A DNA stretch of 64,000 nucleotides, taken from Dehalococcoidales bacterium. GTDB lineage: Bacteria; Chloroflexota; Dehalococcoidia; Dehalococcoidales; Fen-1064. How positions within the stretch are numbered: the stretch's first letter is position 1; each line of letters begins with the position of its first letter. Positions 1-64,000 of the stretch are shown here, piece by piece. The notes beneath the pieces are model-generated. The model was not told where the DNA came from, made no database searches, and saw only the letters and a list, made by a program, of their open reading frames with translations. The stretch lies in the NCBI GenBank assembly GCA_020342155.1, contig CP070842.1:555930-619929 (forward strand), written 5' to 3'. The translations under genes and the position numbers were made by a program.

Positions 1-1
1 A

Positions 2-1000
2 CTAGCAATCCTGGCAGCCCTCGATTACCGACGCCGTACCGGCAAAGGACAGTACATAGACCTCTCCCAGTATGAGGCTGGGGTTCATCTTCTATCACCC
101 CTTATCCTAGATAATGTAGTTAATAAGCGAGTAGCCTCCAGAATGAGCAACCAGTCACCATACGCCGCTCCCCACAATGCCTATCCCTGCCGCGACCGCC
201 ACAGAGATAGGTGGTGTGCCATCGGCGTCTATACTGACGAAGAATGGAAAAGTTTCTGCCAGGTCCTTGGCGACCCAGCCTGGACCAGGGACGAGCGTTT
301 CAACACCCTCCGGGCGAGAAGAGAGAACGAAGAAGAGCTTGACCGTCGCATTGAAGAATGGACAATGAACATCCACCCCGACGATGTGGTAAGAAGGTTG
401 CAGCTAGCTGACGAACCTGTACCCGTAAAGAGACTGTATACCGGTCAGGAGTTACAGGAGTACGAATTTGATGTCAAGCACCGCTCCCCCTACACTGCTC
501 CCCACGGAGTTTATCGTTGCCAGTGGGAAGACCGGTGGTGCGTCATTGCCGTGTACACGGATGACGAATGGCAGAGCTTTTGTAAGGTCCTTGGCAATCC
601 AAAGTGGACCAGCGATGCACGTTTCAGCACTTTCCAGGGCAGGAAAGAGAACGAAGAAGAACTGGACAGACTGATAGCGACCTGGACAGTCAACCGTACC
701 TCGGAGGAAGTGATGAGCATGATGCAGGCAGCTGGGGTACCCGCTGGTATTGTCGCTACCGGCGAAGATCTAATAGAGCATGACCTGCAGCTTAAACATC
801 GCCACGTGTACCATGAACTCAACCACCCCGAGATTGGCACATATCATGGTGTAGCACCTTCCTACGAGTTCTCCAAATGCCCAGTCGAAGTAGAGCGTGC
901 CCCTCTCATGGGCGAGCATAATGAAAGTGCTTTGAAGGAAATCCTCGGCATGTCGGAAGAGGAGATTAAGGAGCTGATACTAGAGGAGGTCATCGAATAA
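2..1000 (+). CDS. Class III (CaiB/BaiF-type) CoA-transferase, 5'-partial, with internal domain duplication
   Basis: Frame 2 is open from the window edge (LAILAALDYRRRTGKGQYIDLSQYEAG...) and continues into ORF 143..1000. The SPYxAPHxxY...RWCxIxVYTDxEWxxFCxVLG motif occurs twice. Confidence 0.8.
   Translation, partial: LAILAALDYRRRTGKGQYIDLSQYEAGVHLLSPLILDNVVNKRVASRMSNQSPYAAPHNAYPCRDRHRDRWCAIGVYTDEEWKSFCQVLGDPAWTRDERFNTLRARRENEEELDRRIEEWTMNIHPDDVVRRLQLADEPVPVKRLYTGQELQEYEFDVKHRSPYTAPHGVYRCQWEDRWCVIAVYTDDEWQSFCKVLGNPKWTSDARFSTFQGRKENEEELDRLIATWTVNRTSEEVMSMMQAAGVPAGIVATGEDLIEHDLQLKHRHVYHELNHPEIGTYHGVAPSYEFSKCPVEVERAPLMGEHNESALKEILGMSEEEIKELILEEVIE
155..802 (+). repeat. Diverged in-frame tandem duplication (copy 1 155..484, copy 2 485..802) inside the CoA-transferase gene
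   Basis: Copy 1 runs SPYAAPHNAY...DVKHR and copy 2 runs SPYTAPHGVY...QLKHR. They align end to end (EEWxSFCxVLGxPxWTxDxRFxT...RxENEEELDRxI..WT.N). Confidence 0.8.
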
Positions 1001-1146
1001 CGATAATCCAGCCCTTCAGGCCTTTAATGCCTGCCCTGAATAAACCCATTCAATGACCGACCCAACCTGTTTCTCGTAGATTATCGATTTCCAGGAAACA
1101 AGATACTAGAGCGAAACCAGCGCCTGTCAAGACAGCGTACTACGGG

Positions 1147-1611
1147 TCAGTTGGCCGGCACTGCAAACAGTTCTGCCACCTTCTGTGCTGTCATTTCACC
1201 GTGGACACCATCATTAACCTTAATGCAGGGTGCCAAGGCACAACAGCCGATGCAGGCGACACTCTCCAGAGTATATTCCATGTCATCACGGGTCTCGCCT
1301 TCCTCAACACCGATTTCCTCCGAAATTTCACTAAGAACCCGGGAAGCACCACGGACGTGACATGCGGTACCCCGGCACACGGTGACAAGCTGCCGCCCGA
1401 TTGGTGTCAGTCGGAACTGCGAATAGAACGACGATACGGAGTATATCTCACCTTCCGGTATATCGAGAAAACCGGCAATCAGTTGTATTGCTTCCTCAGG
1501 CAGATAACTGAACTGAGCCTGAACTTCAAGCAGGAGCGGTATCAGATCACTCCCCCTACCTCGATAGTGAGATAACATTTCCCTGAGGAGTTCTTTATCT
1601 ATTTCGACCAT
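1147..1611 (-). CDS. NuoE/HydC-like thioredoxin-fold [2Fe-2S] ferredoxin
   Basis: CRGTACHVRG...ACIGCCALAPC cysteine pattern and ~150 aa length typical of NADH dehydrogenase subunit E-like proteins. Confidence 0.85.
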   Translation of the reverse strand: MVEIDKELLREMLSHYRGRGSDLIPLLLEVQAQFSYLPEEAIQLIAGFLDIPEGEIYSVSSFYSQFRLTPIGRQLVTVCRGTACHVRGASRVLSEISEEIGVEEGETRDDMEYTLESVACIGCCALAPCIKVNDGVHGEMTAQKVAELFAVPAN

Positions 1612-1666
1612 AAGCCTCTTCTATCTCCATCTAATGTGATTAAGCAAACCAATTATATCACCCCTG

Positions 1667-3256
1667 CTACCCAAGAATCTCCATTGCCTCATCACGGTAG
1701 GCATCCATCAGATAGGGTATTCCGGTAACCTTGGCACACTCCTCTGTTAGTGACATCAGGTCGCTCTGGGAGATTGCTGACACGCTGAAATTCCTGGAAC
1801 CGGCCATCAGCTGTTGAAGTCCCACTCGAATCTTCTCGGAGTAACTATAGATTCCGATTGCTCCCAGAGGTATATTCTGTATCTCCTCTGAGCCAACGAT
1901 GTTCTTCACATCTTCATAGTTCACGAATATCTCTTCCACACTTGACCCGAACTGCCCTACCGTATTGGGTAGTTTGCCTTCTTCCAGCCATCCACTTATA
2001 TTTCTGCCAACAAACCCGGGAATCATCAGTGCTCTACCCATGCAGACCGCCTTAGCAAATGGTGCACCCAGAGCAAGCGCCTTGAATACTCCGTCCTCGC
2101 TGCTGAAGGCGCCTGCGAAGGCGATGTCGGGAGGTCTCTCACCTTTGTCCGCCAGCTTCTTGCAGAACTCATATGCGGCTGAATGCAGGTATAAGCTGGG
2201 CATACCCCACTCTTGCATCATACGCCACGGGCTCATGCCGGTTCCGCCAGGAGCACCATCTATTGTGAGCAGGTCAATTTTCGCCTTGGAGCTCCACTTG
2301 AGTGCCATCGCCAGTTCACGTAGGCCGTAGGCACCGGTCTTCAGTGTGATACGCTGGAACCCCAGGTCTCTCAGACGCTGTACTTCCACGTAGAAGCTCT
2401 CTTCATCAATAAATCCCATTCGGCTATGTCGCTCGAACTCCTTGATAGCTCCTTCCTTAAAAGCGGCCTGGTTTACCGGATTTGAAGGGTCGGGAGTAAC
2501 GATGTAACCCCGCCTCTGAAGCTCCAAGGCTCGTTCCAGGCTACCTACCTTGATTTCTCCACCGATGCTCTTGGCACCCTGTCCCCACTTCAATTCAATG
2601 GTATCCAGGCCGTGTTTCTTGCTGACATATTCGGCCACGCCGAGCCTGGTATCCTCCACATTCATCTGGACCAGGATTTCTCCATATCCCTGGTGGTAAC
2701 GCCGGTATACCTCAATCCTGCGGTCCATGTCCGGCGCATTTACCACCTTACCACTGGAGTCGCGCTCCAGTTGCGGGTCGATTCCGCAGACATTCTCGCC
2801 GCACACCAGTGTAACGCCGCTTATGGCCGCACCGACAGCGAAGTGTTCCCAGTTCTTACGGGCAATCTCGGTCGAACCCAGGGCGCCGGTGAATATCGGT
2901 ACCTTCATCCTTACTTTCTTGTCCCAGCCATATTCGGTCTCAGTGCTTACGGTAGGGAATGTGGCCGTGTCAGGACTTGCTTCGACACCTTCCGGCAGTC
3001 CTTTGGCACCCAAAGCGTATCCCTGGATATTGAGATGTGAGTAGTCAACAGGATAATCCTTATCGCCACCGGCGGTTATCTCACCGAAAGGCCCGGGATA
3101 AATAAGCTCTCGACCACGAAAAGCGGCTTTGAACACCTCACAATTACCGGTGCAGGTATCAATACAGCGGGAACAAAGACCGCTCATCGGTACTACGCTT
3201 CGCGAGCGGTTCGCCGTCCTGGTAGCATCATTTGAGTTTGGCCGTGATAGATTCAT
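1667..3256 (-). CDS. Glutamate synthase (GltB) FMN-domain-like Fe-S flavoprotein
   Basis: N-terminal CSRCIDTCTGNC cysteine cluster plus a GltB domain-2-like TIM-barrel sequence (GGTGMSP, EWGMP). Start moved to ATG 3254-3256, preceded by AAGGAG 9 nt upstream. Confidence 0.7.
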   Translation of the reverse strand: MNLSRPNSNDATRTANRSRSVVPMSGLCSRCIDTCTGNCEVFKAAFRGRELIYPGPFGEITAGGDKDYPVDYSHLNIQGYALGAKGLPEGVEASPDTATFPTVSTETEYGWDKKVRMKVPIFTGALGSTEIARKNWEHFAVGAAISGVTLVCGENVCGIDPQLERDSSGKVVNAPDMDRRIEVYRRYHQGYGEILVQMNVEDTRLGVAEYVSKKHGLDTIELKWGQGAKSIGGEIKVGSLERALELQRRGYIVTPDPSNPVNQAAFKEGAIKEFERHSRMGFIDEESFYVEVQRLRDLGFQRITLKTGAYGLRELAMALKWSSKAKIDLLTIDGAPGGTGMSPWRMMQEWGMPSLYLHSAAYEFCKKLADKGERPPDIAFAGAFSSEDGVFKALALGAPFAKAVCMGRALMIPGFVGRNISGWLEEGKLPNTVGQFGSSVEEIFVNYEDVKNIVGSEEIQNIPLGAIGIYSYSEKIRVGLQQLMAGSRNFSVSAISQSDLMSLTEECAKVTGIPYLMDAYRDEAMEILG

Positions 3257-3459
3257 AACTGAGAACTCCTTTCTGTTATTGTGCCGTCTTACTAATAATA
3301 TCAAAAGATTGCGGTAAAAACAAGGCCTTATTTTGCCGCTTCATGGACTGACTGTGTCAGAAGAATGCCCTGGATCAGCTTTTTCTCGAAAAGTACCGGA
3401 ACCATAGCACCACAGCCCCTGAACCAAGGCCTAAATGGTCAAATTTCAGGAAGTTATTA

Positions 3460-3468
3460 TGATATAAT
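3460..3468 (+). promoter_or_regulatory. Extended -10 promoter element (TGATATAAT) upstream of FemAB-like paralog 1
   Basis: TGnTATAAT at 3460..3468, about 65 nt upstream of ATG 3533. It lies inside the longer 3365-start ORF, which argues for the shorter gene model. Confidence 0.4.
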
Positions 3469-3532
3469 AACGCTTAAAGTTCATCCTTCCAGAGTTTTAA
3501 CGGCCTTAGTAATAACCTCAAAAGGTTCAGTT

Positions 3533-4612
3533 ATGAGGATTAGAGAAGCCACCGCAGAGGATAGGGCAGCTTGGAATACCTTTGTCGATACCGAAGGTGG
3601 CGACTTTATTCATTATTACGACTGGAAGCAAACTTATGAAACCAGAGGCGACCAATTCATTCCACTCTTAGCCGAAAATGCAAAATCCGAGTTAATCGGT
3701 ATACTCCCCATTGTTAAAGAGAAAAGGTTCTTGTCTTCAATCCTCCATTCCGATATAAAGACAGGAGGCTTTTTGTTAAAAAGTGACCTGTCGGAAATGG
3801 AAAGATGCGAGGCAATTTCAGCATTCCTGGAATATGTAGAGGCATATTACTCCAAAGGGTGTTCCCGTTTCACATTAAAAGAGAACCTGCCATCCGCCGG
3901 CAAGCTGAGTGAGGAACCTACAACAATCCTAACCGATAACGGATTTCGGTTCAGATACGATGCACTAACCCACCTACCATGTACGTTTATCCTCGAATTA
4001 AAACAACCTTTTGAAGAGAACATCTGGAAAGGCTTATGGTCACACAATCTCAGGAAAAAACTCAATAAAGCTGGAAGAAAAGGTGTAGTTACTATTCAAG
4101 ACCCAGAGCTAGGCTATACTGATATCTTTATAGACATGGTAAATGAAAACTACAAACGTCACAGGAGCATCCCTCCAACAAGAGATGAGATTAAGGTAAC
4201 ACTGAATACGTTCAGGGATAAAGTAAAGTTGTTTATTACCCTGCTAGATAATAAACCAATTATGACATTTCTAAGTTATTACCATGCTTCAACATGCTTT
4301 CTGGCCGAAATCGGAAGTTACTCTAAGGATATCGAAGACATGAACATACTATGTTACATGACAGCAATTGAGGACGCCTGCAATGCAGGCTACAGGTTCG
4401 TTGACTTTTCATACACGGCAACATCTGGTCTGGCATTCTTTAAAGGGCAATTCAAAGGAACTAGAGTGCCTTTCAGAATATATGAGAAGAGATACTCAGT
4501 CCCAAGGACTCTTATAGAACTGGGTCCTGTTGTTATCAAGAAAGCCTGGCAGGATAAAACCTACATCTGGAAAAAGCGGCAGATATTGTGGGATAGGATA
4601 GTCCACTGGTAA
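3533..4612 (+). CDS. FemAB-like / Acetyltransf_6 (CelD-like GNAT-fold) protein, paralog 1 of 3
   Basis: 359 aa from MRIREATAEDRAAWNTFVDTEGG..YYDWK. Collinear with the two downstream paralogs, and the N-terminal pattern is typical of FemAB-like aminoacyl/acyl transferases (family assigned from memory). Confidence 0.6.
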   Translation: MRIREATAEDRAAWNTFVDTEGGDFIHYYDWKQTYETRGDQFIPLLAENAKSELIGILPIVKEKRFLSSILHSDIKTGGFLLKSDLSEMERCEAISAFLEYVEAYYSKGCSRFTLKENLPSAGKLSEEPTTILTDNGFRFRYDALTHLPCTFILELKQPFEENIWKGLWSHNLRKKLNKAGRKGVVTIQDPELGYTDIFIDMVNENYKRHRSIPPTRDEIKVTLNTFRDKVKLFITLLDNKPIMTFLSYYHASTCFLAEIGSYSKDIEDMNILCYMTAIEDACNAGYRFVDFSYTATSGLAFFKGQFKGTRVPFRIYEKRYSVPRTLIELGPVVIKKAWQDKTYIWKKRQILWDRIVHW

Positions 4613-4716
4613 GTTGTGTAACAGATAGAAAGAATTTCTCAAGGATCACATCGCACAGTGCCAATCAGTAGTAATGTATATGCGATATTTTACTGATATA
4701 CCAAAGGAAACCATAT

Positions 4717-5796
4717 ATGAAGATTAGAGAGGCTACCACACAGGATAAGGCAACATGGAACACCTTTGTTGATACCGAATACGGTAGCTTTCTTCAGTAT
4801 TATGACTGGAAGCATGTCTTCGAGAACAGGGGCTACACATATATCCCACTATTAGCTGAGAATAATGCAATCGAGTTAGTTGGTATACTTCCCATTATTA
4901 GAGAGAAAAGGTTTCTCTCCTCAATCCTCCATTCCGATGCACGAACAGAGGGCCTTTTATTAAAAAGTAACCTGGCAGACATGGAGAGATACGAGGTGAT
5001 TTCAGCATTCTCAGAATATGTGGATGCTCATTATTCCGACGGGTGTTCCCGCTTTACATTACGTGAAAGGCTTCCGTTAGCTGAAGAGATGAGTGAGGAA
5101 CCTGACACAGCTCTAATCGATAATGGATTTCGTTTCAGATACGACAAACAAGCTCATCTACCGTGTACGTTCATCCTGAAATTGAAACAACCTTTTGAAG
5201 AGAACATCTGGAAAGGCTTATGGTCACACAAATTCCGGCAGAAAATTAATAAGATCAAGAGAAGTGGTGCAGTTGTTATTCACGATCGCGAGCTGAACTA
5301 CGTTGATGATTTCATAGACATGTTCTTTGAAAACTGCAAACGGCACGGAACTACGCCTCCGACAAGAGAGCAGGTCATGTTTGAACTCCACACTTTCAGG
5401 GATAGAGTAAAGCTATATTTTGCCCTGCTTGATAACCAGCCTATTGTAGCCTTGCTATGTTACTACAGTGCTTCGACGTGTTGCCTATGGGAAATGGGAA
5501 GTTATGAGAAGGACACCGATAATGCTACTCTATTATGCTATACAGCAGCAATTGAGGAAGCCTGCAATACAGGCTACAAATTCGCTGATCTTGGATTCAC
5601 ATCAACACCCGGTCTGGCATTCTTCAAAGAACATTTTAGAGCAAACAGAATTCCCTTTACCGTTTATGAGAAGAGGTTCTCTATTCCCAGGACTATCATG
5701 GAAACGGCTCCCCGGGTAATTAAGGCAGCCTGGCATGATAAAACCTACCTTTGGAAAAAGCGACATAGACTATGGGATAGGATAATCCACTGGTAA
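4717..5796 (+). CDS. FemAB-like / Acetyltransf_6 protein, paralog 2 of 3
   Basis: 359 aa, MKIREATTQDKATWNTFVDTEYG..., aligns with paralogs 1 and 3 over the full length. Confidence 0.6.
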   Translation: MKIREATTQDKATWNTFVDTEYGSFLQYYDWKHVFENRGYTYIPLLAENNAIELVGILPIIREKRFLSSILHSDARTEGLLLKSNLADMERYEVISAFSEYVDAHYSDGCSRFTLRERLPLAEEMSEEPDTALIDNGFRFRYDKQAHLPCTFILKLKQPFEENIWKGLWSHKFRQKINKIKRSGAVVIHDRELNYVDDFIDMFFENCKRHGTTPPTREQVMFELHTFRDRVKLYFALLDNQPIVALLCYYSASTCCLWEMGSYEKDTDNATLLCYTAAIEEACNTGYKFADLGFTSTPGLAFFKEHFRANRIPFTVYEKRFSIPRTIMETAPRVIKAAWHDKTYLWKKRHRLWDRIIHW

Positions 5797-5933
5797 GAGT
5801 AGGGATGTAATGATAAAGTACATCCCTGCATCTAGATACCATATCAGAGTACTACTGAGAAAAGATGGGTGAACTCTATTGACTCGCTGGTTGCTCTGAA
5901 ATGAAATCGATGGGTATTAAAAAGGACGCCTAT

Positions 5934-7013
5934 ATGAGAGTTAGAGAGGCGACCTCAGAAGACAGGGAAGCATGGAACGCCTTTGTTGATACGGAAGGTG
6001 GTAGATTCATTCAATATTACGACTGGAAACCTGTCTACGAGAACAAAGGGGCGAAATACATTCCACTCTTAACCGAGAATGATTCATCCGAGATAGTCGG
6101 GATACTCCCCATTATCAGAGAGAAGAGGGCCCTCTCTTCAATTATCCATGCTGATACAAGAACAGGGGGACTATTAACTAAAACAAGCCTATCGGATACA
6201 GAACGATACCAGGTAATATCAGAACTCGTAAAATATGTGGACACACAGTACTCCAGGGGGTGTTCCCGCTTCACGTTAAAGGACAACCTCGCGTTGGCTG
6301 AAGAGATGAGTGAGGAAGCCTCAGCAGCTTTCATCGACAACGGATTTCGCTTCCGATATGATAAGCAAACACGTCTGCCATGTATTTTCATTCTAGAGTT
6401 AGAACAACCTTTCGAAGAGAACATCTGGAAAGGCCTGTGGTCGAGTAAATTCAGGCAAGAGATGAACAAGGTTAAGAGAAGTGGTGTCGTTATTATTCAA
6501 GACAGCGAGTTCCATTATGCAGATGTTTTTATAGACATGCTCTCTGCAAACTACAAACGCCATGGAACAATACCTCCAACAAGAGACGAGGTTATGACGA
6601 CATTGAGTATTTTCAGAGATAAAGCAAAGCTATTTGTTGCCCTACTCTACGACCAACCAACTGTGGTATTACTATGTTATTACTATGATTCGATATGCTA
6701 TTTAGCAGAAATCGGTAGTTATGAAAAGGACACCAGCGATGCAAATAAATTATGCTATGTGGCAGCAATTGAGGATGCCTGTAATGAGGGCTATAGATAT
6801 GCTGATTTATCAGTCGCAGCGACATCTAGTCTGGCATTATTCAAAGAGCGATTTAAAGCAACTAGAGTCCCCTTTATTATTTATGAGAAGAATTATTCTG
6901 TTATTAGGACTCTCATAGAACAGTTACCTGTCTTGACCAAACGAGCCTGGCACGACAAAACCTACATCTGGAAAAAGCGCCGCAAACTATGGGATAGGCT
7001 TGTTCATTGGTAA
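5934..7013 (+). CDS. FemAB-like / Acetyltransf_6 protein, paralog 3 of 3
   Basis: 359 aa when started at MRVREATSEDREAWNAFVDTEGG (ATG 5934, AAAGGA upstream). Same length as paralogs 1 and 2. Confidence 0.6.
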   Translation: MRVREATSEDREAWNAFVDTEGGRFIQYYDWKPVYENKGAKYIPLLTENDSSEIVGILPIIREKRALSSIIHADTRTGGLLTKTSLSDTERYQVISELVKYVDTQYSRGCSRFTLKDNLALAEEMSEEASAAFIDNGFRFRYDKQTRLPCIFILELEQPFEENIWKGLWSSKFRQEMNKVKRSGVVIIQDSEFHYADVFIDMLSANYKRHGTIPPTRDEVMTTLSIFRDKAKLFVALLYDQPTVVLLCYYYDSICYLAEIGSYEKDTSDANKLCYVAAIEDACNEGYRYADLSVAATSSLALFKERFKATRVPFIIYEKNYSVIRTLIEQLPVLTKRAWHDKTYIWKKRRKLWDRLVHW

Positions 7014-7084
7014 ACTATGTGATAATACGTAATCGTATTTCATAGGTATCGAATGAGTGAACTATTACGAAGGAATCATGGAAC

Positions 7085-8296
7085 ATGCCACCACTGGATA
7101 TTGAAAAGACCAAGGCAATAGTATTTAATTGCTATGTAGGCGGATTAGCAGTAATACGGTCATTAGGTCGCAGAGGTATACCTGTAGTGGCTGTTGATTA
7201 TCATAGAGCTGCTATTGGCTTTTCGTCCAGATATGCCTATAAGTCTGTTATTGCTCCCCACCCTGGAATAGACGAAGACGCCTTTATTAACTTCCTTATA
7301 GAGGGCGCCAATAAATGGGCGGGGAGCATCCTGATTCCAGCACATGATTTTGAGCTAGCCACTTTTTCACATTTTAAAGAAGAGCTATCCAAACACTACA
7401 TCATTCCGGTCCCGTCCTGGGAAGCCACTAAGAATATTGTTGATAAAAAAGGAACGTACGAGATTGCCGCAAGATTAGGTATTCCCATCCCGAAAACGAT
7501 TTCAGTAGACTCTGTTAGCTCGATGGAGACTCTGCAGGACAACCTGGATTATCCATGCTTGCTCAAACCACGCAAGGGATACGAATTTTTTTCAAAATCC
7601 AACCAAAAATCCTTCGTTATCAAGGATTCTGAGCAGCTTGAACCGGGGATAGACCAAGCAAACAAATTTGGCTGCGAGATGATGATTCAGGAGCTTATCC
7701 CTGGTGGGGACGACCAGTTCTACGAGTACATGGCCTACTACGACCAAGAAAGCAGACCGTTGGCTGAGTTTACCTGGCGGAAGCTGAGGCAGAACCCCCC
7801 GGTACTGGGGGTTGGCAGAGTGGGTGAAAGTACCCATTCGGAAGAAATCATTGGATCTAGTCGACAGATACTAGATGAACTATCGTTTGTGGGCCTGTGC
7901 GAGGTCGAATTCAAGAAAGATCCCAGGGATGGTAAATTCAAACTCGTTGAGATAAACGGCAGAAACACTTTGCAGATGGCCTTGCCGATTAGATGCGGTA
8001 TTGACTTTCCCTGGATAATGTATAATGACCTGGTATGGAATAACAAGCTGCAAGTCTCAGAATACCAGAATGGCGTTAATTGGATTAATGAACTGGCCGA
8101 CATCCCGTCTGCGATTCGACACCCTATTCGAGAGAAACCCTTGACCAAAGAGTATTTGGTTCCTTATTTCTCACCAAAGACTTACGCCATTTTCGCTACG
8201 GATGACTGGAAGCCAGCTATCATGGCTTGGTATCATAGTGCGAAGCGCCGATTCCTGTCCATGCTGAGAATATCTACAAGTGTTTTTACTTTGTGA
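7085..8296 (+). CDS. ATP-grasp superfamily carboxylate-amine ligase (COG3919-like)
   Basis: N-terminal Rossmann-like VFNCYVGGLAVIRSLGRRGIPV, central ...LLKPRKGYEF...MIQELIPGGDDQ..., and EVEFKKDPRDGKFKLVEINGR typical of the ATP-grasp fold. Confidence 0.7.
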   Translation: MPPLDIEKTKAIVFNCYVGGLAVIRSLGRRGIPVVAVDYHRAAIGFSSRYAYKSVIAPHPGIDEDAFINFLIEGANKWAGSILIPAHDFELATFSHFKEELSKHYIIPVPSWEATKNIVDKKGTYEIAARLGIPIPKTISVDSVSSMETLQDNLDYPCLLKPRKGYEFFSKSNQKSFVIKDSEQLEPGIDQANKFGCEMMIQELIPGGDDQFYEYMAYYDQESRPLAEFTWRKLRQNPPVLGVGRVGESTHSEEIIGSSRQILDELSFVGLCEVEFKKDPRDGKFKLVEINGRNTLQMALPIRCGIDFPWIMYNDLVWNNKLQVSEYQNGVNWINELADIPSAIRHPIREKPLTKEYLVPYFSPKTYAIFATDDWKPAIMAWYHSAKRRFLSMLRISTSVFTL

Positions 8297-8340
8297 TAGA
8301 TAAGCGCAAGGTGTCTTGGGCATAAAAGACGTAACGGCTC

Positions 8341-9054
8341 GTGCTGAAGGTGAGAATGAGGAACAAAGTAGTCGGCATCCTGGGCGGAATGGGACCGGAG
8401 AGTACGGTATATCTATTCCGTAAGATAATCGAGGGAACTCAGGTACAGAAAGAACAGGAGCACCTCAGAATAATCATCGATAACAACCCGCAGATTCCTG
8501 ACCGGACAGAAGCCATCCTGGGAAAAGGGCCCAGTCCACTACCCGAACTCGAAAAGTCCATTCGGAACCTCGAACAATGCGAAGTCGATATGATAGGTAT
8601 CCCGTGTAATACCGTTTTTTATTACTATGAGTCTATACAGAATATGACACAGATACCAATAATCCATCTAATCAGTGAGTGTGCTGAATATATCCGCGAG
8701 AATATGCCACGATTGCATACGATAGGTCTACTGGCTACCACTGGTACAATCGTAACTGGACTTTACCAGAAACATCTCTCAGAGGCTGGCATTACATTAG
8801 CATGTCCTTCGGAAGAGACTCAAAGTGAGCTAATGAGTATAATATATGGCGAGCGGGGCATCAAAGCCGGTGATACCCGTAGACACAGAGAGAGGTTGTT
8901 AGAAATAGCCACGGATATGATAGAGGACGGGGCAGGTGCAGTAATTACTGGCTGTACCGAAATAGAAGTGGCACTCGAAGGAGAGCCAAGTATTCCCCTT
9001 ATCTATCCAATACAGTTATTGGCCTCTGCCATTATAAAAAAGGCAACGAGTTAA
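8341..9054 (+). CDS. Aspartate/glutamate-family amino-acid racemase
   Basis: GILGGMGPEST, catalytic-Cys contexts GIPCNT and TGCTEI, ~230 aa. GTG start is uncertain. Confidence 0.8.
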   Translation: MLKVRMRNKVVGILGGMGPESTVYLFRKIIEGTQVQKEQEHLRIIIDNNPQIPDRTEAILGKGPSPLPELEKSIRNLEQCEVDMIGIPCNTVFYYYESIQNMTQIPIIHLISECAEYIRENMPRLHTIGLLATTGTIVTGLYQKHLSEAGITLACPSEETQSELMSIIYGERGIKAGDTRRHRERLLEIATDMIEDGAGAVITGCTEIEVALEGEPSIPLIYPIQLLASAIIKKATS

Positions 9055-9082
9055 AACCCGGTTTTCCAGTCGAATATCTGAA

Positions 9083-10645
9083 CTAAGGGAGATTCACCTC
9101 GAAATCTTCCCAGGCGTCAAGCTCTTCACGGTACGGGTCTACCACTAACCGGCACGGAACATCGAAAAGCATCGTGGCGCGGTTACTAGCAGCATATGGT
9201 TCCCATTTTGGTATATCCGGGTGGTTAGGGTCGCCACTACGTGCAAAGGCAAGCCACGCCTCGCTCATCGATGTAGCCAGCTCGTATCTATCAGAGCGCT
9301 CACCAGTAAGGGCCGCCTCATCGACATTGTTAAAAATGAACGGGATATCGAGACCATGACATGCTTTGAAGAGGTATCCGAGGTAGTCAGACTCCCAGGT
9401 AAGCAGGTACATATAGACCGGGACATCACTGGCTGCCGCCTTACGCTCAGCGAGTCGAATAGATGCCAGCCTGAATCCTTCACTCGTAATCCCGATTAGC
9501 AAGTCCCAGGGCGTGGCATCAGGCCGTGTCTTCTTATAAACGCTGAGTATTCTATCCAGTCTATCACCGAGCTGGGGGGCTAATCGCTCGCGTAACTCAG
9601 ATTCTTCAAGTCGCCGCCGCCGTTGGTCAGCCGCCAGGAAGAGTGCCGACTCGTCCCGATTACAGCCAATCACCAGCGGGACATCCGCCGCTGTCGGTGC
9701 TGCCACGGGGTCAAACGGATGGGCAGGTAGGTAGTTGCCGTCCACTACCGGGGCAAATCGCATGAGGGCTCCACCGGCTACAGGTACACCTATCATACCA
9801 TCGGCAGTCCGCTCCACTAATATCCTGTTCACAGCTTCGAGCAGCTCATTTACCGGCATTTCCTGAAGTTTTTCAATCTCACTTGCCTTAATATTCAGTC
9901 CTGCCAGCAGCTGTTTGGTCATGCCTGTAGCCTCCTCGGACTCTACCCCTCGCAGCCCCGGGCCACTCTGTATAACAGCACGGTGAAACAGGCCCTTTGC
10001 CGAAGGCATGGCCAGCATCTTGCCAACCTTGCTGCCACCGCCGGATTCACCGAAAATCATTACGTTGCCCGCGTCACCGCCGAACTCACTGATGTTGTCC
10101 CGGACCCACTCCAGAGCCAGCACAATATCCAGCATTCCGGCTACACCTGAGCCAGCATACTCCTCACCAGCAATATCTTCCAGGTGCAGGTAACCAAAGA
10201 CATTGAGCCGGTGGTTGATTGTTACCACGACGACATCACCACGTTTGGCCAGTGCGGCGCCATTATACATTACGGACGAACCTGAACCCGTCCCAAAGCC
10301 ACCACCATGAAGCCAAACCATAACCGGACGCTTGCCACCATCTCCCATGGCTGATGTCCATATATTCAGTACCAGGCAGTCTTCACTCTGAGGCAACACT
10401 CTGACCTGCCCAAAGACAGGTCTGGCTGCTCTACCTTCGTCTGCTACTTGTCCTACCTGCGGACAGGTTGGCCCATAGTCAGTGGTGTCACACACACCCA
10501 CCCACGGCTCGGTTGGTGTCGGTGGCAGGAAACGACGATTCCCGCCTGTTGACGCACCGTATGGTATACCTTTAAAGGTAAAAACCTCTCGTTCCATTGT
10601 GCCACGTATTTTCCCCGCAGTTGTTTCGGCAATAATCTCGCTCAT
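9083..10645 (-). CDS. Type-B carboxylesterase/lipase (PnbA-like)
   Basis: FKGIPYGA...RF N-terminal motif, HGGGF oxyanion region, and nucleophile elbow GESGGG. Confidence 0.85.
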   Translation of the reverse strand: MSEIIAETTAGKIRGTMEREVFTFKGIPYGASTGGNRRFLPPTPTEPWVGVCDTTDYGPTCPQVGQVADEGRAARPVFGQVRVLPQSEDCLVLNIWTSAMGDGGKRPVMVWLHGGGFGTGSGSSVMYNGAALAKRGDVVVVTINHRLNVFGYLHLEDIAGEEYAGSGVAGMLDIVLALEWVRDNISEFGGDAGNVMIFGESGGGSKVGKMLAMPSAKGLFHRAVIQSGPGLRGVESEEATGMTKQLLAGLNIKASEIEKLQEMPVNELLEAVNRILVERTADGMIGVPVAGGALMRFAPVVDGNYLPAHPFDPVAAPTAADVPLVIGCNRDESALFLAADQRRRRLEESELRERLAPQLGDRLDRILSVYKKTRPDATPWDLLIGITSEGFRLASIRLAERKAAASDVPVYMYLLTWESDYLGYLFKACHGLDIPFIFNNVDEAALTGERSDRYELATSMSEAWLAFARSGDPNHPDIPKWEPYAASNRATMLFDVPCRLVVDPYREELDAWEDFEVNLP

Positions 10646-10766
10646 GTCTTATTCCTTTCTATTGGCATGTGATAGTGTTTGATACCGCTGCTGTTGCGTG
10701 ATTCCTACTCAACCTTTGTCAAGCAATCGTACCATAGATAATAATCCGACTGCTACTATCTGATAG

Positions 10767-10795
10767 TTGACGGCTGTTTCTCTCCATGCTACAGT
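10767..10795 (+). promoter_or_regulatory. Sigma-70-type promoter candidate for glpK (TTGACG-N17-TACAGT)
   Basis: Hexamers at 10767..10772 and 10790..10795 with exact 17-nt spacing, 37 nt upstream of the glpK ATG. Confidence 0.45.
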
Positions 10796-10831
10796 CTGAA
10801 GTGCGCGAAGCTGGTTAATGGAACAATCTCT

Positions 10832-12334
10832 ATGTCGATTAAAAGCTACATCCTGGCTCTAGACCAGGGAACTACCGGGAGTACTGCTCTGCTCGTTGAC
10901 GAGGAAGGGCAAGTCGTCTCCAAGTCATACCAAGAAATACAGCAGATATATCCCCAGCCAGGTTGGGTAGAGCAGTCTCCTAATGAGCTCTTCCAGACTT
11001 CACTGTCGGTAGTCCTGGAGGCCATACAGAAGGTAGGGGTATCAATCTCTCAGGTAAAGGGGATAGGTATTACCGGTCAACGGGAGACAACTATAGTATG
11101 GGACCGTCATACTGGAGAGCCGGTGAGTAACGCCATAGTCTGGCAGTGCCGGCGTACCGCCTCAATGTGCGAAGAACTCAAGCAACAGGGCTTGGGCCAG
11201 CCTATTAAGGAAAAGACAGGACTTATCATTGATGCTTACTTCTCGGCCACCAAGCTCCGCTGGATTTTGGACCACATCCCGCAGGGTCAACACCGTGCCC
11301 AGCAGGGCGACCTCCTATTCGGAACGGTAGATAGCTGGCTCATCTGGAACCTTACTGGTGGCGCCGTTCACGTCACCGATTACACCAATGCCTGCCGTAC
11401 CATGTTGTTCAACATAAATTCCCTCCAATGGGATAGCGAACTCCTTGACGCTCTTGAAATACCTGAAGCTGTTCTTCCGCAGGTTATGCCCTCCAGTAAG
11501 GTTTACGGTGAAACTGCCTCTGGTCTTCTCGGCGATTCTAAGGTTCCCATAGGGGCTATAGCCGGCGACCAGCAGGCAGCCCTTTTTGGCCAGGCCTGCT
11601 ATGACCCCGGAATGGCCAAAAATACTTATGGCACAGGTTCTTTCGTTCTGCTAAACACCGGTGATAGTCCGGTCCCCTCTCAGAAAGGCCTGATTACCAC
11701 CGTAGCTTGGGGGCTAAATAACAGAGTAAGTTACGCACTGGAGGGGAGTATATTCATCACAGGCGCCGCGGTACAGTGGCTCCGGGATGGCCTGAAAATT
11801 ATCACTGACGCCGCCGAGAGTGAGGCCATGGCCTGCTCTGTCGCTGACAACGGTGGAGTCTACTTCGTCCCAGCCTTTGTCGGTCTTGGTGCTCCTTACT
11901 GGGACATGTACGCTCGGGGCACTATCGTGGGGATTACCAGGGGCACCACTAGAGAGCATCTAGTGAGGGCTACCCTTGAGGCCATAGCCTATCAAACTCG
12001 GGAAGTCGTAGAAGCTATGGAGGCTGAGGCTGACCTTCATATCCCGCTACTCCGGGTGGACGGCGGAGGCACCGCCAATTCATTCCTAATGCAGTTCCAG
12101 GCTGATATTCTGGGGATTCCTATTCAGCGGACGGCAGTAGCTGAGACCACTGCCCTGGGAGCCGCGTATCTGGCAGGGCTGGCAGTTGGTATGTGGCGAG
12201 ATACCAAGGAGTTAACGCGAAAATGGCACGCCGCTGATATCTATGAGCCGAACATGGATACCGGCGAGCGTGAGATACTCTATAATCACTGGAAGTGTGC
12301 CGTAGAACGTGCCCACGGATGGAGCTTAGAGTAA
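10832..12334 (+). CDS. glpK: Glycerol kinase
   Basis: [12 protein letters not shown]..., [13 protein letters not shown] and the FGGY-family C-terminus; 500 aa. Confidence 0.95.
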
Positions 12335-12350
12335 AACGAGAAAGTCTGGC

Positions 12351-13970
12351 ATGAAAAGAGACTTCGGCAAGCTCAAGGGAGAGAACTTCGATCTGATTGT
12401 GGTCGGTGGGGGTATTGTTGGAGCAGGTATTGCCCGTGATGCTGCCCTCCGCGGCCTCCACACGTTACTTGTGGAAAAAGAGGGCTTTGCCCACGGTACC
12501 ACTTCACGCTCTACCCGGCTTATTCATGGAGGACTACGCTACCTGCGCACCCTGCAATTCAAGTTAGTCAGGCAAGACTTGCGGGAACGAGAAATCCTTC
12601 TCAAAATTGCCCCTCACTTAGTGCATAGGCTCCAGTTCGTCATCCCGGCACTGCGCAGCGAGCCCTTCTACCGGTTCTCCCTACCTTTTGGCTTATACCT
12701 GTACGATATCCTGGCAAAGGGAAGTAGTTTACCCCGCTGGCGGCGGTTTTCCCGACAAAAAACCTTAGATCTAGAACCGAGCTTGGTAGATATTGACGGG
12801 CTCGTAGGCTCATATCTTTACTATGACTGTCAGGCAGAGTTCATGGAAAGGCTTTGCCTGGAGAATGTTCTATCCGCTGCCGAGAATGGTGCTTGTATCC
12901 TGAACCACGCTGCGGCCATGAATTTACTGACTAAAAACGGTACCGCACAAGGAATCGAGGTAAAAGATACACTCACCGGAGAAAACTACGTTGCTAACGG
13001 ACGCATGGTACTCAACGCCGGGGGACACTGGGCAGACCTGATGTGGGATAAGCTTAACATTAATAGCACAGATAGACTACGCCGGACTAAAGGCATCCAT
13101 CTGCTAACCAGGAAGGTCTCCAATAACGCCCTTGTATTATTCGCCAAGAGCGATGGCCGTCTTTTTTTTGTAATTCCCCTGGGGGAATACTCCTTAATCG
13201 GCACTACCGATACCGACTATGCCAACGATTTGGATACCGTATATGCCAGTTCCTCAGACGTGAAATATCTAGTCACAGAGATGCGTCATTACTTCCCCCA
13301 GTTCGGGCAAGACGATATCTACTATGCAATGGCCGGCTTAAGGTCCCTTGTCGCCTCAGAGAATAAGGCAGCCTCCGACACCTCACGAGCACACAAACTC
13401 GTTGACCATGAGCAAAAGAACGGCAAAAAAGGTTTTATCACCGTGCTGGGTGGAAAGATAACAGCCTATCGCTCTATCGCCGAGGAAGCACTAGACCTGG
13501 TCTGCAAGAAATTTGGTGTGCAAGCTCCATGTATTACCGCAGATACCCCGCTTCCAGGAGCACCAGCCGTACCTGCTCAAGACATAGAACAAGCCACCCA
13601 ACAGCACGGCCTCCCTTTAGAAACGGTCGCTTATCTCGCAACCTTATACGGTTCAAGGTTTTCTGTGGTGCTTAACTATGTAAGTGCAGATAAGCGGCTG
13701 GGACAACCAATTGTGGCCAGTTGCCGGGATATTCTAGCCCAGATTAAATACGCTGTTGATGAAGAGGAGGCCATGACCCTGAGTGATTTTCTATTATGCT
13801 GCACCAATATCGGACTTGGGCAATCACAAGGTCTCGATGCCATCGAGACAGTAGCTCGGGAAATGGGACTGCTTCTGGGATGGAGTAAAACAGAAGAGCA
13901 AGACCAGATAGAAAGCTACCGGGCTTTAGCAGCTCTGGGCCAGCGCTTCAGGACCGAGGCTATTAACTAA
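12351..13970 (+). CDS. FAD-dependent glycerol-3-phosphate dehydrogenase (GlpA/GlpD family)
   Basis: DLIVVGGGIVGAGIARDAALRGL...GTTSRSTRLIHGGLRYL, immediately downstream of glpK. Confidence 0.9.
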   Translation: MKRDFGKLKGENFDLIVVGGGIVGAGIARDAALRGLHTLLVEKEGFAHGTTSRSTRLIHGGLRYLRTLQFKLVRQDLREREILLKIAPHLVHRLQFVIPALRSEPFYRFSLPFGLYLYDILAKGSSLPRWRRFSRQKTLDLEPSLVDIDGLVGSYLYYDCQAEFMERLCLENVLSAAENGACILNHAAAMNLLTKNGTAQGIEVKDTLTGENYVANGRMVLNAGGHWADLMWDKLNINSTDRLRRTKGIHLLTRKVSNNALVLFAKSDGRLFFVIPLGEYSLIGTTDTDYANDLDTVYASSSDVKYLVTEMRHYFPQFGQDDIYYAMAGLRSLVASENKAASDTSRAHKLVDHEQKNGKKGFITVLGGKITAYRSIAEEALDLVCKKFGVQAPCITADTPLPGAPAVPAQDIEQATQQHGLPLETVAYLATLYGSRFSVVLNYVSADKRLGQPIVASCRDILAQIKYAVDEEEAMTLSDFLLCCTNIGLGQSQGLDAIETVAREMGLLLGWSKTEEQDQIESYRALAALGQRFRTEAIN

Positions 13971-14010
13971 TAGAGGGAATAACCAGTGCTAAAGGGAAGA
14001 GAATGCCAAC

Positions 14011-16128
14011 ATGAGTGAATCTACCGGTGAACAAATAATTAAAAGTAATTGTCGTGGTTGCCACGGTGGTTGCGGTGTTCTGGTCCATGTTAGAGACGGC
14101 GTCATTTTCAAGATTGAAGGCGACCCTGACTTCCCTACCAATCACGGCAGCATGTGCAGTAAGGGTCTAGCCTTTCACCAGCTGGTGTATCATCCGGACC
14201 GGGTCAAGTACCCCCTCAAACGAGCTGGTAAAAGAGGCGAGGGCAGGTGGCAAAGAATCTCCTGGGATGAGGCCCTGGATACCATTGTCAATAGACTGAA
14301 GCAGGTAATAGAGACCTATGGTCCTGAGTCCATTGCCTTAGGACAGGGCACCTCCAGAGAAGGTGAGTCCTTTTTTGCCAGATTCGGCAATCTGTTAGGC
14401 ACACCAAATATCTTCACTGCCGGACACTTCTGCTATTTGTCCAGGGTGGGTGCCTCCCTAGTAACCTGTGGTAACCTTCCTATCTCTGACTACGATAATG
14501 ACCCGAAGTGTGTCATGGTGTGGGGAAACAACATTCTCTGGGTCAACGCCGATGAGTACACCGGTGAAAACCTGTCCCGCGTAATGGCCAAGGGAATAAA
14601 GCTGATTGTCATCGACCCCAGGTTGACTTACCTATCAAGCAGGGCAGATATCTGGCTACAGCTCAGGCCGGGAACAGATGCTGCCCTGGCATTTGGCATG
14701 GCCCACGTGATAATTGATGAAGAGCTTTATGATAGCGAGTTTGTCGAGAAGTACGTCCACGGCTGGGATGAGTTCGTTGAGCGTGTCCGCGAATACCCCC
14801 TGGACAAAGTGGAGGAGATTACCTGGGTACCGGCGGAAAAGATAAGGGAAGCGGCCAGGCTCTTTGCTCAAACGAAGCCGGCTACTATCCAATGGGGAGT
14901 AGCCATCGAGCAGACCATCAATTGCATTGACGCTGACCGGCTTCTCATTGACCTGGTGGCCATAACCGGTAATCTGGATATACCCGGTGGAAGTGTCTTC
15001 TTCCAACCGCCAAAAGGGAGGACGATTAGCCAGTTCACCTATCATCGGGAGTTTCCTCCGGAGCAGAGAGCCAAGTACCTGGCCGGTGATGCTCATAAGC
15101 TCTGTCAGATGATTGGACTGCTGCCGGAAAAGTATGTTTGGGACGCTATTCTTACCAGCAAGCCCTACCCCATCAAGGCGATTATGATTCAGGCTTCCAA
15201 CCCCGTTATTACTAGGCCCAATGCCAAAGAGGTCTATAAAGCATTGAGTGAGGTCGAGTTCCTGTCGGTAGCTGATTTTTTCCTGACACCCACTGCAGAT
15301 CTGGCAGATATTTTCCTGCCGGCAGCTACCTGGCTGGAAGCAGATTATACCGGTGGCTTCTTCTTCCGCCACGGGTATCTGTTCCCCAGAAGGAAAATCG
15401 TGCAGATCGGCGAATGCAAGTCTGACTTCGAGATATGGAACGAATTGGGTCGAAGGATGGGGCAGAAAGGCTGGGGGTCTAATGTCGAGGCTGACCTCGA
15501 CTTCATACTGGAGCCCGGCGGTGTTACCTGGGCTCAGGTCAGGGATAAGCCCTATTTAAGAGGTGAGGTAGTCTACAGAAAGCACGAGAAAAAGGGCTTT
15601 TCCACACCCACGGGCAAGTTTGAGCTCTACTGCTCCACTTTTGAGAAATGGGGCTACGACCCGCTACCAAAGTACCTGGAAATACCCGAGAGCCCGGTAA
15701 GCAAACCGGAAATGACAAAGGAGTACCCATACATTCTGATTACCGGCCCCCGGTCACCCGTCTTTTTCCATTCTGAGCACCGCATGATTCCCTGGCTGCG
15801 TGAGTGCCACCCCGACCCCATCGTCGAGATGCACCCTCAGGCAGCTGAGAAACACGGTATCGACGAAGGCGATTGGGTATACATTGAAAGCCCGAGAGGA
15901 AGAATCAAGCAGCGGGCTAACATTAGCCCCGGGATTGATCCACGGGTGGTATGTATTCAGCACGGCTGGTGGTTCCCCGAACAGAAAGACCCGGGACATG
16001 GTTGGGACCAGTCAAGTAGTAATATCCTCACCGATAATGACCCCGATACCTATGATATCTCGATGGGTGCCTCCAACCTGAGGGCCTTGATGTGCAAAAT
16101 ATACCCGGTTACGGAAGAGGAGGCATAA
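14011..16128 (+). CDS. Cytoplasmic molybdopterin (bis-PGD) oxidoreductase, DMSO-reductase superfamily
   Basis: N-terminal [4Fe-4S] motif CRGCHGGCGVLVHV...CSKG with no Tat signal. C-terminal beta-barrel domain (GDWVYIESPRGRI). Confidence 0.85.
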   Translation: MSESTGEQIIKSNCRGCHGGCGVLVHVRDGVIFKIEGDPDFPTNHGSMCSKGLAFHQLVYHPDRVKYPLKRAGKRGEGRWQRISWDEALDTIVNRLKQVIETYGPESIALGQGTSREGESFFARFGNLLGTPNIFTAGHFCYLSRVGASLVTCGNLPISDYDNDPKCVMVWGNNILWVNADEYTGENLSRVMAKGIKLIVIDPRLTYLSSRADIWLQLRPGTDAALAFGMAHVIIDEELYDSEFVEKYVHGWDEFVERVREYPLDKVEEITWVPAEKIREAARLFAQTKPATIQWGVAIEQTINCIDADRLLIDLVAITGNLDIPGGSVFFQPPKGRTISQFTYHREFPPEQRAKYLAGDAHKLCQMIGLLPEKYVWDAILTSKPYPIKAIMIQASNPVITRPNAKEVYKALSEVEFLSVADFFLTPTADLADIFLPAATWLEADYTGGFFFRHGYLFPRRKIVQIGECKSDFEIWNELGRRMGQKGWGSNVEADLDFILEPGGVTWAQVRDKPYLRGEVVYRKHEKKGFSTPTGKFELYCSTFEKWGYDPLPKYLEIPESPVSKPEMTKEYPYILITGPRSPVFFHSEHRMIPWLRECHPDPIVEMHPQAAEKHGIDEGDWVYIESPRGRIKQRANISPGIDPRVVCIQHGWWFPEQKDPGHGWDQSSSNILTDNDPDTYDISMGASNLRALMCKIYPVTEEEA

Positions 16129-17777
16129 CAATACTTAAAGAATACAAACGCATAACCGTTGCTGAGAACTGTCATGGTTGCTTCGCCTGTGAAGTGGCCT
16201 GCAAGCAGGAGCATAGCCTGCCGGTAGGTCCCCGATGGATAAGGGTATATCCCGATATGAGAGAAGTTGGCGGTCAGTGGCGACTCAGCTACTTTGTCAC
16301 CGAGTGCGGGCGTGCCGCACCTGCTCCGTGTCAGCTTGCCTGCCCCGCCGGACTGAATGCCTGGCACTACGTCAGTCTTGCTTCGCAGGGCAAATTCAAG
16401 GAAGCCCTTGAGGTGATAAGGAAGACAACGCCTTTTGCCGGAGTTCTGGGTCGTGTCTGTACCCGTCCCTGTGAACTGGATTGTGAGCGCGGGAAGGTCG
16501 ATGTACCGGTGGCGATTCGTGCTCTAAAGCGCTTCCTGGCTGACCACGAAATGCAATCAGGCAGAGAGAAAGCAACTCCCGTGAAGCAGACCAAGGACAG
16601 CCAAGTAGCTATCATCGGCTCTGGTCCGACCGGTTTGTCCTGCGCCTACGACCTCATCCGGCAGGGGTATCCGGTTACCGTGTTCGAGACTGACGAAAGG
16701 CCCGGCGGCCAATTACGCTACGGAATTCCAGAAAACAGGCTACCAAAACAAATAGTGGATGATGAGATTGGTTACATCGAGGAACTGGGAGTAGAGATAA
16801 AGACAAACACCCCAATTAAAGACTTGTCGGGAGTTTTAAGTCAGGAATATCAAGCCATCTTTCTGGCAGCTGGTGCTCACCTGAGCCAGAAAATGGAAAT
16901 CCCCGGAGAAGATACCGAAGGGGTAACGTATGCCCTCGATTTTCTCAAACGCTTGAATTCCGGGCAGAAGGTTACTCTTGGGGAAAAGGTAGCTGTTATT
17001 GGCGGCGGTAATACAGCGGTCGACGCCGCCAGAGTGGCACTGCATATGGGAGTAAAGGAAGTCTCAATCATCTATCGTCGCTCCCGAGCCGAAATGCCGG
17101 CGATGGCTGCGGAAGTAGAGGAGGCGGAGCGGGAAGGTGTAAAAGTGGACTTCCTGGCAGTTCCAACTAGAATATTGAGTAAAGGTAACCAACTAACAGG
17201 TATTGAATGCGTTCGAATGGAGTTAGGCGAGTACGATGCTAGCGGTCGCCGGTCTCCAGTGCCTGTCAGAGGCTCTCAGTTCAACGTAGACATCGATAAT
17301 CTGCTTGTCGCTGTTAGTGAGTCGGTAGACAAGGCAATGCTGCCTGAAGGCCTAAAATCGACTGAACGGGGGACTGTTCATGTAAATCCCCACACTTTAC
17401 AGACAAACGTGGTTGGTGTGTTTGCTGGCGGTGATGTCGTCACCGGCCCGAGGGATGTTGTTGGGGCGATTGCCGCAGGTAAAGAAGCCGCCGTCTCCAT
17501 TGACCGTTACCTCAGTGGAATGGACTTAAGGGAGGACAGATCAACCACAGCTAGAGTATTGCGTGAGGTAACAAAGGGAGACAGCATCAGGACAGTTACC
17601 GCCTTGATTGATGAAAAAAAGGCCATTGCTGAAGCCAAGCGCTGCCTGAATTGCGGCGTGTGCGCCGAAACACTCGAAAACGGGTTACAGACGGCTTGTG
17701 TCAATGCCTGCCCCAGTCATTGTATTTACTATCGGGATATCTGGGAAATCACACCCAAAACAGGCCCATATCTGTAG
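16092..17777 (+). CDS. GltD-like NAD(P)H-dependent FAD/Fe-S oxidoreductase with N- and C-terminal ferredoxin motifs
   Basis: CHGCFACEVACK, GltD-like CxxxC clusters, IIGSGPTGLSCA and VIGGGNTAVDAAR dinucleotide folds. GTG start overlaps the upstream gene by 37 nt, preceded by GAGGG 7 nt upstream; no other in-frame start codon before the first Cys motif. Confidence 0.8.
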   Translation: MQNIPGYGRGGITILKEYKRITVAENCHGCFACEVACKQEHSLPVGPRWIRVYPDMREVGGQWRLSYFVTECGRAAPAPCQLACPAGLNAWHYVSLASQGKFKEALEVIRKTTPFAGVLGRVCTRPCELDCERGKVDVPVAIRALKRFLADHEMQSGREKATPVKQTKDSQVAIIGSGPTGLSCAYDLIRQGYPVTVFETDERPGGQLRYGIPENRLPKQIVDDEIGYIEELGVEIKTNTPIKDLSGVLSQEYQAIFLAAGAHLSQKMEIPGEDTEGVTYALDFLKRLNSGQKVTLGEKVAVIGGGNTAVDAARVALHMGVKEVSIIYRRSRAEMPAMAAEVEEAEREGVKVDFLAVPTRILSKGNQLTGIECVRMELGEYDASGRRSPVPVRGSQFNVDIDNLLVAVSESVDKAMLPEGLKSTERGTVHVNPHTLQTNVVGVFAGGDVVTGPRDVVGAIAAGKEAAVSIDRYLSGMDLREDRSTTARVLREVTKGDSIRTVTALIDEKKAIAEAKRCLNCGVCAETLENGLQTACVNACPSHCIYYRDIWEITPKTGPYL

Positions 17778-17839
17778 CTTGAGACTCGCCGATAGATACG
17801 GATGTCACTGTACCTCGAAAATGTGGAATCTAACGTCAC

Positions 17840-17868
17840 TTGACATCACTCTAGTTTACCTCTAGACT
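17840..17868 (+). promoter_or_regulatory. Sigma-70 promoter TTGACA-N17-TAGACT (copy 1 of a duplicated ~49-bp promoter segment)
   Basis: -35 at 17840..17845 and -10 at 17863..17868. The ~49-bp segment 17829..17877 recurs at 18654..18702. Confidence 0.6.
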
Positions 17869-17905
17869 GTGAGCACCGATTCAGCACGGGAGAGTTAGTG
17901 ATAAT

Positions 17906-18391
17906 ATGAACACATCGTCCGAAGTGGTCTTTCTTCTTGGTGCAGGTGCCTCTGTTAAGGCTGGGGTACCTGATACATTGAAATTTGTAACAGAATTTCA
18001 AGCCAGTATAAAGAATGGAGAAATGAGACGTACGGTCGATAAGGTTATTGAGATACTGAACAGTTGGCTAGAAAGTAAATGGACTACCGTCAAACTCGAC
18101 GTCGAACTTCTCCTAGAAACACTCACTAAGTTGGAATTAAAAGACCAAGAACCTTTATTGCAGTTTTATGGGGAAGGTGAATATTTGCTTGAAGAGTATA
18201 GTCCAAAACAAAGTATAATCGAAAATTTAAAAGACTATATTAAGAGTAGAGCAATAATTGATTCAGATGAACGTATACAGTATCTCCAGCCACTTCTAGG
18301 ATTTATTGAGCAATATCCAACTATTGATGTGATTTCAGCGTTTAGCAAGGTTCAGTCAGACGAAACTACGATGTGTTCTGTTATGTTCTGA
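17906..18391 (+). pseudogene. N-terminal fragment of a SIR2-like (SIR2_2/DHS-like NAD-binding) protein
   Basis: VVFLLGAGASVKAGVPDT matches the GAGxSxxxGxP N-terminus of SIR2-like proteins. The ORF stops after 161 aa, about where the next conserved SIR2 motif (recalled from memory) would be expected. Confidence 0.45.
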
Positions 18392-18609
18392 GACAGCTCC
18401 TGAACCAGTTTGGTAAGAACAGAGTTATGTTCGACACGGATGCCTCCAGTCTGGAACATTTGCTGACGACAAAAGAGTTTGTTAAGAGTATTATCAATCT
18501 TCCCAACAAGGCCCCAGATCCTATTCACTTCACTGAGGAAGAAGTATCCGCAATCCTTGATAGTAATGCTCGCCGGTTGCTTGACTCTATACCGAACACA
18601 ATCTCCTAG
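18373..18609 (+). pseudogene. C-terminal fragment of an amidohydrolase-2-type metal hydrolase
   Basis: FGKNRVMFDTDAS...FTEEEVSAILDSNARRLL resembles the conserved C-terminus (G.DRxxFGSDxP...LSxEExxKILxxNAxRLL). Only 78 aa, in a different frame from the SIR2-like fragment and overlapping it. Confidence 0.45.
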
Positions 18610-18664
18610 GGCTCGCCGACATACACGAATTCCACTTTCCCTCAACTGCACAACTCAACATCAC

Positions 18665-18693
18665 TTGACATCATTTCAATTTACTTCTAGACT
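18665..18693 (+). promoter_or_regulatory. Sigma-70 promoter TTGACA-N17-TAGACT (copy 2), upstream of the RDD gene
   Basis: -35 at 18665..18670 and -10 at 18688..18693. Sequence is similar to 17829..17877. Confidence 0.6.
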
Positions 18694-18728
18694 GTGAACA
18701 CCAACCCGTACGTATATGTTCGTCTGGA

Positions 18729-19331
18729 ATGTATAAGCCGATGAAATGCAAGATCTGCGGGCAGGACAATCCCCTGGAAGCTAGTTTCTGTGGTAGCTGT
18801 GGCGCTGTTCTAGCCGACACGATTGAGTCAGTCGTACCAGAAGCAGCACTCACTCCCTCGCGGGTTGTACCAGCGGTATCTGTTGAGTATGCGGGCTTCT
18901 GGATACGCTTTGCTGCATCCATAATAGATTCGATAATAGTGGAAGCTGTCTATTTTTTATTCGCCTTCTTACTGTATAGGGCAGTAATCGCTGACCTGTA
19001 TTCACCTTTTATCTCCGTATTCTGGTTCCCTATACCTTGGTTGTTACCCTGGTTGTACTACTGGCTCTTCATTGGGTTAAAGGGACAGACTCTGGGCAAG
19101 ATGGCAGTTGGTATTAAAGTGATCAATATCCAAGGTGAAAAACCGGGACTCGGGCTCGCCGCACTCCGAGAAATCGTGGGGAAACTAGTTTCCAGTATCG
19201 TTTTTTGCTTGGGCTATTTGTGGATCGCTTTTGATGAACAAAAGCAAGGCTGGCACGATAAGATTGCCAGTACCTATGTAGTCAAAGTAGAATCCCACAA
19301 TATGAGGGGAGGGTACAATGAAGTGTCCTAG
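18729..19331 (+). CDS. Zinc-ribbon + RDD-family membrane protein
   Basis: CKICGQ...CGSCG zinc ribbon. RDD hallmarks YAGFWIRFAASIIDSII, GQTLGKMAVGIKV and GWHDKIA. Confidence 0.8.
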   Translation: MYKPMKCKICGQDNPLEASFCGSCGAVLADTIESVVPEAALTPSRVVPAVSVEYAGFWIRFAASIIDSIIVEAVYFLFAFLLYRAVIADLYSPFISVFWFPIPWLLPWLYYWLFIGLKGQTLGKMAVGIKVINIQGEKPGLGLAALREIVGKLVSSIVFCLGYLWIAFDEQKQGWHDKIASTYVVKVESHNMRGGYNEVS

Positions 19332-21270
19332 TTGTAATAAAGATAATGATCCCGAAAATAGTTACTGTATCTCCTGCGGAGCTCTCATATCTGAAGAGAT
19401 GCCAGTGCTCCGAGAGGAGATTAGCCATCTGAGACGACTGATCGAACTGATGCAAGAGCGCCTGGTTATCCTGGAACGTACCCAAGGGATTTCTGGACCG
19501 CGACCAGAGCTGGGACCTACTCCTCCAGAAACATTAACCCCCGCCCAGACAGCAGCTCCACCAGCCGGACCAGTACCGGCCGATCTGGCAGTAACACCCC
19601 CTGCCCCTCCCAAATCCCGAACCCCCAGAGCAATAGAACGGGAGTGGGAGCAGATTCTGGGAGGAAGCTGGCTCGCCCGCATAGGTGTCCTTGCCATTAT
19701 CATCGGCGTAGGTTTTTTCCTTAAATACGCCTTTGACCAGAACTGGCTCGGCCCCACCGCCCGAGTTATTCTGGGTGTTGTAGCCGGTCTGATTATGATT
19801 GGTGGCGGCCATTACTGGGGAAAAAAATATCCTACTTTTGCTCAAGCGATTAGTGGCGGGGGTATCGCTCTTCTTTATCTCTCTGTCTTTGCTGCCTACA
19901 CCATGTTTGGTTTAGTCGATTTTTATCCGGCAGTCGCATTATTACTACTCATCAGTATCAGTTCAGCCCTGCTGGCACTACGTTATAACTCGATGGCCCT
20001 GGCTATCATCAGTATCATTGGTGCATTCGTAGCACCCTTTGTGCTATCAGTCGCTACCGGTGGGGCTTCAGGTACCGGCGGTGTTATCGAGGCCAGCCAG
20101 AGCTTCTGGCTCTTGGTGTATGTCATGGTAGTAGACCTGGGTGTCCTCTGGTTGTCTACCTTCCGTAAATGGCGCTGGTTCACCCTTATGGCGCTCGCTG
20201 GCTCCCTGATAGTATTCGGGGTGTGGTACAACCGTTTTGGCGACGAGGTCAGCCTGCTGACCTCGATGGGTAGTCTGACCATTATATTCCTTATCTTCGT
20301 GGCGGCAACCACGCTCTATCACATTATCTGGCGCCGGGTGTCCCGGGATTTTGACTACATATTGATGGCAGTTAACGCTACCTCCTATTTCGGGATAAGC
20401 TACGGACTAATGTGGAACGATTTATCTGAATGGCTCGGGGGCTTCTCTCTACTAATGGCCCTGTTTTACAGCGGGCTTGCCTATATTTTTATCAAAAGAG
20501 GTGCCGTGAACGTCAGGCTCGCCTTTTTCGCCCTGGGCATTACCCTGCTCTTCTTGACGATAGCCATACCTGTCCAGCTTAATGACACGGCGTGGACAAC
20601 AATCGCCTGGGCGGCTCAGGGTACTATTCTCTTATGGCTTTCACTAAAACTCCGGATGCCCCTACTGCGTATCACCAGTTATATTGTTTTTACTGTGACG
20701 TTTATACGGTTGCTGTTCTTTGATACCACAGTGAGCCTGCGTGACTTTACGCCAGTCCTCAACGAGCGTTTCCTGGCTTTCATCTTTGGCATCGTCGCCA
20801 TGTACCTTGCCGGTTACCTTCTGTGGAGAGAAAGAGAGTCTTTGTGGCCACGCGAGCAGACCGCCTGGTCTGTTTACCCGATTTTCATCGGAATTGCCAA
20901 CTTCTTTACTCTCTGGTTGCTGAGCACTGAGGTTTGGGATTTCTTTACGAAACAGCTGAGTACTACGACAGACTGGACCGCCAGAGATGGCCTCCGCAGT
21001 GCCCGGAACCTATCACTCACAGGACTCTGGGCGGGCTATGCCGTGATACTCCTTGTAATTGGCATAACCAGACGTTTACGATTGGTAAGGCTTTCTGCTC
21101 TAGGCCTACTGGTGATACCCATAGTTAAGGTCTTCGTTTATGACGTATTTGCCCTTGAGCAGGTATACCGCATTATCGCCTTTATAGGCCTGGGCATCCT
21201 TCTACTCACCAGCGCCTACCTGTACCAGCGTCACAGGAAAGCTATCGTAGGCTTCTTTACCAAGGAATGA
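19318..21270 (+). CDS. Zinc-ribbon + Pro-rich linker + polytopic DUF2339-like membrane protein
   Basis: CPSCN...CISCG, Pro-rich spacer, then EWEQILGGSWLARIGVLAIIIGVGFFLKYA and more than 10 predicted TM helices. Overlaps the RDD gene by 14 nt. Confidence 0.65.
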   Translation: MKCPSCNKDNDPENSYCISCGALISEEMPVLREEISHLRRLIELMQERLVILERTQGISGPRPELGPTPPETLTPAQTAAPPAGPVPADLAVTPPAPPKSRTPRAIEREWEQILGGSWLARIGVLAIIIGVGFFLKYAFDQNWLGPTARVILGVVAGLIMIGGGHYWGKKYPTFAQAISGGGIALLYLSVFAAYTMFGLVDFYPAVALLLLISISSALLALRYNSMALAIISIIGAFVAPFVLSVATGGASGTGGVIEASQSFWLLVYVMVVDLGVLWLSTFRKWRWFTLMALAGSLIVFGVWYNRFGDEVSLLTSMGSLTIIFLIFVAATTLYHIIWRRVSRDFDYILMAVNATSYFGISYGLMWNDLSEWLGGFSLLMALFYSGLAYIFIKRGAVNVRLAFFALGITLLFLTIAIPVQLNDTAWTTIAWAAQGTILLWLSLKLRMPLLRITSYIVFTVTFIRLLFFDTTVSLRDFTPVLNERFLAFIFGIVAMYLAGYLLWRERESLWPREQTAWSVYPIFIGIANFFTLWLLSTEVWDFFTKQLSTTTDWTARDGLRSARNLSLTGLWAGYAVILLVIGITRRLRLVRLSALGLLVIPIVKVFVYDVFALEQVYRIIAFIGLGILLLTSAYLYQRHRKAIVGFFTKE

Positions 21271-21347
21271 TAGGCAGATTATCTCGAAACGACTTCAGGC
21301 TTTATACTCTATGAGCCCCGCTACTCGCGCTGAGGTGACTTCTTTAT

Positions 21348-22826
21348 TCAGGCACTGACCGGCAGGTAGACGGTGAAGGTAGAGCCTTTCCCTACTTCGC
21401 TTTCAACCTCTATCCTGCCGCCGTGGCGCTCGATAATACCGTGAGCTACGGATAGCCCCAGGCCCACCCCCCTGACTTCTTTCTTGGTATGGAAAAAGGG
21501 AGTGAACAACTCATCCATGTTCTCAGGGGCTATACCACATCCGGTATCCCGAAAGCTCACACGGATATCACCATCCTCATCCAGTGAGACGCTAACAGTA
21601 AGTTTGCCTCCTTCAGACATCGCCTCGATAGCATTGGCTGCCAGATTGACGAATACCTGTCGGAGCTGTTTGGAATCGGCCATTATGACCGGTAGCGGAG
21701 TTATCTCTTCTCTCGATACCTTAATACCCTTTATCTGGGCCTGGTGGTCAACCATCGACACGACCTGAGCAATAATGCTATTCACTTCCACTGGCTGTAA
21801 CACTGGCTCTGTCTGGGAGGCAAAATCAAGGAGGCTATGTACCAGCACAGAACAGTATGTGACAGCCTCTTCAATCTTTAGCAGGCTGGTGATGGTCTCA
21901 TCTTTATTAAACGATCCACGTTCCATTTTCTTACTGAGCAATTTGGTATACGTCAAGGCTCCAGCTAATGGATTGTTTATTTCATGGGCTATGGCAGACG
22001 ACAATTGACCAAGCGCATCCATCTTTTCGGTCTGGACTAACTGCCTCTGGGTACTTCGTAGTTGCTCGATGTAGCTATTCAGTTCTTCATTCAGTGACAG
22101 CAACTCCTCATAAGTAAGCCTTCTGGGAGTAATTGCTTGTGTCTCTTTTTGCGAGTCTATTGCCAGGGAATCCCGTCGGCTAGCCAGTTCAGCCAGCCTG
22201 CGCTGGATTGTGTCTTCGACCGTTTGCCCGAATTCACAGGTGGCACACTGAAAACCGTGGGTGCAGAGTCGATATGAGATAATACCCTCGGCGGCATAGT
22301 GGCAAAGCCCACTATTATCAGGAGGGTTATTGATTGTCCCTAGTGCTGTATCAGACTCTGTTATGCTCTCCTGTGTTATCTTCTCATGCATCATCCGGTC
22401 AAATTTACAGGTAATGCAATCGTGGTTACGTGTGCAGATTTGATGGGATACTACACCGAGCTTCATCCAGACACACTCTTCAGGCTTCACCCCACCACTG
22501 GCAGTTTCAGGATCAGCTTCTGACTTGGCCAACTCGTCTTTCGTTCTCTGTAGCCAGATACGTGTTTCGATATTACCGGGAGCAATTTTAAGAATGGCTT
22601 CGAATTCATCTTGAGCCTCTTGATAACGCCCCGTTTCAAAGTGGGCCTTACCCTGCTCATGGTGGGCCCGGATATTTTTTGGCACCATGGCTATGACCTG
22701 CTCATCAGACAGTTCGACTGTAGCCGTATTTTCAGCCGTTTCCTCGTCCATCACCTTATCTTCCCCTGTGGTCACAGCTTTCTTTCTCTCCACCTTAATT
22801 CTACTGTATTGATTATCAACCGCCAT
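21348..22826 (-). CDS. Sensor histidine kinase: TPR-like helix pair + 2x Cx12Cx5Cx2C module + HisKA + HATPase_c
   Basis: H-box SSAIAHEINNPL with N/G boxes in the C-terminus. Cys modules at aa 118-140 and 175-197. Confidence 0.85.
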   Translation of the reverse strand: MAVDNQYSRIKVERKKAVTTGEDKVMDEETAENTATVELSDEQVIAMVPKNIRAHHEQGKAHFETGRYQEAQDEFEAILKIAPGNIETRIWLQRTKDELAKSEADPETASGGVKPEECVWMKLGVVSHQICTRNHDCITCKFDRMMHEKITQESITESDTALGTINNPPDNSGLCHYAAEGIISYRLCTHGFQCATCEFGQTVEDTIQRRLAELASRRDSLAIDSQKETQAITPRRLTYEELLSLNEELNSYIEQLRSTQRQLVQTEKMDALGQLSSAIAHEINNPLAGALTYTKLLSKKMERGSFNKDETITSLLKIEEAVTYCSVLVHSLLDFASQTEPVLQPVEVNSIIAQVVSMVDHQAQIKGIKVSREEITPLPVIMADSKQLRQVFVNLAANAIEAMSEGGKLTVSVSLDEDGDIRVSFRDTGCGIAPENMDELFTPFFHTKKEVRGVGLGLSVAHGIIERHGGRIEVESEVGKGSTFTVYLPVSA

Positions 22827-23082
22827 CTGATATGCAGCTTATTATGGGCTACCTGCCATGCCTAATTAGAAAACTGTTTGACTAGGCATACTCTACAAAC
22901 AGATACGCCGAGATTACACTCGTAAGTGCATGCTTTGAGAGAGAAGAGAATACCTGAAGACTAATAAAAATACCAGAGGTCTTACAGTTAGAAAGGATGA
23001 CAAATCAAATCAGGTAGGCAGAATATATACAGATACTATACGCAGCACCCGCAATTGAATCATGCACACGGAGCAATAAAGA

Positions 23083-23742
23083 TTACGGCAGGTCTTTCAG
23101 AGTGAGCCAGCCTTTTCTAAACCCGAATAATATTGCTTCAGTACGTGAAGCTACTTCGAGCTTATTGAAAATACTCCCCAGATGGGTCTGAACGACATTC
23201 AAACAAAGGACGAGGCGCTCTGCAATATCATTGTTACTTACACCTTTAGCAACTAATTTCAGCACCTCTACCTCGCGCTCGTTGAGCGGTTCGGTTCCCG
23301 GGACTCCGGCTGGGGTCGGAGATATCAGATGCTCTATAACTCGACGGGCGACTACGGGGTGAAGTACTGCCTCGCCGGCGTACACTGCCCGAATAGCATC
23401 AATCAGTTCATAGATTTTCAGACCCTTCAGCAAGTAGCCAGCTGCTCCCGCTTCTAAGAGGGCAAAAATGTACTGGTCGTAATCATAAGCGGTGAGTACC
23501 AGTACGGCTATGGATGGCTGCAGCTCCTTTATCCTTTTCGTGGCTTCTATGCCATTGAGCTTGGGCATATGGACATCCATTATGACCACATCTGGCTTCA
23601 GCTCCGTGGCTAGCCTGACAGCCTCTTCACCATCACCGGCTTCACCAACTACTTCCATATCTTCTTCACGCTGCACCGACGCACGAGTCAATTCCCGTAC
23701 CATAACGTGGTCTTCGGCCAGTAAAACCCTGATAGTATACAT
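23083..23742 (-). CDS. NarL/LuxR-family response regulator
   Basis: REC (LLAEDH...DVVIMDVHMPKLNG) plus C-terminal LuxR HTH (LNEREVEVLKLVAKGVSNNDIAERL). Confidence 0.9.
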   Translation of the reverse strand: MYTIRVLLAEDHVMVRELTRASVQREEDMEVVGEAGDGEEAVRLATELKPDVVIMDVHMPKLNGIEATKRIKELQPSIAVLVLTAYDYDQYIFALLEAGAAGYLLKGLKIYELIDAIRAVYAGEAVLHPVVARRVIEHLISPTPAGVPGTEPLNEREVEVLKLVAKGVSNNDIAERLVLCLNVVQTHLGSIFNKLEVASRTEAILFGFRKGWLTLKDLP

Positions 23743-23822
23743 TACATTCCCAAATTTACAGTTAGCCTACCGTCGTTATCAAGCGTAAAGCAAGGGAAGC
23801 CATACCCATTTGTATGAGTATA

Positions 23823-24824
23823 CTACGTAGAAGCACCCTCCTCGATCAAGGCGTAGTGGGGTGGGAGCGCCCCGGTAGGACAAATAGCAAAGCACTCTTT
23901 ACAGTCAGCGCATTCTTTGCTGGCTATCTCTGGGAAAAACATGACCTCCCGTTCCGTTCCTCTACCAATAAAGCCTATGGCGTTTTTACCCTTCACCTCA
24001 GCACAGTAACGCACGCATAAACCACATAGAATACAGAAATTCGGTTCTACTTCGAACTTGGTTTCACTTGCCCCGCTTAGCTCGTAATTTCCTTTCGACT
24101 CCAACCCGGATATACCGTATCTCATTCCGTAATTCACCAGTGGTTGGACACCAGGGGCCCGAGCCCACATCAACTCCAACAGCATTTTACGGATTTTAAC
24201 TACCTGTTCCGATTCTGTCTTGACTATGAGTCCATCCTCAACAATGTAGACGCATGAAGTAACCAAACGCGATCTTTGCCCTCTGATTATCTCCACTATG
24301 CACAACCGACAGGCACCATAAGGTGACAGTTTCTCATGGTGACAGAGGGTAGGAATGTCAATTCCAATACTCTGTGCCGCCTCCAGAATGGTCGCCCCTT
24401 GTCGGACCTCAACCTCTCTGTCATCGATAACACAGGTAACGGTCTCCGGTCTTATCTCAACCTGGACCGGCCCCAGAGTCTGGCTAACCAGTTTCTCCAG
24501 ATCATTAAGGTCAAAGGGCTTGGGCAGATAATCAATAACCCCCTCTTTCATCGCCTCTACCGCTGTCTGGACAGAAGGGTAAGCAGTAATAATAATGCCA
24601 TTAAGCTGTGGCTGTTTCGCCCTGGCCTTCCTTAGTACCTCAAGCCCATCTGCTCCCGGCAACCTCAGGTCGAGGATGAGAAGTCCATAGTCCTGCTCCT
24701 CGATTGCTTTCAGCGCCTCGTCCCCTTGCGTGGCACTTTCCACCTGATAACCACCATCGGTTAGCCAGTCCTGGAGCGACTCTCTCATAATCGCTTCGTC
24801 TTCTACTATCAGAATCGGTTTCAT
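23823..24824 (-). CDS. REC domain fused to a NuoG/HydA-N-terminal-like [2Fe-2S] domain plus 2x[4Fe-4S] ferredoxin domain
   Basis: MKPILIVEDE...DLRLPGADG receiver; Cx10Cx2Cx15C (CHHEKLSPYGACRLC...C) 2Fe-2S pattern; CILCGLCVRYC and CADCKECFAICP motifs. GAGGAGG RBS. Confidence 0.8.
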   Translation of the reverse strand: MKPILIVEDEAIMRESLQDWLTDGGYQVESATQGDEALKAIEEQDYGLLILDLRLPGADGLEVLRKARAKQPQLNGIIITAYPSVQTAVEAMKEGVIDYLPKPFDLNDLEKLVSQTLGPVQVEIRPETVTCVIDDREVEVRQGATILEAAQSIGIDIPTLCHHEKLSPYGACRLCIVEIIRGQRSRLVTSCVYIVEDGLIVKTESEQVVKIRKMLLELMWARAPGVQPLVNYGMRYGISGLESKGNYELSGASETKFEVEPNFCILCGLCVRYCAEVKGKNAIGFIGRGTEREVMFFPEIASKECADCKECFAICPTGALPPHYALIEEGAST

Positions 24825-24853
24825 TCGTCTACCTCCTCTTATTTCTCCTCAGC

Positions 24854-26764
24854 TTATCCACGCACGACTTCAGTGCCTTGTGCAACAAATTCTGGTACTT
24901 CCACACCGGAAAGTACAGTAATGGCGCCAAAACGAGCGGGACAAACCTCAAGACAAGTCCCGCACTTGGTGCATTTCTCCTGGTCTATTATATGGATTAG
25001 ATTTTTCCCACCGTCGATAGCCCCTACCGGGCAATTCCTCAGACAAATCATGCACGCCTGACACTTCTCCGGCTCTATCCAGTAATTTATCAACGCCTTA
25101 CAGACACCGGCCGGGCACTGCTTCTTCATAATATGAGCTTCATACTCATCCCGGAAGTACCTGAGCGTGCTCAGCACTGGATTGCAGGCCGTCTGTCCCA
25201 GTGCGCAAAGTGCCGAGTCTCCAAGCACCTCCGGTATTTCGTCCAGCAGCTTAAAGTCTTCTTCGCTGCTTTCCCCTTCGCAAATTCTATTCAGCACCTT
25301 AAGCATCTGGTATATCCCCTCACGGCAGGGCAAACACTTACCACAAGACTCCCCGGCGAGGAAGTTAATAAAATACCTGGCCACATCCACCATGCAGGTG
25401 TCCTCATCCATGACGATCATGCCGCCCGAGCCCATCATAGAACCTACTTTAGTGAGCTCATCGAAATCTACGGGGAGGTTAAGGAACTTATCCGGGATAA
25501 CTCCCCCCGAGGGGCCACCGGTCTGGACTGCCTTGAACTTCTTTCCATCAGGAATTCCACCGCCGATATCGTAAATCACCTCTCGGAGTGTCATTCCCAT
25601 AGGCACTTCAACCAGCCCGGTATTTTTCACCTTGCCAACCAGGGAGAAAATCTTTGTGCCCTTACTGCCTTCGGTCCCGATGTTGGTAAACCATTCAGCA
25701 CCGTTGTTGATAATGAGAGGTACATTGGCCCAGGTCTCCACATTATTCAGATTACTGGGTCTATCCCAGATACCGCTAACCGCAGTGCGGATATATTTCG
25801 GTCTGGGTTCACCAACCCTGCCCTCTATTGCTGTCATTAAAGCACTGGATTCACCCGATACAAAGGCACCAGCACCTCGGTGTATTTTAACGTCAAAATT
25901 AAAACCGGAGCCGAGAATATCCGAACCCAGAAGACCGAGTTCTCGTGCTTGCTCTAGAGCAATATTTAGATTCCCCACAGCTAAGGGATATTCCTGCCGC
26001 ACATAGATGAACCCCTCATGTGAGCCAATAGCGTAGGCACCGATAATCAGGCCTTCCAGTACGCTGTGAGGATTACCCTCAAGAAGGCTCCTGTCCATAT
26101 AGGCCCCAGGGTCGCCTTCGTCAGCATTTACGATAACGTATTTTCTCTCGCCTGGTGCGTCGCGGGTGGTCTCCCACTTTCTTCCAGCCGGGAAACCGCC
26201 ACCCCCTCTGCCCCTTAGATTAGACTCTTTTACCTCTTCCATAACCTCTTCAGGTGTCATCTCTAAAAGGGCTTTTGCCAGGGCGGCATAGCCACCAAGC
26301 GTAATGTAGTCCTCTATATTCGTAGGGTCGATGAGCCTGTTATTGCCAAAAATAACCCGGCTCTGGTGTTTATAGAAGGGTATCTCGCTCTCATGCGCGA
26401 TCTTTTGACCGTCATCATCCTCATACAGCAGACGGTCAACTACCTTCTTTTCGACTAATGTTGTAGAAACAATCTCAGGGACATCATCCGACCTTACTCT
26501 CAGATAGCATATTTCTTCAGGAAAGATGACTACCAAGGTACCCTTCTCACAGAAACCATGGCACCCCGTCCGGCGGATATCCACCTTCTCTTGAAGTCCG
26601 TTACTCTGGATATTGGCAACAAAGGCCTCGGCAACCTTTTCACTGCCGTAAGCATGACATCCCGTACCTGAACAAATGGTTACACATGGTTTGTTTGGGT
26701 CTCTCTTGGCTAGTATTTCCTGTCTTAAGTTCTCCAGGTCAGCGGCTGAGTTTAATCTGCCCAT
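24854..26764 (-). CDS. NuoF/HydB-like NAD(H)-binding FMN Fe-S subunit (N-terminal thioredoxin-like 2Fe-2S, C-terminal 2x[4Fe-4S])
   Basis: GRGGGGFPAGRKW (FMN), GAGAFVSGESSAL (NADH), ESCGKCLPCREG (N3 cluster), CQACMICLRNCP and CTKCGTCLEVCP. Confidence 0.9.
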   Translation of the reverse strand: MGRLNSAADLENLRQEILAKRDPNKPCVTICSGTGCHAYGSEKVAEAFVANIQSNGLQEKVDIRRTGCHGFCEKGTLVVIFPEEICYLRVRSDDVPEIVSTTLVEKKVVDRLLYEDDDGQKIAHESEIPFYKHQSRVIFGNNRLIDPTNIEDYITLGGYAALAKALLEMTPEEVMEEVKESNLRGRGGGGFPAGRKWETTRDAPGERKYVIVNADEGDPGAYMDRSLLEGNPHSVLEGLIIGAYAIGSHEGFIYVRQEYPLAVGNLNIALEQARELGLLGSDILGSGFNFDVKIHRGAGAFVSGESSALMTAIEGRVGEPRPKYIRTAVSGIWDRPSNLNNVETWANVPLIINNGAEWFTNIGTEGSKGTKIFSLVGKVKNTGLVEVPMGMTLREVIYDIGGGIPDGKKFKAVQTGGPSGGVIPDKFLNLPVDFDELTKVGSMMGSGGMIVMDEDTCMVDVARYFINFLAGESCGKCLPCREGIYQMLKVLNRICEGESSEEDFKLLDEIPEVLGDSALCALGQTACNPVLSTLRYFRDEYEAHIMKKQCPAGVCKALINYWIEPEKCQACMICLRNCPVGAIDGGKNLIHIIDQEKCTKCGTCLEVCPARFGAITVLSGVEVPEFVAQGTEVVRG

Positions 26765-26835
26765 GACTCTCTCCTCTTTTTCAATCTCACTTAATAGACA
26801 CTCCGAACAGCGTTTGCTTTCCTATTCTCCATAGC

Positions 26836-27303
26836 CTATTCGCAAGTATCAGCAATCTCATCAAGTTCTTTCCTGGAAGGACTGCTATGATATTCCTCAT
26901 CGACTACCATCACCGGTCCCAGGGCACAGCAGCCAAGACAGTTTACTGTTTCCAGACTGAAGCGCATGTCATCCGAGGTCTCACCCGGTTTAATCTCTAA
27001 TTTCTCTGTTACTCTATCCAGGAGGCGAGGTGCACCACGCACCTGGCAGGCAGTCCCTAAACAGACCGATACCGAGTGTCGTCCTCTTGGTGTCAGACTG
27101 AAGGCTTTATAGAAAGTAGCTATATGATAGATTTGGCTCAAGGGAATTCCGAGCCTCTGGCTGGCCTGCATAAGGGCATCCCTGGGCAACCAGCGGTTTT
27201 CGTGCTGAATGTCGAGAAGCACCTGAATCAGAGAAGACTTGTCACCCTTATATTTGTCTATGATTTCATCGGTTTGAGCAACATCCTGGACCATCTTATT
27301 CAT
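26836..27303 (-). CDS. NuoE/HydC-like [2Fe-2S] subunit
   Basis: CLGTACQVRG...CLGCCALGPV pattern; 155 aa. Confidence 0.9.
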   Translation of the reverse strand: MNKMVQDVAQTDEIIDKYKGDKSSLIQVLLDIQHENRWLPRDALMQASQRLGIPLSQIYHIATFYKAFSLTPRGRHSVSVCLGTACQVRGAPRLLDRVTEKLEIKPGETSDDMRFSLETVNCLGCCALGPVMVVDEEYHSSPSRKELDEIADTCE

Positions 27304-27309
27304 ACCTCC

Positions 27310-28371
27310 TTAGTTTTCACCCCAGTAAGACCACCACCAACTAAGCTCTTTTTTATGTGAAGCCTCTTGTCGGGCGGCCAGCTCGACTGCTCTTTTTGCT
27401 AGCTTCTGCTGGAGGGCGTCGTCCATCATTTGTCCGAATTCACAGGTCTCGCACTGGTAGATACGGGAGCAGAGGCGGTAGGACACGTCATTCTTAAGAG
27501 CATAGCGACACAACCTCTGACTGCCGGGTAACGCCAGTAGTTTTTCCATGGCTGCATCAAGTTCAGAGGAGTCACCGCTAGCCAACTTGTCCTGCATCTC
27601 CTGGTCAAACTCACATGTCATGCAGTCGTAGTTGTTAGTGCAGACGCGATAAGACACCATCCCCATGCTCATCCAGACGCATTGTTTAGGTTTTTCTTCC
27701 CCTGGAGCCAATGCTTCAGTCTCAGGTTCGGCCAGCGTCCTTTTTATCTTCTGAATCCAGACCCTGTTCTCGATATTAGCCGGAGCAACTTCCAGGATAG
27801 CCTGAAATACCCTTAATGCCTCTATGTATCTGCCAGCTTCGAAGAGAGTCTTACCCTGCCTGAGGTGGCCTGGAACCTCCTCAGGAATAACAGCGATAAC
27901 CTCCTCGACCCGAACCTCCTCGACAACAACCTCCTCAACCTTGACCTCTTCTACCTTAACTGGCTCGTCTATAATCTCCTTAGTACCTGCCCGCGGTGTT
28001 ATTTCAATCTGTACCGGCCCGAGAGTCTCCCTGATTAGCTTCTCCATTTCATTAAGGTCAAAAGGCTTGGGCATATAATCAACAGCCCCTATTTTCATCG
28101 CCTCTACGGCTGTCTCAACTGAAGGATAGGCAGTAATGATGATTCCCTTGAGTTGGGGCCTTCTCTCTTTAGCTTCCCGCAATACCTCAAGCCCGTCTTT
28201 CCCCGGCAGCCTCAGGTCAAGAACGACAACACCGAAGTCATGTTCCTCGATAGTTTTCAGTGCTTCACTCCCCTCCTCTGCAGTTTCTACCTGATAGCCC
28301 CCATCCTTGAGCCAGTCTTTTAAAGACTCTCTCATAATTGCTTCGTCTTCTACTATCAATATCGGTTTCAT
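27310..28371 (-). CDS. REC domain + (K/V/R)VEEV repeat linker + TPR-like helix pair + 2x Cx12Cx5Cx2C module
   Basis: The receiver is nearly identical to that of 23823..24824. Cys modules at aa 238-260 and 295-317 (numbered from ORF start 28392). Start set at MKPILIVEDE (ATG 28369-28371, GGGGG 7 nt upstream). Confidence 0.75.
   Translation of the reverse strand: MKPILIVEDEAIMRESLKDWLKDGGYQVETAEEGSEALKTIEEHDFGVVVLDLRLPGKDGLEVLREAKERRPQLKGIIITAYPSVETAVEAMKIGAVDYMPKPFDLNEMEKLIRETLGPVQIEITPRAGTKEIIDEPVKVEEVKVEEVVVEEVRVEEVIAVIPEEVPGHLRQGKTLFEAGRYIEALRVFQAILEVAPANIENRVWIQKIKRTLAEPETEALAPGEEKPKQCVWMSMGMVSYRVCTNNYDCMTCEFDQEMQDKLASGDSSELDAAMEKLLALPGSQRLCRYALKNDVSYRLCSRIYQCETCEFGQMMDDALQQKLAKRAVELAARQEASHKKELSWWWSYWGEN
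27898..27957 (-). repeat. 4 x 15-nt in-frame tandem repeat encoding KVEEV-KVEEV-VVEEV-RVEEV
   Basis: Plus strand reads aacctcctcgac-type units with 15-nt periodicity. Confidence 0.8.
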
Positions 28372-28449
28372 CTTCTCGCCCCCTTCACTCATTTTTTAAC
28401 TCCTTAAGACAACTAGCTCGTCTATCTGATAACTCCCACACTATTATCA

Positions 28450-28466
28450 TGCAATTTTCTCGCCAA
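28450..28466 (-). promoter_or_regulatory. Sigma-54 (-24/-12) promoter: TTGGCGAGAAAATTGCA
   Basis: The reverse complement of 28450..28466 matches TGGCAC-N5-TTGCW at GG-N10-GC with TGGC and TTGCA intact (2 mismatches, AC to GA). It lies ~80 nt upstream of the REC/Cys-rich gene, with sigma-54 and a sigma-54 activator encoded immediately upstream. Confidence 0.65.
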
Positions 28467-28471
28467 AGAAT

Positions 28472-28500
28472 AAGGCTGCCCTGATATTTAGGGCAGCCTT
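28472..28500 (-). terminator. Perfect 11-bp inverted repeat (AAGGCTGCCCT-N7-AGGGCAGCCTT): terminator of the ntrC-like gene, or an activator site
   Basis: GC-rich hairpin 42 nt after the stop of 28542..29903, followed on the minus strand by AUUCUUU. It lies only 5 nt upstream of the -24 element. Confidence 0.5.
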
Positions 28501-28541
28501 CTCTACGATTCAAACAGATACTATCTATGTAAAGGAATCAT

Positions 28542-29903
28542 TCAGCGAGTGCCTATTTTTTTTACATCCAATCCATACGCCTTAATTTTATTATAGAGAG
28601 TCATTCTCGCGATTCCTAAGACCGCGGCAGCTTCACTGTAGTTGCCGTTGGTCTCAGTGAGTACATGCAGAATGTGGTTCTTCTCAACCTCATCAAGACT
28701 TTTGCCTGCCAGTGTTACCCTTACTAACTGCGAGTTTTCCTGAACCAGATCTCCCACCTCGATACAGGCATTTTTAGATAAAATGACCGCTCGCTCAATT
28801 GCGTTTTCTAGCTCTCTAACATTGCCAGGCCACTCATATTTTAGGAGAAAATCGGTAGCCTTTGGAGAATATTCGGTGATTTCCTTCTGGTTCTCCGTGG
28901 CAAACTTCTCCAGGAAGTACTGGGCTAAGAGAGGTATATCTTCTTTTCTCTCTCTTAATGGAGGCAGGTCAATCGAAACTACGTTCAAACGATAATAAAG
29001 GTCTTCACGAAATGTTTCATCGGTCACGGCCCTCTTAATATCTTTATTTGTCGCTGAAACAACCCTGACATCAGTCTTAACCAGTTCGTTACCACCAACC
29101 CTGGTGAATTCCTTCTCTTCCAGTACTCTCAACAGGTGACCCTGAATATTAGCACTCATGTCACCAATCTCATCCAGAAAGAGAGTGCCTTTATTAGCGA
29201 CCTCGAACTTACCCTTTTTTTGCGCATAAGCTCCGGTGAAGGACCCCTTTTCATGGCCAAACAGTTCACTCTCTAGAAGACTCTCAGGCAAGGCAACGCA
29301 ATTAACGGCGACAAATGGCTTACTCCGACGATGACTCTGGGAGTGAATAGAGCGGGCCACAAGTTCCTTGCCGGTGCCACTCTCACCTGTAATCAATACA
29401 GTAGCATTGCTCCTGGCTACAACCTTAATTATCTCAACTACCTGTTGCATCTTGGGACTTTTAGCGGTGATATTTTCAAATTCGTAACGCTCCTTTAGCT
29501 TCTTGTGCAAGGAAATGTTCTCCTCAACCAATCCCTGATGCTCAACCAATTTCTCAAGTAGAATCGCCAACCTTTCTGGGCAGAAAGGCTTCTCGATATA
29601 GTCATAGGCACCTTCTCTCATAGCAGAAATGGCGGTTGGGATGCTCGCGAAAGCGGTAATGATTATCACGTTAACAACCGGGTTCATCTCCTTTGCTTTC
29701 TTCATAAACTCTATCCCATCCATACCCGGCATCACGAGATCACTAATGATAATCCCTATCTGCTCCTCTTCCAGTATCTCCAGGGCTTGAGAGCCGCTCT
29801 CCGCAGTAAACACATGATAACCGGCATCATTTAGCCAGTCACAAAGCGATTCGCGAACAATAGCTTCATCGTCAACAACGAGGATATTAGCTTCTCTACT
29901 CAT
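28542..29903 (-). CDS. NtrC-family sigma-54-dependent response regulator (REC + AAA+ + Fis-type HTH)
   Basis: GESGTGKE Walker A, GSFTGA (GAFTGA-type sigma-54 contact loop), C-terminal HTH ...AAAVLGIARMTLYNKIK. Confidence 0.9.
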   Translation of the reverse strand: MSREANILVVDDEAIVRESLCDWLNDAGYHVFTAESGSQALEILEEEQIGIIISDLVMPGMDGIEFMKKAKEMNPVVNVIIITAFASIPTAISAMREGAYDYIEKPFCPERLAILLEKLVEHQGLVEENISLHKKLKERYEFENITAKSPKMQQVVEIIKVVARSNATVLITGESGTGKELVARSIHSQSHRRSKPFVAVNCVALPESLLESELFGHEKGSFTGAYAQKKGKFEVANKGTLFLDEIGDMSANIQGHLLRVLEEKEFTRVGGNELVKTDVRVVSATNKDIKRAVTDETFREDLYYRLNVVSIDLPPLRERKEDIPLLAQYFLEKFATENQKEITEYSPKATDFLLKYEWPGNVRELENAIERAVILSKNACIEVGDLVQENSQLVRVTLAGKSLDEVEKNHILHVLTETNGNYSEAAAVLGIARMTLYNKIKAYGLDVKKIGTR

Positions 29904-31836
29904 GGTAAGCCTCCAAGCGGACAGTAAAGGTAGTTCCCTCCCCCTCTTTACTATCTACCTCAATTCTTCCCTGATGTCGTTGGATAATTCCATAGGCCAC
30001 AGCTAGTCCTAAACCTACCCCTTTACCCTTCTCTTTTGTGGTAAAGAAGGGAGTAAAGAGCTTGTGCAGGTTTTCTTGAGAGATACCTGACCCTGTATCC
30101 TGAACCTCTATCTTAATCTGGTCGTCATTAACTACTGAGGTACGGAGGACTAACTCACCCCCCTTTGACATTGCTTGGATGGCATTCATGATAAGGTTTG
30201 TAAGAACCTGATGAAGCTGGTCAAAATCAGCCATGACTTTAGGCAAGTCAGGGCTATATTCTTTTCTCACCTCAACATTCTGCAGACCGGCCTGGTGACC
30301 AATGATGTTAAAAGCTCGCTCGATAACCTGGTTTATGTCTACCAGCCTGAGGGTTGGTGTTGACTGGCGAGCAAAATCCAAGAGATTACGAATTAACCTG
30401 GAACTACGGGTAAGCTCTGAGTCCATTTTTGTCAGGTAGTCCAGCGATTTTTCCTTACTGATGGTATTATTAGATATGTTTTTCTCCAGCAACTTGGTAT
30501 AGACAAGGACACCGGCCAGAGGATTATTGACCTCGTGAGCAATAGAGGCTGCCATCTGGCCTAAGGAGGTTAGCTTCTCGGCCTGGATAAGGTCTTCCTG
30601 AGTAGCCTCCAGTTTCTTGAGTAAATAAGGCCAACACATATTAATCTCTGCCAATTCCTGGCCGATGGCAACAGCCAACTCTCTACAGGAAGCGTAACCA
30701 CAAGCTCCACAATCCATCCGGTAACTGGGACTAACCCTGCCAATTTGCTCAAGGAGACCTCTGACTTCTTCTTCGCTGGGAGTTGGTAGGTAGATACTGC
30801 GCCCAGTAAATTTACGGTTGAGGTCAATCGTAGCGTAACGCTCGATGTCCTTCTCAGTCTGGGTGGGGTCTACATTACTCCGAGCGTATCTAGCAATAAG
30901 CTCCTTTCGACTAAAACCGCTTAGTTCATTATCAATAAACGGTCCATCAATACACCCGTGACAAAAATACAGATTAGCAAATCTAGCAGTGATGTCACCT
31001 TGAGCAAATTCCCCAAGAATCTTGACAACATATTCCCTACCGTGAACACTCATGACATCATTCTTCATTATGTCATCAGTTAATCCCATAACCTTAAGCA
31101 GGCCGCCTGATATGGCAAATAGCCGACCAAGCTTGGATATAGGGCCAGCAAACTGCTCGTCCTGCTCACTGCTCGGGACAATTCCTTTATCAGCAAACAT
31201 TTCCTTTAATTCCGTAAAGGTTAGCACAGCATCCACCATACCATCAGCATTCTTATCGGCGATTTCTGCTTTCTTAGCAACACACGGACCAATGTAGACC
31301 ACCTTAGCCTGCGTGTTGTGATATTGCTTGATTATTCTACCCATGGCAATTGTAGGTGAAACAATGGGTGCCAGATTACTGAGTAGTGAGGGATGGTACT
31401 TCTCGATGTAGGTTACTACCGCCGGGCAGTTAGATGAGATTATAGGCCCGTCTTTAACTTCGTCTAGTAGTTGGATGTATTCCCCACTGATTAGCTCGGC
31501 ACCGAAGGCTGCCTCCATCACATTGCTGAATCCCAGCTTCTTAAGAGAGGTTACAAATTGCCCAGGCTTACAATTGAGCAAGGCAGCTGGGAAGGAAGAG
31601 GAAACTACAGCTACCACATCAGGGTGGTTAGCCAATAGCTGCCGAACTAATTCGACATCGCTCTCCGCTTGCTTTGCCCCGGTAACACAGACACGTATAC
31701 AGTTGCCACAATCAATACAACGTTCCTTTATTACCTCAGCCAACCCTTCTCTTATCTTGATTGCCTTAGTCGGACAGTGACGTACACAGGCGTAGCACCC
31801 CTGACACTTCTCTCGGTCGGTATAGACAACGCTCAT
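29896..31836 (-). CDS. Histidine kinase with N-terminal 2x[4Fe-4S] + [FeFe]-hydrogenase H-domain-like sensor + Cx2Cx4Cx16C motif
   Basis: CQGCYACVRHCP and CIDCGNCIRVC; H-cluster-type motifs SSNCPAV, IGPCVAKKAE, FCHGCIDGP; CGACGYASC-x16-C; then SIAHEVNNPL H-box and an HATPase_c domain. Confidence 0.8.
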   Translation of the reverse strand: MSVVYTDREKCQGCYACVRHCPTKAIKIREGLAEVIKERCIDCGNCIRVCVTGAKQAESDVELVRQLLANHPDVVAVVSSSFPAALLNCKPGQFVTSLKKLGFSNVMEAAFGAELISGEYIQLLDEVKDGPIISSNCPAVVTYIEKYHPSLLSNLAPIVSPTIAMGRIIKQYHNTQAKVVYIGPCVAKKAEIADKNADGMVDAVLTFTELKEMFADKGIVPSSEQDEQFAGPISKLGRLFAISGGLLKVMGLTDDIMKNDVMSVHGREYVVKILGEFAQGDITARFANLYFCHGCIDGPFIDNELSGFSRKELIARYARSNVDPTQTEKDIERYATIDLNRKFTGRSIYLPTPSEEEVRGLLEQIGRVSPSYRMDCGACGYASCRELAVAIGQELAEINMCWPYLLKKLEATQEDLIQAEKLTSLGQMAASIAHEVNNPLAGVLVYTKLLEKNISNNTISKEKSLDYLTKMDSELTRSSRLIRNLLDFARQSTPTLRLVDINQVIERAFNIIGHQAGLQNVEVRKEYSPDLPKVMADFDQLHQVLTNLIMNAIQAMSKGGELVLRTSVVNDDQIKIEVQDTGSGISQENLHKLFTPFFTTKEKGKGVGLGLAVAYGIIQRHQGRIEVDSKEGEGTTFTVRLEAYHE

Positions 31837-32951
31837 TAGTCCCCCTCACTTTCATACCGAACATACTTACTCTTGCACCGAGAAGCAGGCAATCTCAGCT
31901 CTTTCCTCAGGTCGGCCACCGAGCGACGAGAGATGGTCACACCGAATTTTTCCTGCAGCTCAGTCTTTATCGCGTCATCTGAGGAAAGTCCTTCCTCGGT
32001 TTCAAGAAGTTGTTTGATTAGTTCTTTCTTAAACTTCTTCGATCTGGGGAAAAAGTGCTTAAGGGGAACCTCTGTACCCAAAGGTGTCTCTAGGCTTTTC
32101 CTGTTGATGGCACGACTAACAGAGCTGGGAGCAAGCCCAATTTTCTCAGCCAGTTCTTTCTGACTGAAGGGTAATAGAGATTTAGGATCACCACACTCCA
32201 GATATAACGCTTGCTTATCAACAATACCCTGCAGTATTTGACTTACCGTGTCCTTGCAGCTATTAACTGATTCTAGTCTCTTGAATAGCTGCTTAGCTTC
32301 ACTGACCTCAGTCTCAGTGAAAACCCCTCTTACCCTCAACTCCTCAAAGCTTCCGTAATCAATCCGATATCTTCCCCGGGCAAAGGGGGCGGATAAGTAT
32401 CCAATAGTAAAGCTATCCCCCCGTCTCTCTACCGAGGCAATTTTAGAATAGCGAATTTGCTCTGAACTGAAAGCGGAGGGATGATAGAACTCACTTAGAA
32501 TAGAGAAGTCATTGACAAGGTCATTTATCTCTCGGACTTCTGAAATACTCAGACCACATTCCTCAGCAATCTCTTCCAGGACCATCCCTGACTCAGGAAA
32601 CAAGAAGTAACGCTTGAATTTCTCCAGTCCCAACTTCTCTACTAGACGAACGATTCGCGCCTTGTTTTCTAGAAGGGATTCCACGTCAAGAGAGCCTTTG
32701 TCGGCTGTGGTTTCTTCTCTAAGCTGAAAATATTGGGATGAAATATCGGTCTTGGGAACTCTCTGGTAATGGATGAGTTTCTCTTCCTGATAAAGCCTCA
32801 CAAAGAGAGGAGTTTTTTCTAGCTCGATGACAAGCTGAATGAAGGTTTGCTCAGGCATTTCCAGCAACTTGGCCTGTTCTATGAGGAAGACTTGTTTTAA
32901 TTCCTGCCTGATTTGTTGGGATTGTCTTTGCTCTGTTATCATACTAGGCAT
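31836..32951 (-). CDS. rpoN: Short (371 aa) sigma-54 (RpoN) family sigma factor
   Basis: Gln-rich region I (EQRQSQQIRQELKQ...LLEMPEQTF..ELEKTPLF), HTH (LAPSSVSRAINRKSLETPLGTEVPLKHFF), and an RpoN-box-like GVTISRRSVADLRKELRLP. Overlaps the kinase start by 1 nt. Confidence 0.8.
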   Translation of the reverse strand: MPSMITEQRQSQQIRQELKQVFLIEQAKLLEMPEQTFIQLVIELEKTPLFVRLYQEEKLIHYQRVPKTDISSQYFQLREETTADKGSLDVESLLENKARIVRLVEKLGLEKFKRYFLFPESGMVLEEIAEECGLSISEVREINDLVNDFSILSEFYHPSAFSSEQIRYSKIASVERRGDSFTIGYLSAPFARGRYRIDYGSFEELRVRGVFTETEVSEAKQLFKRLESVNSCKDTVSQILQGIVDKQALYLECGDPKSLLPFSQKELAEKIGLAPSSVSRAINRKSLETPLGTEVPLKHFFPRSKKFKKELIKQLLETEEGLSSDDAIKTELQEKFGVTISRRSVADLRKELRLPASRCKSKYVRYESEGD

Positions 32952-32960
32952 TGTAAAAAT

Positions 32961-32989
32961 ATTTTACTACTCCTGTGATGTATTGTCAA
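32961..32989 (-). promoter_or_regulatory. Sigma-70 promoter TTGACA-N17-TAAAAT, only 9 nt upstream of the rpoN-like ATG (near-leaderless)
   Basis: The reverse complement gives TTGACA (32984..32989), a 17-nt spacer and TAAAAT (32961..32966). ATG at 32949..32951, no SD sequence. Confidence 0.45.
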
Positions 32990-33147
32990 TATATTTAGCA
33001 TTAATATCTAGAGTAACTAAAAAGAATGGAATGAGGTGAGAGCTGGTAAGAGATTATGCTTATTACTCCAGGCTACGGAAACGAAAAGATGACCTGCAAG
33101 AGCAAAGGAGCACCTGAGCAAGGCGGTAGGAGCTTACCGGGATATGT

Positions 33148-33951
33148 TCACCCTCGTCCTTCCACAATTGGTGATCGGTCGGAGTTGAGAACGGCAACAA
33201 GAAGGTAGATTCCCCCAGCATATTGTGCGGCTCTTCCAATCCATGCAACTAGACCCTCGACAGAACCCAGAAATATAAAGATGGAGCCCTGGGCAAAAAG
33301 TGATACACCAAGGAAACACCAGAAACGAAAGGCTGTTTGCGACCTGGAATACATCCATAGGTAGACAAACGATGAAACAAGAAAAAGGACTATTGTTGTT
33401 ATTCTAACAGCGCTTCTGAGAAGTACACTCTTTTCGGGTACATAGAATGAGGGAATCACGCCCCTAAACGCGAGTAGGGTAACTACAGCGATGCCGGCGA
33501 TTATCCCCAAGTAGCACAGAAGCACAATCTGAGATCTTCGCCAAAATTCTGGATTGGCCAGATGTGGTTTGGTCACTTCCACGACAGCTCCAGTCAAATA
33601 CAGGGCTGAAGCTATCAAAGCTGCACCCTCATTTGCAGTAATACGGGTATTCAACTCCTCAGCTGGCAGCCACCCGTAGAACAGACTACCAGCACCTAAG
33701 GCCAGTACACCGCAGCCAAGCCATAATACCTGTGACGAAATCGAAACCGCCGCTCTCCTTGCCGCAACATAGGCTACAAGCACCGCAACCGCAGAGATGA
33801 ACACCGTGTTGAGTATATTAATCGGTAAAGGGAGATCGTAGACCTCAACGATATCGACGATATCGAGGCCGACGAAGATAACGCCAAGCGCCGCAATGAT
33901 AAGAACTATACCTAGTGCGAATCCCTTTAACATGTCGGCATCTCGTGGCAA
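33148..33951 (-). CDS. Polytopic membrane protein of unknown function (~7 TM)
   Basis: Hydrophobic segments throughout; no recognisable catalytic motif. Confidence 0.5.
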   Translation of the reverse strand: MPRDADMLKGFALGIVLIIAALGVIFVGLDIVDIVEVYDLPLPINILNTVFISAVAVLVAYVAARRAAVSISSQVLWLGCGVLALGAGSLFYGWLPAEELNTRITANEGAALIASALYLTGAVVEVTKPHLANPEFWRRSQIVLLCYLGIIAGIAVVTLLAFRGVIPSFYVPEKSVLLRSAVRITTIVLFLVSSFVYLWMYSRSQTAFRFWCFLGVSLFAQGSIFIFLGSVEGLVAWIGRAAQYAGGIYLLVAVLNSDRSPIVEGRG

Positions 33952-34167
33952 TAATAGTACAGACTACGTATTGATGACAACCTTAACGCCCATCAATCAC
34001 GAAAAGGAGCACCCGTCTTTCTCAGAATACGGCACCTACGATGAAAGGAGACGGTTCTGCGAGACCGTGTTCAAATGCCCCCACATACAGGGTAGCAATA
34101 TCTTAAGGAAAGACCGAAATGAATGCCTTCGTTTTTATTAACACGAGGGGGGTACAATATGTTGAAA

Positions 34168-34179
34168 TGGTGGGCGGTA
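34168..34179 (+). repeat. 12-bp copy (TGGTGGGCGGTA) of the tRNA-Val 3' end: candidate distal att remnant
   Basis: Identical to 56868..56879 (complement of the tRNA-Val acceptor 3' strand plus CCA), same orientation, exactly 22,700 bp away. A GAACCT follows at a shifted offset. Confidence 0.35.
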
Positions 34180-34636
34180 CTGGACAATAGGTAGAACCTT
34201 TGAGTTAGATTTCTCACTGCCTGTCTAGAGAATACCTAACAATCAGACTGACCGTTTAGATATTCACCTTTTTACTTTTTATGTCCTTACGCCCATTTTT
34301 GTCAATTAACTATATTAGATGTTAAGAGATTACATTATTGGCGGGTTTACGTAATCATAGTATAGATCCAGGCGGGTTTCTTTGAGGTTCTCTAGTATTC
34401 TCAGAAATATACAAGAAATCGGCAATTGTCATCACTGCCAACCAATGTGCCATTCACCACGCTATAGGCATAGGTAGTTTGACCTCCCCGAGATGCTTGG
34501 TTTTACCTATTGCACCTCATGCTTTTCGGGCTCTTTTGTCATCAGAGGACAGGCAAAGTAGTCGATGATGTTTCACCATCACGATGATAGTCTTTAAGTA
34601 GACAGGAAACCAGATAACCAAGAAAGGAGGATAGCC

Positions 34637-34747
34637 ATGGAAGGAGTACTACTACAAACAATACATATCGTAACAAAACTTGGCATACCTCTGATTATTC
34701 TCTTCTTGCTGGGATTTATTATCAATTCACGACCAAGGTATGGTTGA
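34637..34747 (+). CDS. Small (36 aa) single-TM protein
   Basis: AAGGAGG 6 nt upstream of the ATG. Sequence MEGVLLQTIHIVTKLGIPLIILFLLGFIINSRPRYG. Confidence 0.4.
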   Translation: MEGVLLQTIHIVTKLGIPLIILFLLGFIINSRPRYG

Positions 34748-34777
34748 GAATCAGGTCTAATAAAGGAGGTGAAATCA

Positions 34778-34969
34778 ATGGAGACTGTACTGACAATCCT
34801 GATGTTCCTGGGAATTTACGTCGTCTTTCCTCTACTCGTAGCCACTATCGTGTGCGGTATAGCCCTGTTGGCGAGACGTCGTGCTAGGAGTGTGGAGATA
34901 GCCAAACGTGCCAAGGCTCCGACTGCAGCCAAGAAGGTAGGGCTCGCTCATCATCCTGCTAAGACTTAG
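34778..34969 (+). CDS. Small (63 aa) single-TM protein with basic tail, tandem paralog A1
   Basis: AAGGAGG-N8-ATG. The first 31 codons differ from A2 by 8 synonymous and 1 nonsynonymous change. Confidence 0.7.
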   Translation: METVLTILMFLGIYVVFPLLVATIVCGIALLARRRARSVEIAKRAKAPTAAKKVGLAHHPAKT

Positions 34970-34999
34970 TACGAGATTATCAATAAGGAGATGAAATCA

Positions 35000-35182
35000 A
35001 TGGAGGCTGTACTGACAATCCTGATGTTCCTGGGAATCTACGTCGTCTTTCCCCTACTCGTGGCCACCATCGTATGTGGTATAGCTCTGCTGGGGAAGCG
35101 GCGTGCTACGAGGGCCGCAAGGGCTAAAGCCCCAGCAGCCAGAGAGGCCGAAGAACTCACCCATGAGCCTGCTAAGGCGTAG
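35000..35182 (+). CDS. Small (60 aa) single-TM protein with basic tail, tandem paralog A2
   Basis: AAGGAG-N9-ATG; METVLTILMFLGIYVVFPLLVATIVCGIALL core shared with A1. Confidence 0.7.
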   Translation: MEAVLTILMFLGIYVVFPLLVATIVCGIALLGKRRATRAARAKAPAAREAEELTHEPAKA

Positions 35183-35215
35183 CGAGTGAACGGTAGCGGA
35201 TGATAAAACTCCGGC

Positions 35216-35257
35216 AGAGACCCCTGGTTTGAGTTAAACTCCCAGCCAGGGGTCTCT
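35216..35257 (+). terminator. Perfect 12-bp stem hairpin after the small-ORF cluster
   Basis: AGAGACCCCTGG...CCAGGGGTCTCT with an 18-nt loop. No clear U-tract, so intrinsic termination is uncertain. Confidence 0.4.
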
Positions 35258-35259
35258 CT

Positions 35260-35351
35260 ATGCACACATTGCGTAACGGCATAATGGGTCAGGTGTGCAG
35301 TCTGGAATGGGTCTCGTGGCGGATGAACGTGCCTCTGCCTGATGGTAACCT
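35260..35351 (+). promoter_or_regulatory. Conserved promoter/operator module, copy C5 (-35 ATGAAC 35323..35328; TGn-TAACCT -10 at 35346..35351)
   Basis: Shares blocks ATGCACACATTGC / GTCAGGTGTGC / GGAATGGG / CGTGGCGGATGAAC and the exact 17-nt spacer with the copies at 46935, 49477 and 56410. Lies 16 nt upstream of the fdnH-like ATG. Confidence 0.65.
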
Positions 35352-35366
35352 GATTAATGATACATC

Positions 35367-36221
35367 ATGAGTGATAAAGCTATCCTTTTCAACACCACCA
35401 GATGCATTGCGTGTCGCGGTTGCCAGGTGGCCTGCAAGCAGTGGAATGAGACAGACGAGGTGATTCCCACTGAACAGAACAGCGTACGATCAGTAAACCG
35501 TGGCAGTTATGAAAATCCCCCGGACCTCTCACCAAAGACTTGGATGACGATTAAATTCATTGAGAAACCGCAGGGCGATTCCATAGAGTGGTTTTTCAAT
35601 CGTCGTAGCTGTATGCATTGTACTGAGGCTGCCTGTGTCGAGGTGTGCCCCTCTGGGGCTCTTTATCACAACGAAGATGGGTTTGTCACCTATGATAAAG
35701 ATAAATGTACAGGCTGTGGTTATTGTGAGCAATACTGCCCGTTTGATGTTCCTCGATTAGACACAAATATTGTCACAGGCGTGGGTAAAATGGACAAGTG
35801 TACTCTCTGCACGACCCCAAGCCTCAATCGTCTCTCGGCAGGTGAAGAACCTGCGTGTGTCAATACCTGTCCCACTCACGCTCTAGTCTTCGGTGATAGG
35901 GACGAGCTTATCTCCGAAGCTAAAACACTGGTCACCGGTCTGCAGACAACCGGCTCTAGGGTCTATCCCAAGGCAACGCTTTACGGAGAACAGGAACTCG
36001 GTGGCCTCCACGTTCTTTATGTTCTGACAGACTCGCCTGGAGTCTACGGCTTGCCAGAGAATCCTCAGTTCCCTATCGCGGCCACACTCCAGAGAGATGT
36101 CTTCCGTCCCCTTACTAAGGTGGTGTGGCTCATGGTCGCTGGTGGCCTGGCACTGAACGTCTTGATTGCCTGGTTCAGGCAGAGGCAACTTAGTGAGGAG
36201 AACTCTCATGGAAATGATTGA
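35367..36221 (+). CDS. fdnH: FdnH/HybA-like 4x[4Fe-4S] electron-transfer subunit with C-terminal TM anchor
   Basis: CIACRGCQVACKQWN, CMHCTEAACVEVCP, CTGCGYCEQYCP, CTLC...CVNTCP; C-terminal hydrophobic helix. Confidence 0.85.
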   Translation: MSDKAILFNTTRCIACRGCQVACKQWNETDEVIPTEQNSVRSVNRGSYENPPDLSPKTWMTIKFIEKPQGDSIEWFFNRRSCMHCTEAACVEVCPSGALYHNEDGFVTYDKDKCTGCGYCEQYCPFDVPRLDTNIVTGVGKMDKCTLCTTPSLNRLSAGEEPACVNTCPTHALVFGDRDELISEAKTLVTGLQTTGSRVYPKATLYGEQELGGLHVLYVLTDSPGVYGLPENPQFPIAATLQRDVFRPLTKVVWLMVAGGLALNVLIAWFRQRQLSEENSHGND

Positions 36222-36861
36222 ACGCTATACACGAGCAGCGAGATGGTTTCACTGGCTTATTGCCATCGTATTTTTTGAGATGGCACTGTCAGGGCTACTC
36301 ATCTTTCTCCCCTGGGTTCCTTCAGGCACGATAGGCATGTGGACTCGACTTATCCACCGTATTGGCGCAGTGTTTCTCGTTGGCGCTCCGGCAATATTCA
36401 TGCTTTTTGCCTGGCAACGTTCATGGGATTTCATTAAGGAAGCATTCACCTGGGGTAAAGAAGACCTCGAATGGCTGCGAGCCGCACCAGGCTACTATTT
36501 TGGCGGTGACCCGAGGATGATGCCACCCCAGGGTTATATTAACACCGGGATGAAGCTATACCGAATATCTATCATCCTCGGTGGTGGCGTATTTCTTATT
36601 ACGGGATTTATCATGACATTTCTCAGGGGAATTGTACCTCCGGCGGTCTTCCAGTGGTGCCTCGTCCTGCACGATGTCACCTTTATCGTGGCTATCGGTA
36701 TGTTCCTTTTGCACTTTCAACTCGGCGTTTTTCACCCTAGAATGGATGAGTCTCTCTTGTCTATGTTCGATGGCAAGGTCTCAGGTGTCTACGCCAAGTC
36801 CCACCATGGCAAGTGGTATGACGGAGTTAATAATAGAGATGACGATAACTCCTCCGAATAA
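36208..36861 (+). CDS. fdnI: FdnI-like di-heme cytochrome b membrane subunit
   Basis: RYTRAARWFHWLIAIVFF..LSGLLIF, 4 TM with conserved His. Start set at ATG 36208 (GAGGAG upstream), overlapping fdnH-like by 14 nt. Confidence 0.7.
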   Translation: MEMIERYTRAARWFHWLIAIVFFEMALSGLLIFLPWVPSGTIGMWTRLIHRIGAVFLVGAPAIFMLFAWQRSWDFIKEAFTWGKEDLEWLRAAPGYYFGGDPRMMPPQGYINTGMKLYRISIILGGGVFLITGFIMTFLRGIVPPAVFQWCLVLHDVTFIVAIGMFLLHFQLGVFHPRMDESLLSMFDGKVSGVYAKSHHGKWYDGVNNRDDDNSSE

Positions 36862-36898
36862 ATACTGGAGTCCTGATTCTGGGTAAGCATTCTACTGA

Positions 36899-37798
36899 TT
36901 GCAGACTCGAATCGCTGCGCAGGAGCAGACAGTGACGAACACCTGGCATGATACAGTCAGGAACTATATTGAGATACTAAAGCCTCGTGAGACCAGCCTG
37001 ATAGTCTTAATCGGTGCTTGTGCTGCAGTACTGGCCGGAGACGGGCATCCTCCATTGGACAGACTGGTGCTTGTTCTGGTAGCACTGCTCTTTGCCAGCG
37101 CCGGTGCCAATGGGTTAACCAACTACCTGGACCGTCATATCGATGCCAAAATGCAACGCACCAGACATAGAGTTTTACCGTCAAAACGCATCCACCCCGC
37201 AGAAAAGGTGTTACCACTAATACTAAGCCTGTTCATTGCCGGCCTGAGTCTGGCATGGTACCTGCACTTTTTTTGTTTTCTAGCCGGCTTGGGGGGCACA
37301 CTAGCAGCCATCGTGTGGCGCAAACGGTGGACGTGCGTCTTTCCGCAAGGCGTACTTGCTAGCTGTGCCCCCGCCCTGGCTGCATGGTTCGCTATTAGAG
37401 CAAGCCCCAGCTGGTTACTGATATCGCTATGCCTGGTTATCGCCATCTGGGTACCACTGCATCTCTGGAGTATCATGATAACCTGGCGGGACGACTATCT
37501 TGGCGCCGGAATATCTTTCTTTCCGTTGAACCTCAAGACAGACGAGGCAGCCAAAATTCTGGTAGGGCTCAGCCTACTTCTGTACAGCGCTTCTATCGCC
37601 GCTTGTTTTATAAGTAAATCCTCATGGATATCTGTGGTGATGGTCAATCTGATGGGTATTATACTGGTCTATACCAGCATACGGCTGGCTACTTCAATCT
37701 CTTCAAAGCGCTCCTGGAGACTGTATAAACTATCTGCTTTTCCCTACATGGGTTTGGTATTCATGGCTATGTGCCTGGATACTTTGGTGCGAGGTTGA
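36899..37798 (+). CDS. UbiA-family prenyltransferase (heme O synthase CtaB/CyoE-like)
   Basis: YIEILKPRET..., NYLDRHIDAKMQRTRHRVLPSKRI Asp-rich motif, ~8 TM. TTG start is uncertain. Confidence 0.65.
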   Translation: MQTRIAAQEQTVTNTWHDTVRNYIEILKPRETSLIVLIGACAAVLAGDGHPPLDRLVLVLVALLFASAGANGLTNYLDRHIDAKMQRTRHRVLPSKRIHPAEKVLPLILSLFIAGLSLAWYLHFFCFLAGLGGTLAAIVWRKRWTCVFPQGVLASCAPALAAWFAIRASPSWLLISLCLVIAIWVPLHLWSIMITWRDDYLGAGISFFPLNLKTDEAAKILVGLSLLLYSASIAACFISKSSWISVVMVNLMGIILVYTSIRLATSISSKRSWRLYKLSAFPYMGLVFMAMCLDTLVRG

Positions 37799-37895
37799 AG
37801 AGGCACGGCTGCGTTTACTCTGGGATAGCTCGGCTAAATGTACCACACTGAGTCTACGTATCACGTATAACCCTAGGAATTATTAGAGGGAAAAA

Positions 37896-38690
37896 ATGAG
37901 TAAGACACGTTCTACCAGCGGGGACTTGACAACTTCGGCGAAAAAACGTGATTTCCAGCACCTGGGTATTCTCGCCCTGATGATGGTATTTTGCAGCGTC
38001 TTCTATTATTTCGGGGAAATAATAGACCTGACAGGATGGGAAGGCCTACGCTGGAGCTTCTTTTACAGTGTGCATGATGTGCACCGACTCCTTTTTCTCA
38101 TTCCCATAATCTACGCTGGCTATTTCCTCGGATACAAAGCGACTGCACTGGTCACCATTGTTGCCGTTGGTACCTGTCTGCCCCGCGCCCTTTTCATATC
38201 GACTTTTCCTGACCCACTGCTGCGGCCGGTGCTTTTCATCATAGTGGCCAGCGTGCTCGGCTATTTCGCTGCCAGAGTACGTGACCTATCAAAAAAACAG
38301 CACCGCTCTAAAGTTTTACTTAATAATAAGATAGACAGGCTTTCGGCCATACTGGAGGGAATAGGGATAGGAGTCCTTATCATTGGTCCAGACTACAGCA
38401 TTCGTTTTTACAACCGAAACTTAATACGAGATTTCGGTGAAGTTACAAAGTCCCATTGCTACGAATATTTACACGGACTTGATGCACCATGCCACCCGGT
38501 CTGTAAACTGTCGGATGTCATAAACGGGGCAGTTGAACGTTGGGAATATGTATTTCCAGACGGTAGAACATTTGAGATATCCGCTTCACCTCACATTGAT
38601 TCCGATGGCGTAACCTGTCAATTGTCAGTACTCAGAGATATTACACGCTACAGAAAGGGTGACGCAGAACCAGCTGGTCCGACCAACTGA
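37896..38690 (+). CDS. Stand-alone membrane sensor: LPRALFIS-type TM module + Cys-containing PAS-like domain, no output domain
   Basis: The N-terminal ~130 aa align with the N-termini of the kinases at 39098, 50377 and 53447. C-terminal GIGVLIIGPDYSIRFYN...CYEYLHG...CHPVC is PAS-like. Confidence 0.6.
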   Translation: MSKTRSTSGDLTTSAKKRDFQHLGILALMMVFCSVFYYFGEIIDLTGWEGLRWSFFYSVHDVHRLLFLIPIIYAGYFLGYKATALVTIVAVGTCLPRALFISTFPDPLLRPVLFIIVASVLGYFAARVRDLSKKQHRSKVLLNNKIDRLSAILEGIGIGVLIIGPDYSIRFYNRNLIRDFGEVTKSHCYEYLHGLDAPCHPVCKLSDVINGAVERWEYVFPDGRTFEISASPHIDSDGVTCQLSVLRDITRYRKGDAEPAGPTN

Positions 38691-38805
38691 AATGAAGGCG
38701 GCTCAGTGAATATCTCATGATGTACCTCATGTTTTTACTGCTTCCATCCGCTCGATTACCTGAAATCGAGCGGGAACCCTCATTTTTATTGAGGCAAGCT
38801 CGACC

Positions 38806-39036
38806 ATGGGATTAGAATGGATTCTTCAACTGGTGCTATTTGGTGTACTTCACTGGGCATTGGCAGCATTGCTGTTGCAGGACCTGGCCAACAGAAAGCA
38901 GGTAGTGGGGAAGCGAAAAGCACCATGGGCGATAGCTATAATGTTCGTCACCTTTGTTGGGTCACTGGTATACATGCTATGTCATCCCCGGGTCTTCTTA
39001 GAAGATGACACCGATGAGAACAATACCGAGCGATGA
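38806..39036 (+). CDS. Small PLDc_N-domain-like membrane protein
   Basis: 76 aa, two TM, ...KAPWAIAIMFVTFVGSLVYML pattern. Confidence 0.55.
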   Translation: MGLEWILQLVLFGVLHWALAALLLQDLANRKQVVGKRKAPWAIAIMFVTFVGSLVYMLCHPRVFLEDDTDENNTER

Positions 39037-39097
39037 CTATTTGAGCGAAGTGCAGTCTTTCTCTTGGTCGGAGATGGCGATCTGTCTTGATACCAAC

Positions 39098-40768
39098 TCA
39101 TGTCACCTGCTTTGGCAATACTACTTTAATAGATGTCCCCCTACCTGGCTCAGACAACATCTTCAGGCTTCCACCCAGCAATCGTACCCTTTCCTGCATC
39201 CCCACCAGGCCGAGTTTACCCAGAGGAGCGAGGTCAGCCACTCGCTCTGGTAATTCGAAGCCCTTGCCGTTATCTCTAATAGTTAAGAGTGTACTGTCGT
39301 CACCATACTCTAGCACGACCCAGGCTTGCGATGCCTCGGAATGCTTCCAAACATTTCTCAACGCCTCTTGTGCTATGCGGAACAAGACCAGCTCTACCTC
39401 AGGGGCAAAACGATTGACCGAACCTGTTACTTGCACCTCGATAGCTATCCCGAAATGCTGTTCCAGATCGGAAGCCAGCCATTCTAAGGCTGGTACCAGT
39501 CCCAAGTCATCCAGTATTGATGGTCGCAGGTCCTGACTGAAACGTCGCACCCCTTCCAGTGCCTTGTCCGCCTGTTGTCGGAGTTCCTCTAATAACACCA
39601 TGTCCTGTGATGATAAGCCCTTGCCACCGGCAATAAAAATATCCAACCGTCGTGAGAGAGCTACTAAATCCTGAGCAGTCTCATCATGAAGCTCCCGGGC
39701 AATACGCCTTCGCTCTTCTTCCTGTGCCCTAGTTACCTGCTGAAGATAGAAAGTTAGGCTCTCTCGCATCTGCTTCTCCTTCTCCGCATCGCTGGCAATC
39801 TGCTCTGCCATTATGCGCTGATTATAATAGAGACGGGCATTATCCACAGCTACCCCAATGTGACTGGCAATATGAGAAAGGAGTTCTACATCCTCCTGTA
39901 CAAACTCGCGAGGACCACGAGTGGCCACACATAGTGTACCCGTAACCCTGCCTTCGGCCTTCAGCGGAGCAATTATCTCAGCCCGGATACCATCCTTCCT
40001 GACCACCTCTCTGGTCAGCCTGGGATCAGCAGAGGTGTCCTTAACTACCAATGACTCACCCGTCTGGGCAACCTGCCCGTTGAACCCTTCGCCCACCTTC
40101 AGCCTGCTTAGTTCCGCCACCAGCTCCTCAGAGACTCCAAGGTGTATTTTAGGTTCAAGCCCTTGGGTTTTTTCATCCAGCAGGAAAGCCAGGACCACCT
40201 CCACATCCATTACTTCTGCGACCTTGTCTGCAGCAGCGTGCAGGATAGCCTCTAACTCCAGGGATTGACCAAGAACATCTGAAACCTCGTTTAAAGCAGC
40301 CAATCGTCTCTCGTTTTTCTGTATGGACTCGAGATACGACTGCAGTTCACCCTGGGCTACTGCCAATTTTTGCAGTGCCAGTTGAGTGCGGTTTTTCTCT
40401 CTTCTGTAGAGCTCAAACCACAGGTTTACTAACCCACCGACAATTATTACAGCACAGACCTCCACTACAGCATCGCGTGAGACTGTCGAAATCAATATAG
40501 CGCGAGGCAACATAATGGCCAGAGCCACTGTAGTAGCAGCCAGAAATCCCCGCATACCAAAGATAAAGGATGCATAGGAAATGGGTAAAAGAAAAAGGAT
40601 TCGCTCAAGGGCATGCCGGGTCAGACCTAACGCTGGTGAGATAGACGGTAGCAGGGATTCTTCAGGATAGTGAAAGATGGCTCCGATGACAAACATCACC
40701 GTCAAAATCCACAAGTGGATACCCATGACTAAAATACGTCGATTCGCTGATTCTGGTTCTTCTCTCAC
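39098..40768 (-). CDS. Sensor histidine kinase (LPRAILIS TM module + GAF + HisKA_3 + HATPase_c)
   Basis: ARELHDETAQ H-box (NarX/DegS type), GAF-like central region, C-terminal ATPase motifs. Confidence 0.9.
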   Translation of the reverse strand: MREEPESANRRILVMGIHLWILTVMFVIGAIFHYPEESLLPSISPALGLTRHALERILFLLPISYASFIFGMRGFLAATTVALAIMLPRAILISTVSRDAVVEVCAVIIVGGLVNLWFELYRREKNRTQLALQKLAVAQGELQSYLESIQKNERRLAALNEVSDVLGQSLELEAILHAAADKVAEVMDVEVVLAFLLDEKTQGLEPKIHLGVSEELVAELSRLKVGEGFNGQVAQTGESLVVKDTSADPRLTREVVRKDGIRAEIIAPLKAEGRVTGTLCVATRGPREFVQEDVELLSHIASHIGVAVDNARLYYNQRIMAEQIASDAEKEKQMRESLTFYLQQVTRAQEEERRRIARELHDETAQDLVALSRRLDIFIAGGKGLSSQDMVLLEELRQQADKALEGVRRFSQDLRPSILDDLGLVPALEWLASDLEQHFGIAIEVQVTGSVNRFAPEVELVLFRIAQEALRNVWKHSEASQAWVVLEYGDDSTLLTIRDNGKGFELPERVADLAPLGKLGLVGMQERVRLLGGSLKMLSEPGRGTSIKVVLPKQVT

Positions 40769-40796
40769 AGCATCTCCAGTGTATCTACGTATGAAG

Positions 40797-41459
40797 TCAG
40801 GATATGTCCTCTAGGCTGAACCACCCCTCTTTTAACCCTCGTAGAATGGCCTCAGTGCGTGAGCCGACCCCTAATTTATCGAAGATACGGGCGAGGTGAC
40901 CCTGTACAGTTCGGACGCTGAGATAGAGCTTATCAGCAATATCGCCGTTGCTCAGACCTTTGGCTGCCAGCATGAGTACTTCAAGCTCTCTCTCAGTAAG
41001 GGATGCAGGAGCAACCTGACCAGCCCCCTGCTTGGATGGCATGAAACGCCGCAGGACCTTGCTCGCAATTGCCGGATGAAGCACTGACTCGCCATGATAA
41101 ACCGAGCGAATTGCCTCTACCAGTTCAGAGCCACGTACATTCTTCAACAGGTAACCAGCCGCTCCCGCCTCGAGGAGGCTGAAGACATATCTGTCATTGT
41201 CATATACTGTCAGGACCAGCACGGCAGTGGAAGGAACAGCCTCCTTCAGTCGCCTGGTGGCTTCGATGCCATTAAGCTTTGGCATAGCAATATCCATAAT
41301 GGCGACATCGGGTTTGAGTCTGATGACTTGCTCAACAGCCTCTTCACCATCGCCTGCCTCGGCTACCACCTCCATGTCGCTTTCGGCTTCAAGGACCCGG
41401 CGGGTACCCTCACGGACTATAGCATGGTCATCAGCCAGCAATATTCTGATCTTCTCCAT
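40797..41459 (-). CDS. NarL/LuxR-family response regulator
   Basis: MEKIRILLADDH...GEAGDGEEAV...MPKLNG; LuxR HTH LTERELEVLMLAAKGLSNGDIA. Confidence 0.9.
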   Translation of the reverse strand: MEKIRILLADDHAIVREGTRRVLEAESDMEVVAEAGDGEEAVEQVIRLKPDVAIMDIAMPKLNGIEATRRLKEAVPSTAVLVLTVYDNDRYVFSLLEAGAAGYLLKNVRGSELVEAIRSVYHGESVLHPAIASKVLRRFMPSKQGAGQVAPASLTERELEVLMLAAKGLSNGDIADKLYLSVRTVQGHLARIFDKLGVGSRTEAILRGLKEGWFSLEDIS

Positions 41460-41485
41460 GCAACCTCTCCTCGTAGATAGTGCAG

Positions 41486-42664
41486 CTAGTTGGAACCTGC
41501 CTCAGTGATAGCCCCTTCTTTATTACCTGGGCCCATTGGTAGAAGCCGATTAGCCAGCCAGATGACAAGCATGGCATCGGCGACGAGTCCGGCTGATACG
41601 GCAAACTCCATCCAGTAAGGGAAATAGGTGAAATCTGGCCGTATACCAAGAGCCAGCATACTTACGTTGAAACGGTTGAATATCAGTCCTACTACAACCA
41701 GCGTCGCCGTCCAGAACAGCCATGTCCTGCTTTGTCTCACACTGGGCATGGAGAATAGGACGATTGGCAGGATAGCACCAATAACCATTTCTCCCCACCA
41801 GAGCAGGTTCTCCGGATAGGCTGTAAAGATTAGCGTCAGGTCTCCCCTGGCCAGCAGGTCTACTATTTTCAGTAAAAGATAAACACTCAGTATATAGGCG
41901 GTCATTTTGCCCAGGCCGCTGAAGATATCAAGACTTAAACGGTGGCCGAAGACCCGGCTGCTCAGCGTTGACTCGAACATCACCATCGCCGGTCCCACTG
42001 CAATGGCCGAATTAAGAAAAAGTATTGGTAGTATCGGTGTGTACCAAAGGGTGTGAAGGGTCTCTGGCATCATTAGCAGCATTGACCCCAAGGATGACTG
42101 GTGCAGAGTGGAAAGGACAATGCCGGCAATCACCAAGGGTATCTGTATTGCCCGGATAATGCGCATAGGAATTTGCCACTTGAATCGTTTTATTATGGGC
42201 AGGTCGGATTTACTTAAGGCCTCAAAAACCACCGGGCTGAACTCTAGGGCAAGTACAATGGTGTAGGTCATGACACACAATGACACTTCAAACATTGGGG
42301 AGTGGATGTTCCAGTTAAAAAGGAAGCGCCAGATGTACCAGGGCTGTCCCAGGTCCACCAGCAGGGCAAGTATCACCAGAGTATAGCCCAAGAACGCAGT
42401 CAGGATTGCCGGTCTCGCCACGGCATGGTATTTTTCGCGTCTGAAGATATACACAATCCCCGCCAGGGTGAACCCGCCAGCTGCCAGGGCGACGCCACAA
42501 TACAGGTCGAAGCTTATCCAGAGCCCCCAGGCACGACCATCACTGAGGTTGGTCGTTGCCCCCAGTCCATTGATATAGCGGAGTATCATGGTTATCAGCC
42601 CAATCAGAACCACAGTTGTCAGGATAAGTGTGCCAACCGGGATTGAACGTTTGTTTATCTTCAT
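41486..42664 (-). CDS. nrfD: NrfD/PsrC-family integral membrane quinone-interacting subunit
   Basis: 392 aa, ~10 TM. Start overlaps the stop of the Fe-S subunit gene (ATGA). Confidence 0.8.
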   Translation of the reverse strand: MKINKRSIPVGTLILTTVVLIGLITMILRYINGLGATTNLSDGRAWGLWISFDLYCGVALAAGGFTLAGIVYIFRREKYHAVARPAILTAFLGYTLVILALLVDLGQPWYIWRFLFNWNIHSPMFEVSLCVMTYTIVLALEFSPVVFEALSKSDLPIIKRFKWQIPMRIIRAIQIPLVIAGIVLSTLHQSSLGSMLLMMPETLHTLWYTPILPILFLNSAIAVGPAMVMFESTLSSRVFGHRLSLDIFSGLGKMTAYILSVYLLLKIVDLLARGDLTLIFTAYPENLLWWGEMVIGAILPIVLFSMPSVRQSRTWLFWTATLVVVGLIFNRFNVSMLALGIRPDFTYFPYWMEFAVSAGLVADAMLVIWLANRLLPMGPGNKEGAITEAGSN

Positions 42665-43467
42665 TTAGGCACTCCTACCCGCTCCTTATCATCTGGGGTG
42701 ACTGCCCCTCCAGACCCCTGTCGACGTTTCACCAGCCAGTAAATGCCGGACATGAGTGCTGCCACGCCTACAAGCACGGGTGGAACGGCACCCATGGCAC
42801 GTTCAACGTTAACCGTCACCGCCTCCGAGCCGACAACTGGCATTCCGAGCATATCGAAAGGAACGGGGGAGAGGTACAGCCAGGACGTACCACCAACTTC
42901 CTCTTCTCCATATACATGGTTCACATATTTGCTTGGTTCGGCAGCAATACGCTGGTGGGCTTCAGCAATAAGGGCATCACGCTCGCTAAACTTGAGTGCG
43001 CCTGAGGGGCACGCTGTTACACAAGCAGGTTTGAGTCCACCAGTCTGACGGTCTGCACAAAAGGTACACTTGCGCACCCAGGGTGTCGGGTCGTCCCACT
43101 GATAGGCCGGGATACCGAAAGGACAGGCAACCATACAATAGCGGCAACCAATACATTTGTGGTCGTCGTACAAGACTGGCCCCTCCTCCGTTTTCTGGAA
43201 AGCTCCCACCAGGCAGGCAGCAGCACAGGCCGGATGCTCACAGTGCATGCACTGGATTTTGGTAAAAACCCAGTGGAATTTGCCGTCATAGTCTGCCTCA
43301 CTAAAGTGGACTTTGGTCAGTGTATAGGCTGTGGTCTTTGGTGGGTTTTCGTAGCTGCCGGTATTGGTGGTAGTTTCTCCCGGCATCTCGTTCCACTGCT
43401 TGCAGGCCACCTGACACGCCCGGCATCCTATGCACTTGTTGGCGTCACAGAGAACTGCTTTGCTCAT
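42661..43467 (-). CDS. fdnH: FdnH/PsrB-like 4x[4Fe-4S] subunit with C-terminal TM helix
   Basis: CIGCRACQVACKQWN, CMHCEHPACAAAC, CIGCRYCMVACP, CTFC...CVTACP. Confidence 0.85.
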   Translation of the reverse strand: MSKAVLCDANKCIGCRACQVACKQWNEMPGETTTNTGSYENPPKTTAYTLTKVHFSEADYDGKFHWVFTKIQCMHCEHPACAAACLVGAFQKTEEGPVLYDDHKCIGCRYCMVACPFGIPAYQWDDPTPWVRKCTFCADRQTGGLKPACVTACPSGALKFSERDALIAEAHQRIAAEPSKYVNHVYGEEEVGGTSWLYLSPVPFDMLGMPVVGSEAVTVNVERAMGAVPPVLVGVAALMSGIYWLVKRRQGSGGAVTPDDKERVGVPK

Positions 43468-43468
43468 G

Positions 43469-46400
43469 TTAAGCCCTCCTTATGTTGCATAGGAAGGTCT
43501 TGTACTCCGGGATGGTAGTGTTAGCATCGCCGACGTGCGGAGTAAGAATATTACCGCTATCGCCCTTAGCCATACCGCTGTATCCAAAGTGCCAGATTAC
43601 GCCGATGTGGTAAATGGTCTTGCCACCCACCGTCAGCGGCGGGAAGCGTTTGGTCACGATGGCCACGGCGCTAATCTCTCCCCGGGCAGTACTGACTGTC
43701 ACCATGTCTCCGTTCTCAATACCCTTGTCTGCGGCCAGTTCTTCACCCATCTCTACATACATATTGGGCATGAGCTCCACCAGCCAGGGGAGGTTCCTCG
43801 TCATGATGCCGGTCTGCCAGTGTTCGGTGCAGCGGTATGTGGTGCCCACATAAGGATACTGCTCAGGTGTTCCCTGCTGATTGCGATATGTGCCGATAAA
43901 GGAGCAGGGATTAATCTTGGTGCCCGACATCAGGTTTTCATCCAGAGGGCTTTCCCAGGGCTCATAAACCTCCGGCACTGGCCCCTCGGCCAGGCCGTAA
44001 CCCCAGAGACGTGCCACCCCTTCCGGTTTCATAATAAAGGGGAGGTACTTTGCCCCGTTCCCGGCTTGGTTGATTGGAGGCCAGCCCCCATCGGCGATAT
44101 CGCCCTGCCATTTCCCCTGACCGTACGAGATGACCGGGTGTTCACTGTCCCAGGGCACCCCATCAAGGTCAACCGAAGCCCGGTTATAGATAATACGTCG
44201 GTTGACCGGCCAGCACCAGGCCCAGTTGGAATACAGACCGATTTGCTGGGGATGCGTATCCACCGGGTCAGTTTTCTTGGCCTTATTGCCGTCTGTCTCG
44301 GTATACATGTTACAGTAGAGCCAGTTTCCCGAACTGGTAGTACCATCATCCTTGAGGGAGCCGAAGCTGGCCATCAACTGGCCGGTTGAGTCATAGCCGT
44401 TTATCTCTCTTGCTACCGCATCGGCCGTGATGTGGCTCCCATAGTCCCAGTCCAGCTCCACGACTGGCTTCGCCAGCGGACGGCTGTCCGCCTGATAAAG
44501 CTCTTTCAGCTTCAGCATAACCAGGTTCATAATCTCAAGGTCAGGCATTGCCTCTCCCGGAGCTTCCACCGCTTTATAGCGCCATTGTGCCCAGCGGCCG
44601 CTGTTAGTGATGCTCCCCTCCTTTTCGTAAGAGCAGGCCGCCGGGAGGATGAATACCTCGGTCTTGATATCAGCCGGTGCAACCCCAGGTCTCTTCCAGA
44701 ACTCGGCTGTCTCGTTCATCCATATATCAGCGGCGACCAGCCAGTCCAGGTTTGCCAGAGCAGCACGCGCCCCGTTAGAATTGGGGCCACCCGATGCCGG
44801 GTTCTGTCCCCAGTTCCAGAGTCCCTTAATTGTGCCCTGACCCATCGCCTCAATCATCCCGATGTGAGTGTAATTCAGACTGGGGTCACGTTTCGGCAGG
44901 TAGTGAAAACAGAAATCATTACTTTGGGTAGCCGCATTGCCGTACCAGGCTTTGAGCAGGCTCACCACATACTTCTTGTAGTTGCCCCACCAGTTGGCAC
45001 TGGTGTCTCCGGCGAGGCCCTGAGGCGTGATGGTTGACGGGCGAGCTCGTCTGAGGTAGTCCTCAAGGTCAGCGTCACCCTCTACCGGAGCCACCAGGTA
45101 CCCTGGCAAGATGTGGCTTAGCAGACACATGTCAGTCGACCCCTGGACATTGGAGGTGCCACGTAGAGCGTTGATACCGCCTCCAGAAACACCCATGTTG
45201 CCCAGCAGGAGCTGGAGTATGCCATAGGCCCTGATATTCTGGGTGCCATAGGTATGCTGGGTAGCCCCCATAGCATACATGATGGTACCAGCCTTACCTC
45301 GCTGTCCGGTAGCACTGTATGTCCGGCATATCTCCCGATAAACATCCTTGGGGGTGCCGGTAATATTACAGACGGTATCGATGTCGTAGCGGGAGAAGTG
45401 ATTCTTAAGCAGTTGGAAGACACAGTTTGGGTTTTCTAGGGTGGGGTCTGTGTCTGGAGTGGCGGTATCGGCATATTGCCAGCTCCCCCTAGATGCGGCT
45501 GTGTACTTGCCATCCTCCACTTCACCAAAAAGCCCATCATGAAAGACAAATTCCTGATTGACGATAAAGGAGGCATTGGTGTACTGGATGATATATTCCA
45601 TATTGTAGTTGGCAGGATTATCCGCAATGTCATCGAGTACGTATTTTATCATTCCACCGATGAAGGCGATGTCTGTACCCGACCTCAGAGGTGCATAGAT
45701 ATCGGCCTTAGATGATGTCCGGGTGAAACGCGGATCAACATGGATAAGCTTGGCCCCCCTGGCCATTGCTTCCGACACCCACTTGAAGGATATAGGGTGG
45801 TTCTCCGCGGCATTAGAGCCAATTATCATGATGCAGTCGGCATTTTGGATATCAATCCAGTGATTGGTCATGGCCCCTCTACCAAAACTCTCCGCCAAAC
45901 TGGCGACGGTAGAGGAGTGTCAGAGCCGGGCACAGTGCTCTAGATATACCACTCCCAGTGCCCGGTTCATCTTGGCAAGCAGATAACACTCTTCGTTGTC
46001 CAGTTCACCACCGCCAAGGCAAGCAATCGCGTCAGTCCGGCCCATTGCTTCATTCCAAGACGCGTCACGGGTAGACTTGACCCTCTGGGCGATGGTATTT
46101 ATCATCCAGCCCCAAGACTTCTCCTCCCAGTCAGCCGAGTTCGGTGCCCGGTACAGGGGCGTGGTTAGGCGGTACGTGTTAGGTTTGCCATTTACTTGGT
46201 GAATCTGGGCCATAGCCAGCCCCTTGGGGCAGAGTGACCCCTCGTTGACGGGATGGTCAGGGTTCCCCTCTATCTTGATAATGCCATCCTCATAGTCGGC
46301 TACAATGGCCCCGCAACCAACCGAGCAGTAGCAGCAGATGGTGGCTGTCTCTTTGACCCTTGTCTTTAGCTGCAATTCCTTAGGAGCAGCAATTACAATC

Positions 46401-46483
46401 CCTTTCGTGTCAAAGGTGAGCACCGCTGCGGCACCGATTCCCGCCCCCGAGAACTTCAGAAAGTCTCTACGGTTTAGTCTCAC
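43469..46483 (-). CDS. fdnG: Tat-exported, selenocysteine-containing formate-dehydrogenase-type molybdopterin subunit (FdnG-like); in-frame TGA at 45920..45922
   Basis: ORFs 45920..46483 and 43469..45898 are in the same frame (3015 nt). RRDFLK Tat motif and CCYCSVGCG [4Fe-4S] motif. Junction reads EHCARL-TGA-HSSTVASLAESFGRGAMTNHW, the conserved Sec/Cys active-site context. A hairpin follows the TGA. Confidence 0.85.
45876..45922 (-). promoter_or_regulatory. UGA(Sec) codon plus putative SECIS hairpin
   Basis: mRNA reads UGA-CACU-CCUCUACC-G-UCGCC-AGUUU-GGCGG-AGAGUUUU-GGUAGAGG. The 8-bp lower stem and 5-bp upper stem start 4 and 13 nt after the UGA. Confidence 0.55.
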
Positions 46484-46609
46484 AAATCCTCTCCTCCTTT
46501 CTGCTTATCACGCTTCGTCGAGCGAGAAGCCAGTCAGGCGACCCTGCTTGACGACAAAGACATTCACGCACATATTTGCCCTTACGCTTCTTCCAGTAGA
46601 CCACTACTT

Positions 46610-46849
46610 TTACCACCATTTGTCCTGTGCACCTTTCACGGAAATCCACGTTTTTAACCGGTTATCCAGCTTGCCGACCCATGACTCTATCTTCGCGACA
46701 TCACCCCTTACCAGGGCTGTCATTTCCTCTGGGGTCAAATCATACTCCTGCAATACCTTGTAAGGATTCTCCACCAACCGGGCAAGAAATTTTTGGTCGC
46801 TGGCAGCTCTGGATAATATATCTATAATTACCTTTCGATCCGGTGGCAC
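46610..46849 (-). CDS. Small helical protein of unknown function (LigA-subunit-like motif), first gene of the FDH operon
   Basis: 79 aa, GTG start with GGAGGA 9 nt upstream. ...FLARLVENPYKVLQEYDLTPEEMTALVRGD resembles the LigA-like small-domain family (weak, from memory). Confidence 0.4.
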   Translation of the reverse strand: MPPDRKVIIDILSRAASDQKFLARLVENPYKVLQEYDLTPEEMTALVRGDVAKIESWVGKLDNRLKTWISVKGAQDKWW

Positions 46850-46868
46850 TCGTCCTCATCCTCCGCTC

Positions 46869-46921
46869 ATGCCAGCAAACCATAGCTCGCTTATTTTTAG
46901 CTAACGACGTTCTGCTGGCAT
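46869..46921 (-). other. 5'-leader hairpin (9-bp perfect stem ATGCCAGCA/TGCTGGCAT, 35-nt internally paired loop) ending 4 nt before the SD of 46610..46849
   Basis: Arms at 46869..46877 and 46913..46921. Lies between the predicted TSS (~46928) and the GGAGGA. Confidence 0.4.
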
Positions 46922-46934
46922 CTTAATTGTTATC

Positions 46935-47058
46935 AGATTAACACCAGGTAAAAAGTGGTTCATCCGCCACGAGGCCCATTCTCCCGAGTACACCTGGCTC
47001 ATTCTATGACTAAGCAATCTGTGCACATTGAAAGCCATCAGCAATATCGTCTGGGTCT
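46935..47058 (-). promoter_or_regulatory. Conserved promoter/operator module, copy C1 (-35 ATGAAC 46958..46963; TGT-TAATCT -10 46935..46940)
   Basis: About 85% identical to copy C2 over ~125 bp, with an exact 17-nt spacer. Drives the small-protein/Sec-FDH/NrfD/RR/HK operon. Confidence 0.65.
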
Positions 47059-47131
47059 TCGCGATCGGGATATTCAGCCAAGTTTATAGTGCTGCCAAAC
47101 GCACTTTCACCACGTTATTTATATAATGCAA

Positions 47132-47175
47132 AGAGAGTCTGGAGGCAGCCGTCTTAAACTGCTTCCGGACTCTCT
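47132..47175 (-). terminator. Long hairpin downstream of the SBP gene (candidate terminator)
   Basis: AGAGAGTC(TGG)...(CCG)GACTCTCT stem, followed on the minus strand by UUGCAUUAUAU. Confidence 0.45.
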
Positions 47176-47219
47176 TACTTTAGAATTTAAAGGTTTCTGG
47201 TAACTGGGCTACTTCCCAG

Positions 47220-49046
47220 CTATTTCATAGCTTTCTTTAAATCCTGGTCGATCCAGAGATACTTTACGGAGCCGGCATAGTTGTAGTAACCGACAGCATA
47301 TGTACCATAGTAGTTCTTTACCCACGGCCACCAGATCATGTAGTAATCCGGGACCACCGAGGGGATACAGTATGCCTGCTCGAGGAGCCACGGCATCAGT
47401 TCACGGTGGATTCTCATCATTTCGGCATCGTTGGTACCGGCGTACTGTTTTATCTCCGCATAAGCATCTTCAATCTCGGGTACACTGTAGTCCTCATTGA
47501 TATAGCTGACGTTGTAAGCACCCGGACCCCTGTAATTAATCATCTTCATGTAGGTACCATTACCAGCGGGAGTGATGTACATAATCTCGTAGGCGGTGTG
47601 GTTCCTGGCACGAGCCCGCGTGCTGTAGTCAGTGTAATCATGAATATCGAGTTGCATGTCGATGTTGATATCCGCCAGCATCTCCTGATACATGGAGAGG
47701 ATGTCTATCATTGCGGGCGTATTCCAGCAGATGACACTGCAGTCGAAACCCTCGGAGTAAGCAGTCTGGTCCAGTTTCGCCTGGGCTGCTGCTATGTCCG
47801 CTGGTCCATAGAACGCCTGGACATCCTCGGGCAGTTCCTCCAGGGGCATGTGGGCAGCCTTGTACTCGGTGGTGGGTGTTACCGGCCAAGTCACTAACTC
47901 ACCCGAGCCTTCCCAGTACTGGTCCCTTATCAGCGGTTGGTCTATGGCCAGCATCATCGCTTGCCTGACCTCTTTTACGCTGAAGGGTGACTCCGGCAGG
48001 TCTGTTCTGAAGAACATGCAGTTAGCCATATCGTAGAGGTAAGTCTTATATTCTATATCACTCATCTTGGGATCAGTAACAATGGGCTGGGCATCATTGT
48101 AGTTAATCAACTGCATGACGTCAAGCTGTTTGGAGCGAAAAGCTGCTTCCCTGACGGAGGGATCCGTGATGACCAAAGACTTGATTTTGTCTACATAGGG
48201 CAAGCGGTTTCCCTTACCCGGGCCGATGGGGTCGGTTTCCCAGTAGTCCGGGTTCTTAATGTAGGTGATCTGGCTGCTGGGTACGTAGTCGGATAGTATG
48301 AATGGCCCGGTGCCGACGACATTTTGCCAGTCTGACTCACCTCCGTATAGATCAATCACCTCGGGTGCTACGATTGACATGTAGTCGGGTATCAGGGTTA
48401 CCAGGTTAACCCACTGGTCTGCGGGAACTGTGACAGTTACCGTCCGCGCAATATTATCAACTGTTACCTCCGCGGTCCGACTCATTGTGGCATAAAAGTA
48501 CGCGAAATACCCCGTGGACATTGCCCTCTCTATGCTAAATCCGACATCTTCAGGCGTCAGTAGTCGGCCGTTTACCGGTGGCTTGTTCTGCCATCTGACC
48601 CCCTCGCGGATGTGGAAGACGATTGTCCCGAGTTCAGGTATTGTCCAGCTATCTGCCAGACAGCCGATCTTCAGGTCCATGCGATTATCGCCGCCATTGA
48701 TAAAATCAGACTCGCCTGTGCCTGCCGGTCCCTTTGTCCAGTCACCCTGCAATAGCTCATTATGGGTCATTTTAGAGCTGCCAACATAGACGTGACCTCC
48801 GTAGTTAGGCGGAAGTACTTCGTCAAAATACGGGGGATCCGCGGTCCGGGGGTATACGAATTCACCCCCATACTGCGGTACGCCATCGTCTCCTTCCTCC
48901 TCTTCTTCCTCCTCTTCTTCCTCCTCTTCTTCTTCCTCCTCTTCTTCCTCCTCCTGCTCACCAGGTCCTGTTCCATCGCAAGACCACGCCACCAGGGTCA
49001 ATACCATGATACAACTCAGAGATATCCATAAGAATTTTCTCTTCAC
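47220..49046 (-). CDS. Family-5 (DppA/OppA-type) ABC substrate-binding lipoprotein with a poly-Glu linker
   Basis: Signal peptide with lipobox-like LVAWSC, run of 20 Glu, then YGGEF..., ...NPDYWE... typical of SBP_bac_5. GTG start with AGGAGA upstream. Confidence 0.85.
   Translation of the reverse strand: MKRKFLWISLSCIMVLTLVAWSCDGTGPGEQEEEEEEEEEEEEEEEEEEEEGDDGVPQYGGEFVYPRTADPPYFDEVLPPNYGGHVYVGSSKMTHNELLQGDWTKGPAGTGESDFINGGDNRMDLKIGCLADSWTIPELGTIVFHIREGVRWQNKPPVNGRLLTPEDVGFSIERAMSTGYFAYFYATMSRTAEVTVDNIARTVTVTVPADQWVNLVTLIPDYMSIVAPEVIDLYGGESDWQNVVGTGPFILSDYVPSSQITYIKNPDYWETDPIGPGKGNRLPYVDKIKSLVITDPSVREAAFRSKQLDVMQLINYNDAQPIVTDPKMSDIEYKTYLYDMANCMFFRTDLPESPFSVKEVRQAMMLAIDQPLIRDQYWEGSGELVTWPVTPTTEYKAAHMPLEELPEDVQAFYGPADIAAAQAKLDQTAYSEGFDCSVICWNTPAMIDILSMYQEMLADINIDMQLDIHDYTDYSTRARARNHTAYEIMYITPAGNGTYMKMINYRGPGAYNVSYINEDYSVPEIEDAYAEIKQYAGTNDAEMMRIHRELMPWLLEQAYCIPSVVPDYYMIWWPWVKNYYGTYAVGYYNYAGSVKYLWIDQDLKKAMK
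48894..48953 (-). repeat. 60-nt GAA/GAG microsatellite-like tract encoding 20 consecutive Glu
   Basis: Plus strand reads (ttc/ctc)x20 with a partial 12-nt periodicity. Confidence 0.9.
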
Positions 49047-49186
49047 TACCTCTCATCTCCTTTCACTTGGGTGCGCAATTACTGCTGTCACTCCTGTTTC
49101 TGAAAGTCTCACATCTCGCACCTCCATAGCTGTAGATTGCAGCTTATGCACGGCTTGCTATTACTCGTCTGCTTGATTGTATTAGG

Positions 49187-49399
49187 CTAGCTGCTTGTCC
49201 AGTCTATTCTTCGTTCCAGAGTACTGCCTGACTCGCCGACTCTTTCAGCCGCCCGTAGATGTATTACCGAGCCCGATATGAAGTGGACAACGAGAAAGGC
49301 TATAGCAATTACCAGAAGGAGGGTGGGTTTAATTAATATCAATCTTCCCATAACGCAAGCACGTATATCTTTGCACTTGGTTGCTTCACAGCCACGCAA
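49187..49399 (-). CDS. Questionable small TM ORF in the leader of the SBP gene
   Basis: TTG start (internal ATG at 49349..49351), no SD, one hydrophobic helix (LLLVIAIAFLVVHFI). Confidence 0.2.
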   Translation of the reverse strand: MRGCEATKCKDIRACVMGRLILIKPTLLLVIAIAFLVVHFISGSVIHLRAAERVGESGSTLERRIDWTSS

Positions 49400-49476
49400 T
49401 CACGTGATCACCTCTATAGCCAGTTGTGTCTCATCTCTCCTGAGCTGTAGATATTCTGTTAATGCTCTGTTATTTC

Positions 49477-49600
49477 CAGATTAGCACTGGGCTAAAAGTG
49501 GTTCATCCGCCACGATACCCATTCTACCGGGCACACCTGGCCGAATATACCTAAGCAATCTGTGCACATTGAAAGCCATCAACAATATCATCCAGGCTTT
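49477..49600 (-). promoter_or_regulatory. Conserved promoter/operator module, copy C2 (-35 ATGAAC 49500..49505; TGC-TAATCT -10 49477..49482)
   Basis: Same blocks and the same 17-nt spacer as C1, C3 and C5. Points toward the small ORF and SBP gene, and is divergent from the RR2-HK2 promoter. Confidence 0.65.
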
Positions 49601-49614
49601 CCCATGCCAATACC

Positions 49615-49643
49615 TTTGAACTGTTCTTCGTGTCGGTGTACAA
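49615..49643 (+). promoter_or_regulatory. Sigma-70 promoter TTGAAC-N17-TACAAT for the RR/HK operon at 49687
   Basis: Hexamers at 49615..49620 and 49638..49643, 43 nt upstream of the ATG. Confidence 0.5.
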
Positions 49644-49686
49644 TTAGTTCGGTGTATTACACGATAACTAGAATGGTGGTCGGTCT

Positions 49687-50364
49687 ATGGACAAGATAAA
49701 GGTCGTTATTGCTGATGACCATGTACTCTTTCGTGAAGGAACCCGCAACCTTATTGAGCAAGAACCGGACCTGGAAGTCATCGGAGAAGCCGGCGACGGT
49801 GAGGAGGCTGTCAGGCTAGTAACTCAGCTCCACCCCCACGTCGCTTTAGTCGATATTGCTATGCCTAAAATCAATGGCATCGAAGTAACAAGACAGATGA
49901 AAGTTCACTGCCCCGCAACAGCAGCCCTAATCCTCACTGCTTATGATGATGACCCGTACGTGTTCGCCTTGTTGGAGGCTGGAGCTGCCGGTTATCTGCT
50001 CAAGAATGTCAGTGGAAAGGAACTCGTCAATGCCATTCGGGCAGTACATGACGGCGAGGCTGTACTCCACCCGACCATTGCTGAAAAGGTCTTTAGACGG
50101 ATTGCCACTTCAACACCGAAGCCGGAGGCTGCATCTCAAGTTAACGACCTTAGCGAGCGCGAAATGGAGGTGTTAAAACTGGCGGCAAAAGGGATGCATA
50201 ACCAAGATATTGCAGATAGACTCTATCTCAGCAGGCGAACAGTTCAATCTCATCTGACAAACATCTTTCAGAAGATGAATGTAGGCTCCAGAACCGAGGC
50301 AATAGTGCAAGCCTTTGGTAGGGGTTGGCTTACTCTGGATGACATTGTCGAGGAGCTGCCATAG
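49687..50364 (+). CDS. NarL/LuxR-family response regulator
   Basis: MDKIKVVIADDH...GEAGDGEEAV...MPKING; LuxR HTH. Confidence 0.9.
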   Translation: MDKIKVVIADDHVLFREGTRNLIEQEPDLEVIGEAGDGEEAVRLVTQLHPHVALVDIAMPKINGIEVTRQMKVHCPATAALILTAYDDDPYVFALLEAGAAGYLLKNVSGKELVNAIRAVHDGEAVLHPTIAEKVFRRIATSTPKPEAASQVNDLSEREMEVLKLAAKGMHNQDIADRLYLSRRTVQSHLTNIFQKMNVGSRTEAIVQAFGRGWLTLDDIVEELP

Positions 50365-50376
50365 GGAAGGTCACCG

Positions 50377-51843
50377 GTGAAACAAACACTCAGGCAGACA
50401 CTAAAGGTCCCTCATCTGTGGATTATACTCGCCATCATGGCTTTTGGGTCTATCGTCTACTACGCAGACCAGATTCCAATACTTGATGACATCGTATCGC
50501 AGGCACCAATACAGCTAGCCCGCTACTCAACGCACCGAATCCTGTCCATCATCCCAGTAGCATATGCAGCTTTTATTTTCCGGTTTCGAGGTGGAGCTAT
50601 CATCGCCACCGTTGTGAGCCTTGGCCTCCTGCCTCGGGCTTTGTTCATATCGTCACAAAGGCCCGAAGCATTGGCAGAAACAGTTGCTTTCTTCGCCATG
50701 GGTGTTTTCGTTAGCTGGCTAATTGACCGACAGCAGCAGTCCCTACGTCGATTGGAGAACACTCAACTGGAACTCATGGCATCACTCAAGACAGTCCAAG
50801 ACCAGCAGTACCAGTTGCAACTTTCCGAAGAGCGTTACCGAGGCTTATTTGAGAACGCTGGTGAAGCCATCTTTGTATGTTCTACCGATGGCGAGATTAC
50901 CTCGGCTAATAATGCCTGTGAACTGCTCACCGGGTATGACTACGACAGCCTGATAGCTACAACCATCTATGAGCTCTTTTCAGGAGAAGGTAAAGAAACA
51001 GTGAGGAGAATCTTCTCGGAGGGACTCGGCGGGAGAACCATCAGCGGGACTGATGAGCTTAGTTTAGCGAGAAAAGATGGGTCAGAGGCATTTATCAGGC
51101 TTGCCGTAAGTCCCTTGCCCAGCGGGAATCAGACAATTGCTTTGCAGGCCATCGCGACAGACGTCACCGAGGAAAGACGACTACGGAGTAATATGGAGTA
51201 CTACATTACCCAAATAACCAGAGCACAGGAGGACGAACGTCTGCGCATCTCCCGGGAACTTCACGATGATACAGCCCAGGTACTGGCCGGGCTATCCCGT
51301 GATATTGCCTCACTCACCACAGATGAAAGCATACTGCCACAGAACGTAGTAGAGGATTTGAAGACATTGCGCGAAACAGCCAACTCCATGCTGGAGGGAG
51401 TTCGACGTTTCAGTCAGGACCTCAGGCCCTCTATTCTGGATGACCTGGGTCTGGTCCCAGCACTTGAGTGGCTTCTCGATAATATAGAGAAGCAGCACGA
51501 TATTAAAACCGGGATCAGCATTACCGGGAACCAGCGCCGTCCGGTGCCAGAAAAGGAGTTGATTATTTTCCGTGTTGCACAGGAGGCGCTCAGCAATGTG
51601 AGAAGGCATTCTAATGCTTCGACCGTCGAGATGAGCATTGATATCGATGAGGCGGCATTGACACTCATCATAAGTGATAATGGTAGGGGCTTCGATATAC
51701 CGCAAAGAGCCAGCGACCTGGTTCAGTCTGGCAAACTGGGTATCGTGGGCATGAGGGAGAGAGCACGCCTTGTCGGCGGTACCCTGATTGTCCAATCAGA
51801 GTCTGGAAAGGGCACTACAGTAACTCTAAGAGTGCCTGAGTGA
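50377..51843 (+). CDS. Sensor histidine kinase (LPRALFIS TM module + PAS + HisKA_3 + HATPase_c)
   Basis: SRELHDDTAQ H-box, PAS (SEERYRGLFENAGEAIFV), N-terminal TM module shared with three other proteins. Confidence 0.9.
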   Translation: MKQTLRQTLKVPHLWIILAIMAFGSIVYYADQIPILDDIVSQAPIQLARYSTHRILSIIPVAYAAFIFRFRGGAIIATVVSLGLLPRALFISSQRPEALAETVAFFAMGVFVSWLIDRQQQSLRRLENTQLELMASLKTVQDQQYQLQLSEERYRGLFENAGEAIFVCSTDGEITSANNACELLTGYDYDSLIATTIYELFSGEGKETVRRIFSEGLGGRTISGTDELSLARKDGSEAFIRLAVSPLPSGNQTIALQAIATDVTEERRLRSNMEYYITQITRAQEDERLRISRELHDDTAQVLAGLSRDIASLTTDESILPQNVVEDLKTLRETANSMLEGVRRFSQDLRPSILDDLGLVPALEWLLDNIEKQHDIKTGISITGNQRRPVPEKELIIFRVAQEALSNVRRHSNASTVEMSIDIDEAALTLIISDNGRGFDIPQRASDLVQSGKLGIVGMRERARLVGGTLIVQSESGKGTTVTLRVPE

Positions 51844-51856
51844 GTATTAAAACTTC

Positions 51857-51902
51857 CGCCTTCCCAAAGGTCGGCTAATAACCAATCCAGGGAAGGCGTT
51901 TT
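51857..51902 (+). terminator. Rho-independent terminator candidate after the kinase gene
   Basis: CGCCTTCCC...GGGAAGGCG 9-bp stem (24-nt loop) followed by TTTT. Confidence 0.45.
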
Positions 51903-51944
51903 GAGTCCCGGACAATAGGCGACTACTGCGGTCTGATAGTCCCC

Positions 51945-52178
51945 TTACAGTGTCAACGTTAACTCTTCGCTTGTTCCTTTGTTAAGCGGCGTGATTGGCA
52001 GGCCTTCTGTTGTTAACCCTTCCAATTCACGGGCCTTCTTCTCTTCAGTAACGCGTCTCTTGCGTGCCTCCTTAACAGCTTCGTATATACCGCCAATGTT
52101 AAGGTACCAGACAAACGCTGCCGGAAAGAGTATGACCGGTATTATTACCACTAATGCTACTATCACCTGCCATTCCAT
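51945..52178 (-). CDS. Small (77 aa) single-TM protein, tandem paralog B1
   Basis: AAGGAGG-N8-ATG. MEWQVIVALVVIIPVILFPAAFVWYLNIGGIY..KEARKRR shared with B2. Confidence 0.6.
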   Translation of the reverse strand: MEWQVIVALVVIIPVILFPAAFVWYLNIGGIYEAVKEARKRRVTEEKKARELEGLTTEGLPITPLNKGTSEELTLTL

Positions 52179-52240
52179 TTTATACACCTCCTTCTGTACC
52201 TCTTTTATCTATCAGATGGGCACTTTAGGCTCTCCTTAAC

Positions 52241-52414
52241 CTATCGTTGCTCAGCCATTGCTACCCTGTGCTTTTCGTCAAGTACAGCCCTCTTCTTTCG
52301 GGCTTCTTTGATGACTATATATATGCCACCAATGTTCAGGTACCAGATAAAGACAACGGGGAAAAGGACGAAAGGTACTGCCACCACCAGGGCTACTACA
52401 AACTCCCACTGCAT
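52241..52414 (-). CDS. Small (57 aa) single-TM protein, tandem paralog B2
   Basis: AAGGAGG-N8-ATG. MQWEFVVALVVAVPFVLFPVVFIWYLNIGGIY..KEARKKR. Confidence 0.6.
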   Translation of the reverse strand: MQWEFVVALVVAVPFVLFPVVFIWYLNIGGIYIVIKEARKKRAVLDEKHRVAMAEQR

Positions 52415-52745
52415 GGCTAACACCTCCTTTCCTGATTTCCTTTCATTGGAGGCAAGGGTGAAGCGATGAAACTGAACCGAAGGGAATTCCTCGTTTTTCC
52501 TTTCCTCTTACCTCCACTGCTACTCTATCATTCGGTTATCAATCCTGACTTCCGTCGGACTACTCATTCCCTGCCTTATCTCTATCCCGAAGAACACACA
52601 GATATACTTGCCTTGATAGACACAATATACCTAGATAAAAGGGGGGGAACTGGGTTGAAATACCTACATGCCAAGGTAGATATGAGTCTTGTTGCCGAGT
52701 ATTGGCCGGGGTATCATGGAAATGAAAGAGATAAGGAGGGTACCA

Positions 52746-53411
52746 TTGGGTGGAATCCGAATCCTAATAGCTGATGACCATGTTGTCGTACGCGAGGGCA
52801 CTCGACGGGTGCTGGAGCAGGAACCGGACTTGACTGTTGTTGGCGAGGCTGGCGACGGAGAGGAAGCAGTCCGACTCACTGGCGCCTGCAACCCCGATGT
52901 TGCCATAATTGATATCAATATGCCCAGCGTCGACGGCATTAAAGCCACCGAACAGATAAAGACGCTATATCCCTCTGTCGCCGTGTTGATATTGACAGCC
53001 TATGACGACGACCAATTCATATTCCGCCTCTTAGAGGTCGGTGCAGCCGGCTACCTCTTGAAAAGCATACGGGGTCAGGAACTGATTGATGCGGTACGGG
53101 CTGTTTATGCTGGCGATTCAGTCCTTCACCCTTCTATCGCACGGAAGGTACTGAAACGTTTCCATCCCGAAACCGGAGAAATTATCGAACAGAAACCGCC
53201 TGATTTTCTAACAGAGCGTGAAATACAGGTGCTTATGCTGGCAACCCGAGGCCAGAGCAATCAGGAGATTGCTAATGAACTCTGTCTGAGTCTCCGTACC
53301 GTTCAGACGCACCTGGGTAATATCTTCAACAAGCTTCAGGTTGGCTCACGAACCGAAGCCGTGGTACGTGCCCTGAAACATGGCTGGATTACGCTTGAAG
53401 ATATACCCTGA
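52746..53411 (+). CDS. NarL/LuxR-family response regulator
   Basis: GIRILIADDH...GEAGDGEEAV...MPSVDG; LuxR HTH. Start placed at TTG 52746 (AAGGAGG 6 nt upstream), matching the N-termini of the paralogs; the ORF is open from 52689. Confidence 0.85.
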   Translation: MGGIRILIADDHVVVREGTRRVLEQEPDLTVVGEAGDGEEAVRLTGACNPDVAIIDINMPSVDGIKATEQIKTLYPSVAVLILTAYDDDQFIFRLLEVGAAGYLLKSIRGQELIDAVRAVYAGDSVLHPSIARKVLKRFHPETGEIIEQKPPDFLTEREIQVLMLATRGQSNQEIANELCLSLRTVQTHLGNIFNKLQVGSRTEAVVRALKHGWITLEDIP

Positions 53412-53446
53412 GGGTAAGGTTTAAAGAAAATAGTCGGGTATTAAAC

Positions 53447-54898
53447 ATGCAACGCTGGTCGGCATCAGATAGACTGAAAAGAATCGCTACTAAACCACAG
53501 TCGTGGTTTATACTGGCTTTACTTGTGTTGCTAACTGTTCCGCACTATGGGGACGCTATCAAACAGCCGGAATTCCTAACCAACGTATTAACCAACCTCG
53601 GAGTAACCCGCCATGCCTTTGAAAGAATTCTATACCTCGCACCAATAGTTTGGGCCAGTTTTCTTTTTGGCTGGAGAGGAGCCGTCTTAACCTCAACAGT
53701 TGCACTCGGATGCATGCTGCCCCGTGCTATTTTTATCTCGCCTAGTCCGTTGGATGCGATACTGGAAACGAGTGCCGTTTTTATACTCGGTAACGTACTG
53801 GCTATTGGCTTCGAATCACTCCGGAGAGAACGACAGCGCCGGACTGAATTAGAGGTAACACAGCACGAATTGGCAGCATCTGAACAAAGGTATCGGGCAT
53901 TATTCGAGAACGCACACGATGCTATCTGGGTCCAGGATATGGAAGGCAACATACTCGCTGCCAATGAAGCAACGGCAAAACTAACCGGCTACGCGGTAGA
54001 CAACCTTGCGCGGATGAATGTAACGGATTTCCTATCACAGGAAGGCCTAGAACTTGCCAGGAAAATACGACATCAGCTCCTCGAAGGGGAGACTCTTCAG
54101 GGAGCATACGACCAGAGTATAATCAAGAAAGACAGGACGGAGGCACTCCTACGCTTAAGTTCAAACTTGCTTCATCAAGATGGCGAACCAGTAGTTATTC
54201 AGCATATCGCGCGAGATATTACCGAGGAGAAACGGCTGCATGAGAACCTACGTTTTTATTTACACCAGGTCACCAGGGCTCAGGAAGAGGAGAGAAAACG
54301 TATATCATTAGAACTACATGACGAGACCATTCAGGCGTTGGTCGTTTTGTCCAGGCAACTGGATGAACTCGCCTCTAATGGTAGAAATATCTCTGACGAA
54401 AGTCGGCTTTGCTTGGAGGAATTACGAGAACAGACCAACAACACCATGCAAGGAGTACGTCGCCTGAGTCAGGATTTGCGGCCGGCTGCCCTAGACCGTC
54501 TCGGTCTTTTGGCTGCACTGGAACGGCTCGCCACCGACACCTCAGAATACTCTGGAATAGCCACCAGCATCAACGTAGTCGGTAGCGAACGTCGCCTTGA
54601 CGAAGAAGTGGAGCTAGTACTTTTCCGTATCACCCAAGAAGCGCTAAGAAATGTGTGGCGACACTCTCAGGCAACCAAGGCCGAAATCATGGTCCAGTTT
54701 GAAGAAGATGGAACGAGAATAACTATCAGGGACAACGGTAAGGGCTTCCATACCCCGCAACTGATGGGGGACCTTGCTAAAGATGGTAAACTTGGCTTGG
54801 CCGGGATGGAAGAGCGTGCCCGTCTTGTAGGAGGCTCACTCAAAGTGCAGTCTCAGCCATGTATTGGGACCACCTTAACAGTAGAGCTACCAATATAG
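53447..54898 (+). CDS. Sensor histidine kinase (LPRAIFIS TM module + PAS + HisKA_3 + HATPase_c)
   Basis: SLELHDETIQ H-box, PAS (SEQRYRALFENAHDAIWV). Confidence 0.9.
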   Translation: MQRWSASDRLKRIATKPQSWFILALLVLLTVPHYGDAIKQPEFLTNVLTNLGVTRHAFERILYLAPIVWASFLFGWRGAVLTSTVALGCMLPRAIFISPSPLDAILETSAVFILGNVLAIGFESLRRERQRRTELEVTQHELAASEQRYRALFENAHDAIWVQDMEGNILAANEATAKLTGYAVDNLARMNVTDFLSQEGLELARKIRHQLLEGETLQGAYDQSIIKKDRTEALLRLSSNLLHQDGEPVVIQHIARDITEEKRLHENLRFYLHQVTRAQEEERKRISLELHDETIQALVVLSRQLDELASNGRNISDESRLCLEELREQTNNTMQGVRRLSQDLRPAALDRLGLLAALERLATDTSEYSGIATSINVVGSERRLDEEVELVLFRITQEALRNVWRHSQATKAEIMVQFEEDGTRITIRDNGKGFHTPQLMGDLAKDGKLGLAGMEERARLVGGSLKVQSQPCIGTTLTVELPI

Positions 54899-54919
54899 CT
54901 ACTAGGAAGCATTGTCTTG

Positions 54920-55852
54920 TTACTTCGTCTCGGCACCGGGAGCCTTCACAAGAAGTAGAGGTTTGTTTCCCCTGTGCAGTACCTTCTCACCGACACTGCC
55001 GAAAACCCAGTGACCTACACTGGAGCGTTTGTTAATCGACATGGCTATCATATCAGCCCCGATGCCGTTAGCGAAATCGATGATTTCTTCGGCTGCATTA
55101 CCCGGTTTGACTTCAAGTCCTAGCGTCATACCATTCTCGTTCAGTTGCTTTCCGATACGTTCAAGGTAGTCCTCAGCGGGAATCTCGGCAGATGCTATCT
55201 GTTGTTCACGGTCTATGGTATATTCATACCCCTTGGTAGTGATAGTGTGGTAACTACCAGCCAACACTTGAAAAAGAACCACTTCCGCCCCTAGTCCGGA
55301 AGCAAGCCAGGCTACATGTGGAATCACCGCCTCGCTTTCTCGAGAACCATCCAGGGGCACTACTATCCTTTTTAATATTCCCTGCTCTGGTGCTGTACGA
55401 TGTCTCTCTTTAGCTCTAACGAGCATGATCGGTTTTTCTATAACCTTAATTACTCTATTGGCAACGCTTCCCAAGACCCAACGAGTGACACCTGAGTGTC
55501 CGTGAGTTGCCATTACAACAAGGCTAATTTCATCCTCCGCAGCGCAGTCTATGATTCCCTCGGCGGCCGTACTGCGTTTGAGATCAAGTGTTACAGCAAT
55601 ACCTTTCTCTTTAAGTCGGTCACGAACCTTTTCCAGGTACAAGCTAGCACTTGATTCTGAAGCAACTGTTTGCTCTAATGAGTAAGCTACTTCAATCGAT
55701 TCTGTATACACGTTATACATGTTCAAAGTAACCACTCTAAGCAATTTGATACCAGTACCGAGCTTGACTGCCAGCTCTTCAGCATAGGGTAGCACTACCT
55801 CAGCCAGTTCCGAACCGTCTAGAGGTACAAGTATTTCCTTATCCACGCTCAC
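54920..55852 (-). CDS. Tandem-domain universal stress protein (2x UspA)
   Basis: Two repeats of ILVPLDGS...ADMIAM/LVVMATHGHSG...GSV..KV. Confidence 0.85.
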   Translation of the reverse strand: MSVDKEILVPLDGSELAEVVLPYAEELAVKLGTGIKLLRVVTLNMYNVYTESIEVAYSLEQTVASESSASLYLEKVRDRLKEKGIAVTLDLKRSTAAEGIIDCAAEDEISLVVMATHGHSGVTRWVLGSVANRVIKVIEKPIMLVRAKERHRTAPEQGILKRIVVPLDGSRESEAVIPHVAWLASGLGAEVVLFQVLAGSYHTITTKGYEYTIDREQQIASAEIPAEDYLERIGKQLNENGMTLGLEVKPGNAAEEIIDFANGIGADMIAMSINKRSSVGHWVFGSVGEKVLHRGNKPLLLVKAPGAETK

Positions 55853-56154
55853 CCTCCCGATGTCTTTTTTCTCGAAATAGCATCGTATGAAATCAACCAG
55901 ACCTTATAAAAATACAGGATTGAATACGCTATACAGAACCTTGTCAGCCACGCTACCAAATACCTACCGACCAAACCCTACATTCCTGCAGACTGAAGGA
56001 CAATACCTGGCATTATCCTATCAGCATCCCACGAACCGGATAACAGATATAATCAGCTATCCCGCAAAGTATGGGCTTGCAGGTTCCTACAGAATATATT
56101 GTTTTCGTATCGCCTTTCCTTCTTTCTTATCATGATATAATGGGTACTTGACGT

Positions 56155-56340
56155 TTAGACTGCCCCTGATTTCGTGGCGCATACAGGATATGCCTGTAAC
56201 CTCTCCACTCCCGATGATCGCTCAGAATAAGTAATATGCCTCCTATAACCACACTGAAGGCATACTACATCTTTTCCAAGTGAACTCATTTCCAAGAAAA
56301 GGTCACCGTTACACTTGGGACACGCTTTCAACCAAAACAT
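56155..56340 (-). CDS. Small zinc-ribbon protein
   Basis: CPKCNG...CLQCGY; AAGGTGG 9 nt upstream of the ATG; downstream of promoter module C3. Confidence 0.5.
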   Translation of the reverse strand: MFWLKACPKCNGDLFLEMSSLGKDVVCLQCGYRRHITYSERSSGVERLQAYPVCATKSGAV

Positions 56341-56409
56341 AGATATCTACCACCTTAAATCCGACCCACTCGGCAATGACCACATTGATTATCTCCTACT
56401 TATAAATCC

Positions 56410-56505
56410 ACACTAGCACCGATAGGAGTGCCTTTCATCCGCCAACCTGCTCATTCTGGTGAGTGCACGTGGCTGATTCGCTACATAGGTAATGTGTGCA
56501 TTCGG
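56410..56505 (-). promoter_or_regulatory. Conserved promoter/operator module, copy C3 (-35 ATGAAA 56433..56438; TGC-TAGTGT -10 56410..56415)
   Basis: More diverged copy that keeps the blocks GAATGCACACATT / GCCACGTGCAC / CAGAATGAG / TTGGCGGATGAAA and the 17-nt spacer. Confidence 0.55.
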
Positions 56506-56586
56506 TGGGCAAAAACAAGGCCAATTCCTGTTCTGATAATTGATGGTGGAGAACATACTTTGTGCTTCGTCCGAGATTCCCTTTAG

Positions 56587-56865
56587 CTCTCTTCTCTCAA
56601 ACTCGGGCTGAAGAACCCAGGATTCTTAAAAATAGTAATATCTGGCAGGAAAGTCGAACTTACTAATCTGGAAAATACAACCGGCTATGTAGAAGATCTC
56701 AATGAACTTCTAAAAGAGGGGGTGTTAACAGAAAGAAGGGCATTTATATGAAGTTTCGTAAAAGAGGTTAGAGTTACTGGTAATCAAGTGGTTTTAGGCT
56801 ACTCTATTCCCATTCTCCCAGAGAAAGTGACTATAGAGAAAGACGGGGTTCTACCTACTGTATAG
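56587..56865 (+). pseudogene. C-terminal remnant of a site-specific recombinase/integrase, with an in-frame TGA at 56749..56751
   Basis: Frame 1 reads ...GFLKIVISGRKVELTNLENTTGYVEDLNELLKEGVLTERRAFI*SFVKEVRVTGNQVVLGYSIPILPEKVTIEKDGVLPTV*. No N-terminal catalytic part is present, and it ends 2 nt from the tRNA 3' end. Family assignment is from memory of integrase C-termini abutting tRNA att sites. Confidence 0.45.
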
Positions 56866-56867
56866 CG

Positions 56868-56944
56868 TGGTGGGCGGTAGAGGATTTGAACCTCTGGCCT
56901 CTGCGATGTCAACGCAACGCTCTAACCAACTGAGCTAACCGCCC
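56868..56944 (-). tRNA. tRNA-Val(GAC): tRNA-Val (anticodon GAC), CCA encoded
   Basis: Reverse complement folds as a cloverleaf: GGGCGGU/ACCGCCC acceptor, GCUC/GAGC D-stem, UUGCG-UUGACAU-CGCAG anticodon arm, AGAGG-UUCAAAU-CCUCU T-arm, ACCA end; 77 nt. Confidence 0.9.
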
Positions 56945-57060
56945 TTCACCATAATGCTAGCAGACGTCGGGCTAGTTAATCAAGTATGTAAAAGAGGAGG
57001 CAGTCTCAAATGGATACCTCCTCTTGTTGCATTATTAACTATACCCTGTGCCAGCGTCTC

Positions 57061-57732
57061 CTAAGGGATACGCCAGCTTGCCCATCTGTCGCCGTCCACC
57101 TCTTTGCCATAGGCCTTTTTCGGAGTGACACCTCTGGCAATAAGGGCAGCGGTGACAGCCTTGATGATATCACCAATGATAAAAGGTGTCGCCCCTATCC
57201 CGAGGAGAGCCACGAATGACACCGGCGAACCTTTGACGAGGTCAAGATACAGGTGGAGCTGGAGGAGACCCGGGATATAAATCAGAATGAAGTTGGCAAA
57301 TAACATCAATCCCAGCATACTGAGAAAGCTCCGCGACCTGACATACCTGTCTGTGAAATAGCCCAAGAAGAGGGCTGACAGGATGAAACCGACTAGATAT
57401 CCCCCGGTGGGGCCTGTGAGATGACCTATTCCACCGGCAGTGAACGCCGACATCCCGGCAGTCGGTGCAAACCAGGGAACACCAGCAACGCCTAAACCGA
57501 CGTAAACTGCCATACTGACGCCTCCCCACCATCTCCCCATAAGCACGCCGGCCAGAAGTACGGCAAACGTCTGTCCGGTGATAGGGACCGGCCAGCCAAA
57601 CTTCAACTGGGCAATCAGACCGGTCAGTCCGGCAAAGCCGAGTGCCAGCGCCAGCTTCATCGGCAGGCTGAGCTCATACCGCCACCGAAAGACATCAAAT
57701 TTAGCCTGGTCAATTCGTGCCGCTACCTGCAT
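57061..57732 (-). CDS. bioY: Biotin transporter BioY (ECF S-component)
   Basis: ...VPITGQTFAVLLAGVLMG...GGYLVGFILSALFLGYF... typical BioY sequence with ~6 TM. Confidence 0.8.
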   Translation of the reverse strand: MQVAARIDQAKFDVFRWRYELSLPMKLALALGFAGLTGLIAQLKFGWPVPITGQTFAVLLAGVLMGRWWGGVSMAVYVGLGVAGVPWFAPTAGMSAFTAGGIGHLTGPTGGYLVGFILSALFLGYFTDRYVRSRSFLSMLGLMLFANFILIYIPGLLQLHLYLDLVKGSPVSFVALLGIGATPFIIGDIIKAVTAALIARGVTPKKAYGKEVDGDRWASWRIP

Positions 57733-57836
57733 ACGTACCTCCTACTTGTGGTTTCTTAACTGTCTGCCAGTTTGTAGCCATCGCATACTTTAGCACACGC
57801 CGAGAGGACAATCAACGCTATCCGGTTCTATTTAAC

Positions 57837-58073
57837 CTAAGCAGTCGGTTTCTCTTTGCCGATTATGGCAATTTCCAGGTTCTTACCACAGTTGGGACAG
57901 ACCATATTGAGAGTAAGCGGTTGGCTCATGATACGCTCAGCAACAGCCGTCACCATTGAGTCAATATTGTCGAGGCGCGTATCCAGCATATCGAGATGTT
58001 TCTTGAGGCGCTCCACATCCTGTACTATCTCTTCAGTCACTGCCGGAGCTGTATTTTCGTCAGCCAAGTCCAC
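57837..58073 (-). CDS. Small coiled-coil protein with C-terminal CxxC
   Basis: 78 aa; function unknown. Confidence 0.4.
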   Translation of the reverse strand: MDLADENTAPAVTEEIVQDVERLKKHLDMLDTRLDNIDSMVTAVAERIMSQPLTLNMVCPNCGKNLEIAIIGKEKPTA

Positions 58074-58267
58074 ACCCTCCCCAAACTATTATTCGATTAG
58101 GTATACAGGAAAAATCACCAGATACAATAGCATACCACACACCATCCCATTCAATCCATCGCTCGCTGGGGCTCCAGACCGCCCTCAAATACCAGAATTC
58201 AAGTTTGGGAAGTACTCTCAGTAAACCACCCAGCTGTATGATACTTCAGGCGAGTACGCTCCCGGAG

Positions 58268-58780
58268 CTATGAATCCTTCCGTCGTCTCCTGCGGCGTCT
58301 CTGCTTCGGCACGAGCAGTACCGGCACACCGGCTTTCCGGGTAACCTCATCAGCAACGCTCCCCAGTATCGCCCGTTTCAGCCCGCCCTTACCACTGGTC
58401 ATCATCACAATCAGGTCGACTCTCTTTTCAGCGGAATACCGGACAATTGCCTTACCCGGATCTCCCATGGCGATGTGACAGGCCCCCTCTATGCCCTGCT
58501 TGTTAATTGCTCTGAGTTTCTGTTGGAGGTACTTTCTGGCACGCGTTACGTGGATACGGTCCTGAATCCGTGCCGATTGCACCGCTAGCCTGGCGGAAGT
58601 CGGGTCCACTCCTATTTCTGTAGCTGTTGAACTGGGGACAACAGTAGCCGGCGGTACTGCTCTCACAATAATCAGCTTTGCCTGGTACCGTTTGGCGATG
58701 TCACTTGCGTAGGGAAGCGCCTGTCCACTGAACCTTGAGCCATCCAAGGGTACCAAGATACGTTTAAACATCGTCTCCAA
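58268..58780 (-). CDS. Universal stress protein with poly-Arg C-terminal tail
   Basis: ILVPLDGS...DLIVMMTSGKGG...GSVADEV; C-terminus KQRRRRRRRKDS. Confidence 0.8.
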   Translation of the reverse strand: METMFKRILVPLDGSRFSGQALPYASDIAKRYQAKLIIVRAVPPATVVPSSTATEIGVDPTSARLAVQSARIQDRIHVTRARKYLQQKLRAINKQGIEGACHIAMGDPGKAIVRYSAEKRVDLIVMMTSGKGGLKRAILGSVADEVTRKAGVPVLLVPKQRRRRRRRKDS

Positions 58781-58979
58781 TCTCCTTCACTAATCTACTA
58801 CAGGACACTTATACCTTCCCACTCGATGGCAACCGCATATATAAGAATCATTGTTGCTCAACGGCGATTCTGATTATATTGCAGAGCGGACGCCGTGTCA
58901 AAAACTTTCACGCAATAGAGTCTTGATTTGCTATATCCGATGGCATATACTTGTTCCAAAAGAAAAGGAGGACGTCCCG

Positions 58980-59231
58980 ATGCCTGAAGAAGCGATTGGG
59001 AAAGTGAGTGACTTCTTCGCCAGGCCGGTAGTAGCCGGTATCGAACTGACCGCAACTCTAAAGGTAGGCGACCAGCTCCACATTCAGGGGCACACCACCG
59101 ACCTCGAGATTACGGTCGATTCAATGCAAATCAACAACGTCAATGTACAAGAGGCCAAAGCCGGGGACTCTGTCGGTATTAAAGTCCCGGACCGGGTGAG
59201 GCGGGGAGATACAATCTACAAGGTCACTTGA
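58980..59231 (+). CDS. Small EF-Tu-domain-2-like beta-barrel protein
   Basis: 83 aa from ATG 58980 (AAAGGAGG upstream); ...GDQLHIQGHTTD...AKAGDSVGIKV...GDTIYKV pattern. Confidence 0.55.
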   Translation: MPEEAIGKVSDFFARPVVAGIELTATLKVGDQLHIQGHTTDLEITVDSMQINNVNVQEAKAGDSVGIKVPDRVRRGDTIYKVT

Positions 59232-59238
59232 TTAAAGC

Positions 59239-59703
59239 CTATGTAATGCCCTTGAGCAAGTTTACCATCTCGATGGCATCTACGGCAGCGTCAAAACCCT
59301 TGTTGCCGGCCTTGGTTCCGGCACGCTCAACCGCCTGCTCCAGAGTATCGGCAGTAATTATACCGTAGGCGATTGGCAGTCCCGTCTCAAGGCTTGCTCT
59401 GGCAATGCCCTTGGTAACCTCAGCAGCAATATACTCAAAATGAGGTGTTGCCCCACGAATCACCGCCCCGAGGCAAATAACAGCATCATACCGCTTGGTC
59501 TGAGCCAGTTTCTGGGCTACCAGTGGTATCTCGAATGAACCCGGCACCCAGGCAATATCTATGTCGCCATCCCCTACACCGTGACGGAGCAACGCATCTT
59601 GTGCCCCCTCAAGCAGTTTCCTGGTAATAAACTCATTGAAACGTGAAGCCACCACCCCGAACTTCAGCCCCTTTCCCAGTAGCATCCCTTCAAAAAGACT
59701 CAC
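59239..59703 (-). CDS. ribH: 6,7-dimethyl-8-ribityllumazine synthase
   Basis: ...[17 protein letters not shown]...L..HGV....I...WVPGSFEIP... canonical RibH. Confidence 0.95.
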
Positions 59704-59795
59704 TGTTTCCTCCTTCTTTCCGGATTGACCGGCCCCTGCCGTATAATCCGGTTCAACCGGAACAAACCGGGCAGGGAATGTGTTAGCCCTCGAAT

Positions 59796-61025
59796 CTATT
59801 TGGGTTCACTTTCTGGCAATTCCAGCAGGTGTCCCATCTTCTGCTGCTTCGTTTCCAGGTAATGCAGATTATACGGATTCGGCGGGCATATAATGGGCAC
59901 TGCTTCCACTATCTTTAGACCATAACCTTCAAGACCAGCCCGTTTCTTCGGGTTATTTGTCAATAAACGAATATTCTTTAGTCCCAAGTCTACCAATATT
60001 TGCATCCCTATACCATAATCCCGTCTATCGGGAGGGAAACCCAGAGCCTCATTAGCCTCCACGGTATCGAGCCCGTTGTCCTGAAGCTCATAAGCTCTTA
60101 TCTTGTTATGGAAGCCGATTCCTCTCCCCTCCTGCCTCATATAAAGCACAACACCCTGCCCTTCTTCAGCAATCATCTGCACGGCCATCTGTAACTGCTC
60201 ACCACAATCACAGCGGAGACTACTAAATACATCCCCGGTGAGACACTCACTGTGAACCCGGACAAGTACAGGTTCTTCAGTATCTATGTCCCCCATCACG
60301 AGAGCAAGGTGCTCGTCTGGGTCAACATCACTTCTGTAAGCAATCGCCTTGAACTCACCAAAGCGTGTCGGTAGGTCCGCCTCGGCTACCTTATGTACCA
60401 GTTTTTCGTGATGACGTCGATAGGCAATCAGGTCGGCCACGCTAACTATCTTCAGGTCGAACTTATCAGCAATTACCTCGAGTTGAGGCATACGTGCCAT
60501 TGTGCCGTCTTCGTTCATAATCTCACAGACGACGCCAGCCGGATAAAGACCGGCTAGCCGCGCTAGGTCAACAATCGCTTCGGTCTGCCCTGCCCTTACC
60601 AGGACACCACCATCACGGGCACGCAGCGGGAACGTGTGTCCCGGTTGAACAAGGTCTTCCGGTCTGGTCGCCGGGTCAACAATAGCCTTAACTGTTTCGG
60701 CACGGTCGGCCGCAGAGATACCGGTGCTGGTCCGGTGCTTGGCTTCCACGGATATGGTGAAAGCAGTCCCGTACTTAGCTGTATTATTTTGCACCATCAT
60801 CGGGATATTAAGCTCATCTAGGCGCTTACCGGTAACAGGCATACATATCAGACCCCTAGCATGCTTGGCCATGAAATTAATCGCCTCAGGAGTGACCAGT
60901 TCTGCTGCCATGGACAGGTCGCCCTCATTCTCGCGGTCTTCATCATCAACAATAATGACAAACTTACCGGCCTTTATGTCTTCGATAGCCTCTGAAATAG
61001 TTGATAGTCCCATACTCACCCCCAT
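59796..61025 (-). CDS. ribBA: Bifunctional 3,4-dihydroxy-2-butanone-4-phosphate synthase / GTP cyclohydrolase II
   Basis: [11 protein letters not shown] (RibB) and [21 protein letters not shown] (RibA) motifs. Confidence 0.95.
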
Positions 61026-61040
61026 ATCAAGGAAGGTAAA

Positions 61041-61670
61041 TCAACCAACCAGAAATCCATGCTCCCGCAGGAAATCTTCGGTGATGCCGGAAGTTTCTGG
61101 CTTGGTGAGTACCTCCACGTATTTAGCAATGATATCCGCCTCCAGGTTTACAGGGTCACCTACACGACGCTCACCGATTGTCGTGTTACGGCGGGTATAT
61201 TCAACAATTGACACACTAAAAGAAACCGCTTCTCTGGTTATGACCGTGAGGCTAAGCCCGTCGACAGCGATAAAGCCTTTCTCCACCATGTAGCGCATCA
61301 CCTGCGGGGGGGCTTCAAACTCGACCATCAGGGTATTGTCCTCCCACCGCATCGAGGCTACTCGTCCCATGCCATCAATATGCCCCTGAACAAGGTGGCC
61401 ACCGAGGCGTCCTCCGAACGTTAGGGCCCGCTCCAGGTTGACACCATCCCCGACCTTTAGCTGACCGAGATTAGACCTTTTGGCTGTCTCTGGCATTATG
61501 TCAATAGAGAACGAGTAATCATCAAATCGGGTCACTGTCAAGCAGGCACCATTGACATTGATACTGTCACCTATCTGCATGTTCTCAAGTACCCGGTCTG
61601 CCCTTACCTTGAGCTTCCCTGGCTGGATGTAGTCAATCCGGCCTACCTCTTCAGCTATTCCGGTGAACAA
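61041..61670 (-). CDS. ribE: Riboflavin synthase alpha chain
   Basis: MFTGI..E.G...... duplicated-barrel sequence with GDSINVNGACLTV and HLVQGHIDG. Confidence 0.95.
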   Translation of the reverse strand: MFTGIAEEVGRIDYIQPGKLKVRADRVLENMQIGDSINVNGACLTVTRFDDYSFSIDIMPETAKRSNLGQLKVGDGVNLERALTFGGRLGGHLVQGHIDGMGRVASMRWEDNTLMVEFEAPPQVMRYMVEKGFIAVDGLSLTVITREAVSFSVSIVEYTRRNTTIGERRVGDPVNLEADIIAKYVEVLTKPETSGITEDFLREHGFLVG

Positions 61671-61673
61671 CCA

Positions 61674-62765
61674 TTAACCTCCGATATACCCGCTGACCAT
61701 CACGTCACCGTTGCATTCCATGGCGGTAACACGCTCCAGGTGGATTGAGTCAGCGATTTTATCGACACCCCTGCCCCCGACCGCCGTTTCTGCCTCACTG
61801 CCACCAATAATGACCGGAGCAACAAAGGCAACAACCTTATCAACAAGACCATGGTCAAACATGTAGCCGAGAAGCGTGCCGCCGCCCTCAACGAGAATAC
61901 TGGTTATTTCACGCTGACCGAGTACCTTGAGCAATTGCTCCAGGTCCACCAGTCCCTCACTCGAAGGCAACTCTACCACATCAGCATTCATGCTTTGATA
62001 ACCTTCAACAATCTCAAGCTTAACCCCTTCTCCCAGCGCTAAAAGCGCCCGGCCTGGCTCACCGAATACCTGTGCGTTTACCGGTGTGCGTCCGTTAGCA
62101 TCAACGATAATACGCAGTGGCTGTTTTCTCATCACGCCACCACGCTCACCACACCGACATGTAAGCTGTGGGTCATCGGTAAGAACAGTATTCACCCCAA
62201 CCATAACAGCATCAGTAATATGCCTCAGAGAATGGACGTATCTCCTCGACTCCTGATTACTTATCCACCTGGAATCACCGCTCCGGGTGGCAATCTTCCC
62301 ATCCAGACTCATAGCAAACTTGGCAGTGACGAACGGTATACCGGTGGTGACGTATTTAATATAGGTCTCGTTAACCTCCCTGGCATCTTCCTCGTGCTCA
62401 CCCACGAACGTGCCGATACCCTGTCTCCGCAGTTCCTCTTCCCCCTTGCCCGAGACTCGAGGATCCGGGTCAAGCATCGCCATATGTACCTCGGCGACAC
62501 CGGCGGTAACTATTGCCCCTGTGCACGGCGGCGTGCGGCCGAAGTGGCAACAGGGCTCCAGAGTAACATACATTACACTGTTCTGGGCAGCGCTGCCCGC
62601 CTGCTCCAGGGCGACGACTTCAGCGTGCGCAGAGCCGGGAGGCTGCGTGTAACCCTGGCCCACAACCTCTTCATCCTTGACTATAACTGCGCCAACCGCA
62701 GGGTTAGGGCTGACCTGTCCCAAAGCTAGTCCCGCTAAGGAGAGCGCCTGTTCCATATAGTCCAT
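61674..62765 (-). CDS. ribD: Bifunctional riboflavin biosynthesis deaminase/reductase
   Basis: HAEVVAL...PCCHFGRTPPC deaminase zinc motif plus a C-terminal reductase domain. Confidence 0.95.
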   Translation of the reverse strand: MDYMEQALSLAGLALGQVSPNPAVGAVIVKDEEVVGQGYTQPPGSAHAEVVALEQAGSAAQNSVMYVTLEPCCHFGRTPPCTGAIVTAGVAEVHMAMLDPDPRVSGKGEEELRRQGIGTFVGEHEEDAREVNETYIKYVTTGIPFVTAKFAMSLDGKIATRSGDSRWISNQESRRYVHSLRHITDAVMVGVNTVLTDDPQLTCRCGERGGVMRKQPLRIIVDANGRTPVNAQVFGEPGRALLALGEGVKLEIVEGYQSMNADVVELPSSEGLVDLEQLLKVLGQREITSILVEGGGTLLGYMFDHGLVDKVVAFVAPVIIGGSEAETAVGGRGVDKIADSIHLERVTAMECNGDVMVSGYIGG

Positions 62766-62932
62766 CTTGCTGCCATTCTAGCACCACCCCGAGAGCAAGT
62801 GCAACAATGACCAGGTAGGCCACAATAGTACCAGAAAGGGATAATTGATTGTAACAGACTAGAAGTGCCGACATAAAGCGAGTATAATTGGGATTAAGAT
62901 TCAGTCTGAGAGAGGGGCCCTTCATCATACGC

Positions 62933-63496
62933 ATGAAAAAGCCAGTTCGTGACTTCCTCATTATGATAGCAATCGCGGTAGTAGTCTTTTTCGGACTACG
63001 ACTCACGCTGCAAACGTACGTAGTTTTAGGTCCCAGCATGGAGCCAAACTTCGAAACAAACCAGCGATTGCTGGTAAACAAGCTCGTGTATAACTTCCAT
63101 GACCCGGAAAGGGGAGATGTCGTCATCCTCTGGCCACCTTTTGACGTCGATGCCCCTTTCATCAAACGCGTGATTGGTTTACCCGGTGAGCGTGTCGAGA
63201 TAAGACAAGGCCAGGTCTACATCCACCAGCCGGATGGTGCTGTCCTAGAGCTTGATGAGGAAGATTACATCGAGTACCAAGCCACGAGACAATATTTTGG
63301 TGAAATTATACCCGAAGGTGAGTATTTTGTCCTTGGCGACAACCGGAATAATACCGATGACTCACGCAATGGTTGGACGGTGCCGGCCGAAAACATCATC
63401 GGCAAGGCGTGGCTGTCAATCTGGCCACCAAACCTGTGGGGAATGGCAGCCAACCATCCCTTCCCCGAACAGGTCGCCAATGCGGCCAGTGACTGA
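62933..63496 (+). CDS. lepB: Signal peptidase I
   Basis: GPSMEPNF (Ser box), KRVIGLPGE (Lys box), GDNRNNTDDSR. Start set at ATG 62933 (MKKPVRDFL). Confidence 0.9.
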   Translation: MKKPVRDFLIMIAIAVVVFFGLRLTLQTYVVLGPSMEPNFETNQRLLVNKLVYNFHDPERGDVVILWPPFDVDAPFIKRVIGLPGERVEIRQGQVYIHQPDGAVLELDEEDYIEYQATRQYFGEIIPEGEYFVLGDNRNNTDDSRNGWTVPAENIIGKAWLSIWPPNLWGMAANHPFPEQVANAASD

Positions 63497-63596
63497 GCTG
63501 ACCCAGTCTACTTTCTGAAGCTTTTAGTATAAGCATGTTTATCATTCCTACTGCTTAGCCATAAACTGCGAAGATAAATCCGGTACAGTGCATAGA

Positions 63597-63625
63597 TTGA
63601 CGTAGGTTATAGCATCACTTATTAT
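63597..63625 (+). promoter_or_regulatory. Sigma-70 promoter candidate TTGACG-N17-TATTAT
   Basis: Hexamers at 63597..63602 and 63620..63625, ~52 nt upstream of ATG 63678. Confidence 0.4.
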
Positions 63626-63677
63626 TTTATTGTTTCTTTCCACAAGAGAATTTGACAATAGTAGCAGGAAAAACACT

Positions 63678-64000
63678 ATGGCGAAGAAAAGAGAGGAATT
63701 AGCCTACTGCGGTGTTGACTGTGAGGAATGCAACATATACCGCGCGATGGTATATGGAGAAGAATTGAAGCCTGAAACGATACAAAGGTGGCAGGAAGAT
63801 GCCAAGAAATACTGGAGAATAGACTCTCTAGACCCGAAAGACATTAACTGTCAGGGCTGCCGATACGATGGAGAAGAAGTGTTCTATGGCTTTAGGCTAT
63901 GTCCCACTCGTAACTGTTGTAAAAAACAGGGGCTTAGTAGCTGTGGGCTCTGCCCGGAATGGAAGACATGCGAGCTACTTGATGGGTCTGGGGGTAAAGA
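63678..64000 (+). CDS. Cys-rich DUF3795-like protein, 3'-partial (runs off the window)
   Basis: MAKKREELAYCGVDCEECNIY...CQGC...CPTRNCC...CGLCPEW; open to the window end and absent from the ORF track because it has no stop. Confidence 0.55.
   Translation, partial: MAKKREELAYCGVDCEECNIYRAMVYGEELKPETIQRWQEDAKKYWRIDSLDPKDINCQGCRYDGEEVFYGFRLCPTRNCCKKQGLSSCGLCPEWKTCELLDGSGGK

Follow-up and report, generated by a model that had tools for sequence, protein, structure and literature searches.

A predicted Bfu-family NADH/ferredoxin module with a receiver-fused BfuA subunit, encoded beside a hydrogenase-like sensor kinase

The closest described systems

Type 2 BfuA subunits, such as WorA, HytD and BamI, are a described class that passes electrons to separately encoded catalytic subunits (PMC9304861, PMC12318220). 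They serve WorABCSL of Acetomicrobium mobile (PDB 9MQX), the FdhFeFe-Bfu/Hyt complex (HytD) and BamGHI of class II benzoyl-CoA reductase, and we find that a gene cluster in the 64-kb stretch of Dehalococcoidales DNA analysed here (the window; Table 1) resembles these enzymes in its BfuB with an N-terminal [2Fe-2S] and a C-terminal 2x[4Fe-4S], its NuoE-like BfuC, and the kind of BfuA used, about 200-250 aa with only clusters A1, A2 and A4 and no His-ligated A3. Known Type 2 Bfu operons, however, include third-substrate subunits (WorSL, HytA/FdhA, BamB-F), none of which is in the window's operon, and no signalling domain is known on their BfuA or BfuC.

The same BfuB/BfuC core with a hydrogenase-like sensor gene nearby recurs in HydABC (group A3) and the sensory group C hydrogenase HydS, and group C1/C3 genes have been described beside A3 clusters (PMC11406978; HydDB table). 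Unlike that pair, the window's system lacks an H-domain in its A subunit and places receivers on the enzyme's own subunits, and its sensor is a direct fusion with a histidine kinase, paired with an NtrC-type regulator and a private sigma-54-like factor. HoxBC-HoxJ-HoxA of Cupriavidus necator and HupUV-HupT-HupR of Rhodobacter follow the same signalling logic, from a hydrogenase-like sensor through a histidine kinase and an NtrC-family regulator to hydrogenase operons, which in C. necator are sigma-54 dependent. Here, by contrast, the sensor is of [FeFe] type and covalently fused to its kinase, the targets include a Bfu core, and the receivers on target enzyme subunits have no known counterpart in those systems.

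A CheY-like receiver on an NADH dehydrogenase module does have a parallel in Rv3143, a mycobacterial orphan receiver protein that acts by protein-protein contact, with no DNA binding: it binds NuoD and modulates complex I (PMC9274095). Rv3143 is free-standing and acts on respiratory complex I, whereas the window's receiver is fused to a NuoG-like subunit of a soluble Bfu-type module, occurs in relatives also on the NuoE-like subunit, and has an obvious candidate for a cognate kinase in its cassette. The NuoE/NuoF/short-NuoG-like trio also recalls the HoxEFU diaphorase of bidirectional [NiFe] hydrogenases, the JGI name for many homologues, although the window's BfuB has extra cluster domains that are typical of Bfu, not of HoxF. 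HoxU is the best NCBIfam match of the BfuA Fe-S part, yet its 134 bits fall far short of the cut-off of 333; the locus also differs in lacking an adjacent hoxYH and in having the REC fusion.

Table 1. Features of the locus, in order of position in the window.
Feature	Position	Strand	Size or residues	Support or remark
Second histidine kinase, TPR + Cys-rich N-terminus	21348..22826	(-)		Pfam
NarL/LuxR-type response regulator	23083..23742	(-)		Pfam; REC 27% identical to BfuA REC
REC-BfuA	23823..24824	(-)	333 aa	Pfam Response_reg 1e-29, Fer2_4 1.7e-17, Fer4_Nqo3 1.2e-7
2x[4Fe-4S] A2/A4 of REC-BfuA	23865-24053		aa 258-320	
[2Fe-2S] A1 domain of REC-BfuA	24210-24446		aa 127-205	
REC domain of REC-BfuA	24471-24824		aa 1-118	D52 codon 24669-24671
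BfuB (HydB-type NuoF-like flavoprotein)	24854..26764	(-)	636 aa	Pfam Complex1_51K 6.9e-42, SLBB, NADH_4Fe-4S 1e-31
BfuC (NuoE/HydC-like)	26836..27303	(-)	155 aa	Pfam PF01257 thioredoxin-like [2Fe-2S], E=5.5e-49
REC-TPR-Cys	27310..28392	(-)		Pfam; first gene of sigma-54 operon
Sigma-54 (-24/-12) promoter TGGCGAGAAAATTGCA	28450..28465	(-)		Predicted driver of REC-TPR-Cys, nuoE, nuoF, REC-bfuA
Intrinsic terminator hairpin	28472..28500	(-)		11 bp stem, 7 GC, T-tract; ends regulatory operon
NtrC/AtoC-type sigma-54 enhancer-binding response regulator	28542..29903	(-)		Pfam Sigma54_activat 4e-74, Response_reg 1e-30, HTH_8
Sensor histidine kinase, HydS-like, [FeFe] group-C-like	29896..31836	(-)		Pfam
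Short sigma-54-like factor	31836..32951	(-)	371 aa	Pfam Sigma54_DBD 1e-22
Sigma-70-like promoter	32961..32989	(-)		TTGACA-17-TAAAAT, 11/12; just upstream of regulatory operon

The flavin/Fe-S core and its receiver-fused subunit

Three contiguous minus-strand ORFs lie exactly at 23823-27303, and their Pfam domains bear out the earlier note's description of a NuoE/NuoF-like module with a receiver-fused Fe-S partner, as do the NADH/FMN/Fe-S motifs that it named (GRGGGGFPAGRKW, GAGAFVSGESSAL and ESCGKCLPCREG), all found in the 636-aa translation of BfuB. The operon, which the note took to be this trio, begins one gene earlier, with REC-TPR-Cys. BfuC has its [2Fe-2S] cysteines at C81, C86, C122 and C126; BfuB combines an N-terminal Trx-like [2Fe-2S] domain (C31, C36, C68, C72) with FMN/NADH motifs, an N3-type [4Fe-4S] and a C-terminal 2x[4Fe-4S]. 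Because BfuB aligns from end to end, both additional cluster domains included, with BfuB chains of structurally characterised bifurcating enzymes (7t2r_B, 802 bits; 9mqx_B, 753; 7q4v_B, 726; 8a6t_B, 723; 7p5h_B, 638), we assign the trio by homology to the core of a Bfu-family (HydABC-like) NADH/ferredoxin flavin/Fe-S complex.

The third component has the domain order that the note had given, a receiver followed by a Cx10Cx2Cx15C [2Fe-2S] site (C161-x10-C172-x2-C175-x15-C191) and two [4Fe-4S] motifs (C264/267/270/274 and C305/308/311/315). Pfam detects no PF10588 (His-ligated cluster, A3), Fe_hyd_lg_C or molybdopterin domain in the 333-aa protein, as the note had also said, and there is no A5 cluster or catalytic domain. 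The note's "no catalytic subunit" holds within 23823-27303 but not for the gene cluster, in which an H-domain is fused to the kinase 5 kb upstream. The best solved relatives of the Fe-S part are the HydA1 N-terminus (8a6t_A, 9.3e-34) and the short BfuA WorA (9mqx_A, 1.9e-32); since these matches and the absence of A3 agree with the published definition (PMC9304861; PMC12318220), we classify it from its sequence as a Type 2 BfuA with clusters A1, A2 and A4, a known kind.

The receiver finds its best PDB matches in NtrC1 receivers (1zy2, 1ny5) and is canonical and strongly constrained: among 29 homologues D52 (the phospho-acceptor), T80 and K102 are invariant, and E8/D9 and Y99 are kept in all or nearly all. 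It is conserved more strongly than the linker to the Fe-S part, which is short in the window's BfuA and varies in length among relatives, an arrangement that argues against a fixed intramolecular switch. An AlphaFold model is confident for the receiver and the [2Fe-2S] domain only (pTM 0.45).

An annotation artefact, with the receiver and Fe-S parts as separate genes or the true start internal, would have in its favour that NCBI annotates the identical protein from a later start, at 242 aa (P0002), and that P0075 likewise has an internal start. We find this scarcely credible: the ORF is uninterrupted, Pfam REC coverage runs over 1-110 of 111 positions, and an internal start would truncate the receiver at about residue 92. 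The upstream ATG at 24824 has a strong ribosome-binding site (AGGAGG, 7 nt upstream) and the same full-length fusion is found in ~75 homologue clusters, so we regard the fusion as real despite NCBI's later start. The Type 2 BfuA/Bfu core is of known kind; the REC fusion is rare and unannotated. A set of 1.84 billion representatives yields 3 clusters of it at 50% identity, and the best 80 loci include it in two species genomes; no curated NCBIfam family matches above cut-off, and a literature search found no paper on the architecture. Neither of the grounds on which the note would have given up its reading, a missing phospho-acceptor Asp or a common annotated family, applies here, and its interpretation is partly supported.

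Regulatory genes, promoters and the conserved cassette

Upstream lie genes of the same system that the earlier note had missed: the H-domain protein, the NtrC-type activator and the sigma-54-like factor, together with a conserved sigma-54 promoter. The kinase consists of an N-terminal 2x[4Fe-4S], an [FeFe]-hydrogenase H-domain, a Cx2Cx4Cx16C Fe-S domain (PF04060), HisKA and HATPase. Among 22 homologues C137, C185, C292, C295, K188, the 8 ferredoxin Cys and H434 are invariant, as are C379, C384 and C401 of PF04060, and C376 reaches at least 90%. The invariant set takes in the four H-cluster Cys, the CN-binding Lys and the accessory-cluster Cys; alignment to HydA1 in the PDB reads SSNCP for TSCCP in L1 and GPCVAKKAE for MPCxxKxxE in L2, with the proton-relay Cys substituted, a replacement that we take to agree with sensory [FeFe] hydrogenases (HydS). 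The L3 motif is C-x2-C against the canonical C-x3-C, which, together with published doubt whether some group C1 proteins bind an H-cluster (PMC11406978), suggests that the signal could be redox rather than H2.

The NtrC-type regulator has a REC-AAA+-HTH_8 architecture and NCBIfam AtoC/NtrC-like matches under equivalog cut-offs. The sigma-54-like factor combines a Q/L-rich N-terminus with a sigma-54 DNA-binding domain and the RpoN box SRRSVADLRKEL; its 371 aa show no recognisable core-binding or activator-interacting domain, rpoN models (NCBIfam) match at the C-terminus only and below cut-off, and PDB alignments to sigma-54 span residues 207-361. REC-TPR-Cys carries, besides its receiver and TPR, a Cys-rich module, 2x(C-x12-C-x5-C-x2-C-E-F) with invariant Cys; its 568 homologues are all uncharacterised, and it is the kinase's most constant partner, even where NtrC and sigma-54 are missing. 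Its receiver is 75% identical to that of BfuA, and the BfuA, TPR-Cys and NtrC receivers share 47-75% mutual identity, against 23-27% to the NarL-type and other receivers of the window, as well as a near-identical alpha-1 helix, AI[MV]RESLxDWLxD[GA]GY. By sequence the receivers of BfuA, NuoE or TPR-Cys, and NtrC form one clade.

TGGCGAGAAAATTGCA is the sole exact TGGC-N7-TTGCW match within the 64 kb. The motif lies at the equivalent site in L001/2, L004, L005, L008, L009 and L012, with near variants in L010, L013 and L018. Of 39 metagenomic loci with NtrC, 36 have it within 400 nt past the stop codon of that gene, against 0 of 13 after the kinase gene in loci lacking NtrC; in all aligned relatives a GC-rich hairpin and T-run directly precede it. 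The sigma-70-like promoter is at most tentative, since it is a consensus match whose region-wide count equals shuffle expectation.

The cassette runs sigma-54-like factor, H-domain kinase, NtrC, REC-X, NuoE, NuoF, BfuA. It ends in REC-BfuA in L001/2, L004, L005, L008 and L009, at protein identities of 49-93%, and in a REC-less BfuA in L010, L012, L013 and L018; the flanks are unrelated. The sigma-54-like gene comes first in L001, L004, L005, L008, L009, L010, L012 and L018; in L013 it is on the opposite strand, the regulatory genes there lying downstream of BfuA. In L001, L004 and L005 BfuC itself is fused to an N-terminal receiver (REC-NuoE, 295-305 aa). Elsewhere the kinase cassette precedes other genes, which link it to H2 metabolism: a group-3-like [NiFe] hydrogenase with a REC-fused FAD/NAD diaphorase subunit (L097, L101, L166), hypFDE (L141) or a REC-GltD-like protein (L095). 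Where 6.5 kb or more of downstream sequence is available (16 kinase loci), Bfu genes follow in 4 and no recognised target in 8, so the kinase needs no Bfu and its regulon is variable. In L107, L114 and L166 the cassette has Mvh-type [NiFe] hydrogenase genes upstream of it, and in L012 such genes come just past BfuA. No REC-BfuA locus encodes an adjoining catalytic partner; in the 64-kb window tblastn finds no [NiFe] Mvh-like or group-3-like subunits or Hyp proteins, and Pfam no HydEFG among the larger ORFs.

Proposed control of the module and alternatives

We lean, by a little, towards an H2- or redox-sensing two-component system that controls synthesis of the Bfu NADH/ferredoxin module and, via the receivers, its activity or assembly. 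BfuB would bind NAD(H) at FMN and BfuC would carry a [2Fe-2S], and the Type 2 BfuA would wire the core through clusters A1-A2-A4 to a third redox partner from a separate gene; our leading candidates for this partner are a hydrogenase whose genes lie elsewhere (Mvh-type [NiFe], as beside relatives' cassettes) or the kinase's own H-domain. The cytoplasmic kinase would sense H2, or a redox state equilibrating with H2, through its hydrogenase-like domain and phosphorylate the NtrC-type activator, which with the dedicated sigma-54-like factor would fire the -24/-12 promoter before REC-TPR-Cys, nuoE, nuoF and REC-bfuA. We infer that the same kinase also pairs with the receivers of BfuA (at D52), of REC-TPR-Cys and of relatives' BfuC, and that their phosphorylation would switch either the complex's assembly or its electron flow; the module would then seem to be under a double switch, of transcription and phosphorylation. 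The earlier note's "phosphorylation-gated" oxidoreductase gains from this context, as the sole kinase within the cassette of V1 loci is hydrogenase-like and the receivers form one clade, while gating itself is put forward here as a proposal; its other suggestion, a "redox-sensing complex", is possible but less supported.

The Bfu proteins might instead be part of the sensor, a split sensory HydABC in which the BfuA and BfuC/REC-TPR-Cys receivers dock on the kinase DHp helices and the kinase 2x[4Fe-4S] and H-domain sit on BfuA cluster A4. H2/NAD(H)/ferredoxin poise would then be read out in the H-cluster's redox state and, through it, in kinase activity, and Bfu would also re-oxidise, and so reset, the sensor. 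A Type 2 BfuA needs an A4 partner, with precedent in the H-cluster subunit HytA with the short BfuA HytD (PMC9304861), and group C sensory hydrogenases have been drawn as the "T subunit" of Bfu clusters (PMC11406978). Besides Bfu, the conserved cassette encodes no redox protein other than the H-domain protein, which retains the N-terminal ferredoxin domain of HydA/HytA; REC-BfuA loci have no other hydrogenase nearby, REC-less variants often do, and two receivers per complex would fit the two docking sites of a kinase dimer. We nevertheless think this unlikely, given that many kinase cassettes are without any Bfu genes, so that the sensor works alone, and that kinase and Bfu are separate transcription units with a terminator between, which would differ in amounts. 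Quite unlikely, in our judgement, is that the Bfu receivers leave the enzyme unregulated and compete with NtrC for phosphoryl groups, possibly depending on cluster redox state, so that induced Bfu would damp or tune its own induction (a form of the note's "redox-sensing complex"). One kinase faces three or more same-clade receivers, the NtrC/sigma-54 promoter also drives the receiver-bearing genes, giving a negative-feedback topology, and stand-alone or short same-clade receivers accumulate in the loci (126-aa and about 205-aa REC, and REC-REC proteins), as is typical of branched or sink two-component architectures. A sink has no need of fusion to an enzyme subunit, however, and the same clade is repeatedly fused to NAD(P)H-linked subunits (BfuA, BfuC, the [NiFe] diaphorase and the GltD-like protein), which speaks for regulation of the enzymes themselves; a receiver could also serve in both roles.

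That the module is an ordinary metabolic Bfu/NuoEFG-like one (e.g., the Por-, Mbh- or NiFe-Bfu of Dehalococcoidia), with a vestigial or structural pseudo-receiver and regulators acting on transcription only, we hold to be very unlikely. REC-less orthologues of 60-79% identity are indeed abundant in Dehalococcoidia and beyond, in metabolic contexts such as an acyl-CoA dehydrogenase neighbourhood (L007) and, for the nearest REC-less relative examined outside Dehalococcoidia (Desulfosarcina, L059), a Bam-like cluster with HdrD/HdrA/MvhD, and BfuA is REC-less in three cassette loci (L010, L012, L018). Against this, the receiver's catalytic residues are kept in the 29 homologues at a conservation above that of the linker, the BfuA receiver falls in the clade of the cassette receivers, and relatives' BfuC is independently REC-fused.

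The window and its close relatives L008 and L088 also carry two add-on genes, the NarL/LuxR-type regulator (by tblastn in these only) and the second histidine kinase. The N-terminus of this kinase is homologous to the output region of REC-TPR-Cys (a tblastn CysRich match), and its DHp region shares 44% identity with the one in the hydrogenase-like kinase; this second kinase could feed receivers of the BfuA/TPR-Cys/NtrC clade too.

A Bfu-type core with a receiver on its Fe-S subunit

Bfu/HydABC enzymes set the NADH/ferredoxin/H2 balance in anaerobes, and we find that the NuoE-type, NuoF-type and REC-BfuA genes, tightly packed on the minus strand, very probably encode a Bfu-type core with a Type 2 BfuA. 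All three strings that the earlier note had quoted as NADH, FMN and Fe-S motifs are found in the 636-aa BfuB translation, which combines an FMN/NADH site and an N3-type cluster with two extra Pfam domains, an N-terminal thioredoxin-like [2Fe-2S] and a C-terminal 2x[4Fe-4S] ferredoxin domain, and keeps the cysteines of every extra cluster (the Cys map of the whole protein being 31/36/68/72, 474/477/480/520, 568-578 and 598-608). It matches solved bifurcating B subunits from end to end, i.e., those of NiFe-HydABCSL (7t2r_B, 802 bits), WorB (9mqx_B, 753), 7q4v_B (726), 8a6t_B (723) and T. maritima HydB (7p5h_B, 638). BfuC is NuoE-like with a single [2Fe-2S] (PF01257; C81, C86, C122, C126). The 333-aa REC-BfuA holds clusters A1 ([2Fe-2S]), A2 and A4 (both [4Fe-4S]) without A3 or A5, on 12 invariant cysteines, the spacings being those given in the note, and Pfam likewise bears out the claimed lack of a His-ligated-cluster region (PF10588), H-domain or molybdopterin domain. 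The best solved relatives of its Fe-S part are the N-terminus of HydA1 (8a6t_A, 9.3e-34) and the 247-aa WorA (9mqx_A, 1.9e-32). In Type 2 Bfu enzymes, BfuA carries A1, A2 and A4 only and extra subunits deliver electrons via A4; BfuB clade 45, with short BfuA, includes Wor-, Bam-, F420- and FdhFeFe-Bfu members and likewise two sub-clades from Chloroflexi, Por-Bfu and Mbh-Bfu (PMC9304861), and in the WorABCSL structure, where A3 is missing, the electron path is A4-A2-A1-B1 (PMC12318220). Since our matches fit this published definition, the Fe-S part belongs to a known class and is no orphan.

Other class assignments fare less well. The 333-aa protein lacks Fe_hyd_lg_C and stops after the second [4Fe-4S], unlike a group A3 [FeFe]-hydrogenase HydA; complex I NuoEFG is rejected, as the N5 His-ligated and molybdopterin-like domains are missing and nuo membrane genes are absent from the cluster, and HoxEFU is ruled out by missing domains and neighbours. 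The system differs from described Type 2 Bfu enzymes, which have a co-encoded third-substrate module: BfuA, BfuB and BfuC show the structural features of the class, but no such module is found in the operon, the window or any REC-BfuA locus. The claim that there is no catalytic subunit holds for 23823-27303 only; 5 kb upstream, within the same cluster, an H-domain ([FeFe]-hydrogenase large-subunit domain) is co-encoded as a fusion to a histidine kinase. Two candidate partners in the window were set aside: an FDH-like + GltD-like pair (14011-17777), whose FDH-like gene lies beside no other cassette, only the GltD-like gene recurring, and a Sec-containing FDH-like/NrfD cluster (41486-46483), which comes with a two-component pair of its own and has no counterpart in related loci. 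REC-less BfuA orthologues (~207 aa, 75-79% identity across the Fe-S part) are abundant, and Desulfobacterota, Bacillota, Actinomycetota and other groups have NuoE-NuoF-BfuA trios at 53-69% identity. The Desulfosarcina variabilis trio lies 3' of genes resembling HdrD, HdrA and MvhD, in a Bam-like layout.

The receiver itself is intact, with Pfam coverage of positions 1-110 of 111 (E=1e-29) and a CheY-like active site. Across 29 aligned REC-fused homologues (57-73% identity by BLASTP, 61-79% in the alignment), E8, D52, T80, Y99 and K102-P103 never vary, nor do the twelve cluster cysteines, and D9 is kept in at least 90%, so the phospho-acceptor Asp, D52, whose presence the note had left to be checked, has not been lost. 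The ATG at 24824 follows an AGGAGG ribosome-binding site 7 nt upstream; in NCBI the identical protein (P0002, 242 aa, "(2Fe-2S)-binding protein"; also P0075) is annotated from an internal start that removes most of the receiver, which hides the fusion architecture there. Nor is this a common annotated family: HMMER, run exhaustively on 1.84 billion cluster representatives, recovers REC + BfuA in three clusters (P0241, P0243 at 51% and P0277 at 39% identity), and a one-genome-per-species scan yields two REC-fused loci among the best 80 (L008 and L009), both from Dehalococcoidia. In NCBIfam, the target, the kinase and the sigma-like protein are each without a family above its cut-off, and homologue records bear generic or misleading names such as "bidirectional [NiFe] hydrogenase diaphorase subunit" or "CheY-like/ferredoxin". 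Literature searches for REC-fused Bfu or Nuo subunits (NuoE/F/G) and for regulatory Bfu returned nothing specific, and no description of a post-translational switch on Bfu/HydABC enzymes was found in the literature searched. The AlphaFold2 model of REC-BfuA is confident for REC and the [2Fe-2S] domain only (pTM 0.45; pLDDT <50 over 2x[4Fe-4S]).

Cassette order and probable sigma-54 wiring

The trio sits in a 12-kb minus-strand cluster that begins with a sigma54-like gene and ends with a second kinase with a TPR-Cys N-terminus. The core order sigma54-like, H-domain kinase, NtrC, REC-X, NuoE, NuoF, REC-BfuA is common to all sufficiently flanked REC-BfuA loci (L001/L002, L004, L005, L008 and L009, compared for gene order), with unrelated flanks. 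In distant relatives the upstream receiver is joined to NuoE, giving a 295-305-aa REC-NuoE and hence two receiver-bearing Bfu subunits of three, while in the window and L008/L088 this receiver bears a TPR + Cys-rich module instead and NuoE has an ORF of its own, starting 6 nt later. Three Dehalococcoidia loci (L010, L012, L018) combine a cassette containing REC-TPR-Cys with a BfuA without REC, as does L013, where REC-TPR-Cys, NtrC, kinase and sigma54-like genes lie downstream on the opposite strand. Dehalococcoidia have a large family of such kinases, whose 120 top-scoring clusters are all full-length, at 65-93% identity. What follows the kinase varies: among the 16 loci that extend 6.5 kb or more on its 3' side, four carry Bfu, two REC-diaphorase [NiFe], one hyp and one REC-GltD-like genes, and the remaining eight have none of these, only REC-TPR-Cys and small REC proteins and then housekeeping genes. 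Because the payload differs between kinase loci, we read the cassette, from these comparisons of sequence, as a mobile regulatory unit serving hydrogen-linked redox genes, with Bfu as one payload.

Features of the cluster in the window, and a related hydrogenase arrangement
Feature	Position	Strand	Remarks
Sigma-54-like protein	31836-32951	-	first in cluster
H-domain histidine kinase	29896-31836	-	2x[4Fe-4S] + H-domain + PF04060 Fe-S sensor
NtrC-type activator	28542-29903	-	REC-AAA+-HTH
Terminator hairpin, strong	28472-28500	-	between NtrC stop and REC-TPR-Cys start
Sigma-54 promoter TGGCGAGAAAATTGCA	28450-28465	-	directly 3' of terminator
REC-TPR-Cys	27310-28392	-	between NtrC gene and trio
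NuoE-type / BfuC	26836-27303	-	thioredoxin-like [2Fe-2S], PF01257 5.5e-49
NuoF-type flavoprotein / BfuB, 636 aa	24854-26764	-	Complex1_51K 6.9e-42, SLBB, NADH_4Fe-4S 1e-31
REC-BfuA, 333 aa	23823-24824	-	Response_reg 1e-29 + Fer2_4 1.7e-17 + Fer4_Nqo3
NarL-type regulator	23083-23742	-	3' of trio
Second kinase, TPR-Cys N-terminus	21348-22826	-	end of cluster
Group-3-like [NiFe] hydrogenase with receiver-led diaphorase	L097 9406-13834; L101; L166 13830-		downstream of kinase/NtrC cassette

The promoter is the single exact match to TGGC-N7-TTGCW in the 64-kb window. This 16-mer, mostly as TGGCAAGAAAATTGCA, stands at the equivalent site in L001/2, L004, L005, L008, L009 and L012, with near variants in L010, L013 and L018; the site pattern can also be written TGGCAAGAAAATTGC. 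Among 80 metagenomic loci retrieved with the kinase, the promoter lies within 400 nt 3' of NtrC in 36 of the 39 that bear NtrC and is found 3' of the kinase gene in none of the 13 loci without it; this 16-bp element is kept across dozens of uncultured Dehalococcoidia. A TTGACA-17-TAAAAT match 5' of the sigma-54-like gene is sigma-70-like, though weak as evidence. The most economical reading is two transcription units, one constitutive and regulatory (sigma-54-like, kinase, NtrC) and one a sigma-54-dependent output unit that would start at REC-TPR-Cys and include the Bfu genes. We consider it very probable that the trio belongs to the sigma-54/NtrC-dependent output operon of the hydrogenase-like kinase.

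Promoter spacing and an AAA+ activator are as expected of a sigma-54 regulon; the sigma factor conforms in part, because this divergent protein is recognisable in its DNA-binding half only, where an RpoN box is detectable. Core-binding and activator-interacting domains were not found in the 371-aa protein by Pfam, NCBIfam or PDB searches. Its gene is the cassette's first throughout, and the product may be a dedicated minimal sigma-54. Just 3' of the NtrC stop, a TTTACA-containing repeat (28515-28540, minus strand) reads ATTCCTTTACA in the window and is duplicated in L008; in L013 (~11900-11960) the repeat is perfectly palindromic, TGTAAAGAAATTGGTCA...TGACCAATTTCTTTACA. We regard the repeat as a candidate enhancer site for the NtrC-type activator.

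The hydrogenase-like kinase and its probable receivers

The kinase H-domain aligns with HydA, with L1 as SSNCP (canonical TSCCP), L2 as GPCVAKKAE (canonical MPCxxKxxE) and L3 as C-x2-C (canonical C-x3-C); in L1 the cluster-ligand Cys is retained and the proton-relay Cys is swapped for N/T/S/H. Across 22 kinase homologues the H-cluster cysteines C137, C185, C292 and C295, K188, the phospho-His H434, all eight ferredoxin cysteines and C379, C384 and C401 of PF04060 are invariant, with C376 in at least 90%. The protein thus presents the features of group C sensory [FeFe] hydrogenases, namely H-cluster cysteines, an altered relay, an extra C-terminal Fe-S domain and a signalling fusion. H2 sensing is rated no higher than likely on account of the C-x2-C in L3 and of the doubts raised about H-cluster binding by some group C1 proteins (PMC11406978).

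Independent support for H2 sensing comes from the alternative genes around the cassette, which are hydrogenase-linked. In L097, L101 and L166, [NiFe] small and large subunits lie 3' of an 801-aa REC-diaphorase (REC + Fer4_22 + FAD_binding_6 + NAD_binding_1 + DHODB_Fe-S), and stand-alone 126-aa and 203-aa REC proteins accompany such loci; the L141 cassette has hypF, hypD and hypE. L095 encodes a 745-aa REC + GltD/NfnB/HdrA-like flavoprotein (11529-13766) with a receiver 77% identical to that of BfuA, and copies occur upstream of the cassette in L098, L114 and L140 and 3' of NtrC in L139. MvhD and Mvh-type [NiFe] subunits are found upstream of the cassette in L107, L114 (here preceded by the REC-GltD-like gene) and L166, and in L012, a REC-less relative with MvhD and [NiFe] genes downstream, the Mvh-type genes come immediately 3' of BfuA. 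A literature search on Dehalococcoidia sensory hydrogenase kinases found nothing specific.

Kinase-regulator specificity is largely set by the receiver alpha-1 helix, which is near-identical in the BfuA, REC-TPR-Cys and NtrC receivers. Overall, the BfuA receiver is 75% identical to that of REC-TPR-Cys and 47% to that of NtrC, and 23-27% to the two NarL-type receivers of the window. The fusions of this clade (BfuA, NuoE, TPR-Cys, GltD-like) share a post-alpha-5 tail, TLGPVQ[VI]EI[RK]P, followed by a linker of variable length, and the same clade occurs on Usp domains and in REC-REC proteins. Since the receivers form one clade and the H-domain kinase is the sole kinase present in the V1 set of cassette loci, we infer that the pathway branches, with a single kinase that would feed both NtrC and the enzyme-borne receivers. 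The BfuA receiver is probably phosphorylated by the H-domain kinase; the window's second kinase, with a DHp region 44% identical, could add phosphate to the receivers.

There is about an even chance that phosphorylation gates assembly or electron flow and that the receiver is not merely a sink. Because the linker varies in length and two subunits bear receivers, a phospho-driven association, either between receivers or between receiver and kinase, seems likelier than a rigid switch within one molecule. That two-component phosphorylation acts directly on the bifurcating core, by clamping or releasing mobile BfuC/BfuA elements or by docking the core onto the kinase, we regard as rather doubtful. 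The most serious rival takes up the docking idea: the receivers would hold the Bfu core on the kinase, whose H-domain would be the missing "HytA-like" A4 partner, making a split, sensing HydABC that, if real, would gauge the thermodynamic poise of H2, NAD(H) and ferredoxin. The lack of any other hydrogenase near REC-BfuA loci fits this arrangement, but many cassettes have no Bfu. Direct control of the core, if true, would place flavin-based electron bifurcation under a His-Asp phosphorelay for the first time, and would be part of a wider, so far undescribed Dehalococcoidia habit of placing one receiver clade on NAD(P)H-linked subunits of hydrogenase-associated enzymes.

As a whole, the arrangement resembles a Type 2 Bfu core under control akin to that of HoxJ/HoxA or HupT/HupR, with a group-C-like [FeFe] sensor at its centre. 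Sensory hydrogenase genes adjoining Bfu clusters have already been described (PMC11406978); new are the receivers carried by Bfu subunits and by further NAD(P)H-linked subunits of hydrogenase-associated enzymes, together with a private, truncated-looking sigma-54-like factor and a strictly conserved promoter. The fusions offer, in D52, a testable handle on phosphorelay on/off control of electron bifurcation, and the cassette is a compact, self-contained candidate H2-responsive switch (sigma-54-like factor, kinase, activator and 16-bp promoter). It also connects a putative group C [FeFe] sensor with targets that can be named (Bfu, [NiFe] hydrogenases and hyp genes), and such sensor-target links are what has been lacking for working out the role of sensory [FeFe] hydrogenases.

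Of the kinase's receiver partners, REC-TPR-Cys (568 homologues) is the most constant, and its output is a Cys-rich module, 2x(C-x12-C-x5-C-x2-C-E-F), at aa ~235-325. The same module is N-terminal in the second kinase (aa ~115-210), and half-versions occur in ~205-aa REC proteins (L097 8310-8921, L110 14550-15188). No Pfam family covers it, the only match being a weak one to zf-CHY at E<=5, and no fold is assigned because the AlphaFold model of REC-TPR-Cys is poor there; the module may serve as a metal or Fe-S site connecting both kinases.

Other redox and signalling genes in the window

The molybdopterin oxidoreductase at 43469-46483 (minus strand) consists of two ORFs bridged by an in-frame TGA (45920-45922, motif CARL-U-HSSTVASL) and is probably a selenocysteine-containing FDH-like/CISM catalytic subunit. 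On its 3' side are a Fer4_11 subunit and an NrfD membrane subunit (41486-43467), then a NarL-type regulator and a GAF-HisKA_3 kinase (39098-41459). At 14011-17777 on the plus strand, the gene for a cytoplasmic FDH-like molybdopterin protein overlaps one for a GltD/NfnB-like NAD(P)H oxidoreductase; GltD-like orthologues, mostly at 53-61% identity, adjoin the kinase cassette in ~20 related loci, often divergently. An FdnH-like 4x[4Fe-4S] protein and a cytochrome b (Ni_hydr_CYTB) are encoded at 35367-36861 (plus strand), with no ORF >81 aa for a catalytic subunit within 1.4 kb upstream. The plus-strand region 49687-54898 holds tandem PAS-HisKA_3 kinases (50377-51843 and 53447-54898), each behind a 225-240-aa ORF, and these, together with the NarL/GAF-kinase pair, make the window unusually rich in two-component systems.

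Follow-up and report, generated by a model that had tools for sequence, protein, structure and literature searches.

A histidine kinase with the features of putative sensory [FeFe]-hydrogenases and its conserved sigma54-type regulatory cassette in Dehalococcoidia

What would a histidine kinase sense if its input domain is built like an [FeFe]-hydrogenase, and which genes would receive the signal? This question is raised by a minus-strand gene in the window, the whole 64-kb stretch of Dehalococcoidales DNA that was analysed. The original prediction described two ferredoxin motifs followed by an H-domain fused to HisKA/HATPase_c, and this was borne out: according to the ORF and its Pfam matches, the protein runs from a 2x[4Fe-4S] F-domain through the H-domain and a C-terminal four-Cys cluster to HisKA and HATPase_c. 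The parts of the protein are as follows.

29896..31836, minus strand: sensor histidine kinase, 646 aa (ORF with ATG start, Pfam, Foldseek)
31675..31827, minus strand: F-domain, aa 4-54 (Pfam Fer4/Fer4_10, Cys list, kept in homologues)
30940..31620, minus strand: H-domain, aa 73-299 (Fe_hyd_lg_C, PF02906; Pfam E = 6.9e-50; profile against PDB hydrogenases E = 5.7e-33)
31417..31437, minus strand: P1 counterpart SSNCPAV, aa 134-140 (aligned to TSCCP of 8a6t and TSaCP of 8bj7)
31264..31293, minus strand: P2 counterpart IGPCVAKKAE, aa 182-191 (aligned to vMPCIGKKFE)
30940..30966, minus strand: P3 counterpart FCHGCIDGP, aa 291-299, with Cys292 and Cys295 (family-profile alignment)
30634..30711, minus strand: Cx2Cx4Cx16C motif, Cys 376, 379, 384 and 401, presumed [4Fe-4S] site (PF04060 'FeS')
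30472..30633, minus strand: predicted continuous helix, aa 402-455 (DSSP on the AlphaFold model)
29908..30564, minus strand: kinase core, HisKA aa 425-491 and HATPase_c aa 537-643 (Pfam)

The F-domain carries two Cx2Cx2Cx3C ferredoxin motifs (Cys 11, 14, 17, 21 and Cys 40, 43, 46, 50), matched by Fer4 twice at aa 5-54. The PF02906 match scores 170 bits against a cut-off of 22.1 and covers model positions 10-245 of 245. When the AlphaFold model (mean pLDDT 76.7, with most of the H-domain at 80-92) was compared with known structures by Foldseek, the best 17 PDB matches were all [FeFe]-hydrogenases, the highest TMt being 0.68 (for example 8zqd, E = 1.4e-20, and 1hfe, TMt 0.67 over 370 columns), and the hydrogenase fold spanned about 370-445 aligned columns. 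The P3 loop (aa 295-306) is poorly modelled, with pLDDT below 50.

The four Cys residues that would hold the H-cluster (C137, C185, C292 and C295) fall on the ligands of 8a6t, 7qv7 and 8bj7 in the alignment, as had been proposed; all four are unchanged throughout 121 close homologues, and across 124 distant representatives their conservation is at least 98%. In the P1 counterpart, Cys137 is the cubane ligand, and 'iSSNCPavv' aligns both with 'fTSCCPswi' of HydA1 (8a6t) and with 'fTSaCPgw' of 8bj7, the C178A relay mutant from D. desulfuricans; this puts Asn136 exactly at the position of the relay Cys, so the Cys-to-Asn replacement read from the sequence alone was correct. This position is Asn in 97, Thr in 16, Ser in 4 and His in 4 of the 121 close homologues, and Cys in none. 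The P2 counterpart keeps Cys185, Lys188 and Glu191 (C185 and E191 in 121/121, K188 in 120/121 close homologues) and has Gly183 in place of the Met of MPC; Gly also stands there in 117 of the 124 distant representatives. While these two signatures stood as predicted, FCHGCIDGP is not a straightforward counterpart of the third: the family profile aligns 'NLyFCH-GCIDG' with 'EvMaCPgGCxxG' in the three structures, its spacing is Cx2C rather than Cx3C, a one-residue deletion relative to CxxGC, and the Glu and Met of ExM are replaced by Asn288 and Tyr290. Both spacings occur among the distant representatives (Cx2C in 71, Cx3C in 51). In the loci that we fetched, Cx2C was found in all motif-matched sensors fused to a kinase (44/44) or to a sigma54 AAA+ domain (27/27), and Cx3C in 17/17 HydA proteins neighbouring sensors, which keep MPC and ExMxCPGGC.

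The protein thus has Asn136, Gly183 and Tyr290 where catalytic Group A enzymes have the relay Cys of TSCCP and Met at 353 and 497. The alignment also leaves a four-residue gap opposite 'tiveeta' of 8a6t, a stretch that we take to be the Glu279/Glu282 region of CpI. Lys188, Glu191, Ser160-Pro161 and Phe240 in the pocket are conserved within the close family, and the equivalents of CpI Ala230-Pro231-Ser232 read SSS in the sensor-kinase subfamily versus APS in the wider family. Nar1/NARF-like proteins are hydrogenase-like proteins that hold only the cubane and have lost the residues lining the [2Fe] site. Compared with them by this definition alone, the kinase keeps Lys188, Glu191, Pro161 and Phe240 and has Ser for the Pro231 equivalent; judged from these residues, the retained four would speak against a Nar1/NARF-like identity.

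Judged by sequence, these features are the published hallmarks of the Group C/D putative sensory [FeFe]-hydrogenases (M2f/M2e). Both subclasses have in common an N-terminal 2x[4Fe-4S] domain and a C-terminal Cx2Cx4Cx16C motif, and neither conserves C299 or the remaining proton pathway (PMC8163306). The kinase has the two [4Fe-4S] motifs, the H-domain and the C-terminal motif, it lacks the relay Cys and the proton pathway (Asn136 and the gap described above), and its signalling domain, HisKA plus HATPase_c, is on the same polypeptide. The relay position in the 124 representatives (Ala 41, Pro 20, Ser 15, Thr 15, Cys 11, Asn 8) mirrors the published proportions, with Ala in 43% and the Cys kept in only 17% of sensory-type sequences (PMC10055695). 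The sensor module is matched by at least 1365 clusters (50% identity) at E <= 1e-30, and its H-domain is 65-93% identical across 120 homologues among the matches listed. The outputs fused to it in 74 representatives vary (30 kinase, 17 PAS, 7 sigma54 AAA+ and 3 GGDEF), a pattern that marks the module as an input domain. The type is already catalogued as a 'putative hydrogen sensor' and is very common in metagenomes, and the novelty implied by the original prediction was therefore overstated; nevertheless, its preference for sensing over catalysis is supported and agrees with what the literature concludes for the class (PMC8163306, PMC10055695, PMC5037454). For the group as a whole, a role in sensing is still termed putative (PMC8924675), and no member of the kinase-fused form has been characterised biochemically in the literature. 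HydDB defines class C1 as 'histidine kinase-linked (putative)' (PMC5037454), and our protein matches C1 by its kinase linkage, but another study reports a C3 reference of HydDB with a His-kinase domain, and HATPase_c was missing from its best C1 reference (PMC11406978), so that the protein may belong to C1 or C3.

Two members of the group offer a closer comparison; both TmHydS and TamHydS bind the H-cluster and turn over slowly (PMC8163306, PMC10055695). TmHydS of Thermotoga maritima (Group C, M2f) shares with the kinase the N-terminal 2x[4Fe-4S] domain, Gly for Met353 and the loss of Cys from the relay position (Ala131 in TmHydS, Asn136 in the kinase); it differs in having Ser267 instead of Tyr290 at the Met497 position and a PAS domain as output instead of a directly fused, complete HisKA/HATPase_c, and the kinase has no adjoining hydrogenase genes. 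TamHydS of Thermoanaerobacter mathranii (Group D, M2e) has the same three-part FeS/H-domain build without a relay Cys, and its catalysis is slow and reversible (PMC8163306). It has Ser where the kinase has Gly at the Met353 position, and no fused signalling domain; its kinase-like ATPase is encoded separately, whereas the present sensor is one fusion.

How could such a domain address a kinase? The Cx2Cx4Cx16C motif lies exactly where it was predicted (aa 376-401, nt 30634-30711), and the original prediction was right that sensory hydrogenases have an extra cluster of this spacing, as it is described for M2e/M2f (PMC8163306). PF04060 matches aa 374-402 with 34.3 bits against a cut-off of 23, and the motif is invariant among distant representatives. 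In the model, a helix from aa 402 to 455 begins directly past the last ligand, Cys401, and bears the phospho-acceptor His434 with no PAS domain in between; its pLDDT is low (41-57), as one would expect when a dimeric helix is modelled from a monomer. The H-box AHEVNNPL (His434 at nt 30535-30537, invariant in close homologues) and the N, G1, F and G2 boxes (N551, DTGSGI, FTPFFTTK and GVGLGL, invariant or nearly so) make up a complete HisKA-type core, which is 35% identical to the cytoplasmic domain of ZraS (9jfj, E = 1.9e-41) and has AtoS and ZraS as its best NCBIfam kinase models.

What this locus adds to the known type is a regulatory cassette around the sensor kinase that is conserved in Dehalococcoidia. 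Its order is sigma70 promoter, sigma54-like gene, sensor kinase, NtrC gene, terminator, sigma54 promoter and a gene for a receiver-TPR-Cys-rich protein.

32961..32989, minus strand: sigma70-type promoter TTGACA-17-TAAAAT, 5' of the sigma54-like gene (consensus match only)
31836..32951, minus strand: divergent sigma54-like protein, 371 aa (Pfam Sigma54_DBD E = 1e-22)
28542..29903, minus strand: NtrC-type response regulator, 453 aa (REC, sigma54 AAA+ with GSFTGA, HTH_8; Sigma54_activat E = 4e-74)
28472..28500, minus strand: terminator-like hairpin 3' of the NtrC gene, 11 pairs, 7 of them G-C (hairpin scan)
28451..28465, minus strand: sigma54-type -24/-12 promoter TGGCGAGAAAATTGC (motif match, conserved in loci)

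The putative sigma70-type promoter, a consensus match only, was the top match in a 12.4-kb scan (11/12 positions). The sigma54-like protein resembles RpoN only in the C-terminal DNA-binding domain (TIGR02395 88 bits against a cut-off of 277; PDB 5ui5 E = 9e-11); the TAA stop of its gene overlaps the kinase ATG by one base, and the start of the NtrC gene overlaps the kinase stop by 8 nt. The sigma54-like gene lies directly upstream of the sensor in 32 of 36 Dehalococcoidia-type loci, and an NtrC-type gene downstream of it in all 40 loci with enough sequence. TGGC-N7-TTGC occurs within 450 nt past the NtrC ORF in 35/41 loci (consensus TTGGCAAGAAAATTGCA), against a background of 116 matches in 2.29 Mb with both strands counted. 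The parts of an NtrC/sigma54 circuit are thus all present: REC, AAA+ (GAFTGA, here GSFTGA), HTH and a -24/-12 promoter. Locus L004 has a hairpin of different sequence at the same place.

Behind the sigma54 promoter lie four genes.

27310..28392, minus strand: receiver-TPR-Cys-rich protein, 360 aa, first gene behind the promoter (Pfam Response_reg and TPR_2 only)
26836..27303, minus strand: NuoE/HoxE/HydC-like [2Fe-2S] subunit (2Fe-2S_thioredx E = 5.5e-49; NCBIfam NuoE/HoxE)
24854..26764, minus strand: NuoF/HydB-type flavoprotein, 636 aa (Pfam; NCBIfam nuoF_fam 465 bits)
23823..24824, minus strand: receiver plus HoxU-like/HydA-N-terminal-like FeS protein (Pfam Response_reg, Fer2_4, Fer4)

The first protein ends with two CX12CX5CX2C motifs whose eight Cys are invariant in 103 sequences, and its gene is present in 27/35 loci. 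The flavoprotein has an additional N-terminal [2Fe-2S]-like domain (ferredoxin match aa 36-113) and a C-terminal 2x[4Fe-4S] domain. The last protein has [2Fe-2S] and 2x[4Fe-4S] sites and no H-domain by Pfam, matches HoxU (NCBIfam, 134 bits) and matches FeFe_hydrog_A6 at residues 1-206; its REC shares 76% identity with the receiver encoded by the 27310 gene and 47% with the NtrC receiver, against 25-27% with those of the LuxR-type regulators in the window. HydABC and HoxEFU likewise contain a NuoE-like subunit, an FeS-extended flavoprotein and a [2Fe-2S] plus 2x[4Fe-4S] subunit; in contrast to them, the operon has no H-domain or [NiFe] module, and a receiver is fused to its HoxU-like subunit. 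In loci L004, L013 and L036, the NuoE-like subunit, too, carries a fused receiver.

The trio of NuoE, flavoprotein and HoxU-like protein corresponds to HydC, HydB and an N-terminal portion of HydA; the portion of HydA absent from it is precisely the one found in the kinase, and the extra N- and C-terminal FeS domains of the flavoprotein are typical of HydB. The F- and H-domains of the kinase might thus dock on these proteins and form a split HydABC-like complex with the kinase as its H-cluster subunit; this would be a working and possibly bifurcating hydrogenase whose turnover the fused kinase reports. We consider this improbable: fast catalysis is unlikely because the proton pathway is missing, of the 24 loci whose sequence reaches far enough downstream only 7 have the diaphorase genes after the cassette, a terminator and a separate promoter precede these genes, and the receiver domains suggest transient phosphotransfer over a fixed complex.

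The surroundings of the sensor bear on what it detects. In the 64-kb window (the source genome has 2.3 Mb), no hydE, hydF or hydG and no catalytic hydrogenase gene was found, and the proximity to a Group A hydrogenase that is often, not obligatorily, seen in Group C/D is absent, as none of 46 Dehalococcoidia-type loci has HydA within 10 kb of the sensor. HydA is present in 17/33 loci from other phyla, and hydC-hydB-hydA lies directly upstream of the sensor in 13/23 such loci (relatives at 38-48% identity). The sensor-NtrC pair of L047 directly follows a HydF-like GTPase gene and hydE (TIGR03956, 363 bits), and L070 has hydG downstream of the sensor, together with a HydF-like gene and hydE. The lack of maturases and catalytic hydrogenases in the window and the related loci, the added pocket departures (Ser for Pro231, Cx2C, Asn at the relay) and a regulated operon that encodes an NAD(H)/ferredoxin-type electron-transfer module without a hydrogenase would all fit a redox sensor without the di-iron subcluster, in which a [4Fe-4S] cubane and three accessory clusters report the ferredoxin/NAD(H) poise, perhaps through contact with the diaphorase, instead of H2. 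This is the most serious alternative, yet an unlikely one, since the canonical [2Fe]-contacting residues (Lys188, Glu191, Pro161, Phe240) are nearly invariant in the subfamily, Cx2C and Gly183 are common to relatives inside hydABC and hydEFG clusters, and a plain redox sensor would need no whole H-domain at 65-93% identity across the 120 listed homologues. Another small ligand of the H-cluster or FeS clusters (CO, O2 or NO) seems very improbable as the signal: H-clusters do bind CO and react with O2, and TamHydS shows unusual CO and O2 reactivity (PMC8163306), but the locus has nothing for CO or O2 metabolism and the relatives are tied to hydABC and maturases.

From the domain anatomy, ligand retention, sensor-module family membership, operon structure and promoter conservation, all computed directly, we infer that the kinase senses H2, and we hold it probable that a slow H-cluster H2 sensor acts through the NtrC-type activator on an operon with a sigma54 promoter. 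The H-domain would bind an H-cluster that reacts with H2 and turns over slowly, because Asn136 replaces the relay Cys and the proton relay is missing, and the reduction by H2 would be passed on to the neighbouring C-terminal [4Fe-4S] cluster (Cys 376, 379, 384, 401). In the model, the helix from Cys401 appears to run straight into the dimerisation helix with His434, and with this helix unbroken, autophosphorylation could be governed by the cluster's redox state, with no need for a PAS domain. The overlapping genes argue strongly that the phosphoryl group would go to the NtrC-type activator, and the cassette likewise that this activator and the co-encoded sigma54-like factor would fire the sigma54 promoter at 28465-28451. 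The latter would drive the receiver-TPR-Cys protein and, here, also the NuoE/HydB/HoxU-like NAD(H)-ferredoxin diaphorase, and the two NtrC-receiver-like receiver domains of the operon might be fed by the same kinase. In Cupriavidus necator, the slow H2-sensing hydrogenase HoxBC (HydDB [NiFe] group 2b) controls the kinase HoxJ and the NtrC-type HoxA. The present locus has the same logic of slow hydrogenase, histidine kinase and sigma54-dependent activator, with an unrelated metal site and fold and with sensor and kinase in one polypeptide rather than in separate proteins. Against H2 sensing speak the lack of maturase and hydrogenase genes described above, the weakly modelled P3 loop and a pocket that, by its residues, appears further from the canonical one than that of TmHydS (SSS for APS, Cx2C, Asn/Thr at the relay). 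A study of Hydrogenedentota, which hardly found P1-P3 in its C1 sequences, also doubted H2 sensing there (PMC11406978).

More tentatively still, we suggest that in Dehalococcoidales the kinase stands at the head of a sigma54 regulon complete in itself, which has a divergent sigma54-like factor and an activator of its own and a near-invariant promoter, and that the kinase also phosphorylates the receivers on HydBC/HoxEFU-type diaphorase subunits, the sensor being the sole H-domain within 10 kb; we regard this combination as rather doubtful. If it is true, H2 (or the redox state) would gate an electron-transfer complex at the post-translational level.

The sensor kinase has an [FeFe]-hydrogenase-like H-domain and, as proposed, HisKA and HATPase_c domains in the same ORF. 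A direct check of the sequence placed all motifs where the original prediction had put them:

29896-31836 (-): sensor kinase ORF, 646 aa, with two Fer4 motifs (Pfam)
aa 73-299: Fe_hyd_lg_C (Pfam E = 6.9e-50, model positions 10-245 of 245)
aa 134-140: SSNCPAV (P1, canonical TSCCP)
aa 182-191: IGPCVAKKAE (P2, canonical MPCxxKxxE)
aa 291-299: FCHGCIDGP (P3, canonical ExMxCxxGCxxG)
aa 374-402: PF04060 'FeS' (Pfam)
aa 376-401, nt 30634-30711 (-): Cx2Cx4Cx16C
aa 425-491: HisKA (Pfam)
aa 537-643: HATPase_c (Pfam)

All four H-cluster Cys ligands are kept, as they align with the ligand positions of solved hydrogenases (8a6t, 7qv7, 8bj7), P1 and P2 in phmmer alignments and P3 in a family profile. In P1, 'iSSNCPavv' lies opposite 'fTSCCPswi' of HydA1 (8a6t) and opposite 'fTSaCPgw' of the D. 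desulfuricans C178A relay mutant (8bj7), and Asn136 thus stands exactly at the proton-relay position (C299, the first Cys of TSCCP), as had been predicted. In P2, 'iGPCVAKKAE' lies opposite 'vMPCIGKKFE'. The pairwise phmmer alignments to PDB ended at about aa 250, short of P3, and a profile built from 12 members of the family was required, which set 'NLyFCH-GCIDG' opposite 'EvMaCPgGCxxG' of all three structures. P3 had been taken as the counterpart of the canonical third signature; this holds for its two cysteines, which align, but not for the spacing, which is Cx2C through the deletion of one residue, nor for the Glu and Met positions, which are Asn288 and Tyr290. The reading as a catalytic hydrogenase was set aside, because the relay and Met residues are missing.

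The C-terminal motif is the known extra cluster of sensory hydrogenases, to which the original prediction had likened its spacing: the M2e and M2f subclasses have in common an N-terminal 2x[4Fe-4S] domain and a C-terminal Cx2Cx4Cx16C, and neither C299 nor the rest of the proton pathway is conserved in them (Land et al. 2020, PMC8163306). The corrinoid Fe-S protein, to which the motif had also been likened, has the motif and the Pfam family in common, but kinship was rejected in favor of this known accessory cluster (PMC8163306). The characterized TmHydS of Thermotoga maritima has Gly at Met353 (Land et al. 2020, PMC8163306), and with Ala131 it still holds the H-cluster, with slow turnover; among sensory sequences, the relay position is Cys in only 17% and Ala in about 43% (2023 TmHydS mutagenesis, PMC10055695). 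The sensory role was still termed putative in a 2022 review (PMC8924675). In a study of Hydrogenedentota, the C1 sequences are fused to HATPase_c and nearly lack the P1-P3 motifs, and a HydDB C3 reference with a His-kinase domain is mentioned (PMC11406978); on that account, the HydDB subgroup of the sensor kinase would be C1 or C3.

The AlphaFold model (mean pLDDT 76.7; H-domain mostly 80-92; loop aa 295-306 below 50) has [FeFe]-hydrogenases throughout as its best PDB matches, over 370-445 columns, with no sensory-type structure among the matches listed. A predicted helix (aa 402-455), where the model is of low confidence, begins directly after the last cluster ligand and bears His434, which suggests that the C-terminal cluster may be coupled directly to the kinase.

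More than 120 database proteins at 65-93% identity have the same architecture; wherever a source is named, it is a Dehalococcoidia or Chloroflexota MAG. Within this set, the four Cys, Lys188, Glu191, and His434 show little or no variation, and position 136 is Asn in 97, Thr in 16, Ser in 4, His in 4, and Cys in none. Searched with a profile, 1.84 billion representatives yielded 1365 clusters (50% identity) at E <= 1e-30, and nearly all of the 150 clusters listed, evident fragments aside, cover the whole 410-aa sensor module. In 124 distant representatives (27-47% identity), conservation of the four Cys is 98% or higher, Met353 is replaced by Gly in 117, the relay position varies (A 41, P 20, S 15, T 15, C 11, N 8, H 5), and P3 shows the Cx2C spacing in 71 against Cx3C in 51. 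Pfam detected Fe_hyd_lg_C and PF04060 in 74/74 representatives scanned, with different outputs (HATPase_c/HisKA 30/28, PAS 17, sigma54 AAA+ 7, GGDEF 3), indicating that the sensor module is a widely reused input domain. The sensing-type reading is supported, and the findings are consistent with a sensory hydrogenase of the Group C type that carries a fused kinase; but this class is known and common, given the 1365 clusters and the published M2e/M2f features.

The sensor kinase lies in a regulatory cassette, which in the direction of transcription contains the following features:

32989-32961 (-): sigma70-type promoter TTGACA-17-TAAAAT, the first element
31836-32951 (-): sigma54-like protein, 371 aa, of which only the C-terminal DNA-binding half matches RpoN
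3' of the sensor kinase (-): NtrC-type activator with GSFTGA, its start overlapping the kinase stop by 8 nt
28500-28472 (-): strong terminator hairpin after the NtrC-type gene
28465-28451 (-): sigma54-type -24/-12 element TGGCGAGAAAATTGC, between the hairpin and the receiver-TPR gene
27310-28392 (-): receiver-TPR-Cys protein (receiver, then TPR, then two CX12CX5CX2C motifs)
23823-27303 (-): diaphorase trio (NuoE-like, HydB-type NuoF-like, HoxU-like), without catalytic subunit
within 23823-27303 (-): NuoF/HydB-type flavoprotein with extra FeS domains at the N- and C-terminus
last of the trio (-): receiver fused to a HoxU-like/HydA-N-terminal-like FeS protein, H-domain absent

The start of the sensor kinase overlaps the stop of the sigma54-like gene by 1 nt. 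The sigma54-like protein scores 88 bits against TIGR02395 (cut-off 277) and matches PDB 5ui5 at E = 9e-11, and no activator-interacting or core-binding model matched its N-terminal 210 aa. In the receiver-TPR-Cys protein, Cys 238, 251, 257, 260 and 295, 308, 314, 317 are invariant; both Cys motifs are modeled by AlphaFold at pLDDT < 50, and no Pfam family matched the C-terminal part. Some homologues (P0421, P0484, P0507) have an extra 2x[4Fe-4S] ferredoxin domain. The receivers of the TPR protein and the HoxU-like fusion are 76% identical to one another and 47-48% identical to the NtrC receiver, versus 25-28% to those of the four LuxR-type regulators of the window. In the protein database, receiver-HoxU-like fusions make up 75 clusters or more, and the NuoE-like subunit also bears a receiver in three related loci (L004, with its trio at 13429-17281; L013; L036). 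In the cassette of the 93%-identical ortholog, NCBI annotated the HoxU-like fusion from an internal Met (242 aa vs 333), which drops the receiver.

One scan of GTDB species genomes yielded 78 related loci, which were annotated by phmmer with the window's own proteins as queries. In the Dehalococcoidia-type cassette (46 loci), the sensor has a sigma54-like gene immediately upstream in 32/36 and an NtrC-type regulator downstream in 40/40, a receiver-TPR-Cys gene is present in 27/35, and a NuoF-like gene follows downstream in 7/24; HydA within 10 kb was found in 0/46. A near-invariant TGGC-N7-TTGC (consensus TTGGCAAGAAAATTGCA) occurs at most 450 nt past the NtrC ORF in 35/41 loci (e.g., L004, 13366-13380), against a background of 116 matches in 2.29 Mb, both strands. 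Scanning the window with the generic sigma54 consensus at 2 mismatches gave no enrichment (63 matches vs 52 expected), and the site at 28465-28451 is credible only because its position is kept across loci. The sensor kinase would pass its signal to the NtrC-type activator and to a sigma54-like factor of the cassette's own. A split HydABC-like complex of the sensor kinase with the diaphorase proteins is a possibility, against which stand the separate promoter of the diaphorase genes and their only patchy presence.

A second group, 33 loci, comes from Myxococcota, Ignavibacteria, Bacillota, Riflebacteria, and others, at 36-48% identity except for five Dehalococcoidia loci (52-60%). There, the sensor kinase is immediately preceded by hydC-hydB-hydA in 13/23 and succeeded by a receiver-kinase hybrid in 18/26, and Halanaerobium has the sensor module joined to the sigma54 AAA+ domain, upstream of hydCBA. 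Catalytic HydA of these loci keeps MPC and ExMxCPGGC; the motif-matched sensors, kinase- or AAA+-fused, all have GPC (or GSC) and Cx2C. As a separate observation, 10/17 neighboring HydA (L057, L063, L065, L069, L070 at 6845-8689, L072, L073, L077, L078, L079) have TSCSP (or TSCSA) for TSCCP, with Ser in place of the second Cys that would ligate the cubane and with MPC and ExMxCPGGC kept. In L047 (48% identity), the sensor-NtrC pair is immediately preceded by HydE (363 bits, over the cut-off) and a HydF-like gene; L070 has HydG, a HydF-like gene, and HydE downstream. With HydE, HydG, and HydF-like queries from these two loci, phmmer found matches among the fetched loci only in L047, L068, and L070, and none in the window, among whose ORFs there is also no catalytic hydrogenase.

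From the behavior of TmHydS and of TamHydS from Thermoanaerobacter mathranii, together with the hydABC/hydEFG linkage of relatives, we infer that H2 may be the signal of the sensor kinase. A cubane-only redox sensor in the Dehalococcoidia-type lineage is a serious rival, kept in play by the lack of nearby hydrogenase or maturase genes in that lineage and by further pocket changes (the Pro231 equivalent is Ser, and the relay position Asn or Thr).

Elsewhere in the window, a molybdopterin oxidoreductase gene (43469-46483, -) has an in-frame TGA at 45918-45920 within 'HCARL-U-HSSTVASLAESFGRGAMTNH', a formate-dehydrogenase selenocysteine context, and probably encodes an FdhA-like protein with Sec; downstream of it come a 4Fe-4S subunit (42661-43467) and then an NrfD-like membrane subunit (41486-42664). 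Two tandem small ORFs (34769-34969, +, and 34991-35182, +; 66 and 63 aa) have near-identical N-terminal membrane segments (MKSMEtVLTILMFLGIYVVFPLLVATIVCGIALL). Downstream of them, at 35367-36861, are genes for a 4Fe-4S protein and a cytochrome b, which no catalytic partner gene adjoins. The four paralogous LuxR-type response regulators (23083-23742, -; 40797-41459, -; 49687-50364, +; 52689-53411, +) have receivers mutually 59-67% identical, and each gene adjoins a histidine kinase (TPR, GAF, or PAS input).

The sensor-kinase type is common and already classified, and it confirms the known picture more than it surprises. The added value lies in the conserved sigma54 cassette and the receiver-tagged diaphorase, neither of which we found described in the literature searched, where we also found no description of the Dehalococcoidia cassette system and no paper joining Dehalococcoidia with Group C/sensory hydrogenases or with hydG/Hym. 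TmHydS and TamHydS, the characterized Group C/D examples, have no readable output. The kinase fusion with its adjacent cognate regulator lends itself to a simple test of autophosphorylation and phosphotransfer that depend on H2, and the conserved promoter offers a defined transcriptional read-out for the cassette. Dehalococcoidia are abundant in subsurface and marine sediments, and for them the cassette would point to an NAD(H)/ferredoxin module governed by H2 or redox poise, even without a nearby hydrogenase.

Follow-up and report, generated by a model that had tools for sequence, protein, structure and literature searches.

A compact sigma-54-family gene heads a conserved kinase and activator operon beside a -24/-12 promoter in Dehalococcoidia

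Sigma-54 is usually treated as a uniform protein of roughly 450-500 aa that is encoded apart from its activators. The window analyzed here, a 64-kb stretch of DNA (64,000 nucleotides) from an uncultured Dehalococcoidales bacterium, raises the question of whether a shorter protein of this family, encoded together with a sensor kinase and an activator, may work as a sigma factor in a circuit of its own. The first-pass annotation had described the gene as a short sigma-54 paralog that shares an operon with its own kinase and activator, is expressed from a near-leaderless promoter, and forms a self-contained regulatory cassette with a target promoter. We consider it probable that the locus encodes a functional, compact sigma-54-class sigma factor heading a conserved kinase/bEBP operon with its target promoter adjacent. 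The features on which this reading is based are collected in Table 1.

Table 1. Features of the compact sigma-54 locus (nucleotide positions in the window; aa, residues of the sigma protein)
Feature	Position	Strand	Description
Sigma70-type promoter TTGACA-N17-TAAAAT	32961..32989	(-)	-35 at 32989-32984, -10 at 32966-32961; 9 nt to ATG
Compact sigma-54-family gene	31836..32951	(-)	371 aa; Pfam, NCBIfam, PDB profile, hhalign, AF2, Foldseek
Region-I-like segment	aa 1-56
Linker and strands	aa 57-89
Reduced helical core-binding region	aa about 90-160
Beta segment	aa 164-200
ELH-HTH and RpoN box	aa 211-358		R280 (ELH-HTH); R342, R343, R349 (RpoN box)
Sensor histidine kinase	29896..31836	(-)	2x[4Fe-4S], [FeFe]-hydrogenase H-domain-like, FeS, HisKA, HATPase
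NtrC-type bEBP	28542..29903	(-)	REC, AAA+ sigma54-interaction, Fis-type HTH
Inverted repeat TGTAAA-N27-TTTACA	28528..28566	(-)	Spans bEBP stop codon; candidate enhancer (UAS)
Intrinsic terminator of sigma-kinase-bEBP operon	28463..28500	(-)	11-bp stem, 7-nt loop, T tract
Sigma54-type promoter TTGGCGAGAAAATTGCA (GG-N10-GC)	28450..28466	(-)	58 nt upstream of response regulator start codon
Conserved target gene, response regulator	27310..28392	(-)	REC, TPR-like region, two Cys-rich repeats; strong SD
Genes downstream of response regulator	23823..27303	(-)	NuoE-like 2Fe-2S protein, NuoF-like flavoprotein, REC-Fer2-Fer4 protein

The shortness of the gene does not come from a misplaced start. The protein is ~100 aa below E. 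coli RpoN (477 aa), as the first-pass annotation had noted, and an N-terminal extension is ruled out because in-frame stops lie directly 5' of the ATG (minus strand, ...gag tag taa aat att ttt aca ATG). M4 is the sole alternative start in the ORF, which thus stays at 371 aa and does not become an ordinarily sized rpoN upon re-annotation. A pseudogene or truncated copy was rejected because the full length is kept across hundreds of sequences. The sigma stop overlaps the kinase start by the single nucleotide that had been claimed (TAATG, base 31836 common to both), which couples sigma and kinase translationally, and the bEBP gene follows. This arrangement is conserved: among loci with enough flank, the order sigma, kinase, bEBP, response regulator is found in nearly all of about 55 Dehalococcoidia loci.

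The two partner genes have recognizable domain compositions. The kinase matches Fe_hyd_lg_C (PF02906, E = 7e-50), HisKA (PF00512) and HATPase_c (PF02518), so that an H-cluster domain is fused to HisKA/HATPase. Its H-cluster motifs (SSNCP, GPCVAKK, FCHGCIDG) were read by eye only, and cofactor binding is putative. The activator matches PF00072, PF00158 (E = 4e-74) and PF02954, the composition of an NtrC-type bEBP. Its sigma54-contact loop is GSFTGA, and the loop in orthologs is GSFTGA in 39 and GAFTGA in 13.

The target side of the cassette is conserved as well. TTGGCA-N6-TTGCA stands after the bEBP gene, with a terminator preceding it, in 45/47 loci, which agrees with the claim that a target promoter is packaged with the operon. 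The T tract of the terminator runs into the -24 element, and orthologous hairpins keep their pairing via compensatory changes. The inverted repeat occupies the same place in 30/47 loci and was counted just 35 times in a total of 706 kb; its left arm is inside coding sequence, and it is a probable enhancer for the bEBP. Sigma, kinase, bEBP, terminator, -24/-12 promoter and response regulator gene are co-inherited as one cassette, and the description of a self-contained regulatory unit is thereby borne out. The NuoE-like, NuoF-like and REC-Fer2-Fer4 genes are present in some relatives only. Other TGGC-N8-TGCW matches in the window occur at chance level and were rejected as promoters; this rejection, made without further proof, includes the two identical matches at 47022 and 49563, which lie within a duplicated segment. 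In the flanks of the loci, TGGCA-N6-TTGC has 17 matches vs about 5 expected; of these, two are convincing, and both are promoters of cassettes whose loci are rearranged or partial. Neither the window nor the flanks showed a further bEBP, another sigma54 N-terminus or another clear -24/-12 site.

Compact sigma-54-like proteins of about 345-390 aa form a clade of at least 257 clusters at 50% identity, with members found in Dehalococcoidia and in Elusimicrobiota MAGs. The NCBI pipeline overlooks them and names them "hypothetical protein"; therefore, sigma-54 regulation is under-counted in both groups. If the gene were a specialized paralog, as its first label implied, the genome would also carry a full-length rpoN for general duties and the short copy would serve its own cassette only. 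Such dedication would fit the tight linkage of the gene to one kinase/bEBP pair and one promoter across about 55 genomes, and Rhodobacter sphaeroides and Bradyrhizobium provide known examples of dedicated rpoN paralogs. However, the window and about 630 kb of flanks from about 55 genomes yielded neither a second rpoN nor a canonical sigma54 N-terminus, the short form makes up a deep clade, and the short relatives in Elusimicrobiota are stand-alone genes, one of them near dnaG-rpoD, as for a general sigma factor. Furthermore, the Francke 2011 supplement gives the cultured Dehalococcoides ethenogenes 195 no sigma-54 and an EBP count of 0. Because no canonical rpoN was seen in the window and flanks, cultured Dehalococcoides is without one and the Elusimicrobiota relatives stand alone, we regard a specialized paralog as doubtful, and the label "paralog" is probably wrong.

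Going further, we tentatively entertain the possibility that the compact protein is the sole sigma-54 in these genomes, with one bEBP serving essentially one promoter. If so, a complete and portable sigma-54 regulon (sigma, sensor, activator, enhancer, terminator and promoter) would be contained in about 5.5 kb and could work in lineages otherwise without sigma-54. The protein would also be a naturally minimized sigma factor, binding core RNAP without region II and by means of about half the normal core-binding domain.

The sigma operon has a promoter of its own, located where the first-pass annotation had placed it. It scores 11/12 and ranks first among the promoter-like sites of a 7.5-kb scan. 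Because the -10 element ends 9 nt before the ATG, transcription is predicted to start near 32954-32952 with a leader of 0-3 nt, the 9-nt distance predicting about 3 nt rather than 0. The stated absence of an SD was also confirmed: no usable one was found upstream of the sigma ATG, since the nearest AGGAG ends 18 nt 5' of it, whereas GAGG/GGAGG is found 4-8 nt upstream of the kinase, bEBP, response regulator, NuoE-like and NuoF-like genes. Under strict criteria, a promoter stands 9-10 nt before the sigma start in 32/54 non-redundant loci, and about 5 further loci of the 54 have the same layout with a variant -10. In all, about 37/54 loci keep the promoter at this distance and about 42/54 have the same promoter; the layout persists down to 38% protein identity. 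Judged by these sequence features, the sigma mRNA seems to be nearly leaderless.

It is unlikely that the main transcript starts elsewhere, the gene being reached by read-through from the membrane-protein gene upstream and translated from an A/U-rich leader by internal initiation that needs no SD. The upstream gene ends at 33148 and the 196-nt stretch between it and sigma showed no terminator, so long-leader read-through transcripts could also be made; furthermore, about 10/54 loci are without the promoter and have an SD instead. Against such a start, the -35, the 17-18-nt spacer, the -10 and the 9-10-nt start distance are kept in about 37/54 loci even though the genes upstream vary. TTGACA-N17-TAWAAT occurs twice in the 64-kb window vs 0 matches in 100 shuffles, a pattern that chance would not be expected to produce.

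As far as sequence comparison can tell, the protein is a genuinely short one with the DNA-binding half of the sigma-54 family. Pfam Sigma54_DBD (PF04552) matches aa 214-358 (E = 1e-22), with the HTH inside the match, and is found in 129/129 family members. The HTH and the RpoN-box-like ISRRSVADLR had both been recognized earlier, and their Arg residues align with those of E. coli. In the box (SRRSVADLR), R342, R343, V345, A346 and R349 correspond to E. coli R455, R456, V458, A459 and R462, and this sub-clade has D and L in place of E. coli K460 and Y461 (ARRTVAKYR consensus). In the HTH, R280 corresponds to E. coli R383, the -12-reading Arg, and is the sole invariant residue across 136 diverse members. 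The family aligns over aa 124-361 with E. coli RpoN 231-474 (hhalign, Prob 99.8), and a PDB profile search returned Aquifex sigmaN (E = 4e-28). The rpoN equivalog model NCBIfam TIGR02395 gives 88.5 bits vs a cut-off of 277.35, the C-terminal part of the model alone being matched.

The N-terminal half is not recognized by the curated models. The earlier claim that a Gln-rich region I is kept finds some support in composition (9 Q within the first 40 aa) and in alignment, as family residues 3-56 are colinear with E. coli 4-53 (hhalign, P = 3.8e-4, Prob 36%, above cross-controls); in Pfam, Sigma54_AID (PF00309) has no match in the window protein at E<=10 with N-terminal fragments searched. The same searches returned no match to Sigma54_CBD (PF04963), neither of the two ranks among the leading families when 129 members are scanned at E<=1, and one relative reaches E = 0.12 with AID. 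Region I is probably kept. Equating the family N-terminus with the CBD was rejected, as sub-profile hhalign favored region I (P = 3.8e-4 vs 0.022). The CBD idea had originated from a coincidental "MEQAxLLEM" match at the CBD start of two Verrucomicrobiota rpoN genes (L062, L063).

The alignment also delimits what is missing from the core-binding part, a point on which the first-pass annotation had called for a comparison. A complete core-binding domain is not found: the last ~27 aa of the CBD alone align by hhalign, with a weak alternative alignment at P = 0.015. Region II is missing. About 45-65 aa of the canonical core-RNAP-binding region are without counterpart, so that core binding by the compact sigma is predicted rather than assured. 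A first AF2 model from a shallow alignment (35 sequences, >60% identity) reached pLDDT 56 and was replaced by one from a 136-sequence alignment (pLDDT 91.4, pTM 0.86). With the latter, sigma54/SigN structures fill all of the first 29 places among the PDB matches in Foldseek (lowest E 3e-10, about 440 columns aligned); the TM of just 0.3 is due to the extended form that the targets adopt in the holoenzyme. That the protein is instead a non-sigma regulator, built from the DNA-binding half of sigma-54 and acting as a repressor or competitor at -24/-12 sites without binding core RNAP, would suit curated models that recognize the DNA-binding domain only and a shortened core-binding region unrecognizable by sequence, but is very improbable given an N-terminal 160 aa that equals the DBD in conservation (mean column identity 72% in A1) and is colinear with region I, a confident AF2 model matching sigma54 structures over its full length, and a bEBP with an intact GAFTGA-type loop, for which we know of no target besides sigma-54 region I, always adjacent.

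Taking the protein as a compact sigma-54, the following circuit is proposed. The sigma would retain an activator-responsive region I, an HTH that reads the -12 element and an RpoN box that reads the -24 element, with region II absent and the core-binding domain reduced. A housekeeping-type promoter would drive the three-gene operon of sigma, [FeFe]-hydrogenase-like redox/H2 sensor kinase and NtrC-type bEBP; sigma would be translated without an SD from a leader of 0-3 nt, and kinase and bEBP by coupling plus their own SDs. The operon would stop at the intrinsic terminator, with the canonical -24/-12 promoter directly after it and the inverted repeat, as probable enhancer, preceding this promoter. 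RNAP carrying the compact sigma would wait at this promoter as a closed complex until the kinase phosphorylates the bEBP, whose GSFTGA loops would open the promoter by remodeling region I. The REC-TPR-Cys-rich response regulator would then be transcribed, in this genome also the NuoE/NuoF-like flavoprotein genes.

A widespread clade of this size range, lacking region II and with a reduced core-binding domain, would amount to a natural deletion experiment, revealing what sigma-54 requires in order to bind core and to respond to its activator. To have the whole circuit in one block, from sigma, sensor and activator to the probable enhancer, terminator and promoter, is unusual, and the cassette could be a ready-made orthogonal switch for synthetic biology. 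It also suggests a route by which H2/redox sensing is coupled to gene expression in these subsurface organisms. Literature searches returned nothing specific on Dehalococcoidia sigma-54, on leaderless genes of Dehalococcoides or on sensory hydrogenases with sigma-54.

Compared with canonical sigma-54 (E. coli and Klebsiella RpoN, 477 aa; Aquifex aeolicus sigmaN, 398 aa), the compact protein aligns over its C-terminal 240 aa, keeps the HTH and RpoN-box Args, and has a Gln/Leu-rich, region-I-like N-terminus; the promoter of the cassette is a textbook GG-N10-GC, and the activator alongside, an AAA+ bEBP, has a loop of the GAFTGA type. In contrast, the compact protein is without the acidic region II, its core-binding domain is about 45-65 aa shorter even when compared with Aquifex, it falls below curated rpoN thresholds, and its mRNA is predicted to be of a leaderless type. 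Canonical rpoN sits in an lptB-rpoN-hpf-ptsN neighborhood, whereas the compact gene heads a kinase/bEBP operon.

Among specialized systems, the Hk2-Rrp2-RpoN-RpoS cascade of Borrelia burgdorferi has a single kinase, bEBP and sigma-54 and one main promoter, from which another regulator is made, and resembles the cassette as a minimal sigma-54 circuit. Its rpoN, however, is unlinked to hk2-rrp2 and of ordinary architecture, whereas the parts of the cassette lie side by side, target promoter included, and are inherited together. Specialized rpoN paralogs (RpoN1-4 of Rhodobacter sphaeroides, RpoN1/2 of Bradyrhizobium) likewise have the sigma-54 gene beside the genes or activators it serves, implying functional dedication. 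They are full-length and coexist with other copies, whereas the compact sigma belongs to a separate clade with no other copy known. RpoNc/RpoNp paralogs are described for Bradyrhizobium DOA9 (PMC13207237).

ECF sigma/anti-sigma cassettes are also self-contained, co-transcribed modules of sigma and sensor with an adjacent target promoter, but they use sigma70 group 4 factors controlled by sequestration and are usually autoregulated, whereas the compact cassette is proposed to depend on ATP-driven activation and has a housekeeping-type promoter on the sigma operon. Sensory [FeFe]-hydrogenase regulators (HydS/Hfs-type, HydDB group C) share with the cassette an H-cluster-domain protein as sensor near NuoE/NuoF-like (HydC/HydB-like) genes; in the cassette, by contrast, the H-domain is fused directly to the HisKA/HATPase that would feed a sigma-54 activator, with the sigma gene in the same operon.

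The compact sigma is a 371-aa protein of the sigma-54 family, encoded on the minus strand. Its open reading frame cannot be extended 5′ because the in-frame codons before the ATG (minus-strand sequence gctaaatataTTGACAatacatcacaggagtagTAAAATatttttacaATG) read gag tag taa aat att ttt aca, and Met4 is the sole alternative start. The sigma stop and the start of the downstream histidine kinase gene share base 31836 (TAATG), and the gene for the NtrC-type activator (bEBP) starts within the end of the kinase gene, the two sharing 8 nt. When rechecked in the sequence, the descriptive statements of the first-pass annotation were all correct, i.e., the 371-aa reading frame, the 1-nt overlap, the promoter and the missing Shine-Dalgarno (SD) sequence.

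Features of the compact sigma cassette and other features of the window
Feature	Position	Strand	Detail
Compact sigma	31836..32951	-	371 aa
Histidine kinase	29896..31836	-	H-cluster-like domain
bEBP	28542..29903	-	NtrC-type
Hairpin and T tract	28500-28472		directly upstream of -24/-12 promoter
-24/-12 promoter	28450-28466	-	TTGGCGAGAAAATTGCA
Response regulator (RR)	27310..28392	-	Cys-rich C-terminus (aa ~230-345)
Receiver fusion protein	23823..24824	-	2Fe-2S/4Fe-4S N-terminal module
TPR-HisKA-HATPase kinase	21348..22826	-	492 aa
Tandem small ORFs	34769..34969, 34991..35182	+	66 and 63 aa
FdhB-like 4Fe-4S protein	35367..36221
Cytochrome b	36166..36861
Two same-frame ORFs	43469..46483	-	single TGA between, 45920-45922
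Duplicated ~130-nt segment	46927-47060, 49470-49601		82-86% identical, 2.5 kb apart
tRNA gene	56871..56944	-	only Rfam match at gathering threshold
TTGACA-N17-TATAAT	58873..58901	-	only perfect site in the window besides the sigma promoter; ORF 58268..58780 begins ~92 nt downstream

Beyond its C-terminal half, the protein goes unrecognised by curated models. Pfam Sigma54_DBD matches aa 214-358 (E=1e-22), NCBIfam TIGR02395 gives 88.5 bits (cut-off 277) with the match confined to the model's C-terminus, and neither Sigma54_AID nor Sigma54_CBD was matched even when N-terminal fragments were searched at E<=10. An identical protein, encoded on a 2.3-Mb contig of a Dehalococcoidales MAG, is annotated "hypothetical protein"; some members are named "sigma-54 factor" or "sigma54-like" by JGI and hypothetical by NCBI. 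Homologs comprise 641 matches among 90%-identity clusters (340-404 aa among the matches listed) and, after clustering at 50% identity, 257 representatives at E<=1e-30, the best 150 of which are nearly all 330-400 aa long and match over their full length. Conservation spans the whole protein and not the DNA-binding domain alone (mean column identity 72% in 35 members).

A profile of 136 diverse sequences (26-58% identity to the query) matched Aquifex sigmaN over aa 164-367 (E=4e-28). Using hhalign against a canonical alignment of E. coli RpoN and Verrucomicrobiota RpoN, aa 124-361 were aligned with E. coli RpoN 231-474 (Prob 99.8, E=6e-29). R280 corresponds to E. coli R383, the HTH residue reading the -12 element, and is the only invariant residue in the 136-sequence alignment; R342, R343 and R349 correspond to the RpoN-box residues R455, R456 and R462. 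The HTH and RpoN box noted at first pass were thereby borne out, whereas the region I noted with them was matched only by sub-profile hhalign, in which family aa 3-56 are colinear with E. coli region I (4-53; P=3.8e-4). The same segment gave P=0.022 against the E. coli CBD, the family middle segment P=0.72 against region I, and family aa 69-162 P=0.015 against E. coli 114-191. The stretch separating region I from the conserved beta segment measures ~209 residues in E. coli (region II, ~63 aa, plus the CBD), ~137 in Aquifex and ~108 in the compact family. By length accounting, region II is absent and ~45-65 CBD residues have no counterpart. Which CBD sub-domain was lost is ambiguous, and the single HTH-like unit "LEEIAxxCGLxxxEV" aligns with either of two similar canonical CBD units. 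The AlphaFold model from a deep alignment (pLDDT 91.4, pTM 0.86) has sigma54/SigN chains as all 29 of its best PDB matches (E down to 3e-10, ~440 aligned columns), with a TM of only ~0.3 because these chains were solved in an extended conformation bound in the holoenzyme. Family membership is seen in the DNA-binding half and in the modelled overall fold, may extend to region I, and is not seen in a complete CBD or a score above the curated equivalog threshold.

The -35/-10 pair of the sigma gene scores 11/12, the top promoter-like site in a 7.5-kb scan, and TTGACA-N17-TAWAAT occurs twice in the window versus 0 times in 100 shuffles. The nearest AGGAG ends 18 nt 5′ of the ATG, unlike the GAGG/GGAGG found 4-8 nt upstream of the kinase, bEBP, RR, NuoE-like and NuoF-like genes. 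No terminator was detected between the sigma gene and the upstream membrane-protein gene. Upstream sequence was sufficient in 54 non-redundant loci; in 32 of them a strict pair (>=9/12, spacer 17-18) ends 9 nt (25 loci) or 10 nt (7) from an in-frame start, with consensus aAttttcTTGACAAtata...AtaGTAaAATaaTTaTACA-ATG. The same layout with a TAAAAG/C variant of the -10 is found in ~5 further loci; ~5 keep the promoter with the translation start 13-15 nt further downstream, and ~10, which group as a single sub-clade, lack this promoter and carry an SD. The promoter is retained at 38-45% protein identity (L049, L051-L054) despite differing upstream genes. With the -10 at -12 to -7, transcription would start at the A of ACA, giving a 3-nt leader, or 0-3 nt allowing for usual variation. 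The conserved position of the -10 relative to the ATG supports the near-leaderless mRNA proposed at first pass.

Three homologs of 64-83% identity lie in the same order of sigma, Fe-hydrogenase-like kinase, bEBP and a 340-360-aa response regulator, with unrelated outer flanks. A scan of GTDB species representatives found 57 loci, all in Dehalococcoidia, Dehalococcoidales or Chloroflexota MAGs save three bins with other names and two Verrucomicrobiota rpoN genes, which entered the set through a chance peptide match. Where the flank is long enough, the four genes are nearly always consecutive, in line with the self-contained cassette first suggested. The kinase is absent in one locus and separated from the bEBP by an insertion in three; NuoE/NuoF-like genes follow the RR in some loci only. 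In about ten loci (L008, L013, L018, L020, L025, L029, L031, L042, L057, L059) similarity to the query kinase is confined to the HisKA/HATPase part (query aa ~390-646), the cassette being otherwise kept but its hydrogenase-like sensor exchanged or lost. In L003, a large serine recombinase (15759..17360(-); Resolvase, Recombinase and Zn_ribbon_recom) lies directly 3′ of the cassette, a single hint of mobility.

A TTGGCA-N6-TTGCA element (consensus TTGGCAagaaAATTGCA) lies 3′ of the bEBP gene in 45 of 47 non-redundant loci, usually 52-63 nt before the RR start, and is present as two tandem copies ~55-65 nt apart in the bEBP-RR intergenic region of five (L010, L025, L030, L045, L059). Apart from the window copy, nothing in the 64 kb fits this element with <=1 mismatch allowed. 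Both copies of the duplicated ~130-nt segment hold identical TGGCTTTCAATGTGCA strings, which fit a loose -24/-12 pattern and were not accepted as promoters. The hairpins preceding the -24/-12 promoter differ in sequence among orthologs yet still pair (e.g., GGCTGCCCT/AGGGCAGCC, GGCTATCCT/AGGATAGCC, GCTACCC/GGGTAGC), which indicates structure in the RNA, namely an intrinsic terminator, and not a protein site. In 30 of the 47 loci the stop codon of the bEBP gene falls within an inverted repeat, TGTAAA-N27-TTTACA (35 occurrences in total in 706 kb), which has its left arm in coding sequence and is probably an enhancer. The sigma-54-contacting loop of the bEBP reads GSFTGA in 39 orthologs and GAFTGA in 13.

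We lean toward the compact sigma being the sole sigma-54 copy of its genome. That it is instead a paralog beside another rpoN, as first proposed, seems unlikely, and the evidence, although indirect, leans against it. Neither a second bEBP nor a canonical sigma-54 N-terminus was found in the window plus ~630 kb of flanks from ~55 genomes, and the supplement of Francke et al. 2011 (PMC3162934) gives no sigma-54 and 0 EBPs for Dehalococcoides ethenogenes 195. Distant family members occur in Elusimicrobiota MAGs, a phylum in which Elusimicrobium minutum is named among diderms without sigma-54 and EBPs (Francke et al. 2011, PMC3162934). In the three loci (L065, L066, L067) the short sigma-54-like gene stands outside the cassette: in L065 it precedes a bEBP and T9SS/cell-surface genes, and TTGACA-N17-TAAAAT is kept ~55 nt upstream of its start; in L067 it is found two genes past dnaG-rpoD, with secretin and Flp-pilus genes following; and one of the three has no regulator nearby. 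Such contexts would be those expected of a general sigma-54, which also argues against a paralog.

A Cys-rich motif, C-x13-C-x5-C-x2-CEF, occurs twice in the C-terminus of the RR and matches no Pfam family. The 492-aa kinase of the same cluster shares this region (43% identity over ~200 aa), which may represent a metal or Fe-S sensory domain not described before. The receiver fusion protein carries a module typical of HydA/NuoG, the H-cluster-like domain being located instead in the cassette kinase, so that hydrogenase pieces appear split over two signalling proteins adjoining NuoE/NuoF-like genes. Farther off, the two same-frame ORFs encode a TAT signal with Molybdop_Fe4S4 and then Molybdopterin with Molydop_binding, reading ...LEHCARL*HSSTVASLAESFGRGAMTNHW across the TGA, an arrangement suggestive of a catalytic subunit of the formate-dehydrogenase type that contains selenocysteine. 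The tandem small ORFs have near-identical hydrophobic N-termini, MKSME(T/A)VLTILMFLGIYVVFPLLVATIVCGIALL..., and Lys/Arg/Ala-rich tails.

We infer every functional step of the following circuit. From the conserved promoter, housekeeping RNAP would produce a near-leaderless mRNA covering sigma, kinase and bEBP, with SD-independent translation of sigma, coupled translation of the kinase through TAATG and its own GAGG, and termination at the hairpin 3′ of the bEBP. RNAP with the compact sigma would form a closed complex on TTGGCA-N6-TTGCA. The kinase, with a sensor similar to the [FeFe]-hydrogenase H-cluster domain (PF02906, E=7e-50; motifs SSNCP, GPCVAKK and FCHGCIDG identified by eye), would sense H2 or redox state and phosphorylate the bEBP, which would assemble at the inverted repeat and open the promoter through ATP hydrolysis. 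The conserved output would be the REC-TPR-Cys-rich response regulator, followed in this genome by NuoE/NuoF-like and REC-Fer2-Fer4 genes.

Our literature searches found no paper describing the compact sigma clade or its cassette. Of note are a naturally minimised sigma-54, the inheritance of a whole sigma-54 circuit as one unit and the deep conservation of a leaderless-type promoter. The proposed cassette would operate like the sigma-54/NtrBC circuit and is similar in logic to the Borrelia Hk2-Rrp2-RpoN-RpoS cascade.
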